Of a stretch of 64,000 nt of DNA, positions 1 through 64,000 are shown piece after piece. Position 1 is the first letter of the stretch. Each line of letters begins with the position of its first letter. Below the pieces are notes generated by a model, which saw only the letters and a program-made list of their open reading frames with translations, did no database searches and was not told where the DNA came from. Made by a program: the position numbers and the translations under genes. The DNA is from Clostridia bacterium. GTDB taxonomy: Bacteria > Bacillota > Clostridia > Christensenellales > CAG-314. The stretch lies in NCBI GenBank assembly GCA_017457305.1, contig JAFTHP010000044.1:53700-117699 (forward strand). Reading direction: 5' to 3'.

Positions 1-318
1 CACGTGACCGTGGGTAGCAAACAGCTTGCGACCATTTAATGGCAATATGTTGTTTTGAACAAAAGTGAAGTTGCTTATCATTTGATCAACAACGCTATCG
101 CAGTTGCCGGTGATTGCCACAATTTTATGTGCGTATGGAGCCAAAATTTCCGCCACACGTGTTGGGGCGTAATCTCTTGGCAATGGGTTGCGTGGTCCGT
201 GGTTGTACAAATCTCCAAGAATAACCAACATATCCGCACTGCTTTGATTGTAGGCCTCCACCACTTTTTGTGCCCAGTATGCCGAGCCGTGAATATCTGT
301 AACAATAAAGTATTTCAT
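1..318 (-). CDS. Metallophosphoesterase, YfcE-like phosphodiesterase (N-terminal part; gene runs off the left edge)
   Basis: Not in the ORF track because it is open at the window edge. The reverse complement from ATG 318-316 reads MKYFIVTDIHGS..LVILGDLYNHGPRNPLPRDYAP..AITGNCDS..FATHGHV. These are the DxHG/GDxxNHG/GNCD/GH metallophosphatase motifs in YfcE order. Confidence 0.8.
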   Translation of the reverse strand, partial: MKYFIVTDIHGSAYWAQKVVEAYNQSSADMLVILGDLYNHGPRNPLPRDYAPTRVAEILAPYAHKIVAITGNCDSVVDQMISNFTFVQNNILPLNGRKLFATHGHV

Positions 319-345
319 ATCAAGTTACCACCTGCAATACTGCAA

Positions 346-1215
346 TTATTCTTCCTCCCCGTCTGCCGCTTCGTCATCTACTTCAACGGGAGCGTTTGTC
401 AATATTGGCTTGATACCCAGTTGTTCAATGGTGTATTCGTGAAGTTCAGCAACATCCTCGCTGTTGACTGTGCGAACAACCACCAACTGACGAAGAAGGT
501 CAACGCTTTGAACAGTTCCTCTGCCGTTAGGTGTGTCAATGTCCTTGCCAACCTTTGGCATAAACTTGAGTGTTTCGGCGTAGTACTCGTCCTCAAACTT
601 CAAACAGCACATAAGTCTACCGCAAAGTCCACTAATTTTTGTGGGGTTAAGGGACAAACCTTGGTTTTTTGCCATCTTGATGGATACACGTGCAAACTCG
701 TTCATATAAGCATTGCAACAGCACACTCTGCCACAAGGGCCAAGTCCGCCCTTCATCTTGCACTCGTCACGGATACCAATTTGGCGCAACTCAATGCGCA
801 TACGAAAAGCTCCTGCCATATCCTTGACAAGCTCTCTAAAGTCCACACGGTTGTCCGAAGTAAAGTAGAACAGCGCCTTTGATCCATCAAAAGCCAGTTC
901 GGCATCCACAACCTTCATATCCAAATTGTACTTGTTGGCAAGCTCTTGCGCTTCACGGATGAAACGTGGGCGCTTTTCCAAATTGGAAAGGTGTTGTTGA
1001 ACGTCCTTGTCGGTAGCTTTGCGAACAACCTTTTTCAATTCGCCGCTGATTTGACTATCATCAATTTCGGTGTTGGCAATTTCCACCACACCGTACTCCA
1101 AACCGCGAGCAGTTTCAACAATTACACCATCACCAACGGCAAGTTGCAATTTCTTTGGGGAAAAGTAGTACACTTTGCCCAAATCCTTGAATTTTACTCC
1201 TACTATTGTCGACAT
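346..1215 (-). CDS. ricT: PSP1-domain protein RicT/YaaT
   Basis: 289 aa with Cys clusters GPCGRVCCCNAYM and GLCGRLMCCLKFE typical of the PSP1 C-terminal domain. It lies directly downstream of holB, as in B. subtilis tmk-holB-yaaT. Confidence 0.85.
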   Translation of the reverse strand: MSTIVGVKFKDLGKVYYFSPKKLQLAVGDGVIVETARGLEYGVVEIANTEIDDSQISGELKKVVRKATDKDVQQHLSNLEKRPRFIREAQELANKYNLDMKVVDAELAFDGSKALFYFTSDNRVDFRELVKDMAGAFRMRIELRQIGIRDECKMKGGLGPCGRVCCCNAYMNEFARVSIKMAKNQGLSLNPTKISGLCGRLMCCLKFEDEYYAETLKFMPKVGKDIDTPNGRGTVQSVDLLRQLVVVRTVNSEDVAELHEYTIEQLGIKPILTNAPVEVDDEAADGEEE

Positions 1216-2195
1216 CTAAATCGTACCTCCAAAATACCGCTTAGCAGTTTGTCCACAACCACAGTAAGATTGCTACCCTTATCAAGCGCCATCTTGGCGG
1301 AATTGATGGTTTCAATGCAAACTTCTGCTGCTTGTAATGTGTAGTTTTGGCAAACTTTGTCAATAGTACCTTGTAAAGCGGTAAGTGTAACCAGCTGTGG
1401 AGCTAGTCTGTACAAGATACTTTCACGCAATAGGCATTGCAAAAATCCCAAGCAATACCCAATGTTATCCTTGTTGGCAACCATTTGAGAAGCGTATCTC
1501 AACGATTGCTTTGTAGAAAGCATATTTTCTGCAATGTCAATTGCAATGTCAAAGCAGGAAAAAGCCAAATTGTTTGTAACAAGACTTTCCCCCATGGTAA
1601 CGCTACCGTTACTCATCACAGCCGCCATTTGACTTGAACGCTGTGTAAAGCCCTTGCCACACAAATATTGTACCACTTGTTGGGTGGTCACTCTGCTTTG
1701 TTTTAGCACTTGACAACGGCTACGAACTGTGGGCAACAAACCTTCTAGGTCGGTTACGCCAATGTACAAGTAAACGCCTTTAACTGGCTCTTCGATAGTT
1801 TTAAGCAGTCTATTTTGCCACAATTCGCCATTGAGCATGCTGTTGGATGCATCAATGGTAACAACACGGGCAATACTGCTAGAGTCCACCGGGCGCTTGT
1901 AAATTTCCGATATTACAACGCTTGTGTCGCTGTGGTCATCGGCACTGCAAGTGATGCGGTTTTTTACCTTATCTTGTGGGATAGAGATAACGTCTTGGTG
2001 CACACCTTGCCTAATCTTGTTGCAAATGTCGCAACCGTCTACTGTGTGATTGTGGCACATAGTAACCATTGCGCACTCATTGAGCAACTTGGACAGGCTG
2101 TGTTTTTCGGCAACAACAATGTATGCGTGAGAGGCTGTGCCCTCCGCAAATGCCTTTGCCAAATATCCACCAATGTTGTTATCCAAATATGCCAT
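1203..2195 (-). CDS. holB: DNA polymerase III delta-prime subunit
   Basis: 330 aa between tmk and ricT, overlapping both neighbours (TAATG junction with tmk). No intact P-loop, as expected for delta-prime. The call rests mainly on synteny and size. Confidence 0.7.
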   Translation of the reverse strand: MAYLDNNIGGYLAKAFAEGTASHAYIVVAEKHSLSKLLNECAMVTMCHNHTVDGCDICNKIRQGVHQDVISIPQDKVKNRITCSADDHSDTSVVISEIYKRPVDSSSIARVVTIDASNSMLNGELWQNRLLKTIEEPVKGVYLYIGVTDLEGLLPTVRSRCQVLKQSRVTTQQVVQYLCGKGFTQRSSQMAAVMSNGSVTMGESLVTNNLAFSCFDIAIDIAENMLSTKQSLRYASQMVANKDNIGYCLGFLQCLLRESILYRLAPQLVTLTALQGTIDKVCQNYTLQAAEVCIETINSAKMALDKGSNLTVVVDKLLSGILEVRFRCRQ

Positions 2196-2818
2196 TACAA
2201 AATTCCTCTGCGAATAAGTACTTCGCGCAATTTTTGTTGTGTTTCTTCTATTGTGCCAGATGCATCAATAACTTCAAATCTATCGGGATCTTGCTCAATT
2301 AGAAGCTTGTATCCGTCGTACACCTGTTGATGGAAGGAAAAGTCCACGTTTTCCAATCTGTCGGTCACGTCCGCACCGCCCTTGCGTTCAAAGGCCTTTT
2401 GTGGGGATAGATCCAAAAAGATGGTAAACTCTGGCATGTACTCGCCAACAGCAAGAGCATTTAGGTCAATGATTTTTTGCAAACCAAGATTTCTGCCTAG
2501 TCCTTGGTAAACGTAGCTGGAGTCCACAAATCTATCGCAAAAAACAACCTTGCCTTGAGCTAGGGCTGGCTTTACAATGTCGTGAAGGTGTTGGATACGT
2601 GCCGATGCGTACAAAAATGCTTCGCACAAATCGTCCATTTCGCTATTGTTGGCGTCCAAAATGATGCCACGAATTTGTTCAGCAATGTTGCTACCGCCTG
2701 GTTCACGGGTAAAAACAATGTGGTCAATGCCATTTTGTTGACAGTATTCCTTGAACAATCTTGTTTGGAAGGTCTTTCCTACGCCATCGCAGCCTTCAAT
2801 TGTGATAAAGTTTTTCAT
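2195..2818 (-). CDS. tmk: Thymidylate kinase
   Basis: P-loop ITIEGCDGVGKTF. Start moved from ORF-track 2866 to ATG 2818, which has a GGAGAG Shine-Dalgarno just upstream. Confidence 0.9.
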   Translation of the reverse strand: MKNFITIEGCDGVGKTFQTRLFKEYCQQNGIDHIVFTREPGGSNIAEQIRGIILDANNSEMDDLCEAFLYASARIQHLHDIVKPALAQGKVVFCDRFVDSSYVYQGLGRNLGLQKIIDLNALAVGEYMPEFTIFLDLSPQKAFERKGGADVTDRLENVDFSFHQQVYDGYKLLIEQDPDRFEVIDASGTIEETQQKLREVLIRRGIL

Positions 2819-3121
2819 ACGCTCTCCTTCGTGCAAAATTCCACGAATTAATTGTACCACAAACAAAGTGTTTTTTCAAGTATTAAATATAAATAACATA
2901 CAAGGGTTTTGTGAGAGTTGTTTTATTCCACCATTATTGCCAAATTCCGTCAAAAATTATCCCTTGATAGCGGTAACGATACTGTATATTTGGATATATT
3001 TGGTGCAAAAAGCAGTTACCGACACCGCACTACCACACAGCAAATTACAAGCATATTGACAAAAGGCCCATTTACTGGTAAAATATTGTTACAAAACCAT
3101 CAAATAAGGAGGCAAACCATC

Positions 3122-3490
3122 ATGCTGGACAAGAAAATGGAAGCCGTGCTACAAGCATTGCTCAATTTGGCTGGAAACAGCTACAAGGTACTAAACAAGC
3201 AGGGCATCTTGCAAAGCCTACCACGAAAACTCAACATTGACAGCAACACTTTGGGCGCAATATTCTCCTTTTTGTCAGAAAACGACTTTATTGACGTCAA
3301 GTATCAAGATAAGGACGAAATTTGCCTGTGCACCACCATCAAGGCGGAAAGCTACGTAACTGGCGACAAAATGCAACAACGCGCATCCCTATCCACCAAG
3401 CAAAACGTGTGGCTAACTGCAGGGATGTTCATCAGCTCATTTTTGGGTGCATTTGTGGCCATACTAATTGCCAAACTACTAGGTTTGTAA
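3122..3490 (+). CDS. Hypothetical protein: winged-helix-like N-terminus plus C-terminal TM helix
   Basis: ATG 3122 is preceded by AAGGAGG (3107-3113). The C-terminus WLTAGMFISSFLGAFVAILIAKLLGL is hydrophobic. Same architecture as the next gene. Confidence 0.55.
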   Translation: MLDKKMEAVLQALLNLAGNSYKVLNKQGILQSLPRKLNIDSNTLGAIFSFLSENDFIDVKYQDKDEICLCTTIKAESYVTGDKMQQRASLSTKQNVWLTAGMFISSFLGAFVAILIAKLLGL

Positions 3491-3502
3491 CGGAGAAACA
3501 CC

Positions 3503-3865
3503 ATGCTTAACAAAAAAGAAGTTGCCGTGATGAGTGCCATCTACGGCGTATGCAGCAAAAACAACGATTGTGGAATTATCACCGACGATTTCATCATCCA
3601 AAGCAGTCCAGAAAAATTCCGTTTTACCCACGCCGACGTGGACGTTATACTAAAGCAGTTGGAGTACGACGGATACTTTGAATGCACCAAATCGGACCGC
3701 AAAGGACAAACGGTCAACGTTATCACCCTAAAGCAAAAGGGCAAGGCATTTCAGCGTGAAATGATACAGCGCAGAAGGGAACTAATAAGTACCTTTACTT
3801 GGCGCATTGTGTATGCCGCACTAGGCGCAGGTGTTGCGCTAATTGTCAACTCCATTTTCGGCTAA
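3503..3865 (+). CDS. Hypothetical protein: winged-helix-like N-terminus plus C-terminal TM helix
   Basis: 120 aa with C-terminal TM WRIVYAALGAGVALIVNSIFG. Starts 13 nt after the previous stop. Confidence 0.55.
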   Translation: MLNKKEVAVMSAIYGVCSKNNDCGIITDDFIIQSSPEKFRFTHADVDVILKQLEYDGYFECTKSDRKGQTVNVITLKQKGKAFQREMIQRRRELISTFTWRIVYAALGAGVALIVNSIFG

Positions 3866-3885
3866 GTCACTAAAAAACAAAACAA

Positions 3886-3935
3886 GAGCTTTGCTACTAT
3901 CCCAAAGGGAAAAAGCAAAGCTCCATTATTTTACG
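3886..3935 (+). terminator. Rho-independent terminator candidate
   Basis: 10-bp stem GAGCTTTGCT (3886-3895) / AGCAAAGCTC (3914-3923) followed by a T-rich tail. Confidence 0.5.
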
Positions 3936-4071
3936 CCACCACCACACAAAGTTTGGATATTGATTGCAAAACCTACGTTTTACGTCAAGCCAATTGTTTA
4001 GTCGCCACCGCCTCTCTGTAAAAAACGTCAAAACAACACAAAAAGCCACACGCCACAACACAATCAATTGA

Positions 4072-4100
4072 TTGACAAACCCACACAAAAGTTCTATACT
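4072..4100 (+). promoter_or_regulatory. Sigma-70-type promoter for tRNA-Gln
   Basis: TTGACA (4072-4077), 17-nt spacer, TATACT (4095-4100), about 18 nt upstream of the tRNA. Confidence 0.6.
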
Positions 4101-4117
4101 TTGATACAGTTAAATAT

Positions 4118-4192
4118 TGGGGTATCGCCAAGCGGTAAGGCAACGGATTCTGACTCCGTCACTCGCAGGTTCGAATCCTGCTACCCTAGCCA
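4118..4192 (+). tRNA. tRNA-Gln (anticodon CTG), CCA encoded
   Basis: TGGGGTATCGCCAAGCGGTAAGGCA... is near-identical in its 5' half to E. coli tRNA-Gln. The anticodon loop TTCTGAC gives CTG; the T-arm is GCAGGTTCGAATCCTGC; the acceptor pairs TGGGGTA/TACCCTA and is followed by G-CCA. Confidence 0.95.
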
Positions 4193-4198
4193 TAAAAA

Positions 4199-4225
4199 AT
4201 ACTGCACAATCGTGCGGTATTTTTT
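4199..4225 (+). terminator. Rho-independent terminator after tRNA-Gln
   Basis: ATACTGCAC / GTGCGGTAT stem with one G-U pair and a 4-nt loop, then TTTTT. Confidence 0.7.
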
Positions 4226-4434
4226 ATGGCAAATTCGCTAGAATTTGACTATAATTCGAGCGGTAGCGAGTTATCATGTTGCGAAAGTAACTAACAACTC
4301 ATCATCGCGAATTTGAATAATAATTCGTTGCACTCACATTATAACTCACTTCGTTCGCATTATAGTTCGCATCGCTCACATTATACTAATAAAATACATT
4401 TGATTATTTGTCATATTTATGGTACAATTTCAGC

Positions 4435-4788
4435 ATGAAGCGAAATTTACTACTAGAACTATCACAAGAATTTGCAGTCAGCATAATTAACTTATCCAAT
4501 AGTCTTCGTAACAAAAAAGAATCATCCCTTGCGGACCAGATTAAACGAAGCGGAACGAGTATTTCCGCAAATATATCCGAAGGCAATCATCCACAAAGTA
4601 GAGCGGATATGATTTCGAAATTTGAAATCGCACTAAAAGAAGCCAACGAAACAGAAAACTGGTTAATTGTTTTGCATAAATCAAATCTAATTACTTGCGA
4701 CGAATTCGCTCCACTTCACAAAAAGGTTGTTAAAATCAAAATTCTTCTTATAGCATCTATTAAAACCCTCAAACAGCAAGTCAAATAG
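4435..4788 (+). CDS. Four-helix-bundle protein (23S rRNA intervening-sequence protein family)
   Basis: MKRNLLLELSQEFAVSIINLSNSL...QIKRSGTSISANISEG...EANETENWL matches the family pattern. Start taken at internal ATG 4435. Confidence 0.75.
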   Translation: MKRNLLLELSQEFAVSIINLSNSLRNKKESSLADQIKRSGTSISANISEGNHPQSRADMISKFEIALKEANETENWLIVLHKSNLITCDEFAPLHKKVVKIKILLIASIKTLKQQVK

Positions 4789-4811
4789 ACCTGCTGTTTT
4801 TTTAATGCCTT

Positions 4812-6101
4812 TTATCCGCCGAAGGTTGCAACAATGTTGTCCATTGCGGGCTCTATATCTTCCCCTTCCACGTAGGCACGGATGGCATTTTCCGTGCCAC
4901 TTTTTCGCAGTACCACCCTGCAATTGTACAGGCTGTTTATGCGGGAAGTGGTTGCCGTAAGGGCGATATCTGTAGCCAAACTTTGATTAACCTGCGTTAT
5001 AGGTATTGTGCGCATAATACAGGGAATTTCCCTAAGCTCCTTGGTGTAGGCAAACAAACTGCCCATTTGTTGACGAATTTTACACAAAACAAGGGCATTT
5101 ATGATAGCATCACTACTGGTTGCATACTCCCCTAACAGATAGTGACCACTTTCTTCCCCGCCAAATGCGATGGCGTTTTGCACCATTTTGGCAAAGACGT
5201 TTGTGTCGCCAACGTCACTTCTGGCAAGCGTTATTCCAAGCTTATTTAAACAACTTTCCACACCGCCGTTTGTCAGCGTTGTGCCACACACTGTGTGATT
5301 GTGAAGCTTTGACGTCTGCTCAAAATACTTTGCAAAGGCGTAGAAAACTGCGTTGTTTGGTAGCAATTTGCCCCTTTCAAAAACGGTTAGTCTATCGGCA
5401 TCTCCGTCAAAAGCAAAGGCAAGGTCGGCAGGATCTTCCACCAGCTTGTTTGCCAAAAACTGCGGATTGTTTGCACCGCACCCTTGGTTAATTTCCTTTC
5501 CGTTTGCGCTGTTGTTGTAGGCAGCAACAGTTGCGCCAGCCCTTTCAAAAATCATCGGTGCAACCTTGTAGGAAGCGCCAAAACAACAATCAAGCGCCAC
5601 CGAAACTTTGTCCAAGTGGACGTCCACAAGGCGCAAGATGTCCTCTGCATATATGTTGTCAATATCATAAAAAACTGGCTCAAAAAGTCTGTTGCTTTGG
5701 ATGTTATCCACCCTTAGCGAATTCATCACACGGCTTACCGCCTTTTGTTTGGACGTGCATAATTTTACACCATATTTGTCAAACACCTTTAGGCCGTTAT
5801 CCTGTGGCGGATTGTGACTGGCAGTTATCATCACGCCAAAATCTCCACCCAGTTTTCGCACAAAGTGACCAACGGCATTGGTTGGCATAACCCCAAGGTT
5901 GATAACGTTACCACCGCCATCGTACACCCCTTGCGAAAGCGCCCTAAACAGCCTTTCTCCCGACAGGCGAGTATCCCTTGCCACAACAACTATACAGCAG
6001 TCGGATAGCAAAGCGAGGCTTTTGCCCAGCAAAAAGGCAGTTCTTTCGGTAAGAGAACTGCCAAATGTGCCACGTATTCCATCAGTACCAAAAAAGTTCA
6101 T
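4812..6101 (-). CDS. glmM: Phosphoglucosamine mutase (alpha-D-phosphohexomutase family)
   Basis: FGTDGIRG, phosphoserine loop TASHNPPQDNGLK, Mg site FDGDADR, GEESGH. Start moved to ATG 6101 (GGAGGA SD) instead of 6230. Confidence 0.85.
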   Translation of the reverse strand: MNFFGTDGIRGTFGSSLTERTAFLLGKSLALLSDCCIVVVARDTRLSGERLFRALSQGVYDGGGNVINLGVMPTNAVGHFVRKLGGDFGVMITASHNPPQDNGLKVFDKYGVKLCTSKQKAVSRVMNSLRVDNIQSNRLFEPVFYDIDNIYAEDILRLVDVHLDKVSVALDCCFGASYKVAPMIFERAGATVAAYNNSANGKEINQGCGANNPQFLANKLVEDPADLAFAFDGDADRLTVFERGKLLPNNAVFYAFAKYFEQTSKLHNHTVCGTTLTNGGVESCLNKLGITLARSDVGDTNVFAKMVQNAIAFGGEESGHYLLGEYATSSDAIINALVLCKIRQQMGSLFAYTKELREIPCIMRTIPITQVNQSLATDIALTATTSRINSLYNCRVVLRKSGTENAIRAYVEGEDIEPAMDNIVATFGG

Positions 6102-6306
6102 AAATCCTCCACATAGTAATAAAAAATGTTCTCTTTGGTACGATATATTGTATTTTGAGTTGCACAAAAGAATACTTTTGCACGCCCCTATTATCCAAGA
6201 CAAATTGAGCAAAGAGGATGTTTTGTCCAATTACAAAGCAACGCAACCAATTGATACAGTTACCCCATCACTTTACACAAAAATCTCAAAACTAAGCTGT
6301 ACACAA

Positions 6307-7206
6307 CTACTTTCTCGCTCCAGCATAGGCACAAGCAAATACTGCCGCCTTTGCTCCGTCACCGCAAGCTGTTACAATTTGCTTTAGCGGTCCGTTTGTG
6401 ACGTCCCCAGCAGCATACAAGCCTTGCACTGATGTTTGACATTTGTCGTCTACAACTAAATATCCTTTTTGCTTTTCCACCCCTTCAATGTTGATAAAGT
6501 CTGTAATTGGTTTTGCACCAATTGCCACAAATACGCCATTAACGTCAATTTGGGATAGAGAGTTATTTGCAAACACTTTTATTGCCGAAACGGTATCTGC
6601 ACACACAATTTCCGATACGGTTGCATTGTAAATTATTTGCACGTTTGTTTTTGCAAGCAAATCGTCTATTGCACGAGCTTCGGCATTAAGTTGGCTTTCT
6701 GGTACAATTAAATGTACCAAACTGCACAAATCTGCAAGATAGGTTGCTTCCCTAACAGCTTGCTTTCCGTTACCTACAACTGCCACAGGCATGTTGCGAT
6801 AGAAGTTGCCGTCACACGTTGCACAGTAGCTAACACCCTTGCCAACAAAGTCACTTTCTATACCCAACTTGTTGTGGGATGTGCCCGTTGCAACAATAAC
6901 TGCAGTAAACGTGTAACTATCCTTGTCGGTGGTAACAACAAAGTCATCTTGCTCCTTGGTTAAGGACAACACCTTGCGTCTTACAACTTTTAGTCCCAGT
7001 TGCTTTGCTTGCATAACCATGTTGTTTGCCAGTTCAAAGCCGTCAATGCTAGGGTAGGAAGGGTAGTTTTCTATCTTGTCGATGGTTGCAACCAAACCGC
7101 CAAGACCATATTGCTCAAACATTGTCACTTGAGCATTTGCACGCAAAGCGTATATTGCAGCAGAAAGCCCTGCCACGCCGCCACCAATAATTGCAATATT
7201 TTTCAT
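6307..7206 (-). CDS. trxB: Thioredoxin-disulfide reductase
   Basis: FAD motif IIGGGVAGLSAA, redox-active CATCDG, and a second dinucleotide fold VVGNGKQA. Confidence 0.9.
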   Translation of the reverse strand: MKNIAIIGGGVAGLSAAIYALRANAQVTMFEQYGLGGLVATIDKIENYPSYPSIDGFELANNMVMQAKQLGLKVVRRKVLSLTKEQDDFVVTTDKDSYTFTAVIVATGTSHNKLGIESDFVGKGVSYCATCDGNFYRNMPVAVVGNGKQAVREATYLADLCSLVHLIVPESQLNAEARAIDDLLAKTNVQIIYNATVSEIVCADTVSAIKVFANNSLSQIDVNGVFVAIGAKPITDFINIEGVEKQKGYLVVDDKCQTSVQGLYAAGDVTNGPLKQIVTACGDGAKAAVFACAYAGARK

Positions 7207-7369
7207 ACAAATCTCCTTGCGTTAATACAGTGTACACCACGTTGCCTGTAGCAATATGGCGCAATTTGCCTAATTGTGATTATTGTTGCTGTAATTATAC
7301 CACACTTTTTTATGATATATCAACAGGTTGATTAATCTTTTTATTTTTTCTAACATTAAGCAAAAAGCA

Positions 7370-7397
7370 TTGACACCCCCCCCCATTTTGATATACT
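7370..7397 (+). promoter_or_regulatory. Sigma-70-type promoter with a C9 homopolymer in the spacer
   Basis: TTGACA (7370-7375), 16-nt spacer beginning with CCCCCCCCC (7376-7384), TATACT (7392-7397). Lies about 100 nt upstream of the 7496 gene. Confidence 0.55.
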
Positions 7398-7495
7398 ATA
7401 TTTGTTACACTGTAAAAATGTTATAAAGAAAAGATAATACAACTTACGTTACACTTTTTACAAAACATTTTTACTACTTATTTGGAGGTAATTTT

Positions 7496-8947
7496 ATGAC
7501 AAAAACAATAGCACTGATTCTTGCTGCTGTACTACTTGTTGGCGGCGGTGTTACAGTTGGTGTGGTTATCAATAATAACAATAACCTACCACAAAACGTT
7601 GCTAAAGATGCAATTTTGAGTCTTGCCGACGTGGTTAAAAGAACGGAAATTGCTCCCCTATACAAAACGATAACAGGCGGATCCATCCAAATGTCACAAA
7701 CGTTTATAACGGAAGACGGCATTACCAGTTCAGTAAACAATAGCGCCAAAATTTACTTTGCCAAGGATAAATTTGTAGCACAAAACGTAAGCTTATCCGA
7801 AATGCTTCCCATCCAAGGAGATTTGTGGATAGAAGATGACTTTATTTACGTAAAAGAACAAAACTTTTTGGGTGGTGCTTACGCCTTGGAAAAGGGAAAA
7901 CTAGCTGATCAATTTGAAAAATCTATTTTTGCATACGGTTCACAATCCAAATACGCACTGGATAACGAAGACAAACACGATGACATTGTAAAACTCCTTT
8001 CCTACGTTGACAGCCTTAGCACCAGCACTATGGAAAAAGATATGCAAAAGATTAGTTACAGCTACCTAAAGGAATTGTGGAATATCTTTTGCGAAGAAGT
8101 TTCATTTGAATCCCAAACGAAAATGGTAAAAATTGACAGCAATGACGTCAAAGCACGTAGCATAAAAATTACAATCAATGCCAACGATATTTGCGACATT
8201 TGGGAAAGGATACTTCAATTCTTACGCGAAGATGAACAAGTTGTAAACTTCCTAGAGAAACACGAGGACCTAATCGATATCGCCAACAATCCAATTTTCG
8301 GTTCGACCATAACGGTTGATAGAGACATTGCTAGCAAGTACATCCAACTGCTAGATCAACTGAACGAAAATATGGACGATACCTGCCAAGAAATACTAGA
8401 ACAATGGGAAAACAACAATCTTATCATTGATATTACCACCCCAACACACAGTTCAAAAATGCTAAAACTACGCGTATCTTACGGCTACGAAGACAAATTC
8501 ATTTTGGACTTTGGCAATAAAACCATTGAAAATGCGAACAAAATCACACTAAAAGATGGCGCCGGAAACGAATATGTTTACCAAGTTGTCAACGGTGACC
8601 AAACACTACTACTAACCTACTCAGAAAACGGCGAAAGACTATTCTCCTTCAACTACGACAGAGAAAGCACCCAATATACACTAACAACTGTAGACCAATC
8701 CAAATTTACAACCACAAGTAAAGGCACAATTGTACAGGGCAAAGACATCACAATGACAGTCAACGAAGTAATCCACGACTCAGCAATTTACGATAGCGAT
8801 GACTGCAGCTACACAATGGACTTGACCTTTATCCTAAAGACAAATGACAAACTCCCACAAAAGCCCAACGATTACAAGACACTTGCTACCATCACCGAAG
8901 AAGATATAGACAACCTTTTGGGTGGCACGTCACAAATGCCAGAGTAA
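7496..8947 (+). CDS. Hypothetical membrane-anchored extracytoplasmic protein
   Basis: 483 aa. N-terminal TM IALILAAVLLVGGGVTVGVVI; GGAGG SD upstream. I recognise no family. Confidence 0.6.
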   Translation: MTKTIALILAAVLLVGGGVTVGVVINNNNNLPQNVAKDAILSLADVVKRTEIAPLYKTITGGSIQMSQTFITEDGITSSVNNSAKIYFAKDKFVAQNVSLSEMLPIQGDLWIEDDFIYVKEQNFLGGAYALEKGKLADQFEKSIFAYGSQSKYALDNEDKHDDIVKLLSYVDSLSTSTMEKDMQKISYSYLKELWNIFCEEVSFESQTKMVKIDSNDVKARSIKITINANDICDIWERILQFLREDEQVVNFLEKHEDLIDIANNPIFGSTITVDRDIASKYIQLLDQLNENMDDTCQEILEQWENNNLIIDITTPTHSSKMLKLRVSYGYEDKFILDFGNKTIENANKITLKDGAGNEYVYQVVNGDQTLLLTYSENGERLFSFNYDRESTQYTLTTVDQSKFTTTSKGTIVQGKDITMTVNEVIHDSAIYDSDDCSYTMDLTFILKTNDKLPQKPNDYKTLATITEEDIDNLLGGTSQMPE

Positions 8948-8972
8948 ACTATCACAACCTTAACATCAAAGC

Positions 8973-9003
8973 AAAAAACCTTGGAACAAATTCCAAGGTT
9001 TTT
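8973..9003. terminator. Bidirectional terminator hairpin, copy 1 of a 3-copy identical hairpin
   Basis: AAAAACCTTGGAACAAATTCCAAGGTTTTT. The same sequence recurs at about 10745 and 10951. Confidence 0.75.
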
Positions 9004-9045
9004 ATTTTTCACACTAATATTGCTTAACAGTACAATATTGACCAC

Positions 9046-9450
9046 TTAAAACTCGTATCTTGTTCCGTTGGCAAAAAGCACGCCATCCGTTAGCTTTATC
9101 TGCAAGATGATGGTGTTTGGATCATCTTCATTGGTGTGACCATTATCGTACCAGGCAGCAAAGGCTTGACGCAACATATCCGCAATTTGCTTGTTTTGTG
9201 GCAATTTTATGTGCCCAAGACTTTGACAAATGGCATGCCCCGAAAACCACTCGCCGCTTATTGCCGCAACAGGATTTTGTTGCAAATGTTGCATCTTGTT
9301 GGACAATGCGTGCGTGATAGTAAAAAAGCTATCTTGCCAAAACACTGCATCAATCGTCCTAACCCAAGGAGTACCACTTGAGTCCACAGTTGCAAGTGCC
9401 ATCAACGAGTCTTTGCCAAATCTTTCTTTCAAAATTTCAATATGTTTCAT
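9046..9450 (-). CDS. Pyridoxamine 5'-phosphate oxidase-like (FMN-binding split-barrel) family protein
   Basis: 134 aa. The pattern LMALATVDSSGTPWVRTIDAV...FFTITHALSNKMQHLQQNPVAAI is typical of the general-stress-26/PNPOx-like family. Confidence 0.65.
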   Translation of the reverse strand: MKHIEILKERFGKDSLMALATVDSSGTPWVRTIDAVFWQDSFFTITHALSNKMQHLQQNPVAAISGEWFSGHAICQSLGHIKLPQNKQIADMLRQAFAAWYDNGHTNEDDPNTIILQIKLTDGVLFANGTRYEF

Positions 9451-9481
9451 AAGTTTACTCCATTGTTAGCAAGCAATCGCC

Positions 9482-10114
9482 CTAAATATCCCCAAATCCA
9501 CGGCAAAGGATATCTTCCCATGCCTGTTGATCAATTTGTTCGTCTTTGAACAACTTGCGTTTGTCTTCTTGTGTAATTTTCCTTAGCACCCTGCACGGGT
9601 TACCTACAGCAACGCACCAATCGAGGATGTCCTTTGTAACGACACTGCCTGCACCAATCACAACGTTGTTGCCAATATGCACACCAGGGCAAATCACGCT
9701 GTTACCACCTATCCAAACGTTATTTCCAATGGTGATTTCCTTGCCGTACTCGTACCCGGAGTTGCGCGTTGATGGATAAATTGGGTGTCCAGCTGTAAAA
9801 ATAGACACATTAGGCGCAAGCTGACAATTATCCCCAATTGTAACCTTTGCCACATCCAATATTGTACAGTTGTAGTTTGCAATAAAGTTTTTTCCAACCT
9901 TAATGTGAGAGCCATAGTCACAGTAAAAAGGTGGGTTAATAAAAGCATCATCTACACCCAACAACTCCTTTACAACCTTGGCAATACCTGCAAAATCACT
10001 CCTATCCATAAAATTGAGCTTTTGCAAAATCTTTCTACATCTAATTTGCTCGGCAAAAACTTCACTGTCGGAAATATACGCCAATCCTTTATCCCTACGC
10101 TCAATATTGTTCAT
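9482..10114 (-). CDS. maa: Maltose/galactoside O-acetyltransferase (hexapeptide-repeat)
   Basis: N-terminal Mac-type region (ERRDKGLAYISD...RKILQKLN) followed by left-handed beta-helix hexapeptide repeats (IGDNCQLAPNVSI, IGNNVWIGGNSVI, IGNNVVIGAGSVV). Start at ATG 10114 with a GGAG SD. Confidence 0.8.
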   Translation of the reverse strand: MNNIERRDKGLAYISDSEVFAEQIRCRKILQKLNFMDRSDFAGIAKVVKELLGVDDAFINPPFYCDYGSHIKVGKNFIANYNCTILDVAKVTIGDNCQLAPNVSIFTAGHPIYPSTRNSGYEYGKEITIGNNVWIGGNSVICPGVHIGNNVVIGAGSVVTKDILDWCVAVGNPCRVLRKITQEDKRKLFKDEQIDQQAWEDILCRGFGDI

Positions 10115-10251
10115 ATGCACATCTCCACATATATTGATTACTTTTTGTAGTTAATCACCACAACTACCTAACACTACTAACTGTAAATAGCTTGGTGGTC
10201 GATTTCTTCCTGTAATACTTGATCTTGCACCTTTCGTTTTCGCCGAAAGTA

Positions 10252-10659
10252 TCAATTGCGTTCTTCAAAGGGACGATTAAATGAACCTATCTCAATAAGG
10301 TTGCCTTCTGGATCGGCAACATAGCAGGTGCGCTGTCCCCAAGGCTCTGTTGTGGGTTGCATAACAGGTGTAGCACCTTTACCAACTATGCGATGATACT
10401 CCCTGTCTACCTGTTCAAAGGTGTCAACATACAAAGCAATTTCGAAGTGTCCGTTGATGCCCTGTGTGTATTGATAACTTTTGCTGGTCATTTTTTCAAA
10501 GTTTTTGCGTTCGTAAAGCATAAAGAGCGTGCCATCTTTTATTAGATACACGTTTTGTGCATTTTCCCCTTCGGTAATTTCAAATCCCATAACGTCACGA
10601 TAAAAACGCACCATTGTGGGCATATCCTTTACCAACAATCCAAAACCATCCAATTTCAT
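10252..10659 (-). CDS. VOC/glyoxalase-bleomycin-resistance family protein
   Basis: 135 aa, MKLDGFGLLVKDMPTMVRFYRDVMGFEI...DPEGNLIEI. GGAGGG SD. Confidence 0.75.
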   Translation of the reverse strand: MKLDGFGLLVKDMPTMVRFYRDVMGFEITEGENAQNVYLIKDGTLFMLYERKNFEKMTSKSYQYTQGINGHFEIALYVDTFEQVDREYHRIVGKGATPVMQPTTEPWGQRTCYVADPEGNLIEIGSFNRPFEERN

Positions 10660-10737
10660 AGCAAACAGTCCCTCCTAACACTAATTACATCTTTAACATA
10701 TATTATATACTCAAAATATCTGTAAGTAAAGCCCTAA

Positions 10738-10830
10738 AATAACAAAAAACCTTGGAACAAATTCCAAGGTTTTTGTATTTGTAAAAATGATTTGTGTAGG
10801 CTCTCCAAGAAATTATCTCTTGCTGAATTG
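10738..10830. repeat. 93-bp direct repeat, copy A (orphan copy of the rpsI 3' end plus terminator)
   Basis: Differs at 1 position from 10944-11036. Contains the last 18 nt of rpsI, including its stop, and the CCTTGG..CCAAGG hairpin. Confidence 0.9.
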
Positions 10831-10943
10831 AACATAGTTTAGAAACAAAAACTAATATGTTTGTAGCTTTCCATCTTCTTGATGCCACAATAAGTCAATC
10901 AAGTGTTATTTTGCTACCAAGTTTTTGTTTGGTAATGCTCCAC

Positions 10944-11036
10944 AATAACAAAAAACCTTGGAACAAATTCCAAGGTTTTTGTATTTGTAAAAATGATTTG
11001 TGTAGGCTCTTCAAGAAATTATCTCTTGCTGAATTG
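10944..11036. repeat. 93-bp direct repeat, copy B (authentic rpsI 3' end plus terminator)
   Basis: Overlaps the real rpsI stop (11019-11021). The hairpin serves as the rpsI terminator. Confidence 0.9.
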
Positions 11037-11429
11037 TGGAGCTTTACGAGCTTTCTTGAGACCGTACTTTTTACGTTCCTTCATACGTGGGTCACGTGTG
11101 AGGAAACCGCTCTTTTTGAGGATAGCTTTGTCTTCGCCTGCAAGAACCAATGCACGTGCTACGCCGTGACGGATTGCACCAGCTTGACCTGTATATCCAC
11201 CACCAACTACGTTTACAACAACGTCGTACTTGGACAATGTTTCTGTTGCATTAAGTGGTTGACGAACAATGTACTTGAGTGTGTCTAGACCGAAATATGT
11301 GTCGATATCGCGCTTGTTGATTGTGATTGTGCCGTTTCCACCTGGGATAAGACGAACGCGTGCGATGGACTTCTTTCTTCTACCTGTAGCCCAAAATTGA
11401 ACCTTTTTCTTTGTACTAACTTTTGCCAT
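11019..11429 (-). CDS. rpsI: 30S ribosomal protein S9
   Basis: 136 aa, ...[19 protein letters not shown]...[11 protein letters not shown]. Confidence 0.97.
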
Positions 11430-11443
11430 TGTTTTTTACCTCC

Positions 11444-11878
11444 TTAGTCCAACACCAACACTTCTGGTTGTTGAGCCTCGTGTCTGTGTTCTGCGCCTTT
11501 GTAAACGCGAAGTTTGGTTAGCATCTTTCTGCCAAGGCTGTTGTGAGGAAGCATTCCCTTAACAGCTTTCATCATAGCAAAGTCGCTTCTTTCTGCCAAT
11601 AGCTTGCGGTATTTCATTTCCTTTAGGTGACCTGGTCTTGGAGAACGACGAACGTAAAGTTTTTGATCCAATTTTTTACCAGTCAAGATAACCTTGTCAC
11701 AGTTAAGAACGATTACGAAATCGCCTGTATCAACGTGTGGTGTAAAGGTTGGCTTGTTCTTACCACGAAGGATAGAAGCAACAACTGTTGCAACGCGACC
11801 AAGTGGTTTGCCTGCTGCGTCAACTACATACCATTTTCTTTCAACGGCTTCTTTCTTAGCCATAAAAGTTTTAATCAT
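11444..11878 (-). CDS. rplM: 50S ribosomal protein L13
   Basis: 144 aa, [39 protein letters not shown]. Confidence 0.97.
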
Positions 11879-12001
11879 TTTTATTTTCTCCCAATATTTA
11901 AGTTTGTTTGCTGTTCACGGTTGAACAATTACCGCCAGTGGAAATGCGGTTTAGACCTGGCAGAGCTTAAAATACCAAGCCGAATTATTCACAGCCTTTC
12001 C

Positions 12002-12030
12002 ATTATACTTGCAAAGGCTATTTCTGTCAA
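12002..12030 (-). promoter_or_regulatory. Consensus sigma-70 promoter for rplM-rpsI
   Basis: On the minus strand: TTGACA (12030-12025), 17-nt spacer, TATAAT (12007-12002). This leaves a 5' leader of roughly 120 nt before rplM. Confidence 0.7.
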
Positions 12031-12328
12031 CAAAAATGAATACGTTTTGCGATATTTTTTTGCTAATTCTACCACTTTATTAAAATAAATTTTAATATAA
12101 TACTTCTTCGTATTCCGCCATGTATAACTGAACGTCCATTTCAAGCCGTCCCTAACACTTTTGCAAAAATGGGCCGCAAATCCTGATTTGTGGGACGAGC
12201 AACAGTACTTAGTGCGAGCCAGTGTGTATAACACACTTGCGAAGCTATTTGTGCTTGTTGCGACGAAGGGAAGGGGGACCGCTTGCGGTGGAAGGGTATT
12301 ACTGCAAAACAATACAAATTGTTGCAGA

Positions 12329-13063
12329 TCAATAGAACACTTCTTCTAGCGTAAGCCCCTTTGATGCAAGGGTTTTGAACTTGAGCTTGGTGCCATTTAG
12401 CATTGCCACAACGTCATCTTGGTTGTACTTTCCCTTGCCCACTTCTACAAGCAAACCACACATTATGCGCACTTGATTATACAAAAAAGCGTTTCCGTTT
12501 ACCACAAAATGGATAACGTTTGGCTGTACTTCCACCACGTCAAAGCTGTTAACTGTTCGTACAGTTCCTTTCAAATTGCTACCAGTTTTTTGAAAAGCAG
12601 CAAAGTCGTGCGTGCCAACAAGCAGTTTTGCTGCCTGTTGCATTGCTTCAACGTCAAGGGGTTTGTACACCTGCGTATGATTGACGTCTAACGTGGGTTT
12701 TCTAACAGGGGAAACGTACACCCTGTAACAGTAGGTTTTGCTAACTGCGCTGAATCTAGCATCAAAGCTGTCATCAACAATTTCGGCATTGGTAACTGCA
12801 ACGGAACTTGGCAAACTTAGATTAACTCCCAAGCAAAGTTTGAAAGGGTTCACCTTCTTTTCCGTGAAGAAATGTGCAACCTGCCCTTTTGCGTGGACAC
12901 CAACGTCGGTACGCCCAGCGGCATACACACGGACAAAATCACAGTCGAAATACTTGCCTAGCGCACGCTCAACAGCATCCTGCACCGAACTGCCATTTAC
13001 CTGACTTTGCCAACCGCAAAAGTCGGTGCCAATATATTCAATTGTCAACTTTATTTTGTACAT
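12329..13063 (-). CDS. truA: tRNA pseudouridine(38-40) synthase
   Basis: Catalytic motif AAGRTDVGVHAKGQV. Start taken at ATG 13063 (AAGGA SD) rather than GTG 13081. Confidence 0.9.
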   Translation of the reverse strand: MYKIKLTIEYIGTDFCGWQSQVNGSSVQDAVERALGKYFDCDFVRVYAAGRTDVGVHAKGQVAHFFTEKKVNPFKLCLGVNLSLPSSVAVTNAEIVDDSFDARFSAVSKTYCYRVYVSPVRKPTLDVNHTQVYKPLDVEAMQQAAKLLVGTHDFAAFQKTGSNLKGTVRTVNSFDVVEVQPNVIHFVVNGNAFLYNQVRIMCGLLVEVGKGKYNQDDVVAMLNGTKLKFKTLASKGLTLEEVFY

Positions 13064-13155
13064 TGTATCCTTGTTGTGCACCTACACGCCAATTGGCATT
13101 GTATGCAAAGTAAAGAGTTTTAAGTATCGTTAGTTGTACGCTTTAGTGGCTTTTG

Positions 13156-13992
13156 TTAGAAATATAGCCAAGTAATTGTTGACCATTGACTTCTCATTGC
13201 ATACACCACGAATATTGTGGCAAATACTGCAACAGTAATCAATGCACCAACAAGGTCGCGCCAGGATAGCTTCATCACACGCATTTGTGTGCGATTGGTT
13301 GAACCTTCGTAGCAACGACTGTTCATTGCGTTGGCAAGCTCTTCGGCTTTGCGGAAGCCACCAACAAGCAATGGGATTAAAATAGGAACAAATGCTTTGG
13401 CACGCTTTATCAAATTGCCACTGTCAAAGCTTGCACCACGTGCCTTTTGTGCAGAAATGATGCGGTCAGTTTCTTCAATCAGCCCTGGAATAAAGGACAA
13501 CGTCAAGCTCATAATAAGCGCCAATTCATGTGCTGGGAACTTGATAACCTTGAGTGGTTTTAGCAAGCTTTCTATAGCGTGCGTAAGGTCTACTGGTGTG
13601 GTTGTCAACGTGAGCAAGCTGCTACCCATTACCAAAAATACTAGTCTAAGTAGCATCTTTGCCGCAACAATCAACCCTTGGTCGTAGATTTCAAAAATCC
13701 ACCAACTAACCAGCAAGTTGCCATCTTTTGTAAAGAACATATTGAGTAAAGCCGTCAAGCACAGCAGAAAGATAATTCCCTTGATGGACTTTACAATAGA
13801 TCCAAGTGGCACGTGAGAAAAACCAATAGCTACTAGCAAAAACAGCGCCACAAAGGCAAATCCCACAAAACTTTGAACAAAGAAGATGCCCACCATAAAC
13901 AACAAGCAAAGTATCAGCTTGATTCTTGCATCCATACTGTGCACAAAGGATTTTGTCAAATAATATTGACCGAAGGTAACGTCTCTAAGCAT
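13156..13992 (-). CDS. ecfT: ECF transporter transmembrane component
   Basis: 278 aa polytopic protein, MDARIKLILCLLF... (CbiQ/EcfT type), located after two EcfA ATPase genes. Confidence 0.85.
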   Translation of the reverse strand: MLRDVTFGQYYLTKSFVHSMDARIKLILCLLFMVGIFFVQSFVGFAFVALFLLVAIGFSHVPLGSIVKSIKGIIFLLCLTALLNMFFTKDGNLLVSWWIFEIYDQGLIVAAKMLLRLVFLVMGSSLLTLTTTPVDLTHAIESLLKPLKVIKFPAHELALIMSLTLSFIPGLIEETDRIISAQKARGASFDSGNLIKRAKAFVPILIPLLVGGFRKAEELANAMNSRCYEGSTNRTQMRVMKLSWRDLVGALITVAVFATIFVVYAMRSQWSTITWLYF

Positions 13993-14893
13993 TGCTACCC
14001 TCCTTTAGCGCACAAAGGGCGGCAAACACTTCTTCAACGTTGTGACAAGTTGGCAAGGTTATACCAGCTTGCTCCAACACGTTGCAAAATGCTGCAACCT
14101 GTGGCACTTCCAAGTTCATATCTTCAATTTCATTTTCCAATCGGAAAAGTTGTTGTGGAGGAAGGTCGTACACAAGACAACCATCTCTAAACACAATAAC
14201 TCTGTCGGCGTTTTCGTACACTTCGTTCATGTCGTGCGACACCATGATAACGGTAACGCCTTGTTCCTTGTTGAGCTTGCGAACTAGTTGCAAAATTTCC
14301 TTTTTGCCCTGTGGATCTAGCCCTGCAGTAGGCTCATCCAACACCAAAATTTGTGGCTCGCTGACCAACACTCCTGCAAAGGCTACACGGCGCTTTTCCC
14401 CGCCGGATAGGTCAAATGGGGACTTGTTCTTTACTTCCTCAAAATCCAGCCCCACTAGCTCAATAGCCTTTTTGGCAAGCTGTTCGTGCTCGCTTGCTGG
14501 CACGCCAAAGTTCTTTGGGCCAAAGCACACGTCTTCCAATACGGTATCGGCAAAAAGCTGATATTCTGGGTACTGGAACACCATACCAACTTGCTTTCTC
14601 AGTTGCATCAAGTTGGGCTTCTTTTGTGCAAGATCGTGCCCTAAAACGTTTAAGCTGCCCTGTTGAAGGCGCATAAGTGCGTTCAAATGCTGAACAAAGG
14701 TAGATTTGCCACTACCTGTGTGACCAACCAATGCAACAAATTCGCCACGGTTGATTGTAAGGCTAATATCTGTTAGTGCGCGCTTGCCGCTAGTGGATTT
14801 TGCATTGTAGCTGAAGGTCAGTTTATCTGCATAAATGGCAACGTTTGGTTCTACTACGCTAGGGGTAGGAACTATCTTTTTAGCTCTTGGCAT
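13985..14893 (-). CDS. ecfA2: ECF transporter ATPase A2
   Basis: Walker A GHTGSGKST, signature LSGGEKRRVAFAGVL, Walker B ILVLDEPTAGLD. Confidence 0.9.
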   Translation of the reverse strand: MPRAKKIVPTPSVVEPNVAIYADKLTFSYNAKSTSGKRALTDISLTINRGEFVALVGHTGSGKSTFVQHLNALMRLQQGSLNVLGHDLAQKKPNLMQLRKQVGMVFQYPEYQLFADTVLEDVCFGPKNFGVPASEHEQLAKKAIELVGLDFEEVKNKSPFDLSGGEKRRVAFAGVLVSEPQILVLDEPTAGLDPQGKKEILQLVRKLNKEQGVTVIMVSHDMNEVYENADRVIVFRDGCLVYDLPPQQLFRLENEIEDMNLEVPQVAAFCNVLEQAGITLPTCHNVEEVFAALCALKEGSNA

Positions 14894-15744
14894 ACTTCCC
14901 CTCCTAGCATCTTGATATCTGTATTATTGTCGGTAACTGCAAATCCCGCTTGGTGCAGTAGATGAGATAGTTGCACCGCTCTTGGCGCGCGCAAGCCCAC
15001 TTCTTCCAACAATTTTGTATTGGTAAAAATCTCCATAGGTGTGCCTTGACTTACCACATGACCATTGTTCATAACGATAACTTTGTTGGCGTCTAGCACT
15101 TCTTCCATAAAGTGAGTAATTAGTATAACAGTCATGCCTTGCTTGTTGAGTTGATGAGCAACAGCAAGCACTTCCTTTCTTCCAAGTGGATCGAGCATTG
15201 CAGTTGATTCGTCCAACACCAACACCTTTGGCTGAATAGCCAATGCCCCAGCAATGGCAATACGTTGTTTTTGTCCACCAGATAGTCTACTAGGCGCACT
15301 GTGGGCAAACTCCACCATGTTGACCTGTTCAAGAGCCTTGTACACACGCTCCCTAATTTCCGCCGATGGCACACCAAGGTTTTCGGGGCCAAAAGCGACG
15401 TCTTCTTCTACGATGCTAGCAACACGTTGGTTATCTGGATTTTGAAAAACCATGCCAACGCTCTTGCGAATATCAAAGATGCACTTTTTGTCAGCGGTAT
15501 CCATGCCGGAAACTAGCACTTTGCCATTGGTTGGACGAAGCAGACCATTTAGCAGCTTTGCCAAGGTAGATTTTCCGCAACCATTGTGACCAACAAGCGC
15601 AACAAAATCACCCTCGCAAATGGAGAGTGTAACCCCTTCTACGCCGATATCCTGAACAGCGGTACCATCTTCGGCAAAGGTCTTGTAATAGTAGGTTGCG
15701 TTTTGCAACTCAATTATTACATTTTGTTGTGTTGTTTCGCTCAT
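14872..15744 (-). CDS. ecfA1: ECF transporter ATPase A1
   Basis: Walker A GHNGCGKST, LSGGQKQRIAIAGAL, VLVLDEST. Start at ATG 15744 with an AAGGAG SD. Confidence 0.9.
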   Translation of the reverse strand: MSETTQQNVIIELQNATYYYKTFAEDGTAVQDIGVEGVTLSICEGDFVALVGHNGCGKSTLAKLLNGLLRPTNGKVLVSGMDTADKKCIFDIRKSVGMVFQNPDNQRVASIVEEDVAFGPENLGVPSAEIRERVYKALEQVNMVEFAHSAPSRLSGGQKQRIAIAGALAIQPKVLVLDESTAMLDPLGRKEVLAVAHQLNKQGMTVILITHFMEEVLDANKVIVMNNGHVVSQGTPMEIFTNTKLLEEVGLRAPRAVQLSHLLHQAGFAVTDNNTDIKMLGGEVCQELKR

Positions 15745-15778
15745 TGATAACTCCTTGTCGCATAATACTACAGTGTAT

Positions 15779-15807
15779 ATTATAACCAATAAACGTCAAT
15801 TTGGCAA
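15779..15807 (-). promoter_or_regulatory. Candidate promoter of the ecfA1-ecfA2-ecfT-truA operon
   Basis: On the minus strand: TTGCCA (15807-15802), 17-nt spacer, TATAAT (15784-15779). Confidence 0.45.
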
Positions 15808-15995
15808 GAAGGTAAATACAAAAACACCAGCCTTCCTATTTGCAAAGACTTTTGCTTGTGATTTGCCAAAGCAATTGCATTGACAACAGGTTTGTCACAC
15901 ATCACTTGCAATGCTAACTCAAAAAACACCCTGCTGTTGTGCTGCATTATTGCTAATTGACAAACATATCCTACCACCACTAGCTGAAAGACAAC

Positions 15996-16030
15996 AAAAA
16001 AAACGGTGCTTTTACTTTGCACCGCTTTTT
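15996..16030. terminator. Bidirectional terminator
   Basis: A-run, CGGTGC (16004-16009) / GCACCG (16019-16024), T-run. Lies just downstream of the ABC exporter stop. Confidence 0.7.
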
Positions 16031-16060
16031 GTAATAACTATATAATTTTTACAACGAAAA

Positions 16061-17788
16061 CTACATTGTTTTAAATTGGTTGTTGTATAGCTCTGCGTAG
16101 ATTCCGTTTGGTTGTTGCATCAGTTGGTCGTGATTGCCCCTTTCTGCAATGCCGTCCTTGGTAATTACCATAATTTCATCGGCATTTTTGATGGTGGAAA
16201 GGCGGTGTGCAACAACAATGGTTGTTCTTCCCTTAGATAGTTCGGACAATGATTGTTGAATTTGCATTTCCGTAACGTTATCCAATGCGCTTGTAGCTTC
16301 GTCCAAGATAAGAATTGGTGGATTTTTTAGGAAAGCTCTAGCAATGGAAATACGTTGTTTTTGTCCACCGCTGAGTTTTACACCACGTTCGCCCACTTCA
16401 GTATCGTAGCCTTCGGGTAAATCCATGATAAAGTTGTGGATATTGGCGCGTTTTGCCGCTTCCACAATTTCCTCAAAGGAAGCATCCAAGTTGCCGTAGG
16501 CAATGTTATCCTTGATGGAACCGCCGAAAAGGAAAACGTCTTGTTGAACAATACCAATGTTTTTGCGAAGACCGTATCTGGTCATCTTGGTGATGTCGAT
16601 GCCGTCAATGCTGATAACACCGCTGTTTACTTCGTAAAAACGTGGAATCAAGTGGCACATTGTTGTTTTTCCGCCACCGCTTGGGCCAACTAATGCAATG
16701 GTTTTGCCACTTTGAACACTAAAGCTTACGTCGTCTAACACAAAGTGTTCTTCGTCCCCTTGGTAATGGAAGCTTACGTGATCAAATGTGATATTACCTG
16801 CAAGCTTGTCCACTTCGATAGCATTTGCATCTTCCGTTTCCCCTTGGGTATGCATAACTTCGTGGAAACGAGCATAACCAGTCATACCGCTTTGAATACT
16901 TTCAAAAATTGCCGTCAATGTTCTAATTGGCGCAACGATGTTGGCAATGTACAGAATAAACGCTGTAAACTGACCATCGTCAATTTGTTCGTAGAAGAAA
17001 AACATACCGCCGGCAAACAATGCCACAAGGTACAGCAGGTCGGTAAACAACCCCATACCGCTGTGGAAGATACCCATTTGCTTATATGCTTGTCCGCGAG
17101 CGTGTTGGAAGTTTTTGTTGGCTTTGTCAAATTTGTTGATTTCGTGCTTGGTTGCTGTGTATGCCTTGGAAACACGGATTCCGCTAACGGAGCTTTCCAC
17201 TTGTGCGTTTATTTCCCCCGTTTGCTTACGCATTTCGGCAAAGGCCTTCTTTTGACGACGGCGTTGAACAAATGCAAACCACATCATAAAGGGCACAAGG
17301 GCAAATGTGATTAGTGCAAGCCATGGATTGACCGTTAGTGCCACCATCAACAACGCACCAATCAATGTGATGCCGGAAAGGAACAAATCTTCCGGTCCAT
17401 GGTGAGCTAGCTCGCTTATGTCAAACAAGTCGTTGATGATACGGCTCATTATTGTACCGGTTTTGTTTTCGTCAAAATAGCTAAAGGGCAACTTTTGAAT
17501 ATGATGGAAAAAGTCACGGCGCATATCCCCTTGGATACGAACACCCATGATATGTCCCCAGTACTGAATAACGTAGTTCAAAAAGGCCTTAACAATGTAG
17601 ATAACCAACAACACCAAGCACCAAACAACAACCATTTGGATATTTTGATTGGGAATATAGGTGTTGATGATGTTACCCGTTATGGCTGGATAAAACAAGT
17701 TGCACAGTGATACAATCAAGGCACACAGCATATCAATGAAGAACAACTTACGGTGTGGCTTGTAGTAAGTAAAAAACTCTTTTAGCAT
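16061..17788 (-). CDS. ABC exporter, fused permease/ATPase (MsbA/multidrug type)
   Basis: 575 aa. Six-TM N-terminal half; Walker A GPSGGGKTT, LSGGQKQRISIARA, ILILDEATSALD. Confidence 0.9.
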   Translation of the reverse strand: MLKEFFTYYKPHRKLFFIDMLCALIVSLCNLFYPAITGNIINTYIPNQNIQMVVVWCLVLLVIYIVKAFLNYVIQYWGHIMGVRIQGDMRRDFFHHIQKLPFSYFDENKTGTIMSRIINDLFDISELAHHGPEDLFLSGITLIGALLMVALTVNPWLALITFALVPFMMWFAFVQRRRQKKAFAEMRKQTGEINAQVESSVSGIRVSKAYTATKHEINKFDKANKNFQHARGQAYKQMGIFHSGMGLFTDLLYLVALFAGGMFFFYEQIDDGQFTAFILYIANIVAPIRTLTAIFESIQSGMTGYARFHEVMHTQGETEDANAIEVDKLAGNITFDHVSFHYQGDEEHFVLDDVSFSVQSGKTIALVGPSGGGKTTMCHLIPRFYEVNSGVISIDGIDITKMTRYGLRKNIGIVQQDVFLFGGSIKDNIAYGNLDASFEEIVEAAKRANIHNFIMDLPEGYDTEVGERGVKLSGGQKQRISIARAFLKNPPILILDEATSALDNVTEMQIQQSLSELSKGRTTIVVAHRLSTIKNADEIMVITKDGIAERGNHDQLMQQPNGIYAELYNNQFKTM

Positions 17789-17891
17789 AATTTACCTCGT
17801 CAAAAAATCCTTACTATTGTACCAAATAATTCAAAATTTGACAAGAAAACAGCCATTAGTAAATAAAGATAGTTACCGCAATCATTTATGA

Positions 17892-17920
17892 TTGACAATT
17901 TGACCAAGTTATTGTACAAT
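17892..17920 (+). promoter_or_regulatory. Promoter of rnpB
   Basis: TTGACA (17892-17897), 17-nt spacer, TACAAT (17915-17920). Confidence 0.65.
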
Positions 17921-17924
17921 ACAA

Positions 17925-18262
17925 GGGTAAGAGACAGCCAGACGGTTGCGTGGGACTTGTTCCTACGAGGAAAGTCCGAGCACCACAGAGCAAGAGTGCA
18001 GGATAACGTCCTGTGAAGGCGACTTTAAGGAAAGTGCAACAGAAATATACCGCAGCGCAAGCTGTAAGGGTGGAAATGCAGGGTAAGAGCCTACACACGC
18101 TTTGGTGACAACGCGTGCATGTAAACCCCACTCGGTGCAAGAACTGAGACCAAATGCCTGCTCGGCATCTCGACATATTCGCTAGAGACTGTTGGTAACA
18201 ACAGCCGTAGAAAGATAACCGTCCAATACAGAACTCGGCTTACAGACTGAACTCTTACAACA
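17925..18262 (+). ncRNA. rnpB: RNase P RNA, bacterial type A
   Basis: P4 halves GAGGAAAGTCCGAGC and ACAGAACTCGGCTTA. Also AGTGCAACAGAAA, GGTAAGAGC and GTAAACCCCACTCGGTGCAAG, which parallel E. coli M1 RNA. P1 pairing is GTAAGAG (17927-17933) with CTCTTAC (18252-18258). Ends are approximate. Confidence 0.9.
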
Positions 18263-18271
18263 AATAACATC

Positions 18272-18307
18272 AGGTCCCTTGGGTAACTCCCAAAGGACCT
18301 GTTTTTT
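18272..18307 (+). repeat. 36-nt terminator hairpin, copy 1 (after rnpB)
   Basis: AGGTCCCTTGGGTAACTCCCAAAGGACCTGTTTTTT, identical to 19486-19521. Confidence 0.9.
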
Positions 18308-18325
18308 ATTTTATATGTTATTAAA

Positions 18326-19150
18326 TTATTCTTCAAATCCAAAATCCGATAGGCTTAGTTTCGAGTCTATATCCTCCAATACTTTTTCGAACAAGCTTAA
18401 CGTTGTTTTCGTTGAGCTAATCATTAAACTATGAACTGAGTCTTCTAGAGAATACGAAAGAGCCGGAACATAATAAAAATCAAAAATATATGCGTAATCA
18501 GTACTTGTCATTGATTTAAAAATATATCCAGATGCATAATCTTCGCCGGAATAACCACTATATTCTACAAGTGCACCTACATCAACTTGATCCCCTTTGT
18601 CAGTTACATCTGATAAAGAAATATAGAAAGTTAATTCCGAAGAACTAATCAATAGTGAAATATTTATTTCATCCTTATTAGGATAATAATACATAGCAAA
18701 TACATATTGAGTTGATATAACTAACGTATAATCATATTTACTATCAGAATATTCTCCGTATCTTTTAATATAATTTACCAATAATTTATGTGGATTTATT
18801 ACAGCTTTACATGTTGTACAATATCCGTCCGCTCCTTCAACACATTTAGTTTTGGGAATAGTATTTTGAGAAACTGTAACTAACCCACAAATTGAACAAT
18901 ACTTACCATCTGTTAGGCCAGTTGTTTGACATGTTGCAGGATGTCCCTTTTTTGTCACAATATTGTGTCCAGTAGCTGGAACGATTTGTTGAGCTTGTAA
19001 AACTTCTCCACAATCTTGACAATGTCTGCCCGCACTCAAACCAGCAGCTGTGCAAGTTGCTTCCACAGAATGATCAATAATAATATTCTGGTGACTGCAA
19101 CCACATGCAGAAAGCACGAGCAAAAAACTTAATAATAGTACTAAAATCAA
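18326..19150 (-). CDS. Cys-rich putative lipoprotein; TTG start, or truncated by an in-frame TAA
   Basis: Lipobox LLVLSAC-G. Two ATCxxxGLxxGxxCxxCG-type Cys modules. An ATG (19174) with a GGAGGAG SD lies in frame 8 codons upstream but is separated from the ORF by TAA at 19159-19157. Confidence 0.6.
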   Translation of the reverse strand: MILVLLLSFLLVLSACGCSHQNIIIDHSVEATCTAAGLSAGRHCQDCGEVLQAQQIVPATGHNIVTKKGHPATCQTTGLTDGKYCSICGLVTVSQNTIPKTKCVEGADGYCTTCKAVINPHKLLVNYIKRYGEYSDSKYDYTLVISTQYVFAMYYYPNKDEINISLLISSSELTFYISLSDVTDKGDQVDVGALVEYSGYSGEDYASGYIFKSMTSTDYAYIFDFYYVPALSYSLEDSVHSLMISSTKTTLSLFEKVLEDIDSKLSLSDFGFEE

Positions 19151-19199
19151 AACAAATTAAATACCCTTTTTCATAACTCCTCCAAACAATGTAGAATTA

Positions 19200-19241
19200 T
19201 GTAACATATTGTTACATTTTTATTGTAACATTTTGTTACAA
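19200..19241. promoter_or_regulatory. Two tandem palindromic operator candidates in the divergent promoter region
   Basis: TGTAACA-tat-TGTTACA (19200-19216) and TTGTAACA-ttt-TGTTACAA (19223-19241). Confidence 0.6.
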
Positions 19242-19280
19242 TATTGTCAATACTAAAAAAGAATAATGTGAGAAAGAAAA

Positions 19281-19484
19281 TTGAAAGGGTTAGTAGAAAT
19301 AAGAAAAAAGAAAGGATATAGTCAACTAAAAGTAGCACTCGACCTGTCAATTAGCAGAGAAGCTCTTTCGTACTATGAAAATGATAAACGTAGCCCTGAT
19401 ATTGAAATGCTAAATAAAATGTCAGATTACTTTAACGTGTCCATTGATTATCTAATCAACGGAAAAGAATTTACTAAAAAATAA
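19281..19484 (+). CDS. XRE-family helix-turn-helix transcriptional regulator
   Basis: 67 aa, TTG start. IRKKKGYSQLKVALDLSISREALSYYENDKRSPDIEMLNKMSDYFNVSIDYLING is a canonical Cro/C1 HTH. Confidence 0.85.
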   Translation: MKGLVEIRKKKGYSQLKVALDLSISREALSYYENDKRSPDIEMLNKMSDYFNVSIDYLINGKEFTKK

Positions 19485-19485
19485 T

Positions 19486-19521
19486 AGGTCCCTTGGGTAA
19501 CTCCCAAAGGACCTGTTTTTT
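19486..19521 (+). repeat. 36-nt terminator hairpin, copy 2 (after the XRE gene)
   Basis: Identical to 18272-18307. Confidence 0.9.
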
Positions 19522-19724
19522 TAATCAATGATATATTTTTTATCAAGTGTGTTTACTTAGTGACTAAGAAAATTTATCAACCAATTCATTACAAAATGAT
19601 GTATGTGCAATTTGTAGCAATCTTGACTAATTTACTTTAGCAAAGCAACGATTTGTAGCTCGCTGAATAACACAGCATTTGCACATATGCACAAACAAGC
19701 ATATTTAATGCATTAGGTTGTATG

Positions 19725-20327
19725 TTATTGTTCGTCTACTGGTACATAAAATGTTTGCTTTGGACCAGTATCGCGCATGAGTGTTTTGGGATTTTTGTAC
19801 TTGAACAGGTACAGTATTGTGCCATACAGGTCGCCACAGCAACCACCAACGTGCATACCAAGCATATATGCTGCAAGTAGCTTGTCTACTGTTAGTGGAA
19901 GGACAAAAATAAGCACTGTGAATACTGGAAGAAAAACGACAAATGGGGCAATCATACTGATAATAGATGCCTTTCGGTACACGTAGATATTGGGTACACC
20001 GCAGTAGGCAACTGTTAGGGTAAGACCAAACGTCAGCTTTTGCTTGGTTAGCAATTTGTAGGCAACACCGTGTGTCAATTCGTGCAAAACAATGTACCCA
20101 ACCATTGTTACCAAAAATACAAGCATATGCCAAATAAAGCCATCAGTTGAAACGTCTTTGCCTAGCTGTTCCCAAGTGGGTTTGATAATAAAGCAAGCAA
20201 CAGTAACAATAGCCGCTGTTATCAAAAAGGACACAAGTGTCATTACAAGGCCTACCTTACTATCCTTGGCGTCAATAACTTTTGCTTCCTTATATCCTTG
20301 TGGAAGTTCCAATTCGTAGTGTTTCAT
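19725..20327 (-). CDS. DUF3267-like membrane protein with HExxH (putative zincin peptidase)
   Basis: MKHYELELPQGYKE..., several TM helices, HELTHG motif. Start at ATG 20327 with an AAAGGAGA SD. Confidence 0.6.
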   Translation of the reverse strand: MKHYELELPQGYKEAKVIDAKDSKVGLVMTLVSFLITAAIVTVACFIIKPTWEQLGKDVSTDGFIWHMLVFLVTMVGYIVLHELTHGVAYKLLTKQKLTFGLTLTVAYCGVPNIYVYRKASIISMIAPFVVFLPVFTVLIFVLPLTVDKLLAAYMLGMHVGGCCGDLYGTILYLFKYKNPKTLMRDTGPKQTFYVPVDEQ

Positions 20328-20513
20328 AATATCTCCTTTTTTGTTTAAAACATCACTTTCAACAACGCTCTTAAATTCTATAAAATTGTTGTATATGCAA
20401 CCATAGTAGCACAAGCCCCAAACTGTCATTTCGACCGAAGTGGAGAAATCTAGGCAACCAGCGCATATTTGCGTTAATTGCCATTAGGAACAATTCTGTC
20501 GTCAACTAGATTG

Positions 20514-21137
20514 CTACTCTTGTGACAAAAATTCATCGGCGGATACTCCACCAACAAACATTTCCGTTTTTACAATTGTGTAGTCGCCTTGAAGTGCGTT
20601 TACGTTCATCAAGTGGCAAACAACTCTATCTGGTCTAAGGTTTTCGTTGCCCACCTTTAAAACAAGTTCTGCGTGGTCATCGTCTATCCTTGTTGCAGAA
20701 AGTATTTTGCTTGCAACCTCCTTAGTTACGCTTTGTCCTTTTTCGGTGTATGTAATGCTGTAGTTATCGGCAAGTATTTGTTCTACAACGTTGCCAATAC
20801 CTGTCGCTGTAACGATATACTTTGCGCTATCCAATTTTGCAGCAAGATTGATATCCTTGACAAACACCTTGGTAAACTTGATGCCTTGTTGGCTGAAAGA
20901 GTTGAGTCTTTCCAAGATATTTGGTTCCAGTTCCGCCTTGGCAGAAACGTACTCGGCAACACTTTCCGTTCCAAGAGCTATTGGGGCGGAAAAGCCCAGT
21001 TCCATGTGGGGATTGAAGCCTTGGCTATAGGCAACCTTTACCCCTGCGCGACGAAAGATATAAATAACTGCGCGCAATGTATCCACGTGCGCAACAAGTG
21101 CCGATGTGGATGTTTTTTCAAATTTTAGTACAATCAT
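20514..21137 (-). CDS. Radical-SAM-associated protein (DUF2344/TIGR03936 type)
   Basis: HVDTLRAVIYIFRRAGVKVAYSQGFNPHMELGFSAPIALGTES. Lies downstream of the B12-binding radical SAM gene, its usual partner. Start uncertain (21137, 21149 or 21161). Confidence 0.7.
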   Translation of the reverse strand: MIVLKFEKTSTSALVAHVDTLRAVIYIFRRAGVKVAYSQGFNPHMELGFSAPIALGTESVAEYVSAKAELEPNILERLNSFSQQGIKFTKVFVKDINLAAKLDSAKYIVTATGIGNVVEQILADNYSITYTEKGQSVTKEVASKILSATRIDDDHAELVLKVGNENLRPDRVVCHLMNVNALQGDYTIVKTEMFVGGVSADEFLSQE

Positions 21138-21248
21138 ATTTTTATCCATTGGCCACAGCACAATTTCGTACTTGTGGCTTTACTTATGCAATAATTTGTT
21201 TTTATAACCGCACAGCTTGTGGTACAACAACTGTCAGCGGTAACGATA

Positions 21249-23048
21249 TTACAATGGGCGGTTACCTTCCGAAAGGGTGCAATATCCGTGCTTTTTAAGT
21301 CCACAGCCATTGCATTGCTTGTTGCAACTTGGTGTGGTTACCTGTTGCATTGCCTTGTTGTATTCGCTTTGAAGGTATTTTTTGGTTACACCAATATCCA
21401 CAAAGTCCCACTCTAGTGTAGCATCGATATCCCTTGGACCAACAATGGATTGGATATCCACACCATTTTTGTCAAAGGCTTGCTTGTATGTTTCCCAACG
21501 GAAGTGTTCGCTCCAAGCGTCAAAGGTAGCGCCGGCTTTGTAAGCGTCGTACAAGCTATCGGCAATACCCCTACCACCACGAGCAAGGATAGCTTCCATC
21601 AAGGAAGTGTCGTAGTCGTTGTAGGAGAAGTTGATACCCTTTTTACGTAGATTTTCCTGCAAGAACTTGATTTTTTGTGTGATATTTTCCTTGCTATCAA
21701 ATGCGCACCATTGGAAAGGTGTAAAAGGCTTGGGGATAAATGTTGAGCAGGATACCCCCAACTTGAAGTTTTTTCCCGAACCCGTAACGTACTTGTACAA
21801 AGACTTGATCTTGCACGCAAGGTTGTAGATGCCCTCGATATCTTCCATTGTTTCGGTGGGCAAACCCATCATAAAATACAGCTTTACAGAAGAATAACCT
21901 TGGCTAAAAGCTTCCTTCAAAGTGGAAATGATGTTTTCTTCGGTAATATTCTTGTTAATTACGTCACGCAAACGTTGAGTGCCAGCCTCTGGAGCAAAGG
22001 TAAGGGAGCTTTTTCTGTTACCTTGTGCCATTTGTCCCTTGAAGCTATCCAAACGCAAGCTTGGCAAGTTTAGTTGAACGTTGCGTTCCTTTGCGTAAGG
22101 AAGAAGTCTATCTAGCAGTGGCATAAGACCGCTGTAATCGCTTGTAGAAAGGCTGTTTAGGCTAAGCTCATCGTAGCCCGTTGCATCCAACAATGCGGTG
22201 CACAGCTCAAATGCGTTATCTACACTGCGTTCTCTAACAGGTCGATAAATAAACCCAGCCTGACAAAAACGACAGCCATTTGCACAACCACGGAACAGCT
22301 CCGCAACGGCACGATTGTGCACAATTTCAATACTGGGCACAAGTTGAGTTTTTGGCGTGAAAGTTGTGTTTAAATCCGCTTCGATATTGCGCCAAACGGT
22401 CTTGCTTGGCAAGCTTTCAACAAGTTGTCCGTTGTATGTTGCAGGGTGCAAACTGGGAACGTAAATACAGCTGTATTTTTCATCCACAAAGCGCAAAAAC
22501 TCTTGTTTGGTCATCTTGCCCTTGTTTACTTGGTAATCTTGTACAATCTGCTTCCAAGGTGTTTCCCCTTCGCCAACAAAAAAGAAATCGAAGTACTTGT
22601 ACATTGGCTCGGGGTTAACTGTGCAAGGACCACCACCAACGATAAAGGGGAATTCCTCGCCACGTTCCTCTGTAAGCACAGGGATACCAGCTAGTTCCAA
22701 CATCAAGAACACGTTGGAGTAGCACATTTCAAACTGCAAGGAAAAACCAACAAAGTCAAAGTCTTTGAGTGGCGTTTGCGTTTCTATGCTGGCAAGCAAC
22801 TGATTGTTTTCTTTTAGATATTCTTGGTAGTCGGCAAAGGGTGCAAAGCAACGTTCGCAAACCACGTTGTTCATACTGTTGAATAAATAATACAAAATGC
22901 GCACGCCCAGGTTAGACATGCCCACTTCGTAGCTATCGGGCACACACATACAAAACTTTGTGTTGTGTGGCTTGTGTATATTTGGTGTGTTGAACTCTCC
23001 GCCAAAGTAGCGATAAGGTTTTTGCACACGTTCGGTAAGTTTAGTCAA
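21249..23048 (-). CDS. B12-binding-domain radical SAM protein (TIGR03960 type)
   Basis: 599 aa. N-terminus KPYRYFGGEFN...PDSYEVGMSNLGVRILY; radical SAM cluster CANGCRFCQAG. Confidence 0.8.
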   Translation of the reverse strand: MTKLTERVQKPYRYFGGEFNTPNIHKPHNTKFCMCVPDSYEVGMSNLGVRILYYLFNSMNNVVCERCFAPFADYQEYLKENNQLLASIETQTPLKDFDFVGFSLQFEMCYSNVFLMLELAGIPVLTEERGEEFPFIVGGGPCTVNPEPMYKYFDFFFVGEGETPWKQIVQDYQVNKGKMTKQEFLRFVDEKYSCIYVPSLHPATYNGQLVESLPSKTVWRNIEADLNTTFTPKTQLVPSIEIVHNRAVAELFRGCANGCRFCQAGFIYRPVRERSVDNAFELCTALLDATGYDELSLNSLSTSDYSGLMPLLDRLLPYAKERNVQLNLPSLRLDSFKGQMAQGNRKSSLTFAPEAGTQRLRDVINKNITEENIISTLKEAFSQGYSSVKLYFMMGLPTETMEDIEGIYNLACKIKSLYKYVTGSGKNFKLGVSCSTFIPKPFTPFQWCAFDSKENITQKIKFLQENLRKKGINFSYNDYDTSLMEAILARGGRGIADSLYDAYKAGATFDAWSEHFRWETYKQAFDKNGVDIQSIVGPRDIDATLEWDFVDIGVTKKYLQSEYNKAMQQVTTPSCNKQCNGCGLKKHGYCTLSEGNRPL

Positions 23049-23068
23049 AGTAATCTCCTTAAAAGGCG

Positions 23069-24319
23069 TTAGTTGAGTACCATTGTGGCCATAAGTGTAC
23101 CAACAAGGTTAAGTTCTTCCCCTTGGATAATCTCGTAGGAAATGCCCCTTTCGCCCAAAATTTGTGTAAGGTATTTTTCAAAATTGCTTCTAAAACCAAC
23201 AAGCTTGTTGAAGGTTGTACCTTCGGCAACAATAGCTGCTGGCAAAGCTTTGTCCGTGCAGGAAGCTACCACTGCTCCGCTGTTGATGATTGCACCAATC
23301 TTTGCCGCGCGGTCAATTAGGTCAACGCAAATATCCATTGCAAATTGTTTGTCGGCCTGGTTAGTGAACAAATCGTTTAGTACGCCCTTGCCTACAACAA
23401 AGTCGGATACGTCACGTGTTACAAATGGAGCAATTTCCACGTTTTCTACAAACAAACCTTCCCTTTGTGCTTGAACAAACGCTTGGTAAATTACGTCCGA
23501 CAAGTACTTGCCACTGGACATCTTTTCCAACAATCCACCATTTGGATTGGCTGTGGCGTTGGCAACAATCTTGTCAAAATCACCTTGAGCAAAACCATTG
23601 TAGTTGCCACTTTCGGTGTTGATAAGCATCTTGCCTTGTGGAAGGTTAGCTACCTTTGCAATATTGGCTGTATCTTCGATATAGCACAGGTTTGTGCCCG
23701 TTCCGTAGATGTAGCCTACGTACGCGCTGTACTGCTTTTTGCTAGATGCCATGCCACCTAGAAGGGTTGCAACGGTGTCATTTAAAATAACTATGCCACG
23801 GTTTTTGTCACTGTGCGCTTTCAATGCAAGCAACGTTTCCTTGCCTACACGTGTGCCCACAACTTGTGGAGCCTTTACTTCCTTGCTGAAGTTTACAACA
23901 ACACCATCTACGTCGCGATCCATATCCACTTGGTAGCTAAAGCAAAAACCTACGTTATCCCCTTCTTCTGCCAGATAATCAATGTTGCTAGCAATTTGAG
24001 CATAGAACTCTTCCTTGGTTAGGTAGCGGTCGGAAGCTGGCATTATTGTTTTTTGCAGTTTTTCTAGTACTACGTTACCTTCTTCGTCAAAGTACCCCAG
24101 GGCACTACGGAAGTTTGTTCCGCCAGCGTCAATCAAAATGCGCTTGCCCCCCTTGATTTTGCTACGGTCAATATCCGTTAAATAGGTTGGAATCATTGGG
24201 ATAGAGCCTTGACCACTCAATCCCATCTTCATTTGTTGAAGATAATCGTTGAGCATTGCATTGCAATCAATATTGTGTGTGCTTTGATTGTGCGCCATCA
24301 AAAATTGTTTTGCTGTCAT
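23069..24319 (-). CDS. Hexokinase-family sugar kinase
   Basis: LIDAGGTNFR, GFCFSYQV and ILNDTVATLLGG correspond to hexokinase phosphate-1/sugar/phosphate-2 motifs. Confidence 0.7.
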   Translation of the reverse strand: MTAKQFLMAHNQSTHNIDCNAMLNDYLQQMKMGLSGQGSIPMIPTYLTDIDRSKIKGGKRILIDAGGTNFRSALGYFDEEGNVVLEKLQKTIMPASDRYLTKEEFYAQIASNIDYLAEEGDNVGFCFSYQVDMDRDVDGVVVNFSKEVKAPQVVGTRVGKETLLALKAHSDKNRGIVILNDTVATLLGGMASSKKQYSAYVGYIYGTGTNLCYIEDTANIAKVANLPQGKMLINTESGNYNGFAQGDFDKIVANATANPNGGLLEKMSSGKYLSDVIYQAFVQAQREGLFVENVEIAPFVTRDVSDFVVGKGVLNDLFTNQADKQFAMDICVDLIDRAAKIGAIINSGAVVASCTDKALPAAIVAEGTTFNKLVGFRSNFEKYLTQILGERGISYEIIQGEELNLVGTLMATMVLN

Positions 24320-25263
24320 ACCTTGTCCCCCATTAGAAGTTGTTGTATTGTTGTAGTATTAAGTATATTTTGTTGTTGCAACTCGGCAACACGATTTTCC
24401 CTCATTTTGTCTTGGTCGGTTTGTTCTGTTCCAAATACATACACGTTGCACTTGGCAAGTTTTGCGGTGTATCTGCCACCGTTTGCCACGATGTGCTCCA
24501 CCACTTGATACAGCAATGGACTATCCGATAGCTCCAACGAACGAGCCAAGCAAAAGACCTTGCCCTTGTACAAATTGCTTTGTTTTTGCACAGTTTGTGC
24601 GTAGTTTTTTATCTTTTCCACCAAGATTTGAGTTTGTTGGCGCTTGCTAACTTGACCATCCAAACTTGCCGGGCGAATAAGTTCAAAGTTGTTGTTACTG
24701 CCTGCACGATAGTGATACTTTTGCATAAGCTGTTGCAATGACATACCACTTTTTTTCACCAAGTATTTTAGTGTCAACAGCGAAACAAGTGCATCTTCTT
24801 CGGAATTGTGCTGTTCAAATTCCACACCCATTTCCGCAGCAATTTTGTTTAGTGCCTTTACTTCCTTTTCGCCAAAATACAGCTTGTACAGCAGTTGTGA
24901 GCAGATAAAGGAGAAGTCTATGCTAGGCAGGCCATAGCGCTCGCAAGCGGCATTGAGCATACGAACGTCGGCATCTACTGCATGCCCCACCACAACGTAC
25001 TGCTTGTCGGTAAACAGCGCCTTGAAGGTGTCATACATTTGGGAAAAATCCAGCGAGTTATCCAGCAGTTGCTTATCTAAATGCAAGTCTATACCAACGT
25101 TTCGACGTGTACCATTTAGGTTATACTTGGTTTTGGGATTTATCCAATAGTTTGTACGTGATAAAATATTAAATTGTTCGTCGGCAATTACCACCCCAAT
25201 ACTGCAAATACTGGAAGGCTTGTAACCATTTGCCGCTTCAATATCGAAAGCCAAATATTTCAT
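24316..25263 (-). CDS. DEDD-type 3'-5' exonuclease with a C-terminal BRCT-like domain
   Basis: Exo I AFDIEAA; HAVDADVRML. The C-terminus GKVFCLARSL...IVANGGRYTAKLAKCNVYVFG is BRCT-like. Its stop overlaps the hexokinase start (ATGA). Start uncertain (25263 or 25284). Confidence 0.65.
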   Translation of the reverse strand: MKYLAFDIEAANGYKPSSICSIGVVIADEQFNILSRTNYWINPKTKYNLNGTRRNVGIDLHLDKQLLDNSLDFSQMYDTFKALFTDKQYVVVGHAVDADVRMLNAACERYGLPSIDFSFICSQLLYKLYFGEKEVKALNKIAAEMGVEFEQHNSEEDALVSLLTLKYLVKKSGMSLQQLMQKYHYRAGSNNNFELIRPASLDGQVSKRQQTQILVEKIKNYAQTVQKQSNLYKGKVFCLARSLELSDSPLLYQVVEHIVANGGRYTAKLAKCNVYVFGTEQTDQDKMRENRVAELQQQNILNTTTIQQLLMGDKV

Positions 25264-25339
25264 TACTATACCATTTTTCTCCATTATATATTGTATCAAA
25301 AACAGCCACCAAATGCAATAGATTGTGGTAAAATGCAAC

Positions 25340-25370
25340 AAAAAAAGAGCAGAACTAAGGTGCTCTGCAA
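25340..25370 (-). terminator. Terminator at the left border of the element (downstream of the serine recombinase)
   Basis: Minus strand reads CAGAGCAccttagttcTGCTCTTTTTTT. Confidence 0.6.
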
Positions 25371-25429
25371 TAAGGGTTGCCTTGGCTCAAAAGAAATGCG
25401 TAGTCGCAATTACTGTGGCTACGCTTTTT

Positions 25430-27266
<1,837 letters not shown>

Positions 27267-27325
27267 ATACGTACCTCCGTTTTTTTGGTATCATATATAT
27301 CACTCTAAACGGAAATAATATCAAG

Positions 27326-27499
27326 TCATTTTGCGCGGTATTTTGTGTCTATTTTGATACTTTTTGCGTTTGTAAGAATAAGGTCTTTTATCTTGTCTTT
27401 TATGACCTTTTTTGCGTTTTCATCGGTGGCGATTGACTCAACGATATAGAGAGTCCCACCGATTTCTTTATATGTAATTACTGTATTCTGACTATCCAT
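27326..27499 (-). CDS. TnpW-like small transposon protein (57 aa)
   Basis: Below the ORF-track cutoff. MDSQNTVITYKEIGGTLYIVESIATDENAKKVIKDKIKDLILTNAKSIKIDTKYRAK resembles, from memory, the short TnpW proteins of Tn4451-like elements. AAGAGG SD. Confidence 0.5.
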   Translation of the reverse strand: MDSQNTVITYKEIGGTLYIVESIATDENAKKVIKDKIKDLILTNAKSIKIDTKYRAK

Positions 27500-27743
27500 A
27501 TCGAACCTCTTTACCCCTTAAAGGGGAGCGGTTAAACTCCCCAGAAAGGGCTGAAATTTGCCTTGTGTTGCCTTTTGTTTTTATGCTTGACTAGTAATCC
27601 CACTCGCCCGATGTCTTTCAAAACTTTGCATCTGCGCCCCGGTGGGGGTATCTAAATCTCTACAGGATTATTATTTAACAGCGGGCGTGGGGTGTCACGC
27701 ACAAAAAGCGGAATTCAAAAGGGTAATTACCCCCTATTAAAAA

Positions 27744-28682
27744 TTAGCCGATTTTAAGCACTTTCACTGCATCCGGGCGGATAAGCTTGCCGTCCAAATG
27801 TTCGACGCCAACATATCCACGGTACGAAGAGTTTATGTACTTTTCATACAGACGGCGTATAGCAAAAGGTGTGCGCTCCGTAATCCAATAGAAACTAAAA
27901 TCGCCAAATGCAATAGGCTTTGCGCCGCTTTTAATGTCGGGCATTGCATTGCAAATGATAACCTTTTTGCCTAATAGCTTGTCCGATGATGGATGCCACA
28001 GGTAATTTCCGTTAGAATCCTTCAAGGTACGAAGCGTAAATGCCGTTGTATCGTTCATAACCCATACGGCTTTATCTCTCAATTTAGGCTCTACCGAATG
28101 GAATAACTCAATAACCTCATCAAAGGTTATGTTGCTTGAATTGCTTGTTTTACCGATTTCGGCTCCGCCATTATCTGCAAGAATACCTACAGGCTGATTT
28201 ACACCGTTGCCGTTAACAAATGCATTTACCTCGGCTTTTCCAAAACGCTGCGCATACTTTTTAAGAAGCCAACTTTCAAAGTCAAAACCGTGGTCGGCTA
28301 AAAGGTCAATGTGAATTTTAGCGATAGAGGTTAACTTGTGACTACCAAACTTGTAATTGCCGAGAATTTCCTCGTCTTCAGGAATTTTAGCGTTTTCTTC
28401 TACCCACGCGGGTTCAGCATCGGTAGCAAGCATATGCACGGCATAATCGCTTTCATACATAGGAATAACCGTACCGAGAGAACGGAAGAAATTTTCCTTC
28501 TTTAATTCTTCGGTATAGCTATTTGCCTGAGCGGCAGGAAGAATGTGTGCGCTACTATCATTGAGTTTTACATTTTCTTCTTGCGTATTAAAGTTCTGAT
28601 GCTTACGAAGAGCATTCCAAAACTCCTTTTCATAAGCACTGTTGATAGGGTTAATAAATCTTCGATTTGTGTTGTTCATCAT
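27744..28682 (-). CDS. HK97-fold major-capsid-like protein, short form without an evident delta/scaffold domain
   Basis: 312 aa. ...LPAAQANSYTEELKKENFFRSLGTVIPM...GVNQPVGIL...AVWVMNDTTAFTLRTLKDSNGNYLW...FGDFSFYWITER fits the HK97-family MCP (TIGR01554-like) pattern. Confidence 0.75.
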   Translation of the reverse strand: MMNNTNRRFINPINSAYEKEFWNALRKHQNFNTQEENVKLNDSSAHILPAAQANSYTEELKKENFFRSLGTVIPMYESDYAVHMLATDAEPAWVEENAKIPEDEEILGNYKFGSHKLTSIAKIHIDLLADHGFDFESWLLKKYAQRFGKAEVNAFVNGNGVNQPVGILADNGGAEIGKTSNSSNITFDEVIELFHSVEPKLRDKAVWVMNDTTAFTLRTLKDSNGNYLWHPSSDKLLGKKVIICNAMPDIKSGAKPIAFGDFSFYWITERTPFAIRRLYEKYINSSYRGYVGVEHLDGKLIRPDAVKVLKIG

Positions 28683-28969
28683 TAATTGTCTCCTTTTCTT
28701 GTGTAATAATCTTTTTTGATGCGTTCTGCATCTTTATCGGTAATGCGTTCGTATGCCACACTGACCTCAAGCATTTTTTCTAAAGAGCCATAATAGTTGT
28801 GATTGTCCATATACTGAACGCAAAAATTACTGTTTGTTCCCATAGTTCTGGGAGCAAGGAATACTACGGCGTGGTCGTTCTTTTGGGGAATGACCTCAAG
28901 AATCTCGAATGCCGTAAAATCAACGTGTGCATCACGAAGATAATAGTTTAATTTTTTATCAAATTTCAT
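28682..28969 (-). CDS. Hypothetical protein, translationally coupled to the capsid-like gene
   Basis: 95 aa with an AAGGAG SD. Its stop overlaps the capsid-like start (TAATG). Confidence 0.5.
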   Translation of the reverse strand: MKFDKKLNYYLRDAHVDFTAFEILEVIPQKNDHAVVFLAPRTMGTNSNFCVQYMDNHNYYGSLEKMLEVSVAYERITDKDAERIKKDYYTRKGDN

Positions 28970-29031
28970 TTCTTAAATCTCCTTTATTTTTATTTGATAA
29001 TTTTTAATTTGAGCAATGCCCGGTACAAACT

Positions 29032-29100
29032 TCAACATCCGCCGGGACCGTTTACTACATAATTGCTGGCACTATCAATAGTAGGACTACGGATATGCAT
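29032..29100 (-). CDS. Candidate 22-aa peptide MHIRSPTIDSASNYVVNGPGGC
   Basis: ATG 29100 is preceded by AGGAGGTG at 7-nt spacing. First ORF of the peptide/95-aa/capsid-like string. No homology support. Confidence 0.3.
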   Translation of the reverse strand: MHIRSPTIDSASNYVVNGPGGC

Positions 29101-29233
29101 CTTTTCTCACCTCCTATATATTTCATCAAAAGTGACGGTAATGATAGTCGTATACATAACTCTTCTTTAGATTAAAAATTTTCGCTTATACATAAGTTAG
29201 TAAAGAGAGTACCACCCACCGTCACTTTGGTGC

Positions 29234-31504
29234 TTAATCGTCCACGAATAGCTCATCAAATGGCAACGGCTTAATACTGATGCCATAAACGAAACTACCT
29301 TTATTAGTTTTATGCCTACGGAAACCTGCTAAATCGAGTGCCGCATAAAAGTCCGTAGTGCTCCTAGCATATTCGCCGTTGCTAAGGCAATAATCACGGT
29401 AAGTTTTATACAGCTCACCGCTAGGTGCTTTATCGCTGGGAGTCTTATTGCAGCAATCGTCAAGGAAATGATTTAGCCAATGGTTGTTTTCTTTGTAGGT
29501 ATCCATAGCCTCTTGGACGCATTTAGGTGGGGTAAGCATGTATTTTTCTCGGATAATCATTTCTGCACCTTCAATAATCCATTTAAGACACGCACCGCCA
29601 CAATGCTTGAAAAGATAATCGGCATAGTTTTTTATGTCCTTCGCCCCCTCAATTTTTGCCTTAAATGGAATGACTATCAACCTGCGCCAAATGCCATCAT
29701 CGGTTGCGCCTACTTTGGGTAGGTGGTTTGTGTAAAGGACAAGCGTATGGCTGGGTTGGAACTTAAACGGTGCTTTATATTTCTTTTCTGCGTAAATATC
29801 GTCCGTAGACGCAAGCTGCTTGACGGTTGAGGTATTGAGCCTTTGACCTTCCTCAAGCTCTGCCGCAATCAATAGGCGTTTTCCTTTGGTTTCTGCTAGC
29901 TCAGGCTTGACATTTCGTTTGCAACCCACGGTTAAGGTATCCGCCGAGATTGCGCCGCTATATGTACCTAGTACCCGTGATATTAGATTCCAAAAGGTAG
30001 ATTTGCCGTTTCTGCCGTCTCCATAGGCAATAATGATGGCTTCGTGATAAACCTTGCCGATTGCAGCCAACCCCACAATGCGTTGAACATAATCGATAAG
30101 CTCGGTGTTACCTGAAAAGGTGGTATTAAGGGTTTCTTGCCATAATTCTTCGCCTTCGTCACTTGGGGATACGCTTGTAATTTTTGTAATAAAATCGTCT
30201 TGATTATGTTTTGCCCCGCCTAGCATACCTAACCTCAAATCGTATGTGGCATTAGGGGTATTCAGTAAGAAAGGATTGGCATCTAGCTCGTTGGGGTTTA
30301 TAAGGAGCATAGGTCTTACCTCTCGTAGCGTTGATGTGATATTTTTTGACTCTCGTCTTTTCATAACGAATGACAAATATGCCTTTGCCGCCTGATATTC
30401 TTGATACGCCTCGGTTTGCTCATCATTGAAAATATCCTGCGCCTTATTTGCTGATGTAGTTGCGAGTATTGTTTCCGCACCTGTATTACTAAGCCGTTCT
30501 CTAGTTTCCTTAACCCTTCGCTCGGCATCGACAAGTTGCCTGAAAGTTAAGCGTTGAGCCAAGCCTTGAGCATGGGGATTGGATTCCTCCCATATCTTGC
30601 CCGTGAAAACAAGGAAGTTCGTAGCCTCGGCATAGCGTAAAATGTGTTCGTACTCTCGTTTCAAAAGGGTGGCTTGTCCTACGTCCGTGAAATCGTCAGG
30701 CTCAAGGGATTGCTCGCTATTATAGTCTTTCGGTGGGATATAATCGGGTGACAGTGATACCTTCCTAAAAAAGTTCTGCGCACTCCGCCAAATGGTATGC
30801 AATTCCTGCACTGACAATGGTGGTACGCAGGTATCGGCTTTCTTCATAAATTCTTGGAAGGCGATATCCGTATCCCCATACCGTTTGATGATTTTGCCTG
30901 CGTATTTAGAGAGCGTGGAATTCCGCTTGCCTTCGGGGATAATTTCCTCAATGGGTTGAGAAAGCTCTATTGTAGACTCCTTATCCCATAGAAACTCCGA
31001 TAAAAGCGTGTTGCCATCGAAGATTTCTACTTGGGGATTTTCCGTACCAAAGAAGAACCTGCCTGCGTCCAAAGCATTTTTATCGACATAGGGATAAATG
31101 CTATAAACCTGCTCTTTTAGCCTACGGCACTCGTCTGCGTTTGTGATTTCCGACGTTTGAAACAAAATATGAAATTTCGGTCTTGCTGCCTTGTTGCCTT
31201 TTTCTTTCATATGATTGCGAGAATAATGCACTAAAAACGGCACACCCTTAAAAAACTCGGCTACCTTTTTAGGGGTTATCCACTCGCCGGGGTTATCCGT
31301 GTGGTCATTATCGATATCAAAAGGTAAGCAATTCGTAGCGATAAAATTGTTGATGTTGCGATAGTTATTTTTATACCTGGCGCATACATAATCGGTTGAT
31401 AAGGCTGTGCGGGCGGTCTCAATATCCGTTATCGTATCCTCATAGGGATACGAGCAGTTTTTAGGGTTGTTTGTTGTGTTTGAGGAAAATATAGTCAAGT
31501 TCAT
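29234..31504 (-). CDS. Primase / P4-D5-type SF3 helicase (phage/plasmid primase family)
   Basis: 756 aa. N-terminal primase-like region (LPFDIDNDH...PKFHILF); C-terminal Walker A YGDGRNGKSTF and the conserved ...LYTNHLPKVGATDDGIWRRLIVIPF block. Confidence 0.8.
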   Translation of the reverse strand: MNLTIFSSNTTNNPKNCSYPYEDTITDIETARTALSTDYVCARYKNNYRNINNFIATNCLPFDIDNDHTDNPGEWITPKKVAEFFKGVPFLVHYSRNHMKEKGNKAARPKFHILFQTSEITNADECRRLKEQVYSIYPYVDKNALDAGRFFFGTENPQVEIFDGNTLLSEFLWDKESTIELSQPIEEIIPEGKRNSTLSKYAGKIIKRYGDTDIAFQEFMKKADTCVPPLSVQELHTIWRSAQNFFRKVSLSPDYIPPKDYNSEQSLEPDDFTDVGQATLLKREYEHILRYAEATNFLVFTGKIWEESNPHAQGLAQRLTFRQLVDAERRVKETRERLSNTGAETILATTSANKAQDIFNDEQTEAYQEYQAAKAYLSFVMKRRESKNITSTLREVRPMLLINPNELDANPFLLNTPNATYDLRLGMLGGAKHNQDDFITKITSVSPSDEGEELWQETLNTTFSGNTELIDYVQRIVGLAAIGKVYHEAIIIAYGDGRNGKSTFWNLISRVLGTYSGAISADTLTVGCKRNVKPELAETKGKRLLIAAELEEGQRLNTSTVKQLASTDDIYAEKKYKAPFKFQPSHTLVLYTNHLPKVGATDDGIWRRLIVIPFKAKIEGAKDIKNYADYLFKHCGGACLKWIIEGAEMIIREKYMLTPPKCVQEAMDTYKENNHWLNHFLDDCCNKTPSDKAPSGELYKTYRDYCLSNGEYARSTTDFYAALDLAGFRRHKTNKGSFVYGISIKPLPFDELFVDD

Positions 31505-31807
31505 AAATCGTGCTCCTTTCGTTGTTTTTTCTTGTCCTCTCGTTATACGGAGAAAAGTCGAGGTGTTTTCAAGGGGTGTTTTTGAAAAAAAGTTGAAAAA
31601 ATTTTATTTTTTTCGTCACGACCATCACCTTTATAGGCAAAATAAAGAATATGCGTATTGACAAAATAAAAAAATCCCCTGAATACAGGGGAAAAGATAC
31701 GAAAGTTATCAATTAATAACTGGATATAAATTTCGTTTTATGGTAATGTGTCAAGTACAAAAAATGCATGTTTTTGGGTAAAATTATATAAAAAAGGAGT
31801 TTTACTT

Positions 31808-32740
31808 ATGAAAACAACAGAATTGTTATTTGAATGGCTTGAAAATTACGAAAAAGACCGAGTGAAGCCTCGTACCTATAGCCGATACCGAAGTCTGATA
31901 GACCTTCATCTAGTACCTGCGCTGGGGGATATTGATATAGAAAATCTTTCCAGACGCCAAATACAAGAATTTTTATCGCAAAAGAAAAAAGACGGTAACA
32001 TGCGTAGTGGCGAAACAATGTCCTCTGCCAGCACTAACTTGATGCTTACCGTCTTAAATATGGCTTTTGAATATGGTGTGGATATGGAAATTTGCGATAA
32101 TAATCCATGTCTGCGCTTAAAACGCTGCCCCGATGATTGTCGTAAGGTAGAGGCTTTTACCATTGAGGAGCAACGCAAAATTGAGTGCTATATTGAGTCT
32201 AGCGAGGACAGACGCCTCTTTGGTATTATTTTAGGGCTATATTCAGGCTTACGCATAGGTGAACTTATAGGCTTGGAGTGGGATGATATAGACCTTGAAA
32301 AAGGCATTATAAAAATAGATAAAACCGTGTATCGAGACAAAGACGATGACGGCACTTGGCAAGTATGCGTAGACAAGCCTAAAACAAAATCGTCAGAGCG
32401 CATAATTCCGTTACCATCCTATATTGTGGAACAGTTAATAGAATATAAGACTTCGGCAAGGAGCAATTTTGTTGTAGAAAATAAAAAAGGCGAACGGATG
32501 TCCATTCGCTCATACCAATTTATGTTTGAAAGATTAACCGAAAAGGCGGGGGTGCGTAAACTTAACTTCCACGCCTTGCGCCATACATTTGCTACTCGTG
32601 CTATCGAGTGTGGTATGGATATTAAAACGCTATCTGAAATTATGGGGCATAAAAATGCATCGGTTACGCTCAATCGTTATGCTCACAGTATGATGGATAC
32701 GAAAATAGCCATGATGAATAGGCTGCAACGTGTTTTTTAG
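31808..32740 (+). CDS. Tyrosine recombinase / site-specific integrase
   Basis: 311 aa from ATG 31808 (AAGGAG SD). SAM-like N-terminal domain; catalytic region SGLRIGELIGLEW...HALRHTFATRAI...GHKNASVTLNRYAH (R..HxxR..H..Y). Confidence 0.9.
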   Translation: MKTTELLFEWLENYEKDRVKPRTYSRYRSLIDLHLVPALGDIDIENLSRRQIQEFLSQKKKDGNMRSGETMSSASTNLMLTVLNMAFEYGVDMEICDNNPCLRLKRCPDDCRKVEAFTIEEQRKIECYIESSEDRRLFGIILGLYSGLRIGELIGLEWDDIDLEKGIIKIDKTVYRDKDDDGTWQVCVDKPKTKSSERIIPLPSYIVEQLIEYKTSARSNFVVENKKGERMSIRSYQFMFERLTEKAGVRKLNFHALRHTFATRAIECGMDIKTLSEIMGHKNASVTLNRYAHSMMDTKIAMMNRLQRVF

Positions 32741-32755
32741 CGCAAAACTGCATTG

Positions 32756-32779
32756 ATTATAACATTCGATGCAGTAAAA
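32756..32779. repeat. Left arm of an imperfect inverted repeat flanking the promoter of the restriction-like operon
   Basis: ATTATAACATTCG (32756-32768) is the reverse complement, 12 of 13 nt, of 32922-32934. Weaker similarity continues inward for about 10 nt. Confidence 0.5.
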
Positions 32780-32865
32780 CCGTAAAAAAGGGCAAAAAAA
32801 TAGGCATAAACTCAAAAAACTTTGAATTCATGCCTTTATTTGTGGCTTTCTACAGGACATTGGGG

Positions 32866-32894
32866 TTGCAAAATCCGATAAAAAGTGATATAAT
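32866..32894 (+). promoter_or_regulatory. Sigma-70-type promoter facing the restriction-like operon
   Basis: TTGCAA (32866-32871), 17-nt spacer, TATAAT (32889-32894). A second TATAAT lies at 32902-32907. Confidence 0.6.
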
Positions 32895-32910
32895 TAATGA
32901 GTATAATGAA

Positions 32911-32934
32911 ATTTTATGTACCGAATGTTATATT
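32911..32934. repeat. Right arm of the imperfect inverted repeat
   Basis: CGAATGTTATATT (32922-32934). Also part of a local hairpin CCGAAT-gttat-ATTCGG. Confidence 0.5.
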
Positions 32935-32954
32935 CGGCGCAGGGAAGGTATCCT

Positions 32955-33953
32955 ATGGCTGACATCATAACAAAAGATATAGATATTTTGGAAGACGGGT
33001 TGCTTTATTGTTACCCTGATATTCTAAAAATTCTGTTAAAAGATAAAACCACTGGTAAAAACATTTTGTGGGCAACAAAAGATTATGAACGCAATGGCGA
33101 AGGCTTTGAAGAATACGCAGAAATACAAATGTACTGCATTACAGGGCTTTTCGCAACGGAAATCCAACCCCGCGCAACAAAACCAAAAGAAATACAAACG
33201 ATGCGTATTAAGACAAAAGCGGAAGTTTTTACCCCTTGTTGGATTTGCAATGAACAAAACAACTTGATTGATGATGCTTGGTTTGGTCGCAAAAATGTCT
33301 TTAATACCCCTTACGGACAATCATGGGTAACGACATCAGACCCTATTGTCTTTGATGATACAAGAACATGGAAACAATATGTGGACTCAAAAAGGCTAGA
33401 AATAACCTGTGGTGAGGCTCCGTATTTAGTCAGCCGTTATGACGCAGCGTCAGGCGCCTACTTACCTGTGTTGCAAAGAATCGGATTGCTGGATAGGAAA
33501 CTGCGTGTCGTATGTGAAAATTGCAACGATGAAAACGAATGGTACAAATGGGCAATTCGTGCCTTCCAAAGCGTATACGGATACGAGTTTCAGGGGGATA
33601 GCCTATTAATCGCCAGAGAAAACCTTTTTTATACCTTCATTGATTATTACAAATATAAGTTTGGCACAGCGCCGTCTTTAGACAAATTAAAAAAGATAGC
33701 CAATATTATCAGCTGGAATATTTGGCAAATGGACGGATTGACTTGTACTGTTCCATATTCTTGCCATTCCGTTGAGGTGCGAGATAGACAGGCATCGTTA
33801 TTTGATGACGGCACTGTGGAGTGCAAACCTTGTCCTGGCTGTGAAAAAAACGATATGTTTTCCCATAACGGGATTTATTGCAAAATCAAAGATTGGAGAG
33901 ATAATTCGCCTTTACTATACGTCTCAATACTTCAAAGGAGGAAAAGCAAATGA
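32955..33953 (+). CDS. Methyltransferase-like protein lacking a recognisable NPPY/DPPY motif (partner of the fusion enzyme)
   Basis: ORF-track numbering: motif-X-like AEVFTP (aa 102-107), motif-I-like LEITCGEAPYL (161-171), motif II/III-like YGYEFQGDSLLIARENL (221-237), C-terminal Cys cluster CKPCPGC. No (D/N/S)PP(Y/F/W) seen. Start probably ATG 32955 (MADII...). Stop overlaps the next start (ATGA). Confidence 0.55.
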   Translation: MADIITKDIDILEDGLLYCYPDILKILLKDKTTGKNILWATKDYERNGEGFEEYAEIQMYCITGLFATEIQPRATKPKEIQTMRIKTKAEVFTPCWICNEQNNLIDDAWFGRKNVFNTPYGQSWVTTSDPIVFDDTRTWKQYVDSKRLEITCGEAPYLVSRYDAASGAYLPVLQRIGLLDRKLRVVCENCNDENEWYKWAIRAFQSVYGYEFQGDSLLIARENLFYTFIDYYKYKFGTAPSLDKLKKIANIISWNIWQMDGLTCTVPYSCHSVEVRDRQASLFDDGTVECKPCPGCEKNDMFSHNGIYCKIKDWRDNSPLLYVSILQRRKSK

Positions 33954-36900
33954 TGCTCTATAAGCCTACTGCAAATTATAAGCTTATTTATGTATATACC
34001 ATACATGACGAAAAGCATAACGGCAAACTAAAAGTCGGTACTGCAAGTCTATCATCAATCAAAAGTGAAAAGCAATTACCTCCTAATTGCCCCGAGCTGT
34101 TAGCTGCGGCAAAGCGTAGAATTGATGAGCAAACAAAAACGGCAATGGTAGATTATGAAATTCTACATACGGAATTGTCTATTCGCCATATAACTTTGGC
34201 TGATGGAACAGATCATGCCGCCATTTTTGAAGACCACGATATTCACGAAGTTTTGAAAGAGTCTGGGTATGCCCCTCTTGTATTTAGGGATAGCGGCAAG
34301 GACAGTGAGTGGTTTACTCTTACGCTGGATGTAATATTGGATGCTATTAATGCTTATAAAATGGGTTATAGCATGATACCTCCTAAATCGGTTACCACTC
34401 CTGTTAGTGCAGGACAATCCCCCAAAAGTAAAACAAAAATTAAGTTAAGAACGGAACAGGCTGATAACATCGCAAAGACCATTAGCATTTTCAAAAATAA
34501 TGATACTATGCTTTGGGATTGTAAAATGCGTTATGGTAAAACGGTTACTGCATACGAACTCGTCAGACAAATGGGGTTAAAGCGTGTTATTGTTGTAACG
34601 CATAGACCAGCCGTTGAAGATAGCTGGGATACCGACCACGATTTAATTTTTGAAGGTACAAATCATAGATTTATTGATAAAACCAAAGATGCCCTTGACG
34701 GCTATGATGAAATAAAAGATTCTAAAAACGATAAGATTTTGTCAGACCTTATCCGTTTTGACACGCCTTTTATTTATTTTGCCTCTATGCAGGATTTGCG
34801 CGGTTCTACTCGTGTCGGTGGTAATTACAATAAAAATAATGGCGTTTTCGATTTAGACTGGGAAATGATTATCATTGACGAGGCACACGAAGGCGTACAA
34901 ACCGACTTGGGTGAGGCGGTAATCGCAGAACTGCGAAAGAAAGGCACTAAAATTTTATCTTTAACAGGCACTGCGTATGGTCTTCGCAAGGATTATGGAG
35001 ACAATGTGTTTACCTGGACTTATGTTGATGAGCAAAGAGCTAAGCAACAATGGGCAGAGTTACACCCGAACGAGAAAAATCCGTATGCTGACCTGCCTAC
35101 GATGAATATCCTAACCTTTGACTTGGGTGATGCCATAGAAAATTCCTATCGTTACGTAACCGAGGACTCCGCCTTTAACTTTAGAGAATTTTTCCGCACT
35201 TGGACGGGAGATATCGAAACCGACTTCTATCCCGTGCCCGCAGATAAGTCCATTGGTGATTTCGTCCATGAAGATGCAGTATGGTCTTTCTTAAACCTTA
35301 TTACTTCAGACAACGAAAGCACAAACTATCCATTTTCAAAACCTGAGTATGTGGATATGTTTAAGCACACCTTTTGGATTGTCCCCGGTGTAAAAGAGGC
35401 GCATGCACTCCGCGAATTGTTGAGAGCGCATCCATTTTTCAAAAAATACCGAATTGTTGACGTCGCAGGTGATGGTGACCAGGAAGAACGCTATGACCTG
35501 GCTTTAAGTAAGGTTAGAAAGGCAATTAAAGAAAACGATAAAACAATTACCATTTCGTGCGGAAGGTTGACAACGGGCATCACCGTCAAAGAATGGACGG
35601 CTGTTATGATGCTTTCGGGTTCTTCCAAAACATCCGTAAATGGTTATATGCAGGCTATTTTCAGAGTGCAATCGCCCGGTGTTATAGATGGTAAGCAAAA
35701 AGAAAATTGCTATGTTTTCGATTTTGCACCCGATAGAGCTTTGCAGGTTATTGCCGACGTACATAAACTCTCGTCTAGGAGCAAAAAAGGCGAAGAAGGC
35801 GAAAGACAAGCATTGGGTGAATTTTTGAATTTCTGCCCTGTTATCGCAGTAGAAGGAACGGAAATGCATTATTATGACGTTCCCGATTTAATGCGCCAAA
35901 TCAAGCGTATTTCCGTTGAAAGTGCCATTAATAGCGGTTTTGACGATAATACCATTTATCTTTCCGATGCAGGACTCTCACGCTCTGATTACGATTTGGA
36001 GATTTTGAGAAGGCTTAGCGATGTTGTCGCACCGAAAAAGAAAGGCAACAAAGATAAATCGGTTGAAATTGCTGGCAACGGTCTTACTAATGAAGAACGC
36101 AAAAAAATTGAGCGCGCCAAGAAGAAACCTAAGCGTGAACTGACGGATGAAGAAAAAGCCCTGCTTGAAAAAGAACGTGCCGAGAAGAAAGAACAACAAA
36201 AATTGTTTGATTTGCTCCGTGCCGTTTCTATCCGTTTGCCATTGCTCTTCTACGGGGCGGATGCCGATATTACCGAAATAATAAAGCTAAAGGATTTTGT
36301 AGACATTGTCGATGATGAATCTTGGGAAGAATTTATGCCCAAAGGCTTACGCAAGGAGCTTTTCCTCGATATTTCAAGATATTATGATGAGGACGTTCTT
36401 GTAGGCGCAGGCTTGCGTATTAGAAAACTTGCAAAAGCAGCCGATGAATATCCGCCTACTGTAAGAGCGACTAAAATTGTAGAAATTTTAAGCAAATTCA
36501 AAAATCCCGACAAGGAAACCGTTTTGACACCATGGCGTGTTGTAAATATGCATATGTCAGAAACTCTCGGTGGATATTGTTTCTTTGATGATGCTTTTGT
36601 TAAAGAAATTGAGGAGCCGAGGTTTGTTGAGCACGGTGATATAACCGCCGATATATTGCTTAATACCGACGTGCGTATTTTAGAACTCAATTCTAAATCA
36701 GGCTTGTATCCTTTGTATATGGCATATAGCATATACAATTTCCTGTTAAGCGGGTCAGAAATAAGCCACTCCTTTGAGGATTTGCAAAAATTGTGGGAAT
36801 CCGTATTAAATGATAATATTTTCGTGCTCTGCAAAACCAAAATGGCTCGTAGCATCACAATTAGGACGCTTGCAGGCTACACGGGAATGAAGGTCAATGC

Positions 36901-38035
36901 CATTTACCTGACTAAACTTTTGGAAAGAATGGAAGACAGAGATAGATTGGCTCGCAAATTAACAAACCCCGAAACATGGGGAAAGGTAGGTGAAAGAATG
37001 AAGTTTGATGCAGTTGTAGGAAATCCGCCATATCAAGGCAATAACCATCAGCAAATTTATCCAAACTTTTACTTAACGGCTATAAAGGCTGGAAAATATG
37101 CGACCTTGATTTTCCCCACAGGATGGCAACAACCTAAAAATGCTAATAATTTAAGCAAATTAAATAATGAGGAAGTCAAGGCTGATAGACAAATTGTTTT
37201 TATCGATAATAAGCAAAATGTCTTCCCTGGTATTACTGGTGCTGAATGGGTAAATATTATTCTTTGGCAAAATGGGTATGATAACGGCTTGGGTGGCAGC
37301 CAAATGATTTATACTAATGGGGTGGAGCCTGTTGTTAAAGCATTGTTATGGAATAAGGAAGAAATCGAAAAACCAACCCCAATTATTGCATTAGAAACTT
37401 TGGTTCTTGAAACTGATGGCTTTGAACCGTTATCTAATTACACATCTTCTTTAAAACCATATGGGTTAAGGACGGATTTCCTAGATAATCCGCAAAAATA
37501 TAATTTACCAGACGTTCAAACTAGCAAGGAAAAAATGTCGGATATTGTATTATATGGTCTTGAAAATAGAAAACAAGTTGTTAGATATTTACCGTTTGAT
37601 TATCCTTTGCCTAAAAAGACACTAGCATTCAATTGTTATAAGGTATTTGTAGGAAAGGCTTGGGGCAATTTTTCTGCAGGATATTTAGGAGGAGCGTATG
37701 CAGATATCATTGTAGCTGCACCTAATGAAATTTGTACCGAGAACTTTTTAGAAAGTGGATTCTTTGCCGATGTAGAAAAAGCAAAAAAACACGCTAAATA
37801 TCTTATGACGCGCTTTGTAAGAGCTTTGTTATTTGCTAAGAAAAACTCTCAAGATAATTCAAAAGAAAAATGGATATCTGTCCCTGTGCAAGATTATTCA
37901 GAAGATTGGTGGGATTTATCCATCGATGAAATTGAAGAGCATCTTTTTGACAAGTATTCTATTCCAGAGGATGTTAGAATTTTTGTAAGAGAAAATATCC
38001 AAAAACGTGATGAAAGTAATATAAGAAACATTTAG
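33950..38035 (+). CDS. Fusion protein: T5orf172/GIY-YIG-like nuclease domain - SF2 (DEAH) helicase - gamma-class N6-adenine DNA methyltransferase with C-terminal recognition-like domain
   Basis: 1361 aa. aa 10-130: IYVYT..KLKVGTAS..KRRIDEQ..SEWF (T5orf172/GIY-YIG-like). Walker A MRYGKT (193-198), IIIDEAHEG (307-315), LSLTGTA (336-342), motif VI QAIFRVQSP (568-576). Lys/Glu-rich linker (695-750). MTase motif X TVLTPWRVVNMH (857-868), motif I-like ILELNSKSGLYPL (910-922), motif IV VVGNPPYQ (1022-1029). AAAGGAGG SD. Confidence 0.8.
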   Translation: MMLYKPTANYKLIYVYTIHDEKHNGKLKVGTASLSSIKSEKQLPPNCPELLAAAKRRIDEQTKTAMVDYEILHTELSIRHITLADGTDHAAIFEDHDIHEVLKESGYAPLVFRDSGKDSEWFTLTLDVILDAINAYKMGYSMIPPKSVTTPVSAGQSPKSKTKIKLRTEQADNIAKTISIFKNNDTMLWDCKMRYGKTVTAYELVRQMGLKRVIVVTHRPAVEDSWDTDHDLIFEGTNHRFIDKTKDALDGYDEIKDSKNDKILSDLIRFDTPFIYFASMQDLRGSTRVGGNYNKNNGVFDLDWEMIIIDEAHEGVQTDLGEAVIAELRKKGTKILSLTGTAYGLRKDYGDNVFTWTYVDEQRAKQQWAELHPNEKNPYADLPTMNILTFDLGDAIENSYRYVTEDSAFNFREFFRTWTGDIETDFYPVPADKSIGDFVHEDAVWSFLNLITSDNESTNYPFSKPEYVDMFKHTFWIVPGVKEAHALRELLRAHPFFKKYRIVDVAGDGDQEERYDLALSKVRKAIKENDKTITISCGRLTTGITVKEWTAVMMLSGSSKTSVNGYMQAIFRVQSPGVIDGKQKENCYVFDFAPDRALQVIADVHKLSSRSKKGEEGERQALGEFLNFCPVIAVEGTEMHYYDVPDLMRQIKRISVESAINSGFDDNTIYLSDAGLSRSDYDLEILRRLSDVVAPKKKGNKDKSVEIAGNGLTNEERKKIERAKKKPKRELTDEEKALLEKERAEKKEQQKLFDLLRAVSIRLPLLFYGADADITEIIKLKDFVDIVDDESWEEFMPKGLRKELFLDISRYYDEDVLVGAGLRIRKLAKAADEYPPTVRATKIVEILSKFKNPDKETVLTPWRVVNMHMSETLGGYCFFDDAFVKEIEEPRFVEHGDITADILLNTDVRILELNSKSGLYPLYMAYSIYNFLLSGSEISHSFEDLQKLWESVLNDNIFVLCKTKMARSITIRTLAGYTGMKVNAIYLTKLLERMEDRDRLARKLTNPETWGKVGERMKFDAVVGNPPYQGNNHQQIYPNFYLTAIKAGKYATLIFPTGWQQPKNANNLSKLNNEEVKADRQIVFIDNKQNVFPGITGAEWVNIILWQNGYDNGLGGSQMIYTNGVEPVVKALLWNKEEIEKPTPIIALETLVLETDGFEPLSNYTSSLKPYGLRTDFLDNPQKYNLPDVQTSKEKMSDIVLYGLENRKQVVRYLPFDYPLPKKTLAFNCYKVFVGKAWGNFSAGYLGGAYADIIVAAPNEICTENFLESGFFADVEKAKKHAKYLMTRFVRALLFAKKNSQDNSKEKWISVPVQDYSEDWWDLSIDEIEEHLFDKYSIPEDVRIFVRENIQKRDESNIRNI

Positions 38036-38063
38036 TATTGAAAAAAAGTCGATAAAACCCAAA

Positions 38064-38103
38064 GCCACACCTGTGAGCCTTAAAACTCTAGGTGTGGTTT
38101 TTT
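38064..38103 (+). terminator. Terminator after the fusion gene
   Basis: CCACACCT (38065-38072) / AGGTGTGG (38090-38097), then T-run. A diverged copy lies at 38747-38790. Confidence 0.7.
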
Positions 38104-38109
38104 CAAAAA

Positions 38110-38118
38110 TGGTATAAT
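38110..38118 (+). promoter_or_regulatory. Extended -10 promoter element
   Basis: TGGTATAAT (TGnTATAAT), about 30 nt upstream of ATG 38149. Confidence 0.5.
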
Positions 38119-38148
38119 GGTAGTGAAATTATTATATTGGAGGGGCAA

Positions 38149-38733
38149 ATGTTATCTAAAAATCAAAAAGACGAAATTATAAAAATGTATGCCGAGCTTA
38201 TTTCTACGCAAGACAGCGGGTATGAAAGGCTGAAAGCCCTAGAAAAACTGCGAGATTCCTTTGCCTCTTTAATACCTGATTGGAGTAAATTAATATCAGA
38301 GTATGCAATACAACACGGTCTTACAAGCGTATTATCAACGATTGCATTGTTAGAAAGTAAACCTGAGGATAAGCCCGAAGAAGCGCAAAGAGATATCATA
38401 GACGCAGGTGTTGCCCGAAAATGCAAATACGGCTTTTACACAACAAAAACGGACGAGCAAATCGATGCCGACATACAAGACCTAAATAATCGCATAATTT
38501 CTTATACAACAATAATGACTGTGGTAGATGAAATGTACGACAGAGAAATAATTACGCTTGAAGATTATTACAAGGCACAGGAATTAATGGGCGACAAATA
38601 TGGTATAACGCAAAAAAGTCTATTTTGGTGGAACGGCCCGCGCAAAATCGAACATAAGCCACGCAAACCATTAAAACCCGCTAGACCTTACATAAAACGA
38701 GATACGGAATATTGGGATAAATATAAAAAGTAA
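38149..38733 (+). CDS. Hypothetical protein, last gene of the element
   Basis: 195 aa from ATG 38149 (GGAGGGG SD). Basic, proline-rich C-terminus HKPRKPLKPARPYIKRD. No family recognised. Confidence 0.55.
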   Translation: MLSKNQKDEIIKMYAELISTQDSGYERLKALEKLRDSFASLIPDWSKLISEYAIQHGLTSVLSTIALLESKPEDKPEEAQRDIIDAGVARKCKYGFYTTKTDEQIDADIQDLNNRIISYTTIMTVVDEMYDREIITLEDYYKAQELMGDKYGITQKSLFWWNGPRKIEHKPRKPLKPARPYIKRDTEYWDKYKK

Positions 38734-38879
38734 ACATTAACAAAAAAGCCACACCCTTGAGCTTATAACTCTTGGATGTGGTTTCTTTGTTTTGAGCCGC
38801 CTTTTAGACCGTTTTTAGAAAATCCCTAATTAAACAGCCCAAAATCTGCTCTTTTTTTTAATATATAGTTGAATATAAA

Positions 38880-41732
38880 TTACTTGATTGCAATAACTAC
38901 TGTTCCGTAAGCAGGAACTGTCAAACTAGAGCCAACCGAGCTGTAGCCATCAAAGTTGAATACACCGTTATTTGCCCAGCTTTGACCAATAACTACCCAA
39001 CCCTCGGATGCGCCGAAAGCTTCGGTATGAGCAAAGCCAGTTGTGTTTACAAGAACCATAACCTTTTGGTACTTGTCGTTGCTATCAAGCTTAGCACAAC
39101 CAAAGTGAAGAACACCATCGTTTGTGCCAGACTTGCCAGCCCAAAATTGGTCGTTGCCGTCCTTGGTTGTGTCGTGCCAGGTAACTGACTTGAAGTGCTT
39201 TGTGCGTAGTTCAATTAGTCCCTTGTACCAGTTGTACAAATCGTCTTGTTCCACTTGACGGTGGTAGTCAAATGCGTTGATGTGGTCTTGGGCATTGTAG
39301 CTGTTGTGGTTACCCACCTTGGTACGGCCAATTTCTTCGCCCGCCAAGATAAAGCTTGTACCCTTGCCCATCAATGTCATACTTGCCGCCATCATATTGC
39401 GTTGAACAACAAGTGGGTTGCCCTTTTGGAACAATGATGGAGAGCTTGTTCCGCTTGTTGTAAGAACAAGTTGATCCCAAAGAGTGTAGTTATCGTGAGA
39501 TGTTGTGTACAAAATGGACTTTGCTGCCCACATACCGTTTTCGCTGTTGCCCTTGCCGTTCATACCGCGAACCCAGTTTTCGTATGTGCCAAGGTTACCT
39601 TGAACAATACCAGGAGCAGGGCTGTTTTCCCCCTTGATTGCATTACGAACGCAGTCGTTAAATGCCATAACACCATCGGGAAGTTCGCCGTAGTGGTTGT
39701 AGTTGGCAGGTTTTTGTCCCTTGCTTTCGTCCAACATTGCGTTACCAGCTGCCCATGGTTCGCCGTACATAAGGATGTTGTCGTCAATTTCGTTCAATGC
39801 ATCGCGAATACATTGCATTGTTTCGATATCGTGCAATCCCATAAGGTCGAAACGGAAACCGTCAATGTGGTATTCTTCTGCCCAATATGTTAGAGAGTGA
39901 ACCATGTAGCTACGGAACATTGTGCGTTCGCTTGCTGTTTCGTTGCCGCAACCGGAGCCAACTGCAAGAACGTAAGCACCCTTATCGTTTACTTGCCATG
40001 CAAGTTCATCAAATGAACCCTTGCGAGATTTGCCAGCAAATGCTTGACGGTAGTAGTAACCAGGAATTGATTGGTTAAGTCCGTTTGCTGTGGAGTAGGT
40101 GTGGTTGTAAACAACGTCCATAATTACACCAATGCCAGCATTGTGCAATGCTTGAACCATTTGCTTGAACTCGTTGATACGAACGTCGCCGTCGTATGGG
40201 TTGGTTGAGTAGCTACCTTCTGGAACGTTGTAGTTCTTGGGGTCGTATCCCCAGTTTTGGTTGTTGTTATCTTGATATGTTAGGTTGGATTCGGTAACTG
40301 TAGCAAAGTCGTACACAGGGTTTAGGTGAACGTAGTTAACACCCAAATCTTTTAGGTATGCAATACCTGTATTGATGTTATCTGAACCCTTCAAGGTTGT
40401 GCCGTCTTCGGTAAAAGCAAGGTACTTGCCCTTGTATGTGATACCGCTATCTGCGTGGATAGAGAAGTCACGAACGTGAATTTCCCAAATTACAGCCGCA
40501 CCATTGTTGTTTTTGCGTAGCTCCTTGGCAATTAGTGCATCTTCTTCCCAACCGATTGGATCGGTGCTATCTAGGTCGCACACCATTGCTCTGTTGCCGT
40601 CAACACCAGTTGCTGTTGCATATGGATCGACAATTTCGAACACTTTACCTTCTACGTAGTTGGTGTAGGTGTAGTAAACGTTGTCAAGGTTGCCCTTTAC
40701 TGTAGCTTCCCACACGCCGTACTTGCCGTAGGTCATTGGGATAGGTGCGCAGAACAAATCCTTGTTCTTTTCGTTACCATCGGTGTACAAGTTAAGAATA
40801 ACGTTAGATGATACTGGCGCCCACAAGCGGAAGGTTGTTTGACCAGCTTCGTAGGTGCATCCTAGCTTAACAGATGCGTGACCGTTGCCGTCCACTTCAG
40901 GAACACATTGTTCTTGGAACTTGGGGGACATATACAAGCGTTGCTTGTTGATTGCACAAGGCTTGCTAAAACCTTCAATGTACAGGTAGTATTCTGCGTT
41001 CCACTTGAAGTTTTTAATTTTGGATTGCATCCAGAACTTGGATGAACCGCCTTCCAATGTGCCTGTATCTACCAAGGTACCCTTACCTTCTGCAAGCGCA
41101 TCGTCCACTTGATAAAGTTCGTACTTGGCACCTGGCTTGATGTTGCTTGTTGTGTACACCTCGTAGTTGAAGTAGTTTCCGTCTTCGTAGTCGCTACCAT
41201 AGCTGTCAAAACGAGCATTTAGGATGCGTTCAAAAACCTTGCTAGCGTCTTCCAAAGTGTAGTAGTTTGTGTCGTCGCCACAAACAATCCAAATGTGAGC
41301 TTCGTTATTTTCGTTAAACGTTGGGGTAACAAATCTGTCGTCGGGTACGTCCTTGCCGTTCCAGTCCTTTACCAAAAGTCCAGCTAGCTCGGTGGTCTTA
41401 ACCATGATGATACCCAGCTTGTCGCCGTTCTTCATCTTTTCAAGTTCACTTTCGTTGAGCTTTAGGCTGTAAACACGACCGATATTTCCTTCGTATTGGA
41501 AGGTTTCATCTGGACCATCAGCTTTAACTGTGTAAGCTGTGTTCATCCAGTAGTAAGCACCCCAGAAGTATTCCTTACCGCCTTCGTTCCACTCGTACTT
41601 GTTGTCGCTGTTGAAGAAGTGCAAGTACACAACACCGCCAGTTTCGGCAGATGCTGGCACTACACAAAGAGTTAAGCAGGCTGTAAATACAACAACCAAT
41701 GCTATTAGCAAACTAATTCTTCTTTTTGTCAT
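38880..41732 (-). CDS. pulA: Secreted type I pullulanase (GH13)
   Basis: Signal peptide. NWGYDPKNYNVPEGSYSTNPYDG; GH13 regions DVVYNHT, IDGFRFDLMGLH, YGEPW, YTTSHDN. Confidence 0.9.
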   Translation of the reverse strand: MTKRRISLLIALVVVFTACLTLCVVPASAETGGVVYLHFFNSDNKYEWNEGGKEYFWGAYYWMNTAYTVKADGPDETFQYEGNIGRVYSLKLNESELEKMKNGDKLGIIMVKTTELAGLLVKDWNGKDVPDDRFVTPTFNENNEAHIWIVCGDDTNYYTLEDASKVFERILNARFDSYGSDYEDGNYFNYEVYTTSNIKPGAKYELYQVDDALAEGKGTLVDTGTLEGGSSKFWMQSKIKNFKWNAEYYLYIEGFSKPCAINKQRLYMSPKFQEQCVPEVDGNGHASVKLGCTYEAGQTTFRLWAPVSSNVILNLYTDGNEKNKDLFCAPIPMTYGKYGVWEATVKGNLDNVYYTYTNYVEGKVFEIVDPYATATGVDGNRAMVCDLDSTDPIGWEEDALIAKELRKNNNGAAVIWEIHVRDFSIHADSGITYKGKYLAFTEDGTTLKGSDNINTGIAYLKDLGVNYVHLNPVYDFATVTESNLTYQDNNNQNWGYDPKNYNVPEGSYSTNPYDGDVRINEFKQMVQALHNAGIGVIMDVVYNHTYSTANGLNQSIPGYYYRQAFAGKSRKGSFDELAWQVNDKGAYVLAVGSGCGNETASERTMFRSYMVHSLTYWAEEYHIDGFRFDLMGLHDIETMQCIRDALNEIDDNILMYGEPWAAGNAMLDESKGQKPANYNHYGELPDGVMAFNDCVRNAIKGENSPAPGIVQGNLGTYENWVRGMNGKGNSENGMWAAKSILYTTSHDNYTLWDQLVLTTSGTSSPSLFQKGNPLVVQRNMMAASMTLMGKGTSFILAGEEIGRTKVGNHNSYNAQDHINAFDYHRQVEQDDLYNWYKGLIELRTKHFKSVTWHDTTKDGNDQFWAGKSGTNDGVLHFGCAKLDSNDKYQKVMVLVNTTGFAHTEAFGASEGWVVIGQSWANNGVFNFDGYSSVGSSLTVPAYGTVVIAIK

Positions 41733-41733
41733 A

Positions 41734-44196
41734 TTACACCTCCTCCGCTACTTGCCAAGCAAGAACGATTTTACCTTCGCTAGTTGTCCATGCTGTACCT
41801 TCGGTACCATTTAGCAAATCTGCCAAAGCACCGTCTGCAACTTGTGTTGCGGTAACTGTGGAGCAATTGTTTACTGTGTTGGGGAACAAAGTTCCGTTTT
41901 TGTTGGAAATTACGTTAGCGCAATTTTCCAAAGTGTAGCAGTTGTTCATTGTGTGGGAAATACCAGCAATGCTACCGCCTGCTACCATTGTATCTTCCCA
42001 ATATCCGCCAGAAGCACCACCAAAGCTCTTCAATACATACAAACTAGATGATTTTGTAAGGTCTGCTGTTTGTGCCCAAGTTTCGCCAGCAGGAGAAACT
42101 CTAACAAAAATGCAGTACTTGTAATCTTGTGTCATATCGAAGTAGTACAAGATTTTGCCATCCATTTCCACACGTGTCATTGCTGTACCTGGCCATTGGT
42201 ATGGAGCATCGGTATTTGTATTCCACATGTAGATGTAAATTGTAGCGCCATCGGATTCTGTCCAGCTTGGAGCACTTGTGATATCCACGTATACTCTGTT
42301 TGCTGGAGCATTGCCTTCCTTTACAGTAACTGTGCCAGCATTGTAGCAGCTGTACACACCACCGTTGGAGTTACTGGAGTAGTTAGCACCAACAACACCA
42401 CCTGCAACGCCACCGAACAATCCACCAGCTGTGATATTGCCTGTGTTGTAGCAGTTTTGAATTTTGCCGCCGCTAACCGATTGGAAACCAAATTCCATTG
42501 TGCCGTCGGAACCATTTTGACCAACAACACCACCCACGCGTGATTGAGCCGCAATTGTACCGGAGTTGTGGCAAAGTTCTACAACAGGATTGTATTGTTG
42601 TACACCTTGGAAAGCTTCGTTGTAGTTGTAACCTACAATACCGCCAACTGTGTTACCAGCAACAATTGCACCTGTGTTTTGACACATTGTAACCTTGCCT
42701 GTGTTGCGACCAACGATACCGCCAACAAACTTGGAGCCGGTAACGCTTGCGTTGTTGATGCAGTTAGCTACTGTTCCTTCGTTGTAGATAACAATACCGC
42801 CCACTTCGTTTACACCTGTTATTGTTGTAGCGCTATCTGCTGTACAGTTGGATACTGTTCCGTAGTTGAGGCTGACAAGTGCTGCGGCGCCGTCTTTTAC
42901 CGCTTCAATCTTGCTGTTTGTGATGTGAACGTTATCAATTGTGCCGTGGTTTGTATAGGCAAGCAATGCAACGTGACCGCCCTTTTCGTGCATGATGTTG
43001 TCGCCAGATGGCATTGACCATGTTTTTAGGTCGGTAGCATCAAATGTAATGTTGCTAATTGTTGCACCACTTGTAATGTTTTGGAACAATGCCAAGTAAC
43101 CATTTGGATCGTGGATTGTGATGTTGCTAACAACGTGTCCGTCGCCATCCAAGTGACCGCTAAAGCTAGACATTTGACCAAGGTTGAAACCAATTGCATC
43201 CCCTTCTAGCACGGTTGGCTTGAAGGCAATATCTTGTGTAAGCTTGTAGTAGCAGCTTTGTCCCAACGCTTCGTAAACGTCGATATATCTAAATTGTTCT
43301 GGTGTGGAAATAAGGTATGGATTTTCCTTTGTTCCGTCCCCTTCATTAAAGTAGTTAACGGTCACAGATGTGCTGTATCCGTAGTTTTTGGAGTAAGCAC
43401 GGATGCTGACAATTAGCAACTTGTTATCCATTTGGTAAACGGGACTCTTGGTAATGACTGTATTACCAGCGGTATCAGTAAGATGATATTCTTCTGTACC
43501 AATAGCACCAAGATATGTCAATTGCAAACCTTTTACACTAACGCTGGATACTGGCAAAGATCTTGTTTGTCCAAGTTCTGTATCGTATTCCAAGCTTATT
43601 TTTTCACTGTTTGCAAACACCGCGCCATCGCCCACATAGTTAGCAACAATACGAACGTTGCCCTCTAGGCCTTCTAGACTTGCGTTCTTGGAAAGGTCGT
43701 ATTCCTTAGCTTGGCCATTAATAGAAACATTGATAGCCAACGCATTTTCATTACCATTCCAGGTAATTAGTCCATCGCGAACTGTCAAAATAGGAACGTC
43801 AAGCTTTTCGGTGCATGTAATAGTTAAAGGGAAAGTCCAATCACTTGCCAATTCAGCCGTTACTACGGAACGAACTTTTACTATAAAACTTCTGTTAGCA
43901 GGCTTTATATCACATTTTGTAAGATCAAAAGATGTTCCTTCAACCTTGATTACTGTACCGTTGATATCAATTTCGTCATAAACTGCATGAGTATCAACTC
44001 GTGTCCAACTGATAATTTTAACTCCGTCAAACTTAACGAAAACTGGCATAAATACTTCGCCATCAAACCAGTTTGTAGGTGGAGTTTCTGGAGTATCAAC
44101 GGGATCGTCTGTTCCTGGTTGGTCGCAAGCTACAAATGCAGTCATGCTAACCACCAGTACTGCTAGTAGGAGCAGAATAATAAGTCTTTTTTTCAT
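41734..44196 (-). CDS. Lipoprotein with GLUG-like GG[IV]VG repeats and a C-terminal CBM25/26-like module
   Basis: Lipobox TAFVAC-D. At least 6 repeats of the form VGGIVGxN...; C-terminus IYIYMWNTNTDAPYQWPGTAMTRV. Confidence 0.6.
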   Translation of the reverse strand: MKKRLIILLLLAVLVVSMTAFVACDQPGTDDPVDTPETPPTNWFDGEVFMPVFVKFDGVKIISWTRVDTHAVYDEIDINGTVIKVEGTSFDLTKCDIKPANRSFIVKVRSVVTAELASDWTFPLTITCTEKLDVPILTVRDGLITWNGNENALAINVSINGQAKEYDLSKNASLEGLEGNVRIVANYVGDGAVFANSEKISLEYDTELGQTRSLPVSSVSVKGLQLTYLGAIGTEEYHLTDTAGNTVITKSPVYQMDNKLLIVSIRAYSKNYGYSTSVTVNYFNEGDGTKENPYLISTPEQFRYIDVYEALGQSCYYKLTQDIAFKPTVLEGDAIGFNLGQMSSFSGHLDGDGHVVSNITIHDPNGYLALFQNITSGATISNITFDATDLKTWSMPSGDNIMHEKGGHVALLAYTNHGTIDNVHITNSKIEAVKDGAAALVSLNYGTVSNCTADSATTITGVNEVGGIVIYNEGTVANCINNASVTGSKFVGGIVGRNTGKVTMCQNTGAIVAGNTVGGIVGYNYNEAFQGVQQYNPVVELCHNSGTIAAQSRVGGVVGQNGSDGTMEFGFQSVSGGKIQNCYNTGNITAGGLFGGVAGGVVGANYSSNSNGGVYSCYNAGTVTVKEGNAPANRVYVDITSAPSWTESDGATIYIYMWNTNTDAPYQWPGTAMTRVEMDGKILYYFDMTQDYKYCIFVRVSPAGETWAQTADLTKSSSLYVLKSFGGASGGYWEDTMVAGGSIAGISHTMNNCYTLENCANVISNKNGTLFPNTVNNCSTVTATQVADGALADLLNGTEGTAWTTSEGKIVLAWQVAEEV

Positions 44197-44206
44197 GGTT
44201 CCTCCG

Positions 44207-47062
44207 TTATTTGAGCACTACTGTGCTATAAGGTGCAATGGTTGATGTAGAACAGCCGCTATCTGCAATTACCACTTGGCTACCACCACTTGCAAAGTTG
44301 TTGATGGAGTTAGAACCAAAGTTGTGGTAAATGTAGTAGGTTGTTCCGTTGTATGTCAATTTGTAAGAGAAGATCCTGTCGTGATTTGTTTGCAAATAGC
44401 TGTATGTACCCTTTTGGATTACCATATCGCCACTCTTAAATGCTGTCCACTTGCGAGTGTACTCTAGCATGCTATTTGCATTACCAGTTTGTTCTTCAAC
44501 ACTTTGAAGTGTCTTGTTGTAGCTATCCCACTCCACAACATATGTTTTGTCGCCAGAGATGGAGAAGCCTGTTGTGAAGCTATCGGGGGTTGCTGTCCAC
44601 TTCATTGGTTGACGGTACCATCTGTCAACGTGTGGGCTAAGTTTGCCTTCGCCGCTGGAGTAGTTACCACTCATACCCAGTTCATCGCCGTAGTAAATGA
44701 AGCTTACGCCAGGCAATGTCATCATTGTGGAAATAACGATTTTTGCCTTTTGTTCGTATGTGCTACGCTTGGATGCGCTAAGTGGATTGCTGCCAACCTC
44801 GCCTGGGTCGCAGTTTACTGCATTTAGCAAACGAGCAATGTCGTGGTTGGACGTGAACAAGCCTGGAATAGCTGTGTCGCCACGATAGTAGTTGTAGGCC
44901 TTACTTACGTCGTTGAAGTTCCAGTTGCCCTTGTACAAGCTGTTGCCGTTTACCATGTGGTTGTAGTTTACTGGATCATTTGTTTTGCCACCGGCAAGTC
45001 CCTTTGGCCAGTTTTGATCACTACGAGCAAGCTCTGTAAGGTTGTAGTACATATAGAAATCCAACATTCCGTCCAATCCTTGGTAGTAAGGAGCAACGTT
45101 GTAAGCGTGACCGTCGAAGTTTTCGCCTACGATGTAAGCATCGGGATATTGAGCCTTTACTCTACTGTTGAATTCGTTAAAGAAGTGAATATTCTTTGTA
45201 AGGTTACTGCTGTAGTCAGTTTTTGTTGCACTGTCGTAGTCGCTAACAATGATATCCGAAGCACTTGCGTCCACTTCGTCCTTCATGTAAATATGCTTAA
45301 CTGCGTCAATGCGGAATCCGTCAACACCCTTTTCTAGCCAAAAAGTTGCAACGTCCACGATAGCATCACGAGTACCTTGGTAGTCGTAGTTTAGTTCGGG
45401 CATGCTTGTTGCAAACTTGCCGTAGTAGCTATATGGTTTGTCGCTGTACTTGTGCCAGTTCTTGGATAGGGTTGTTGTTTCGTGGTTCTTCCATTGGTAG
45501 AAACTGCGGTATTGTGGATCTAGTTGCGCAGACTTTTGGAACCACTCGTTATTTACAGACGTGTGATTTAGTACAAGGTCCATGATTACCTTCATGCCAC
45601 GTTGTTCCGCTTCGTTGAGCAAAGCAACGTAGTCTTCCATTGTACCAAACTTGGGATCTACCGCCTTGTAGTCGATAATATCATAGCCGTGGTAGCTATC
45701 GGATAGTTGAATTGGAGTTAGCCACAGCACATCAACGTTCAATGCCTCTAGGTAATCCAACTTTTGTCTGATACCGTTGATATCGCCCTTGCCGTCGCCA
45801 TCGCTATCGGCAAAGCTTGCCACCATGATTTGGTAACCTACGCCACTAACTGTGTCAGTAGATTGCGCCTTGTCCATTGGTTTGCTACTGCTGTTAACGT
45901 TGTATTGGCTAACGTTTGTTCCGTCATCGTCAGCATATGGATTGGACACTTCGCCAAGGTCTTCCAGTTTGTAAACGTAGTTGGAAACCATATCTTGTGT
46001 GGCGTATAGGTGAACAAATCCGCCATCACGAACAACGTCGGCAAACTTGTCGTAATCCTTGCTGGTTGCAGATGGGATGTATTGGTTACCGCCATCACTT
46101 TGCCAGTGACCTTGCGCTTGCTTGGATTCTTCCAAAACAATCAAAAAGCCAATGGTTTCGTCCCCCTTGGGGTAGTTAGCACTATCTTTTAGTCCACCAG
46201 CAGGGAAGTTTGCGTCACACGCATTTTGATTAAGGAATCGGCTTGTAACGTTTCCGCTGTTGCCCGCATTTGTGTAGGTTTTTGTAAGGTCGATATCCGC
46301 CGTTACAAAGCCCATTTCGTCTACAATGATGTTGCCATCCTTGTCGCGCATCCAGTCAAATTCGATACCCGTTTTACTACATGGCCATACCCACAAATTG
46401 AACTTTTCGTATTCAGCTGCGGTGCTTTCAAAGCGCTTGTAGTGGATATACAAGTGACCATCTTGGCTGTATTGAGCAATTTCTGCATTGTGATTATCCA
46501 GTTGCTCTTGAGTAAAAGTGATAGATTCCACCACCTCTTTTTCCCATTTAGCATACAACTCGATGTTTTGAGCTGGCATTACAGTATCTTCAAATTTGTT
46601 GCCAGAAAAATCTGCACTTTGATACCAACCAACAAATTTATATCCATTGCGAGTTGGTGTTACGGAAGGGATTGGATCGCCTTCCTTCAATGTAACAGAA
46701 GATTGTCCCATTGTTCCACCATTTAGTTGGTAGGTAATTGAATATGTGCCTTGTTGCTTTTCCCACTTTGCGTATAGCACAATGTTTTGTGCGGGCATTG
46801 TTGTTTGCTCAAATGCCGAACCGGAAAATTTGGCAGATTGATACCAACCAGCAAAATTATATCCACTTTTGGTTGGAATTGCAGAAGGAATATCTTCGCC
46901 TTCTTTCAATGAAATGGTAGATTGATCCATTGTTCCACCATTTAGAACATACCTAATTGTGTACTTTGGTGCTGGTTGACAACAAGCCAAAATCAAACTT
47001 GCAGATGAAGCCAACATCACAATTGTCAACACAAAGGCAATTTTCTTTACAAGACCTTTCAC
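44207..47062 (-). CDS. Cell-surface GH13 alpha-amylase-family enzyme with two N-terminal Listeria-Bacteroides (Flg_new) repeats
   Basis: GTG start with an AAGGAGAG SD. Lipobox LILAC-C. Two ~70-aa repeats (GY.F.GWY...LYAKWEK). GH13 regions DLVLNHTS, GVDGFRIDAVKHI, VGENFD, FTSNHDIARL. Confidence 0.85.
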   Translation of the reverse strand: MKGLVKKIAFVLTIVMLASSASLILACCQPAPKYTIRYVLNGGTMDQSTISLKEGEDIPSAIPTKSGYNFAGWYQSAKFSGSAFEQTTMPAQNIVLYAKWEKQQGTYSITYQLNGGTMGQSSVTLKEGDPIPSVTPTRNGYKFVGWYQSADFSGNKFEDTVMPAQNIELYAKWEKEVVESITFTQEQLDNHNAEIAQYSQDGHLYIHYKRFESTAAEYEKFNLWVWPCSKTGIEFDWMRDKDGNIIVDEMGFVTADIDLTKTYTNAGNSGNVTSRFLNQNACDANFPAGGLKDSANYPKGDETIGFLIVLEESKQAQGHWQSDGGNQYIPSATSKDYDKFADVVRDGGFVHLYATQDMVSNYVYKLEDLGEVSNPYADDDGTNVSQYNVNSSSKPMDKAQSTDTVSGVGYQIMVASFADSDGDGKGDINGIRQKLDYLEALNVDVLWLTPIQLSDSYHGYDIIDYKAVDPKFGTMEDYVALLNEAEQRGMKVIMDLVLNHTSVNNEWFQKSAQLDPQYRSFYQWKNHETTTLSKNWHKYSDKPYSYYGKFATSMPELNYDYQGTRDAIVDVATFWLEKGVDGFRIDAVKHIYMKDEVDASASDIIVSDYDSATKTDYSSNLTKNIHFFNEFNSRVKAQYPDAYIVGENFDGHAYNVAPYYQGLDGMLDFYMYYNLTELARSDQNWPKGLAGGKTNDPVNYNHMVNGNSLYKGNWNFNDVSKAYNYYRGDTAIPGLFTSNHDIARLLNAVNCDPGEVGSNPLSASKRSTYEQKAKIVISTMMTLPGVSFIYYGDELGMSGNYSSGEGKLSPHVDRWYRQPMKWTATPDSFTTGFSISGDKTYVVEWDSYNKTLQSVEEQTGNANSMLEYTRKWTAFKSGDMVIQKGTYSYLQTNHDRIFSYKLTYNGTTYYIYHNFGSNSINNFASGGSQVVIADSGCSTSTIAPYSTVVLK

Positions 47063-47424
47063 GAAATCTCTCCTTTTTTACTAAGTGATAACGTTGAGCT
47101 AAAGCCCATACAAGTAAATTGTAACATATATCCCACAACTTTACAATAGTTTTTAGATATAAAATAACTTTCAATAATAAATAAAACGCGGGCACACACG
47201 CATATACGCACGTAGGCACACAATAAAAAGGATTGACAACACAACAAATGCGGCTATGTTCAGTTGTGCACACCAACAGGTGCGACTTTTTACAGTTGTA
47301 CAACATAATCATTGAATGCGAATAACCTCTTCAACAAACCTAGACGGCATTTTTCTACCACTATTACCCACCACCATACCAAGACAAACCACTTAACACC
47401 AAACTATCCGTTTAATTCTTTTAT

Positions 47425-47460
47425 CAAAAAAACAACCCCTGGCAAAACGCCAAGGGTTGT
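47425..47460 (-). terminator. Terminator after the 979-aa lipoprotein gene
   Basis: Minus strand reads AACCCTTGGCgttttGCCAGGGGTTgTTTTTTT. Confidence 0.7.
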
Positions 47461-47498
47461 TGGATATCTGAAAAAAATAACTATTTATAGAACTGTGA

Positions 47499-50438
47499 CT
47501 ATTCAGCAGCTACTGGAAGAACAGACCAAGTTCCTCCACCTTTATCCCATGTACCTTCTTTAACGGTGAACATATTTGTTCCATCTGTTGGAACTTTCAA
47601 GTCAGCTGTTTGGTTCCACTTGTTTGTCCAGTTGTTAGCTGCTGCACTTGGATTCATACGGCAGAAAATGATATTAACAAAACCTTCTGGTACTACTACT
47701 TCGTAGATTCCATCGCCGTCTTCATCTGTCATATCTACCCAAACTTCTCCGTTTCCAAAGAAGTATGCTGCAAAACGAGCACCGTCAATCTTCCAGTTTG
47801 CATTTGGTGTTAGGTAAAGAACTGTAGCTTCTACAACTTGGCTAGGATCAAATCCACAAACGGAGCAAACACCATTTTCGCCATTTGTATCGTGTGCAGC
47901 AACTGTATCTTGCAAAACAGCTGTGCAGTTTACACATGTTAGCCAGTGATTCAATGCATCACTACTGTAGCTTTCGCTTTCGGTGTGTTTTGTGCAAACA
48001 ACTTCAACTTGGTTTCCGTCATTCCATGCCATTCTGAACAATACGCCATCTTCCAAACCAGTTGTGATATCAGGAGATTGATCGCGAACACCAGAACCAT
48101 CGTCCTTGATTCCGCTAATGATGAGACCAGTTACATTTACAGGTACTTCAATGGAGTAAATATCATAAGAACCGTCGTTTTCAACAAATGTCATATCAAC
48201 ACCAGGCCATTCAGCATTGAAAACTTTATCTTCTTCACCTACCCAGTAGTACGCCTTAACTTCTGTCCATAGCCAGTTGTTTTGGAAGCAAACTGTTATC
48301 TTTTCCTCTTCGGTTGGTTCTGCTTCACCACAAACAGAGCAAACACCTTCAACAAAGGTATGGCCTAGTGCCTTTGTTTCTTCTGTGCGAACGTTTCCGC
48401 AAACTGAACATGTGTGTTTCTTTTCGCCTGCATTTGTGCAATCAGGTTCGGTAACTGTTTCTGTTGTTTCTGTATGGTAGGAAGCTACTGCAACAGCATT
48501 TTCCTCCTCCCATACCATGTAATACATTACACATGTTTTGTTTTCAATTGTAATGTCAGGTGTCTTATCAAGAGTTTCGGAACCATCGTTTTTAATTCCA
48601 GTAATGATAAGACCTGTTACGTTTGCAGGAACTTCTACAGAATAGATATCGTATGTTCCATCATTAGCAACAAGTGTCATTGCAACGCCTGGCCATTCAG
48701 CATTGGTAATGCTATTTTCGCCTTCAGTAGTCCAATAGTATGCTTTAACGTCAGTCCATAGCCAGTTGTTTTGGAAGTAAACTGTTACCTTTTCAGGTTC
48801 AGCTGGAGTTACCCAACCACAAACAGAGCAAGCGCCTTCCTCGCCTTCAGTATCGTGTTCAGCAAATGAACCTTCAATCACTGCAGAACATGTTGTGCAT
48901 GCATACCAGTGTCCTGTTGCATCTTTGCTTAGTGTTTCAGCTGCTACGTGTTCGTGTTCTACTACAACCTTTGCAATCCAAAGTTGTTTTGTTGTAATAT
49001 CGAAGTATAGATCGTAGTTGCCAGCTTCTGCAACTGTAATATTGGTGTTTTCAGCTACTGTTGCTACTGTAACACCATCTTTAAGTGCGTTAATCCATTG
49101 GTCATCTTGACCTGTTACAGAAATTACTACCTTAAATTCTGCATTAGCTTCCAATGCAACGTTGAGTAGTTTTACTTCTGTATCGGTATGAGCTTCAAAT
49201 GCAACACCTGCGTCCCAGTTGTCAAAGCTACCTTTCAAGGTGTATGTTGTAACAACTGGTGCACTAATTGCAGCTTCAGCTTCTTCTTTTGTTGCATAAC
49301 CACTGTTAGCGTAGAAGTATGGACCATCAGCTACTAGTAGATCCGAGGTTTTTGCACTATCATCTCCAATGTTGAAAAGAATGTTTACTGTTTCAGCAGG
49401 AACTTCAATGCTGTACCAACCAGTTTCTCCTTCTACTGCTGTAGCTTGTGTTCCTGGCCATGTGCCAAGAGATTCGGGTTGCCATGTGTAAGCATAAACT
49501 GTTGTCCAAGCTGTTGTGTAGTAGTAAAGAGTTGTTTTAACTTCTGGAACACTCATTGCAGCTTCAGCTTCTTCCTTGGTTGCATAACCTGTGTTCTTGT
49601 AGAAGTATGGGCCATCAGTAATTAGAAGGTTATTTGTTTGATTAGAACCATCGTTGAATATGATGTTTTGTGTATCAGCAGGAACTTCAACACTGTACCA
49701 GCCCTCTTCGCCTGATACTGCATTGATTGCTGTTCCTGGCCATCCACCTAGATGTTCAGCAAAAGCTGGAGTATCTGTCCAAGCGTATGCGTTAACTGTT
49801 GTCCAATCTGCTGTGTAGAAGTAAACTGTAACTGCTTGTCCTTGAGCTTGTGCTTTGTATCCGCAAACGGAGCAAGCACCATCAGTTCCATTAGTGTCGT
49901 GAGCGGCTTTGTCGTTTAGTTCGCTGCAACCTGTGCAAACATGCCAGTGGTTTGTAGCGTCCTTGGACCAATCTGTTGCCCAGCTGTGGGTGTGAGCTGT
50001 GCCACCTTGTTTGTATCCACAAACACAAGTGTTGTTAGCATCAAAAGTATGGTCAACTTGTTCCGTTGTGTAACCACAGCTACATTCTTGCCAGTGCTTG
50101 CTGGAAGATGATTTGTATTGCAAATCGTGTGTATGGGGAGCTTCATTTTGCTTCCACTTTGCATACAAAGTAACGTTAGCATTTGCTGTTTTATCGGTAA
50201 ATGCCTTTGTGCAAGCGGCATCAGTAAACCAACCTTCAAATGTGTAACCTTCTCTTGATGGGGTTTCAAGTGTAAGGTTAGCACCTTGATCAAGATTTAC
50301 TGTTTTGTCAGCGGGTGCGCCATCGTAGTTGTACTTGTATGTAATGGTTACCTTTGTTGGTGTAAGGTTACATGCTGTAAGAGCCACCGAACACACCAAA
50401 ACAAGTGCCAACAATAGGTACAAAAGTTTTTTGTTCAT
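47499..50438 (-). CDS. Multimodular starch-binding lipoprotein (Flg_new repeat, ~5 CBM25/26-like modules, 5 Cys/His-rich modules)
   Basis: Lipobox ALTAC-N. Modules of the type VTVYFYTADWTTVNAYAWTD...WPGTA...IIFNDG. Cys/His modules HWxxCxxC...H...CSVCG[YWF]. Confidence 0.7.
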   Translation of the reverse strand: MNKKLLYLLLALVLVCSVALTACNLTPTKVTITYKYNYDGAPADKTVNLDQGANLTLETPSREGYTFEGWFTDAACTKAFTDKTANANVTLYAKWKQNEAPHTHDLQYKSSSSKHWQECSCGYTTEQVDHTFDANNTCVCGYKQGGTAHTHSWATDWSKDATNHWHVCTGCSELNDKAAHDTNGTDGACSVCGYKAQAQGQAVTVYFYTADWTTVNAYAWTDTPAFAEHLGGWPGTAINAVSGEEGWYSVEVPADTQNIIFNDGSNQTNNLLITDGPYFYKNTGYATKEEAEAAMSVPEVKTTLYYYTTAWTTVYAYTWQPESLGTWPGTQATAVEGETGWYSIEVPAETVNILFNIGDDSAKTSDLLVADGPYFYANSGYATKEEAEAAISAPVVTTYTLKGSFDNWDAGVAFEAHTDTEVKLLNVALEANAEFKVVISVTGQDDQWINALKDGVTVATVAENTNITVAEAGNYDLYFDITTKQLWIAKVVVEHEHVAAETLSKDATGHWYACTTCSAVIEGSFAEHDTEGEEGACSVCGWVTPAEPEKVTVYFQNNWLWTDVKAYYWTTEGENSITNAEWPGVAMTLVANDGTYDIYSVEVPANVTGLIITGIKNDGSETLDKTPDITIENKTCVMYYMVWEEENAVAVASYHTETTETVTEPDCTNAGEKKHTCSVCGNVRTEETKALGHTFVEGVCSVCGEAEPTEEEKITVCFQNNWLWTEVKAYYWVGEEDKVFNAEWPGVDMTFVENDGSYDIYSIEVPVNVTGLIISGIKDDGSGVRDQSPDITTGLEDGVLFRMAWNDGNQVEVVCTKHTESESYSSDALNHWLTCVNCTAVLQDTVAAHDTNGENGVCSVCGFDPSQVVEATVLYLTPNANWKIDGARFAAYFFGNGEVWVDMTDEDGDGIYEVVVPEGFVNIIFCRMNPSAAANNWTNKWNQTADLKVPTDGTNMFTVKEGTWDKGGGTWSVLPVAAE

Positions 50439-50454
50439 AATTTCCTCCTAAATA

Positions 50455-51369
50455 TTATTTGATACCCAATGATTTGGGTAAGAAATCCAAAAGTATCTTT
50501 TTCCAACTGCCTTCGTTGTGAATTGCTCCGTCAACGTAGTGTTCAACAATGTTTTTCTGTGGGTAGCCATGCTCAACAAGCAAATGTGCTAGTTCACACG
50601 TTGAAGCTACGCCACCAAGTTCATTTAAATGCTCAAGTTGTACAGTATCTGTTACTGCCACCGTTGCATCGTACAGAATATTTTCAAGCATATCCGTGCT
50701 GTTTTTACCGCAGCAAATATACATTTTTTGTTGCTTATTTACACCAACTTGACTTAAAAAGTTGTGCCAGCTTGGCAAGAAAAACAAACCTGTTGCCGGC
50801 GAAAAAGCTCCAACGTATCCGTACAAATTGCTATCTCTAAGTCCCAAGTAAAATGCAGCAAGACCACCGCTACTAGCCCCTACAATGCCTGTGTTTTCCA
50901 TTGTGGTAAGTGTGGAAAAACTACTGTTTACAAAGGGCATCAGTGTTGACTTGATAAAGTTTCCAAGTAGCTCCAATGTGCCACTGGCAAATTTGCCTTC
51001 CTGTGATAATGGAGTTAGTGGACCAAATTGTGTGCTCATTGTCAATTGGCTATCTCTAACGTCAGCACCAGTGCCGTTATCTATACCAACGACAATAACA
51101 CCATCGTGCCCGCTTTGTTGCAACAGCTCTATCGCTCCATCAAAATCCCACCCACCACACATCGGTGTTGGGTACTTTTCCGTGCCGCAACTAAAACCAT
51201 TTTGACCGTCAAAAAGATAAACAACTCCGTACTTTTTGTTGTCTATTTCGTAGCCTTTTGGCAAATATACCATGATGTCAATTTTGCCATTTGTTGCAGG
51301 CAAGTTGACTTCATCTGTTAGAGTAAACGTGTAGGTTTTACCACCTACAAAATTAATTTTTTGTTGCAT
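50455..51369 (-). CDS. Alpha/beta hydrolase, 'putative esterase' family
   Basis: DIMVYLPKGYE...VVYLFDGQN; nucleophile elbow GASSGG. No signal peptide seen. Start uncertain (ATG 51369 or TTG 51393). Confidence 0.65.
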   Translation of the reverse strand: MQQKINFVGGKTYTFTLTDEVNLPATNGKIDIMVYLPKGYEIDNKKYGVVYLFDGQNGFSCGTEKYPTPMCGGWDFDGAIELLQQSGHDGVIVVGIDNGTGADVRDSQLTMSTQFGPLTPLSQEGKFASGTLELLGNFIKSTLMPFVNSSFSTLTTMENTGIVGASSGGLAAFYLGLRDSNLYGYVGAFSPATGLFFLPSWHNFLSQVGVNKQQKMYICCGKNSTDMLENILYDATVAVTDTVQLEHLNELGGVASTCELAHLLVEHGYPQKNIVEHYVDGAIHNEGSWKKILLDFLPKSLGIK

Positions 51370-51499
51370 AGGTTGATAAAAAAAGTAATACAACTGCCTA
51401 CTGCTTACACACTTACTTTGCCAGCTTACAGCAAAAATTTGGTGTAACTCACTACAAAAGCAACACTTGCGTCAATATGTGAGCAAGTGTGCATATGTG

Positions 51500-52624
51500 T
51501 TATTCTGCAGCTTCAATATAAATTGTTCCTGTTGCAGGTTTGTAGTAAATATTATATGTGCCAGCTGGTACCTTGATATTTGAAAATTCGCCTTCTGGAC
51601 GAACGTTTAGGTTAGCATTGTTTTCAACCTTTTCGTATCCAATCCAGGTATCGCCAACTTTTACCTTGAAAGCGTCCGTTGCGCCAACAACTTGGTTTAG
51701 AAGAACAAACTCTTCGTTGCCGTCCATGCCTTGTTGAGATGTCATTGCAATACCAGTTGACCAATCGCCACCAAGACCCATCAAGTATGCGGTTGCACCA
51801 CTTGTTGATCCGCCGCCACCAGCAGCTCCGCCATGGTTAGCAAAATCATTTGCTTCGATTGCTGCAAGAGCATCTTCTAGTGTTGCACAGCCATTTTCGC
51901 CAGCAAAGTATGGACCGTTTGCTACAACAAGGTCAGCTGTTTGTGCTCCACTACCATTGTTGAAAATAACGTTAACAGCAATTGCTTCTACTTCTGCAAC
52001 AAACCAACCTGGGTGACCATCCCACGCTTCCATTGTGTTGCCTGGCCAACTGTCGATATCGTCGCCATTTTTCCAAGTGTAGGACTTAACAGCTCCCCAG
52101 TTTTTGTAATCGTAGAAATAAATCTTTTTAGCAGCAGCCATACCACCACCAAAACCACAATCAGCACAGGAACCAGCAGGACCATTTGTATTGTGCTCTG
52201 CATAGTCAACCTTTTTACCATCACTTCCTACTTTCCAGTGATGAGTATCTGTTGATTGCCAAGGAGAAAGTTCGCCAGAGGTTGAATCATCTTTGCCGTT
52301 GTCTTGTCCACCATCGGATGGTTGATTTTCTGTCCACTTAGCGTAAACAGTTGTGTTTGCAGTAAATGTTTCTGCAACAAAATCTACCTTGAGTTCCTCG
52401 GTGCAAGCAACATCGAAATACCAACCAGCAAAAGTAAAGCCTTCTCTAACTGGATCAGAAGGAAGGGTAACCTTGCCGTCAACTGTTGTAACGTCAAAAG
52501 TAGCGCCACCTTGGTAATTATTGTCGAAAGTAACAACAAAACCTTGGTTACAACCTGTCAAAACAGTCAACACACAAAGAAGTGCTACAACCATCAAACA
52601 AACAAATGCTCTTGTTTTTTTCAT
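51500..52624 (-). CDS. Starch-binding lipoprotein (Flg_new repeat, one Cys/His-related module, CBM25/26-like module)
   Basis: Lipobox VLTGC-N. GFTFAGWY...VYAKW; HHWKV...AEHNTNGPAGSCADCGF; KIYFYDYKNWGAVKSYTW...WPGNTM. Confidence 0.7.
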   Translation of the reverse strand: MKKTRAFVCLMVVALLCVLTVLTGCNQGFVVTFDNNYQGGATFDVTTVDGKVTLPSDPVREGFTFAGWYFDVACTEELKVDFVAETFTANTTVYAKWTENQPSDGGQDNGKDDSTSGELSPWQSTDTHHWKVGSDGKKVDYAEHNTNGPAGSCADCGFGGGMAAAKKIYFYDYKNWGAVKSYTWKNGDDIDSWPGNTMEAWDGHPGWFVAEVEAIAVNVIFNNGSGAQTADLVVANGPYFAGENGCATLEDALAAIEANDFANHGGAAGGGGSTSGATAYLMGLGGDWSTGIAMTSQQGMDGNEEFVLLNQVVGATDAFKVKVGDTWIGYEKVENNANLNVRPEGEFSNIKVPAGTYNIYYKPATGTIYIEAAE

Positions 52625-52901
52625 AAATATGTCCTCTAAACATGTAAATAGTTGCCATTTTCAAATGACCTTGCCAACTTATTGTAACATAGATGTCCAT
52701 ATTTGTCTATAAAGAAAATAAAAAATGATATATTTTTGTTGAACAATTATTTTTATATTAAAATAAAAAATATTTATGCGCGCACAGCAAGTGTACGCGC
52801 ATGTAAAAATAGGGATTATAAAATTGAACAAAACAAAGGTATAGAGAATACGAAAACAGCAAATAATTAAGTGTCAATTATCACATGAACAAAATCACGC
52901 A

Positions 52902-53315
52902 TCAAACAATATCCGTGGGTGTATTGTTCAACAATTTGTGCATATAGCTAACCTTTGCTGCTTTAATACCAACAACCAGCTGCCACCCTCCAATAACCAC
53001 AAGAAAAACACCAAAGCAGGTTGACAAAACCTGATTTGTCGTTTTGCCTGCAAATATAGCACCAATCAAGGAGGTAACAATAGCAGGAAGTATTATCCAC
53101 AATGTGTTTTTCGGCTGAACAAGTTTGTTCTTAAAATGCAATACAAGCGCCATTAGACACATTGGCAAAAAGCTAAAAAGATTAATGGTTTGAATAAGGT
53201 ATTGGGGAACATCCAAAAAGGAAAATAACGGAACCAAAATTGTTCCACCACCCATACCCATACCACCTACAATTCCAGCAAAAAAGCCAAACAATATATA
53301 CAAAAAGATTTTCAT
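52902..53315 (-). CDS. Half-size TSUP (TauE/SafE) family permease, 4-TM unit
   Basis: 137 aa. GFFAGIVGGMGMGGGTILVPL plus three further TM helices. GGGGAG SD. Confidence 0.7.
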   Translation of the reverse strand: MKIFLYILFGFFAGIVGGMGMGGGTILVPLFSFLDVPQYLIQTINLFSFLPMCLMALVLHFKNKLVQPKNTLWIILPAIVTSLIGAIFAGKTTNQVLSTCFGVFLVVIGGWQLVVGIKAAKVSYMHKLLNNTPTDIV

Positions 53316-53850
53316 ACTACTCCCCTATAAACGATATTTTAATTGTATATGTAACGTCTTTTAACATTGCTAGTTGTACACTAATTACAAATATTATCCC
53401 ATATCTTTACTCAAAAATATCCAAACAATTCAAGCGCGTTTTAATGACAATAGTTTGATAGCAATACGCATTGTAGTTGACTAGTTTTAGCTTAAAAAAG
53501 CCACTCAAATTTGCCTTAATCCTACGGTCTTTTCTTGATTGCACTTTGCTGTTTCTTTAGTCTATTTATTGAACTGATAGTAAGAATTTTGCTGTGTAAT
53601 TACTACGTCAAAAACAACAAATACTGACTACTTTGCACTCCTTTATTCGTCCACAAAATTCACTTATTTATCTAACGTTTCATAAATGGTTTGCCCATCA
53701 ACCACTACAGTTCTAGCCTTAACCGTTGCTCGTTTCAACCATTACACTACTACAAAATTCCTTTTCATTAGTGGGCACCACACTATCAACCAACTTTGCT
53801 AACAGTAAATATGCTTGCTTACAGCACAACTTACCTCCGCTTTGAATATG

Positions 53851-54219
53851 TCAAGCTATTAGCATCTTGATACCACCTGCAACAAGTAGTACTGCAAATA
53901 GTATTTTTGCTGTGTTCCCTTGTAGTTTATTCAGTAGCAATGCACCCACTGTTCCGCCCACAAATACCCCTAGTGTAGAATACAGCACTATATCCCACTG
54001 CACGTCTTTGCCAAGCAAATACACAACAAGGCTAACTGCCGTCAGTGGCAATATTATCAGCAATGCCGTAGCTTGCGCCTTTTTTTGAGGTAGTTTTAGT
54101 ACAGTCAAAAGTAGCGTTACCACAACCACTCCACCGCCACCACCAAGAAAACCATTAGATAGTCCGGCAAAGGCCGAACAACCCAGTAATATTATTTTGT
54201 CTTTTATAGTTAAATTCAT
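53851..54219 (-). CDS. Half-size TSUP (TauE/SafE) family permease, 4-TM unit
   Basis: 122 aa. AFAGLSNGFLGGGGGVVVVTLLL plus further TM helices. Confidence 0.7.
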   Translation of the reverse strand: MNLTIKDKIILLGCSAFAGLSNGFLGGGGGVVVVTLLLTVLKLPQKKAQATALLIILPLTAVSLVVYLLGKDVQWDIVLYSTLGVFVGGTVGALLLNKLQGNTAKILFAVLLVAGGIKMLIA

Positions 54220-54361
54220 AAATTATTTGTTCCCTTTTTAGCAATTTGACGCTCATTTAGTTGCTTTTATTTTTAGTTTGTACCAAAATAGTCGTATGTA
54301 TGTAATTTTGCATACTTACTTTAGTAAATAACACAAAGTTAATAAAGGTAAAGAAAGAATT

Positions 54362-56896
54362 ATGAGTAAGAAAAACGCAACAAATGTACAACCATTATCC
54401 GCAAGCACAAAGAAAGCTTTGCTGATTACAGCAATTATTGTAGTAGCAGCTATCATCATGGTAGTTGGTATACTTGCCGTAGTTAACATGGATTTCGAAG
54501 CTATACAAAACCCAGAAACTACACCTGATATGGGAAGTAGTACACTTACAATCAAAAACGGCGACTTCGCTTACAAAAAGATTGAAGGTGGTAGCTACCC
54601 ATACGCAGCACAAAACTGGAAGCTTTACAGTCACGACAAATCCACATTGTCTTCCGACAACAAGATGGAATATGTTCTAAAGGAAATTGCCGCTCAAACA
54701 AACACAGCTCTTGGTATTGTTAACCTTAGCGAAGAAGAATGGGCAAAGGTAGTTGAAGCTGGCATCACAGTAGCAAATCCTGGTCTTCCAACTGACCAAG
54801 ATAGCGAAGTAGCTGACCAAAACGTTTACATGATCAAGGTTGGCGAAGCAGTTCTCACAGGCGACCCAACAAACGCAGGTATTTTGTCCGACACATTTAG
54901 AATTGCAGCATCCAGCTCTGCAAAGATTACATTGTGGGTTAACGTTGCCAACATCACAGAAGGTAATGCAACAGTATCTGTTACATCCAGCTACAAAAAC
55001 AGCAACGGCGACAGCTCCCCATACGATAAGGACCTAATTGTTAAGCCTATCACAATTTCTGCTAGCGAAGCAACAGCAGAAAATGGCGGCTGGGTTCAAA
55101 AGGAAATCTTTGTAACAAACAACCGTACAGATAGTCAATATCTACAAGTTACAGTTGCTCTTGGCGATATCTACACAAACACAGCTGCAAAGGGAACCAT
55201 CTTTGTAGACGACATTTTGTTTGATAGCACAATCACAGCAAACGAACCACGTGAACAAGCTACAATCGATGCTGCTTACTGCGGCGTTATCGAATCCACC
55301 GACACTACTACTCCTGACTACGTAACAATGGTTAAGGAAGGCACAGTAGATGCTACAACAATCGACAAGGTTCAATACCTAAGCGAAGCAAGCGCAATCG
55401 TTGGAACAAAAGCTTACTCTCCATTTATGCCAGATGAACCAGGCACACAAAAACTCATCTACAAACTTGTAAATGACGGAACACAAGCTGGTCAAATTGG
55501 TCTTCGTTTGGAAAACGCAATCAAAGTAAACAAACAACTTATTCTCGACACAACAAGCCACTTGCACATCAGCTTCTGGCTAAGAGTTGCTCAAGATAGT
55601 CCACTAGCTCAAGCAAACGTTTACCTACAACAAAAAGATGGTACCGAATGGGTAGACATTGACGGTGCATCCTTCACAAAAATTGAAACTAGCCAAAAAA
55701 TCACAGAAGATGCTAACTGCGGTTGGGTACAATACAGTTTCTACGTATCTCCTGGTCAAATAATGCAAGAAGTTAGCTTGCTAATCACTCTTGGCGAACG
55801 CGATGGATACAAGACAGGAAGCATCATCCCAAGCGGAACATTGTACGTAATGCAACCTGGTGTAGAATTCATCAGCCAAAACGAATATGCAACAGCATCC
55901 ACATCCAGTTACGTAAAGAAGACAAACCTTCTTGGTGACGAAGCTGTTCCAACAGTATCCAATGGTTCCTTCACAGATTACAGCAACGTTACAAACCAAC
56001 CAACAAACTGGCTAAGCGCATTTGCTGGCGACCTAGCTATCTACAAGGATGGCAAGGGCGATACAGTTACAACAATCGACAAGACTGTAGGCGCAGTTCT
56101 TGGTAGCGGAATTGCAAAGGACGATACTTTGCTCTACGACGACCAAGTTAGAAACGTTCTTAAGATCCAAAACAACACAGCAACAAGCTACGGTTACCTA
56201 TCCAACAACATCAGCGTATCTGCTAACACAGTTACAGTATTCTCCGTTCTTGCAAAGGGCGAAGGCAATGCAATTCCTTACATCTACTTGCTAGACAACG
56301 GTCAAGAACGTGACAACGCAGTTATCGCTAAGGTAGAAGGCACACAAAGCTCCGTTCCATCCAAGATCTTCTGTCAACTTGACGAAGCTACAGGCTGGAC
56401 ACGCTACTACATTGTAGTTGTTGCAGACGAAGCTATGACAGTTCGCATCGCATTGTTCAATGGTAGCATCGATGGAACAACAACACAACAAGGCACAGTT
56501 TACTTCGACCAAGTATCCAAGAAACAAATTGGTACATTTACTTTTGAAGTTAACGAAGAAGAAACAAAGCAAAACGTTGTTTACACAGCAGTTGCTGGTT
56601 ACGAAGCTGTAGAAATTGACGAAGCTGGCGTTTTGACAATCAAGGATGGCGACACAGTTATTAACCTTGCTGGTCAAATTGTAGAACCAACTGCAGAAGA
56701 TTGGGCAGAACTTACAAAGCTTCCAGAAGAAACAGATGATGACCACGACCATGATCACGATCACGATCACGAAGATGACACACACAACCACGTTGACGTA
56801 GGTTTGTTGTTGTCCGTAATCTCCAGTGTTATTTTGGTAGCAGCATTGGGCGTAGCAATCGTTGTTAGAATCTACAAAAAGAAAGCTCGTAGATAA
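54362..56896 (+). CDS. Large bitopic membrane protein: N- and C-terminal TM helices and an (Asp-His)n acidic tail
   Basis: 844 aa. TM LLITAIIVVAAIIMVVGILAVV, IKNGDF.../VSNGSF... sugar-binding-like module starts, DDDHDHDHDHDHEDDTHNH, then TM LLLSVISSVILVAALGVAIVV. Confidence 0.6.
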   Translation: MSKKNATNVQPLSASTKKALLITAIIVVAAIIMVVGILAVVNMDFEAIQNPETTPDMGSSTLTIKNGDFAYKKIEGGSYPYAAQNWKLYSHDKSTLSSDNKMEYVLKEIAAQTNTALGIVNLSEEEWAKVVEAGITVANPGLPTDQDSEVADQNVYMIKVGEAVLTGDPTNAGILSDTFRIAASSSAKITLWVNVANITEGNATVSVTSSYKNSNGDSSPYDKDLIVKPITISASEATAENGGWVQKEIFVTNNRTDSQYLQVTVALGDIYTNTAAKGTIFVDDILFDSTITANEPREQATIDAAYCGVIESTDTTTPDYVTMVKEGTVDATTIDKVQYLSEASAIVGTKAYSPFMPDEPGTQKLIYKLVNDGTQAGQIGLRLENAIKVNKQLILDTTSHLHISFWLRVAQDSPLAQANVYLQQKDGTEWVDIDGASFTKIETSQKITEDANCGWVQYSFYVSPGQIMQEVSLLITLGERDGYKTGSIIPSGTLYVMQPGVEFISQNEYATASTSSYVKKTNLLGDEAVPTVSNGSFTDYSNVTNQPTNWLSAFAGDLAIYKDGKGDTVTTIDKTVGAVLGSGIAKDDTLLYDDQVRNVLKIQNNTATSYGYLSNNISVSANTVTVFSVLAKGEGNAIPYIYLLDNGQERDNAVIAKVEGTQSSVPSKIFCQLDEATGWTRYYIVVVADEAMTVRIALFNGSIDGTTTQQGTVYFDQVSKKQIGTFTFEVNEEETKQNVVYTAVAGYEAVEIDEAGVLTIKDGDTVINLAGQIVEPTAEDWAELTKLPEETDDDHDHDHDHDHEDDTHNHVDVGLLLSVISSVILVAALGVAIVVRIYKKKARR

Positions 56897-56914
56897 TCAA
56901 CTAAATACACAAAC

Positions 56915-56949
56915 AAAAAAGTAGCAACTGCAAAGTTGCTACTTTTTTT
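56915..56949. terminator. Bidirectional terminator
   Basis: A-run, GTAGCAACT / AGTTGCTAC, T-run. Confidence 0.75.
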
Positions 56950-57114
56950 ATTATCAATTTATATGTTTGTGTATTTGTTGCAACTAGATACAACGCCACG
57001 TTCATTATACCTTTAACTAAATATTTTACTTTAACCATATATCATTATATATAGTAAAATTCAATGTTGTGTTGTTTTACAACAATACTAGCGGTTGCAA
57101 TGTGCACTACCACT

Positions 57115-57609
57115 TTATTTGCAAATAATATTATACACTTTATTTGCCACCTGTGTTGACGTGCGGTGGTCAGTGGATACAACGTGCTGTGCATACTGTT
57201 GGTAAATTGGTGCGCGACGTTGAATTTTTTGTTGCAACTGCTCAACCGACAGGCTATCAAACAATGGCCTTGTGCCCTTTGTCATGCGATACTTTGCACT
57301 TGTAGCACTAACTTGCAGCCATACAACAATTCCACTTTGTGCTAGCTTGCAAAAGTTGGGGGCAAGGGGTGTTCCACCGCCACAAGAAATAACAACGTTG
57401 TCCACGTCAATTAGCTGTTCAACAACTTGTTGCTCCAAATTACGGAAGTATTCTTCCCCATTTTGTGCAAAAATCTGTGAAATTGTTTGTCCTTGTTGCG
57501 TTTCAATTAGCAAATCAGTATCAATAACAGGCAAACCAAACTTTTTGCCAATTAGCTGTGCCACACTACTTTTGTAGCTGGTGGCAAATCCTATCAAAAT
57601 TACCTTCAT
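57115..57609 (-). CDS. aroK: Shikimate kinase with an atypical P-loop
   Basis: Collinear with AroK (VIDTDLLIE, ISCGGG, RPLF), but the Walker A reads GFATSYKS instead of GxxGxGKS/T. Confidence 0.7.
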   Translation of the reverse strand: MKVILIGFATSYKSSVAQLIGKKFGLPVIDTDLLIETQQGQTISQIFAQNGEEYFRNLEQQVVEQLIDVDNVVISCGGGTPLAPNFCKLAQSGIVVWLQVSATSAKYRMTKGTRPLFDSLSVEQLQQKIQRRAPIYQQYAQHVVSTDHRTSTQVANKVYNIICK

Positions 57610-58022
57610 TTAGTCAAAAAGTCTACTGCATCCAAGTAGCTTTGTACTCCTTTTCCGTAAAAACGAGCAGTACAAACGTCCGCCAAAACGTCGACGTGCC
57701 TAAACTCCTCCCTTGCGTAAATATCCGTCATATGCACTTCTACTACAGGAACGGACATATCTTCAATACAATCACGCAGAGCAATACTGTAGTGGCTATA
57801 TGCACCAGCATTGATAACAACTGCATCGGCATCTGTTTGTTGCAAAATGTTTACAAGTTCCCCTTCGATATTGCTTTGCATAGCAACAACACTAGCGCCC
57901 CTAGTTAGTGCGTGTGCCGCAACCTGTTGCTCCAGTTGAAGCAACGTTTGAACACCGTACAAGGATGGCTTGCGTTTGCCAAGCATATTCATATTTACGC
58001 CATTTAACAGCAAGATTTTCAT
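57606..58022 (-). CDS. aroQ: Type II 3-dehydroquinate dehydratase
   Basis: MKILLLNGVNMNMLGKRKPSLYG...NAGAYSHYSIALRD. Confidence 0.85.
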   Translation of the reverse strand: MKILLLNGVNMNMLGKRKPSLYGVQTLLQLEQQVAAHALTRGASVVAMQSNIEGELVNILQQTDADAVVINAGAYSHYSIALRDCIEDMSVPVVEVHMTDIYAREEFRHVDVLADVCTARFYGKGVQSYLDAVDFLTK

Positions 58023-59989
58023 AAAACCTCCAAAAAGGACTTGTAGTTATTTTGAGTTTCCGTGTTGGTCCACAATGCAAAGGACTTTGCTCCTTGGTGG
58101 TACAGCATTTCCAGTCCTTCCACCACCTTGATACCCTTTTTGTGGGCTTTATCCTTGAGCCCACTTTGTCCACGATATGCGGCAACAAAAACAAATTGTG
58201 CACTATCTGGCAAGGGTAAACATTGTTCCCAATCGCACTCGGGAACAAAACTAAGCACGCCAACAGGATTTTCGAGCTTATCCACTACGTTAAGTGGATA
58301 ATCTTGGGCAATTTGTTGAACTTTGGATAAAGTACGATTGATAACACGCATTGTGCAATCCATTGAAGAAAGCTGTCTAACTGCTTCCTTTGCGGCACCA
58401 CCAGCACCAATTATCCACAATTTTGCACCACGAATATGTATTCCGTTGGTGTGTAGCGCCTGTACAATACCATATCCATCGGTACTTGTGGGCGCTATAT
58501 TTTTACCAATAGTGTTTATGCTATCCTGTTCTGCCCCCAGTAGCTTAGCTGCCCTTTCCTTGAAGGGCATTGTAATATTCAAACCGTCATAACGACCAAT
58601 TACTTGTAGCAGTTCTTGGTCAGATATACTTCTTGGCAAACTGACTGCTTCGTAGGTGCAACAAACATCAGCACCAGCAGATAGGTGTTGCATCAATTGT
58701 GGCGAAAGACTACGGGAAACGTCTTCCCCAATAACAGCAAAGCGCAAAGGTTGTACACCTATTGCCTGCAAAAAGTTGGGGAAAGACACGTCAAACGGAG
58801 TGCTATCCACGCTTCCACCATCGTTAGCAATAGCGATAACACTAGCACACATAGCAATACGATGGTCGCCAAAGCAACAAAATGATGGATTGCAAGGTAA
58901 TATGCCATCGCTTGTTAGTGTCAAATCTTTGCCATTGAAGCTAGCTGTTTGCTTGCAGACTTTTGCCAGTTGCAAGCAAGCTTCAATTCGGTTACACTCC
59001 TTTAGAGCAAGTTCTTGGACGTTGCTAAAGGTGTGTGTGCCCTTGTAAAATAGTGCCATCGAAAAGGCGAGCGGAATTTCGTCAATTCCGTTGCAAACGT
59101 CAATTTTTGTAGCAGTAAAGCTCTTCAACTTTGTTGGTTGAACAGTAATACTGCCAATAGTTGCAAAACTTTCCACCACGTTGGTGTATTGGATATCTGC
59201 TCCGGCACTCTTCAAAAGGGAAACAAACCCAGTGCGCTCAGCTTCTAGGCAAATATTGTCAATTGTTAAAACCTTTCCCTTGAGCTGTGCTAATGCAAGC
59301 AAATATGCCATACTGGAAAAGTCGTTAGGGATAGTGATATCAAATCCATTTGGTTTGCCACCCGTTACAAAAACGGTGTTGCCCTTTGCTTCCACCTTTA
59401 CGCCAAAATGGGCAAGCATTTTTTCCGTATGTCTACGAGTGATTACTTGCTCGGTGTAGCTACTTGTTCCGTTGGCAAACAATGCCGCAAGCAAAAATGC
59501 TCCCTTTACCTGTGCGCTGTTTACACTACTGTTGTGACAAGTTGAAGTCAACTTGGACGGATGAACAGTAAACAATGTGCCTTGTTGAAAGGTAAACTTT
59601 GCACCCATTTCCGTCAAAGGATTTGTTACCCTATGCATTGGACGTTTTGTCAAACTGTCATCCCCCACAAAGGTGGCGGTGACACCCAATCCGCACACAA
59701 TGCCGGCAAGCAGTCTTGCGGTGGTTCCGCTGTTACCACAATCCAAGGTGCAGTTATCTACAGGGGTAATAATGGGGGAAACTGTTGCTGTTGTTCCATC
59801 AAGAAGGATATCCGCCCCCAAAGCACGCAAACAATTTACCGTGCAAAGCACGTCTTTGCACAACGAAAGGTTACGGATGACACTTTTATTTGTTGCCACC
59901 GCAGCCATACACAACGCCCTGTGACTGATAGACTTATCTCCGCAAGCCACACTAGGGTTGATATTAAATTGTTTGTTGTAGTTAATCAT
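58019..59989 (-). CDS. Bifunctional EPSP synthase / shikimate dehydrogenase fusion
   Basis: 656 aa. The N-terminal ~420 aa are AroA (CGNSGTTARLLAG, ...DHRIAM). The C-terminal ~230 aa are AroE (SLSPQLMQH..., IIGAGGAAKEAV). Confidence 0.85.
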   Translation of the reverse strand: MINYNKQFNINPSVACGDKSISHRALCMAAVATNKSVIRNLSLCKDVLCTVNCLRALGADILLDGTTATVSPIITPVDNCTLDCGNSGTTARLLAGIVCGLGVTATFVGDDSLTKRPMHRVTNPLTEMGAKFTFQQGTLFTVHPSKLTSTCHNSSVNSAQVKGAFLLAALFANGTSSYTEQVITRRHTEKMLAHFGVKVEAKGNTVFVTGGKPNGFDITIPNDFSSMAYLLALAQLKGKVLTIDNICLEAERTGFVSLLKSAGADIQYTNVVESFATIGSITVQPTKLKSFTATKIDVCNGIDEIPLAFSMALFYKGTHTFSNVQELALKECNRIEACLQLAKVCKQTASFNGKDLTLTSDGILPCNPSFCCFGDHRIAMCASVIAIANDGGSVDSTPFDVSFPNFLQAIGVQPLRFAVIGEDVSRSLSPQLMQHLSAGADVCCTYEAVSLPRSISDQELLQVIGRYDGLNITMPFKERAAKLLGAEQDSINTIGKNIAPTSTDGYGIVQALHTNGIHIRGAKLWIIGAGGAAKEAVRQLSSMDCTMRVINRTLSKVQQIAQDYPLNVVDKLENPVGVLSFVPECDWEQCLPLPDSAQFVFVAAYRGQSGLKDKAHKKGIKVVEGLEMLYHQGAKSFALWTNTETQNNYKSFLEVL

Positions 59990-60890
59990 CTAATAAATCA
60001 ATAATTTGTTGTTGTGTTAAGTAAACAGGTTGAAAACTTGTAGGCAAAATAAAGGCAATTTTGCCATCCTTGTTCTTTTTGTCCTGTTGCATTATTTGCA
60101 TCATTTTGTTGTTCATTGGCAAAATATCGAACAAATTGGTAATTTCGCGTTGCCACTTGTCTACGTACTGCTTTGTGCACAAACCAAGTTTGTGCGCTAT
60201 TACAATTTCGTAGTAGATACCTAGCGCAACGGCGTGTCCGTGGGTGATACCCAACGAAAGCTCCATTGCGTGACCAATTGTGTGACCAAAGTTGAGCACG
60301 TTGCGTGGACCTTGATCGGTAAAATCGCGCTGACACAGTTCGTCCTTGTAGGTTACACAACCCTTGATGATGCTTTCCATATTGTTGCTGTGAGCAAGCT
60401 TATCTATAGTTGGGCTAAGCATGCGATACTTGAGTAGCTCGCCTAGACCATCGAAGTACCTTTTTTTAGATAATGTACCCAAAAACGACACGTCAATTAG
60501 TGTGTCCGCTTGGTAAAAGCTACCCACCACGTTCTTGGTGTCGTCAATATCTAATGCTGTTTTGCCGCCGATGGAGCTATCAATTTGTGCAATCAACGTT
60601 GTTGGCACGTGCAAAAGGGATACTCCACGCTTGTAGATACTGCAAGCAAAGCCTACTGTATCGCCAATAGATCCACCGCCAACAGCAACCACTTTGCCAT
60701 CCTTGCCAAGATTTTGTTGCAAAAACCATCTACACAAATTTTGCGCGTGCTCAAAGGTTTTTGCCGCCTCTCCCCTTGGCAAAAGAAACACGTTGCTACC
60801 CGAAATATTGTACAGATTGGCAATTTTTTCGTCTGTGACAATCAAACAATCTGCGTAGTTAGATAGGTTAAATTTCCCGTAAGTAATCAT
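59982..60890 (-). CDS. aroB: 3-dehydroquinate synthase
   Basis: GGGSIGDTVGFACSIYKRGVSLLHVPTTLIAQIDSSIGGKTALD; HTIGHAME. Rather short at 302 aa. Confidence 0.85.
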   Translation of the reverse strand: MITYGKFNLSNYADCLIVTDEKIANLYNISGSNVFLLPRGEAAKTFEHAQNLCRWFLQQNLGKDGKVVAVGGGSIGDTVGFACSIYKRGVSLLHVPTTLIAQIDSSIGGKTALDIDDTKNVVGSFYQADTLIDVSFLGTLSKKRYFDGLGELLKYRMLSPTIDKLAHSNNMESIIKGCVTYKDELCQRDFTDQGPRNVLNFGHTIGHAMELSLGITHGHAVALGIYYEIVIAHKLGLCTKQYVDKWQREITNLFDILPMNNKMMQIMQQDKKNKDGKIAFILPTSFQPVYLTQQQIIDLLDD

Positions 60891-61936
60891 AAATTATCCT
60901 GTTGCAAAAGTTGGTCTACAATTACGTAAGCCAAGATATTTTGTGCAATAACGCCAACGTTAGGAACAACGCAGGTGTCGGCACGTTCAACGTGAGCTAT
61001 TGTTGGTTGCAAAGTTACACTGTCTATCGTTTGCGCACCGCTAACTGTTGGTATTGGTTTTACAGTTAGGCTAAACAAGATGTCTTGCCCCGTTGTGATA
61101 CCGCCAACAATACCGCCACAGTTGTTGGTTGCGTATGTTATTTTGTTGTCTTCTACTTGAAGTTTGTCCAAAGCAGATAGTCCATCCATTGTTGCGTACT
61201 TGTCGCCAATGCCAAAGGATATGCCCTTTACCGATGGAATACCCATCATATTGGCGGAAATTTTAGCATCTAATCGAGATGTGTATGGGAGAACTTCCCC
61301 TAGTCCCATTGGCACACCTGTTGCACCAACGTACACCACACCACCTAGGCTGTTGCCCTGCTCACGAGCTTGATCAATCTTTGTTTGCATAATTCCTGTT
61401 GCAAATTTGCAAGGGCAATGCAACAAAGCAAAGTGACTTTCCTTTTCCGACACGCCAAAACGATATCTATTGCGACTAGTAACCCCACCAATTTTGTGAA
61501 CGTAATGATATGTGTAAATGCCCCTTTGTTTGAGATATAGCTGGCAAATTGCCCCCAAAACCACATAGCAAACGCTGTTGCGTGCAGATGCAATTTCGTT
61601 GAGCTGTCTACTGTCCATATTTGGATATCTAGCTTGTCCAACAAGGTCAACGTGACCGCTCCTAACAGCGGTGATAGGTGGCCTATTTTCCACGTTAGTA
61701 GCATGATTAGCCACAAAAAAGCGAAGTGTGCCCTTTACCACAACTTTGTCGGTAAATCCTTCGAACACCACTTTATCTTGATATTGCTGTCTTCCGCTTC
61801 TTCCGTAGCCTTGCTTGCGCTCATTTAGTTGTTGGTTGACTTCTTCCACCAAAAAGGTAAAACCTTGTGGCAAACCATCTATTTCGCCGTAGTATCCTTC
61901 TCCGTGGGAAGTGCCAAAAAAGTTGAAAGTTATCAT
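60887..61936 (-). CDS. aroC: Chorismate synthase
   Basis: FGTSHGEG...; GRSGRQ; GGISNGQ-like GGIVGGITTGQDI. Confidence 0.85.
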   Translation of the reverse strand: MITFNFFGTSHGEGYYGEIDGLPQGFTFLVEEVNQQLNERKQGYGRSGRQQYQDKVVFEGFTDKVVVKGTLRFFVANHATNVENRPPITAVRSGHVDLVGQARYPNMDSRQLNEIASARNSVCYVVLGAICQLYLKQRGIYTYHYVHKIGGVTSRNRYRFGVSEKESHFALLHCPCKFATGIMQTKIDQAREQGNSLGGVVYVGATGVPMGLGEVLPYTSRLDAKISANMMGIPSVKGISFGIGDKYATMDGLSALDKLQVEDNKITYATNNCGGIVGGITTGQDILFSLTVKPIPTVSGAQTIDSVTLQPTIAHVERADTCVVPNVGVIAQNILAYVIVDQLLQQDNL

Positions 61937-62036
61937 AGTTGTTGTAAAATTTTATGTTAATTTATCTGCCTAAATCCGTCAATAATGTACAAGATATGGC
62001 ATTTAATAGTAGTTAGTTGTATATTTTAGTGCGTAT

Positions 62037-63245
62037 TTACTGTTCTTTCCAAGCATCTGGGCAGGTGCGATTATTCTTGAACCACTCGGTATCCTTGAGC
62101 TTGGTTGAGTTGTTGGAGAAATACATTGATATATCTTTGCTGTTGTCACAAGTCAAAACAATATTTCCGTTCATACTTGTGTAGCCATCGGCGTTGTCGC
62201 TGACAATACTTGTTGCATACACGTTGTCCGTGTAGGGAGCAACGTTGTTTACAAATTGTTGAGTGGGGAATTGGTTTTCGTTTGCACCAGTATACTCGTC
62301 AGAACCTGTGCAACAGCAAACGCACACGATATCTGGCTTGATTTCCTTTAGCAAAAAGTCGTTGGAAGATGTTCCGCTGCCGTGGTGACCACCCTTGAAG
62401 AGCACCACCTTGCCAAGGTCATTTTCTTGCACAAGAGATTCTTCCCCTTTCTTTTCTAGGTCGCCAGTAAATAGATACTGATTGTCCCCTTGTCTAATCA
62501 TAACGCAAACCGAGTAGTCGTTTTCGTCGGATGCAACGTTATCGTAGAACTTTTGGTACAACACTTCCATTGTGATGGAACCATCTCCCGTCAAATCGTA
62601 AACCTTTTGACCGCCATTTGTACCCTTGACGCAGTCCAATGCTGTTACAAGCTTGGCACCAGCGTCAACTTGCGCATTACGAACTTCAAGGTATTCCTTG
62701 TACAATGCCCCGTCCTTGTCGTTGGTATTGGTAAACTCAATGATTGTGCCCACTTGGTACACAGTAAATATACCATTGCGAACACCACCACTCTTTTTGC
62801 CAATAAAGCCAGCGATGTGGTCTTGGTGAGCGTGAGTTACAATTACGTACTCCAACTTGCCATCGGTGCAGAAGTTATCAACGTATGCCTTGATTGTTTC
62901 TGCGCTGTTTTTGCGGCTACCTGCATCAATCAAAATGTCTGTGTCGCCTGCCTTGATGTACACACTATCACCAGTGTACTTGTTGCCCAGCTCAAGGAAA
63001 TGGATTGACAAGGCCTGCTCCTTTATAACAGCGGGATCGTACGTTGCACTGTTGAATTCTAGGTCGCTTCCGCCACCGTTGCCGTTGCCATTTATCATTT
63101 GCTTGATGGTGTTGATAACTTGGTCCAAAGTACCGTTAATGTAACTGTACACCAAAAATGCCACAACGGCAATGATTAGTATAATTATGATAATATTACG
63201 CAGTTTTTTCTCTGCTTTTTTACGTTTAGCGGATTTTCTTGCCAT
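62037..63245 (-). CDS. Membrane-anchored MBL-fold hydrolase (ComEC C-terminal-domain-like)
   Basis: N-terminal TM. ILIDAGS; HxHxDH motif VTHAHQDHIAGF. Confidence 0.75.
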   Translation of the reverse strand: MARKSAKRKKAEKKLRNIIIIILIIAVVAFLVYSYINGTLDQVINTIKQMINGNGNGGGSDLEFNSATYDPAVIKEQALSIHFLELGNKYTGDSVYIKAGDTDILIDAGSRKNSAETIKAYVDNFCTDGKLEYVIVTHAHQDHIAGFIGKKSGGVRNGIFTVYQVGTIIEFTNTNDKDGALYKEYLEVRNAQVDAGAKLVTALDCVKGTNGGQKVYDLTGDGSITMEVLYQKFYDNVASDENDYSVCVMIRQGDNQYLFTGDLEKKGEESLVQENDLGKVVLFKGGHHGSGTSSNDFLLKEIKPDIVCVCCCTGSDEYTGANENQFPTQQFVNNVAPYTDNVYATSIVSDNADGYTSMNGNIVLTCDNSKDISMYFSNNSTKLKDTEWFKNNRTCPDAWKEQ

Positions 63246-63395
63246 ATTCTATGCCTCCGTTGTCAATTAGTAACTGCATAGCAGATACTACCCTAGTTTA
63301 TATTATACTACATCATGCCACGTTGTGCAATAACTATTTTTTCGCAAATAAAAAAACGAGCAACCACATACAGGTTACTCGTTGGATAATTTGTA

Positions 63396-63884
63396 TTAGT
63401 AATTCTCACGGAAATATCTAATTGTGCAAAACAGACAGTATACAAATGGCACAAACAGCATTATGCAGGACAACACCACGCTGAACTGTGCAAATACAAA
63501 TACCAATGCAATAGGGATTACTGCAAAGATGATTGCAAGCACAACACTTACTACCAGAGCAATAAAGGAAGAATCAATATCAAAAATCCAGGAAAAGAAA
63601 TCTACGTTTTCAAACAATGAAAAGATAAGGTCGCCGTCACTTACTCCATCCAATCTTTCGGCAAAGTCGTACACAAATTTGTAGTAAGCCAAAACGATGG
63701 GACCAAGTATTGCCCAACCAACAAAGCCAAATTTTTCGCTATCAATGGTTACAATAGCTAAAATTGGATATGCCAACGCAATGATGCAACACAAAACGTT
63801 TCTAAAACCAGGTCTATCTTCACAAAGCTTGCCAAGTATGAACATTGCTACAAAGCCAATTACTACCCACCAAAACCAATGCAT
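63396..63884 (-). CDS. Hypothetical polytopic membrane protein
   Basis: Start at ATG 63884 with a GGAGGGA SD. About 5 hydrophobic helices. No family recognised. Confidence 0.5.
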   Translation of the reverse strand: MHWFWWVVIGFVAMFILGKLCEDRPGFRNVLCCIIALAYPILAIVTIDSEKFGFVGWAILGPIVLAYYKFVYDFAERLDGVSDGDLIFSLFENVDFFSWIFDIDSSFIALVVSVVLAIIFAVIPIALVFVFAQFSVVLSCIMLFVPFVYCLFCTIRYFRENY

Positions 63885-64000
63885 AATGTTCCCTCCTAAC
63901 TTATGACAATATATCACAAATTGGGCTGTGATGTCAACAATAATCGTCCGTTCGCACACAGCTGATTGCTTGCTTGTGTAATATATAAAAATACTAATAA

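Follow-up and report, generated by a model that had tools for sequence, protein, structure and literature searches.

The DNA examined here very probably holds a recombinase-driven promoter inversion switch (inverton) over a restriction-modification operon, in which a short promoter-bearing segment lies between two inverted recombination sites directly downstream of a tyrosine recombinase gene. The switch is located in the window, i.e., the whole 64-kb stretch of DNA that was analysed. An inverton had been proposed in a preliminary description on the basis of a promoter flanked by inverted repeats beside a recombinase; that reading is now supported by the conservation of the sites, the co-variation of their spacers, and the occurrence of both orientations among relatives. 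Invertible promoters beside tyrosine recombinases are already well established, for instance from gut invertons in PhaseFinder-type surveys and from the switches of C. difficile (PMC5903667; PMC11892184), and the present switch adds a well-supported case.

Sequence and anatomy of the recombination sites

The inverted repeat claimed for this region, ATTATAACATTCG (32756-32768) and CGAATGTTATATT (32922-32934), was located, and its match at 12 of 13 positions was verified. With a repeat finder, the arms stretch to 31 nt at 74% complementarity (32748-32778 and 32912-32942), and the pair ranks top among inverted repeats in both the local 700 nt and the surrounding 14.5 kb. Judged within the window alone, the core match is suggestive (P ~0.02): when the 215-nt intergenic region alone was randomised 3000 times under a first-order Markov model, 1.8% of the randomisations gave a core at least as good as the exact 11-nt one, in agreement with the initial estimate that such a chance match is unlikely but not negligible.

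Each arm is, by its make-up, a 27-nt lox-like composite site in which two inverted half-sites of 10 nt flank a spacer of 7 nt. On the plus strand, the left site (32748-32774) comprises the outer half-site CTGCATTGAT (32748-32757), the spacer TATAACA (32758-32764), and the inner half-site TTCGATGCAG (32765-32774); the right site (32916-32942), read on the same strand, comprises the inner half-site ATGTACCGAA (32916-32925), the spacer TGTTATA (32926-32932), and the outer half-site TTCGGCGCAG (32933-32942). The right spacer is the exact reverse complement of the left one. The arms had been described as 13 nt long with looser similarity reaching about 23 nt; the repeat itself stands, and their size is revised to that of the 27-nt composite sites, which are the likely functional arms. 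Likewise, the segment had been said to begin 5 nt past the recombinase stop codon, and the left site in fact begins 7 nt past it, at 32748.

In simple tyrosine-recombinase core sites (e.g., Cre/loxP, FLP/FRT, and Xer/dif), strands are exchanged over a short, asymmetric spacer whose sequence has to be the same in both partner sites. The sites described here appear to be of this simple lox/FRT-like kind, with inverted half-sites around an asymmetric spacer in the range of 6–8 bp that is identical in the partners. The half-site consensus across homologous loci is CTGCRYCGAA, and the family-derived site pattern, YTGCRYYGAW-N7-WTCGRYRCAD with up to two mismatches allowed, occurs at only two places in the window, namely the two arms. 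The left outer half-site (…TTGAT) is off the family consensus (…TCGAA) at two positions, a deviation that is found also in the P0004 group and in L036, the related locus in the opposite orientation that is treated below.

Homologous loci and co-variation of the spacers

Homologous loci were gathered by several routes: a scan of one genome per species gave 31 loci with recombinase relatives at 55–80% identity, a scan of viral contigs gave one further locus at 97% identity to the window recombinase, and near relatives were reached through 90%-identity cluster representatives. The recombinase has 2,890 homologues at an E value of 1e-60 or better. An exact-protein look-up returned no record of the window's recombinase, a megablast of 31500-34000 against plasmids gave no match, and the sole match in a metagenome scan with the left-site 20-mer TGCATTGATTATAACATTCG was an unrelated alanine-racemase-like gene (L033). 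A viral scan with the left site returned L032, a locus already in the set.

Two 27-nt sites lie 3' of the recombinase gene in all 24 of the complete loci first analysed. Across homologous loci, the left site is placed at +7 to +11 past the stop codon and the right site at +133 to +205, or at +297 in the gap-containing scaffold L026. Within each locus, one 7-nt spacer is the exact reverse complement of the other (24/24 of the same complete loci), and about 20 different spacers occur across loci, e.g., TATAACA, TATCACA, TGATTAC, TATTCAC, TATGTAC, TGAACCA, TGGAGCA, and TATGAGA. A lack of arm conservation in homologous loci had been named at the outset as an outcome that would speak against an inverton; instead, the arms are present in every one of these 24 loci, and their centre co-varies perfectly.

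Predicted promoter and terminator within the invertible segment

The predicted invertible segment (32765-32925) is made up of the two inner half-sites and a 141-nt interior, ~161 nt altogether, and is enclosed by the inverted repeats at 32748-32774 and 32916-32942; in L036, the interior is present as its reverse complement. The promoter TTGCAA-17-TATAAT reported at 32866-32894 inside the repeat-bounded segment was found there on the plus strand, with its -35 element TTGCAA at 32866-32871, a 17-nt spacer, and, in addition, a TG-extended -10 element (TGaTATAAT, 32886-32894). It is a near-consensus, sigma-70-type promoter that scores 10/12 against the consensus with the TG present, and transcription would start near 32901. 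By its consensus match, a candidate promoter is accordingly placed within the segment such that it would face the regulated gene in one orientation.

The minus strand of the segment carries a putative intrinsic terminator (32794-32835), in which a 15-bp stem (32802-32816 and 32821-32835) is followed by seven T (32794-32800). Its hairpin RNA folds at -20.2 kcal/mol (z = -5.2), as well as which none of 200 shuffles folds, and it stands antiparallel to, i.e., back-to-back with, the promoter in the present orientation. Both the promoter and the terminator are expected to work as predicted.

Homologous interiors (99–170 nt) follow the same plan, with a single near-consensus promoter near one end, typically TTGAAA-17-TATAAT and often TG-extended, and a hairpin near the other. 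In 19 of 23 loci, the strand antisense to the promoter has at least five T among the 9 nt past the hairpin; with this placement, the hairpin would be an intrinsic terminator directed opposite to the promoter. The inner half-sites move with the segment: whichever side the promoter is on, the half-site next to it is ATGYACCGAA-like, and the one next to the terminator is CTGCRTCGAA-like. For the window, the inverted orientation is predicted to create the junctions TATAACATTCGGTACATAAAATTTC and GGTTTTACTGCATCGAATGTTATA; reads across the inverted joints would span CTGCATTGATTATAACATTCG|GTACATAAAATTTC and GGTTTTACTGCAT|CGAATGTTATATTCGG. An Rfam scan of 31400-33400 gave no match above chance, and the predicted 5'-UTR fold is no better than shuffles (z = -0.76); no regulatory RNA is claimed.

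Occurrence of both orientations among relatives

Both orientations of the segment are found in nature. Within the first set, the promoter points toward the cargo (ON) in the window and in L005, L018, L020, L025, L029, and L032, and toward the recombinase gene (OFF) in about 20 loci; the overall count among assemblies is ~11 loci ON versus ~40 OFF. ON and OFF interiors align only after one of them is reverse-complemented, in 11 of the 11 pairs with a score of at least 40. The present orientation had been designated ON, correctly in that the promoter faces the operon, and the orientation anticipated after inversion, with the promoter aimed into the 3' end of the recombinase gene, is the one seen in the OFF loci.

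The comparison of homologous loci for both orientations, as suggested in the preliminary description, included close relatives. The 90%-identity cluster representative P0001 is 94% identical to the window recombinase and occurs on four contigs, which stem from four runs of a single sequencing series. In L036, a 94%-identical recombinase, the sites, the spacer TATAACA, and the cargo are as in the window, and the segment is inverted (OFF): its interior is identical to that of the window at 133 of 141 positions as the reverse complement, versus 71 of 153 in the same sense, while the flanks match in the same sense (91% identity over the recombinase gene and 88% over 1 kb of cargo) and the inner half-sites are exactly swapped. 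The P0080 group, in which the recombinase protein is identical on all contigs, contains two ON loci (L046 and L050) and five OFF loci (L044, L045, L047, L048, and L049). Between L046 (ON) and L045 (OFF), the flanks are identical at 2459/2459 and 1327/1327 positions, and the interior is an exact reverse complement (130/130). Both states are present in a third lineage, P0110, as well.

Contig ends carry a further signature of the switch. The contigs of L035, L037, and L038 stop at ...TATAACATTCG, beyond which the ON and OFF versions diverge; those of L015 and L017 stop at the corresponding base, ...TATGTACTTCG, where an N-run starts in L014; those of L052 and L053 stop at ...TGGAGCATTC, again the last base common to both orientations; and those of L004 and L058 probably do the same. 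In all, such an end at the point of divergence is seen in about ten contigs. Since the perfect repeat is only ~11 nt long and cannot branch an assembly graph with k of at least 31, both junctions were presumably present in the reads. In scaffold L026, a stretch of 124 nt that comprises the left site and the interior next to it is repeated in inverted orientation on the other side of an N10 gap, as would be expected if both orientations had been merged. The ends of L001, L007, L008, L012, and L032 lie inside or just past the segment, off the predicted branch point; they do not fit a simple de Bruijn graph argument and are not counted as evidence.

The window itself represents the ON state only. 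A switch that is real in the family could have become frozen ON in this genome through decayed sites or an unexpressed recombinase, as the single orientation in the window, the like state of its closest ON relative (L032), and the off-consensus outer-left half-site might suggest. Such a loss of function is nevertheless unlikely: the recombinase retains an intact reading frame and catalytic residues, both spacers are identical, and the half-site variants are shared with L036, which is in the other state, and with three sister samples that break at the branch point. The promoter switch probably still flips in the window's genome.

The adjacent tyrosine recombinase

The upstream gene (31808-32740, plus strand), originally described as a tyrosine recombinase, is confirmed as such by Pfam matches to Phage_integrase (3e-31) and Phage_int_SAM_3 (3e-13) and by its intact catalytic residues. 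The encoded 310-aa protein, the presumed invertase, consists of two domains, one SAM-like and core-binding at the N terminus and the other catalytic, and lacks an arm-binding domain. Residues R149, K192, H255, R258, and Y291 do not vary among 16 relatives, H281 shows at least 90% conservation, and the closest solved structure is that of Tn1549 Int (6EN0, E 3e-20). In an NCBIfam scan, the recombinase remains under the cut-off of every family. Its scores are 107.7 against a cut-off of 220 for XerA, 82.9 against 335 for XerC, and 80 against 330 for XerD; a FimB/FimE-type invertase (NF007371 and NF007370) is likewise rejected at 37.1 and 26.7 bits against cut-offs of 222 and 221, and an integron integrase at 51 bits against 265.

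The recombinase gene lies directly upstream of the switch in every locus, with neighbouring genes varying both upstream and downstream; from this strict linkage, we infer that the adjacent tyrosine recombinase performs the flipping. Inversion by another enzyme, such as the large serine recombinase of the element or a host master invertase comparable to RecV of C. difficile or Mpi of Bacteroides, is very unlikely. For most C. difficile switches, the flipping enzyme is a distant master recombinase (PMC5903667), and a PHROGs scan matches the element's serine recombinase to a DNA invertase family. However, a tyrosine recombinase accompanies the switch in all loci, while the serine recombinase and the island genes are absent except in L032. 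Tyrosine recombinases make staggered cuts 6–8 bp apart, and serine enzymes use a 2-bp crossover; the 10-7-10 form of the sites suits the former and not the latter.

Cargo genes and genomic context

A ribosome-binding site (GGAAGG) with the start codon ATG at 32955 (32943-32957, plus strand) abuts the right site and precedes the first cargo gene, a layout that recurs in L002, L006, L009, L018, L036, and L039; the operon start, previously placed at 32916, is corrected to this ATG. Cargo gene 1 (32955-33953, plus strand) encodes a Type II DNA methyltransferase-like protein of 332 aa that matches PADLOC MTase_II (PDLC03390) over its full length (E 2e-123) and has no Pfam or NCBIfam match. Cargo gene 2 (33950-38035, plus strand) encodes a 1361-aa fusion of ResIII (helicase/nuclease-type; Pfam 4e-10) and an Eco57I-type methyltransferase (Pfam 4e-13); with a match of 3e-30 to PADLOC REase_MTase_IIG, its product resembles a Type IIG enzyme. 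The operon ends in a predicted terminator (38066-38103, plus strand) with the hairpin CCACACCT...AGGTGTGG followed by six T. An hsdS shufflon was considered and rejected, the operon containing no hsdS or Type I gene and the 33–39 kb region no long inverted repeats; longer inverted repeats were not found inside or past the large restriction-modification gene either.

The same gene pair serves as cargo in L010, L036, and L063-L066. Other restriction-modification cargo is Type III-like (L002 and L030), of MmeI/Eco57I methyltransferase type together with a T5orf172-ResIII protein (L006, L009, L011, L013, L019, L025, and L039-L041), or of EcoRI methyltransferase type (L028). Elsewhere, the switch precedes genes for surface proteins with BspA-type leucine-rich repeats, Listeria-Bacteroides repeats, or Big_2 domains (L018, L020, L021, L023, L029, L031, and L045), SPFH-zinc-ribbon proteins (L022, L027, and L056), dynamin-like GTPases with weak LeoA/LeoBC similarity (L024), or an NRPS (L016). 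Other genes of the window's island were found in only one of the loci, L032. To judge from this distribution, the recombinase and switch together are a portable module that is not bound to the window's mobile element. One metagenome-assembled genome holds two modules, one ON (L020) and one OFF (L023), whose recombinases are 89% identical, whose half-sites are near-identical, and whose spacers are one base apart (TGATTAA versus TGATTTA); these spacers fit the notion that private spacers may stop paralogous switches from recombining with each other.

The great diversity of cargo directly 3' of a conserved right site could also be read as a sign that the sites serve mainly for the integron-like capture and exchange of cassettes, with inversion as a side reaction, and both the weak NCBIfam matches, which include integron integrase and XerA, and a tandem duplicate of the right site in L029 point the same way. 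This explanation is most unlikely. Neither in the window nor, the L029 duplicate excepted, in 388 kb of related loci was a third site found that would bound the cargo, so that excision of a cassette is not supported; moreover, the two sites are always inverted and always placed around a promoter and a terminator, and the integron-integrase score stays far below its cut-off, as given above.

Finally, the weakest alternative, in which the arms match by chance or are separate local hairpins (one the recombinase terminator, the other in the 5'-UTR) without a role in recombination, can draw on the modest P value obtained within the window and on the palindrome inside each arm (CTGCAT..ATGCAG and CCGAAT..ATTCGG), but it is refuted by the perfect spacer co-variation and by the two orientations, including an exact inversion between 100% identical flanks; also against it are the 5'-UTR fold that does no better than shuffles, and the left arm that has no T-run after it on the plus strand. 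The local-hairpin alternative had been raised in the preliminary description, and its internal palindromes are real; they arise because each arm is built from two inverted half-sites, not from an RNA hairpin, and the supposed terminator and 5'-UTR roles are not upheld.

Proposed mechanism of the promoter switch

In the proposed inversion mechanism, the tyrosine recombinase would bind the two 27-nt sites and exchange strands within their spacers, and, since the spacers are in inverted orientation, this exchange would flip the ~161-nt segment between the sites. In the ON state, transcripts that start near 32901 would span the right site and the ribosome-binding site beside it and continue into the genes of the methyltransferase and the Type IIG-like enzyme (32955-38035). 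In the OFF state, the promoter would drive antisense transcription of the recombinase gene at its 3' end, and the operon would be silent; at the same time, the terminator would face the recombinase gene and block read-through from it into the operon, which would make the OFF state a tight one. The antisense transcription in the OFF state might also damp the expression of the recombinase and thereby bias the switch toward OFF; speculatively, the excess of OFF loci noted above is compatible with such damping.

Comparison with known systems

Among known systems, fimS of E. coli with its recombinases FimB and FimE resembles the present switch in that a short promoter-bearing segment lies directly downstream of a tyrosine recombinase gene and in that the recombinase could be subject to feedback from the switch orientation. 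However, fimS is 314 bp long and is served by two recombinases, whereas the window has a segment of ~160 nt and one recombinase, which is not of the FimB/FimE family; unlike fimS, the window segment carries an antiparallel terminator. The repeats of fimS measure 9 bp with flanking binding sites and depend on IHF and Lrp, whereas full 10-7-10 sites are present in the window. Cre-loxP and FLP-FRT are similar in site design, with inverted half-sites around an asymmetric spacer and with inversion as the outcome of inverted sites; as in the window family, the spacer is the same in partner sites and different ("heterospecific") between loci. The window family nonetheless has sites of 10-7-10 rather than 13-8-13, shows no close sequence relationship to these systems, and would act in gene regulation, whereas Cre-loxP and FLP-FRT act in plasmid or phage maintenance.

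The RecV switches of C. difficile (cwpV, flgB, and cmrRST) are likewise tyrosine-recombinase inversions in Clostridia that concern surface proteins and other loci, and the cwpV switch acts via a terminator (PMC5903667). By description, RecV is set apart as a distant master recombinase that acts on several unrelated repeats, whereas each switch of the window family has its own adjacent recombinase; moreover, a window-family switch carries both a promoter and a terminator, unlike the RecV switches. Phase-variable restriction-modification systems, including hsdS shufflons or "epigenetic invertons" (PMC7672463) and simple-repeat phasevarions, share with the window the reversible switching of restriction-modification, either ON/OFF or in specificity, and an adjacent tyrosine recombinase. 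In contrast to hsdS shufflons, the window has neither hsdS nor intragenic repeats, and the whole operon would be switched transcriptionally rather than its specificity shuffled.

A survey from 2025 described Clostridia inverton group 139 as tightly linked to an adjacent tyrosine recombinase, "invertase group 35" (PMC11892184). These invertons resemble the window by description only, being intergenic, from gut Clostridia, and adjacent to a tyrosine recombinase; their inverted repeats reach up to ~25 nt, their switches span a few hundred nt, and surface-protein genes are often near (PMC11892184). Invertons given in the survey include one of Clostridium sp. D5 (3525576-3525832) and one of Intestinimonas butyriciproducens DSM 26588 (1750639-1750893). 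That survey contains no description of half-site and spacer anatomy, private spacers, or a promoter-terminator pair (PMC11892184). More broadly, the inverton literature examined yielded no account of the site anatomy, the private spacers, the pairing of promoter and terminator, or a module portable between defence and surface cargo.

Implications

The comparative data alone resolve the site into half-sites and a spacer, and reveal natural heterospecific spacers. For genome annotation, the pattern YTGCRYYGAW-N7-WTCGRYRCAD beside such a recombinase predicts phase-variable genes in Clostridia; for genome assembly, switch loci are seen to break contigs; and for synthetic biology, orthogonal pairs of recombinase and site might be drawn from the recombinase family.

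On a broader reading, to which even chances are given, a recombinase, two heterospecific lox-like sites, and a promoter/terminator segment would together form a self-contained, portable phase-variation cassette that has spread to very many loci of gut Clostridia, turns arbitrary cargo ON and OFF (among the cargo seen are restriction-modification and further defence-like genes, adhesin-like surface proteins, and even an NRPS), is kept private by its spacers, and in the window makes the defence cargo of the island phase-variable. If so, a genome could house several near-identical recombinases, each of which, owing to a private 7-nt spacer, would act on its own switch and leave the chromosome unrearranged, and the defence cargo of a phage-satellite-like island would become phase-variable. 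By the switch in the window itself, a costly restriction-modification operon on a small island that encodes a capsid and a primase would be under heritable ON/OFF control, and the cells of one population would differ in phage resistance, DNA uptake, and methylome.

Island and SHOCT-domain gene

The switch is housed in an island of ~13.5 kb (window 25340-38860). On its reverse strand, the island codes for a large serine recombinase at 25430-27193, a major head protein at 27744-28682, and a primase-helicase of the D5 type at 29234-31504. The island is flanked by host-like genes, with an amylase-family gene starting at 38880, and a perfect 14-nt inverted pair, AAAAAAAGAGCAGA / TCTGCTCTTTTTTT, is found at 25340-25353 and 38845-38858. 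This island looks like a phage-satellite-like integrative element with defence cargo.

A SHOCT-domain gene (38092-38733) is bracketed by two copies of a 43-nt terminator-like hairpin (38061-38103 and 38745-38787; 72% identity). This gene probably lies outside the control of the switch, because it appears to possess its own TG-extended -10 element, TGGTATAAT, at ~38110.

Site irregularities and assembly signatures in homologous loci

Irregular sites occur in two of the homologous loci compared with the window. L029 has a tandem duplication of the right site (6817-6875), resulting in three sites in one locus; CCATTCA is the spacer of both right-site copies, whose starts are separated by 32 nt, an arrangement that could permit alternative inversions or a 32-nt deletion. 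In L028, in which the cargo behind the switch is an EcoRI-type methyltransferase, the right site (3650-3684) retains its spacer and outer half-site, while the inner half-site is degenerate (TTGCCACTTG); this switch may be locked OFF.

In the scaffold L026, the left site and the adjoining interior are present at 6946-7250 as a 124-nt inverted duplication astride an N10 gap, probably because the scaffolder merged both orientations, ON and OFF, of a mixed population. Five other contigs (L001, L007, L008, L012, and L032) end 92-125 nt into the interior; these ends fall within or just before the right site and not at the predicted branch point, i.e., the last base common to the ON and OFF versions of a locus, and variable cargo or assembler behaviour is a possible explanation. 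A 20-nt left-site query also matched a metagenome contig (L033, 1068-1087) inside an unrelated alanine-racemase-like coding region; this match is due to chance, and single-site pattern matches are therefore not diagnostic.

Cargo and possible mobility of the module

In L016, the gene immediately after the OFF-state switch (7188-10988) encodes a 1266-aa non-ribosomal peptide synthetase (C-A-T-TE), a cargo not usually expected of a phase-variation module. A single genome, the MAG JAZUBT01, carries a pair of paralogous modules, of which L020 is ON and L023 is OFF; their recombinases are 89% identical, their spacers are one base apart, and both modules are followed by Listeria-Bacteroides-repeat surface proteins. 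Furthermore, an identical recombinase protein, the cluster representative P0001, is found with two different upstream contexts: in L035, it is preceded by an opposite-strand D5 primase gene, as in the window, whereas in L036 and L037 a same-strand ORF of 88-93 aa overlaps the start of the recombinase gene. The occurrence of one and the same recombinase behind two upstream contexts suggests that the module moves from one context to another.
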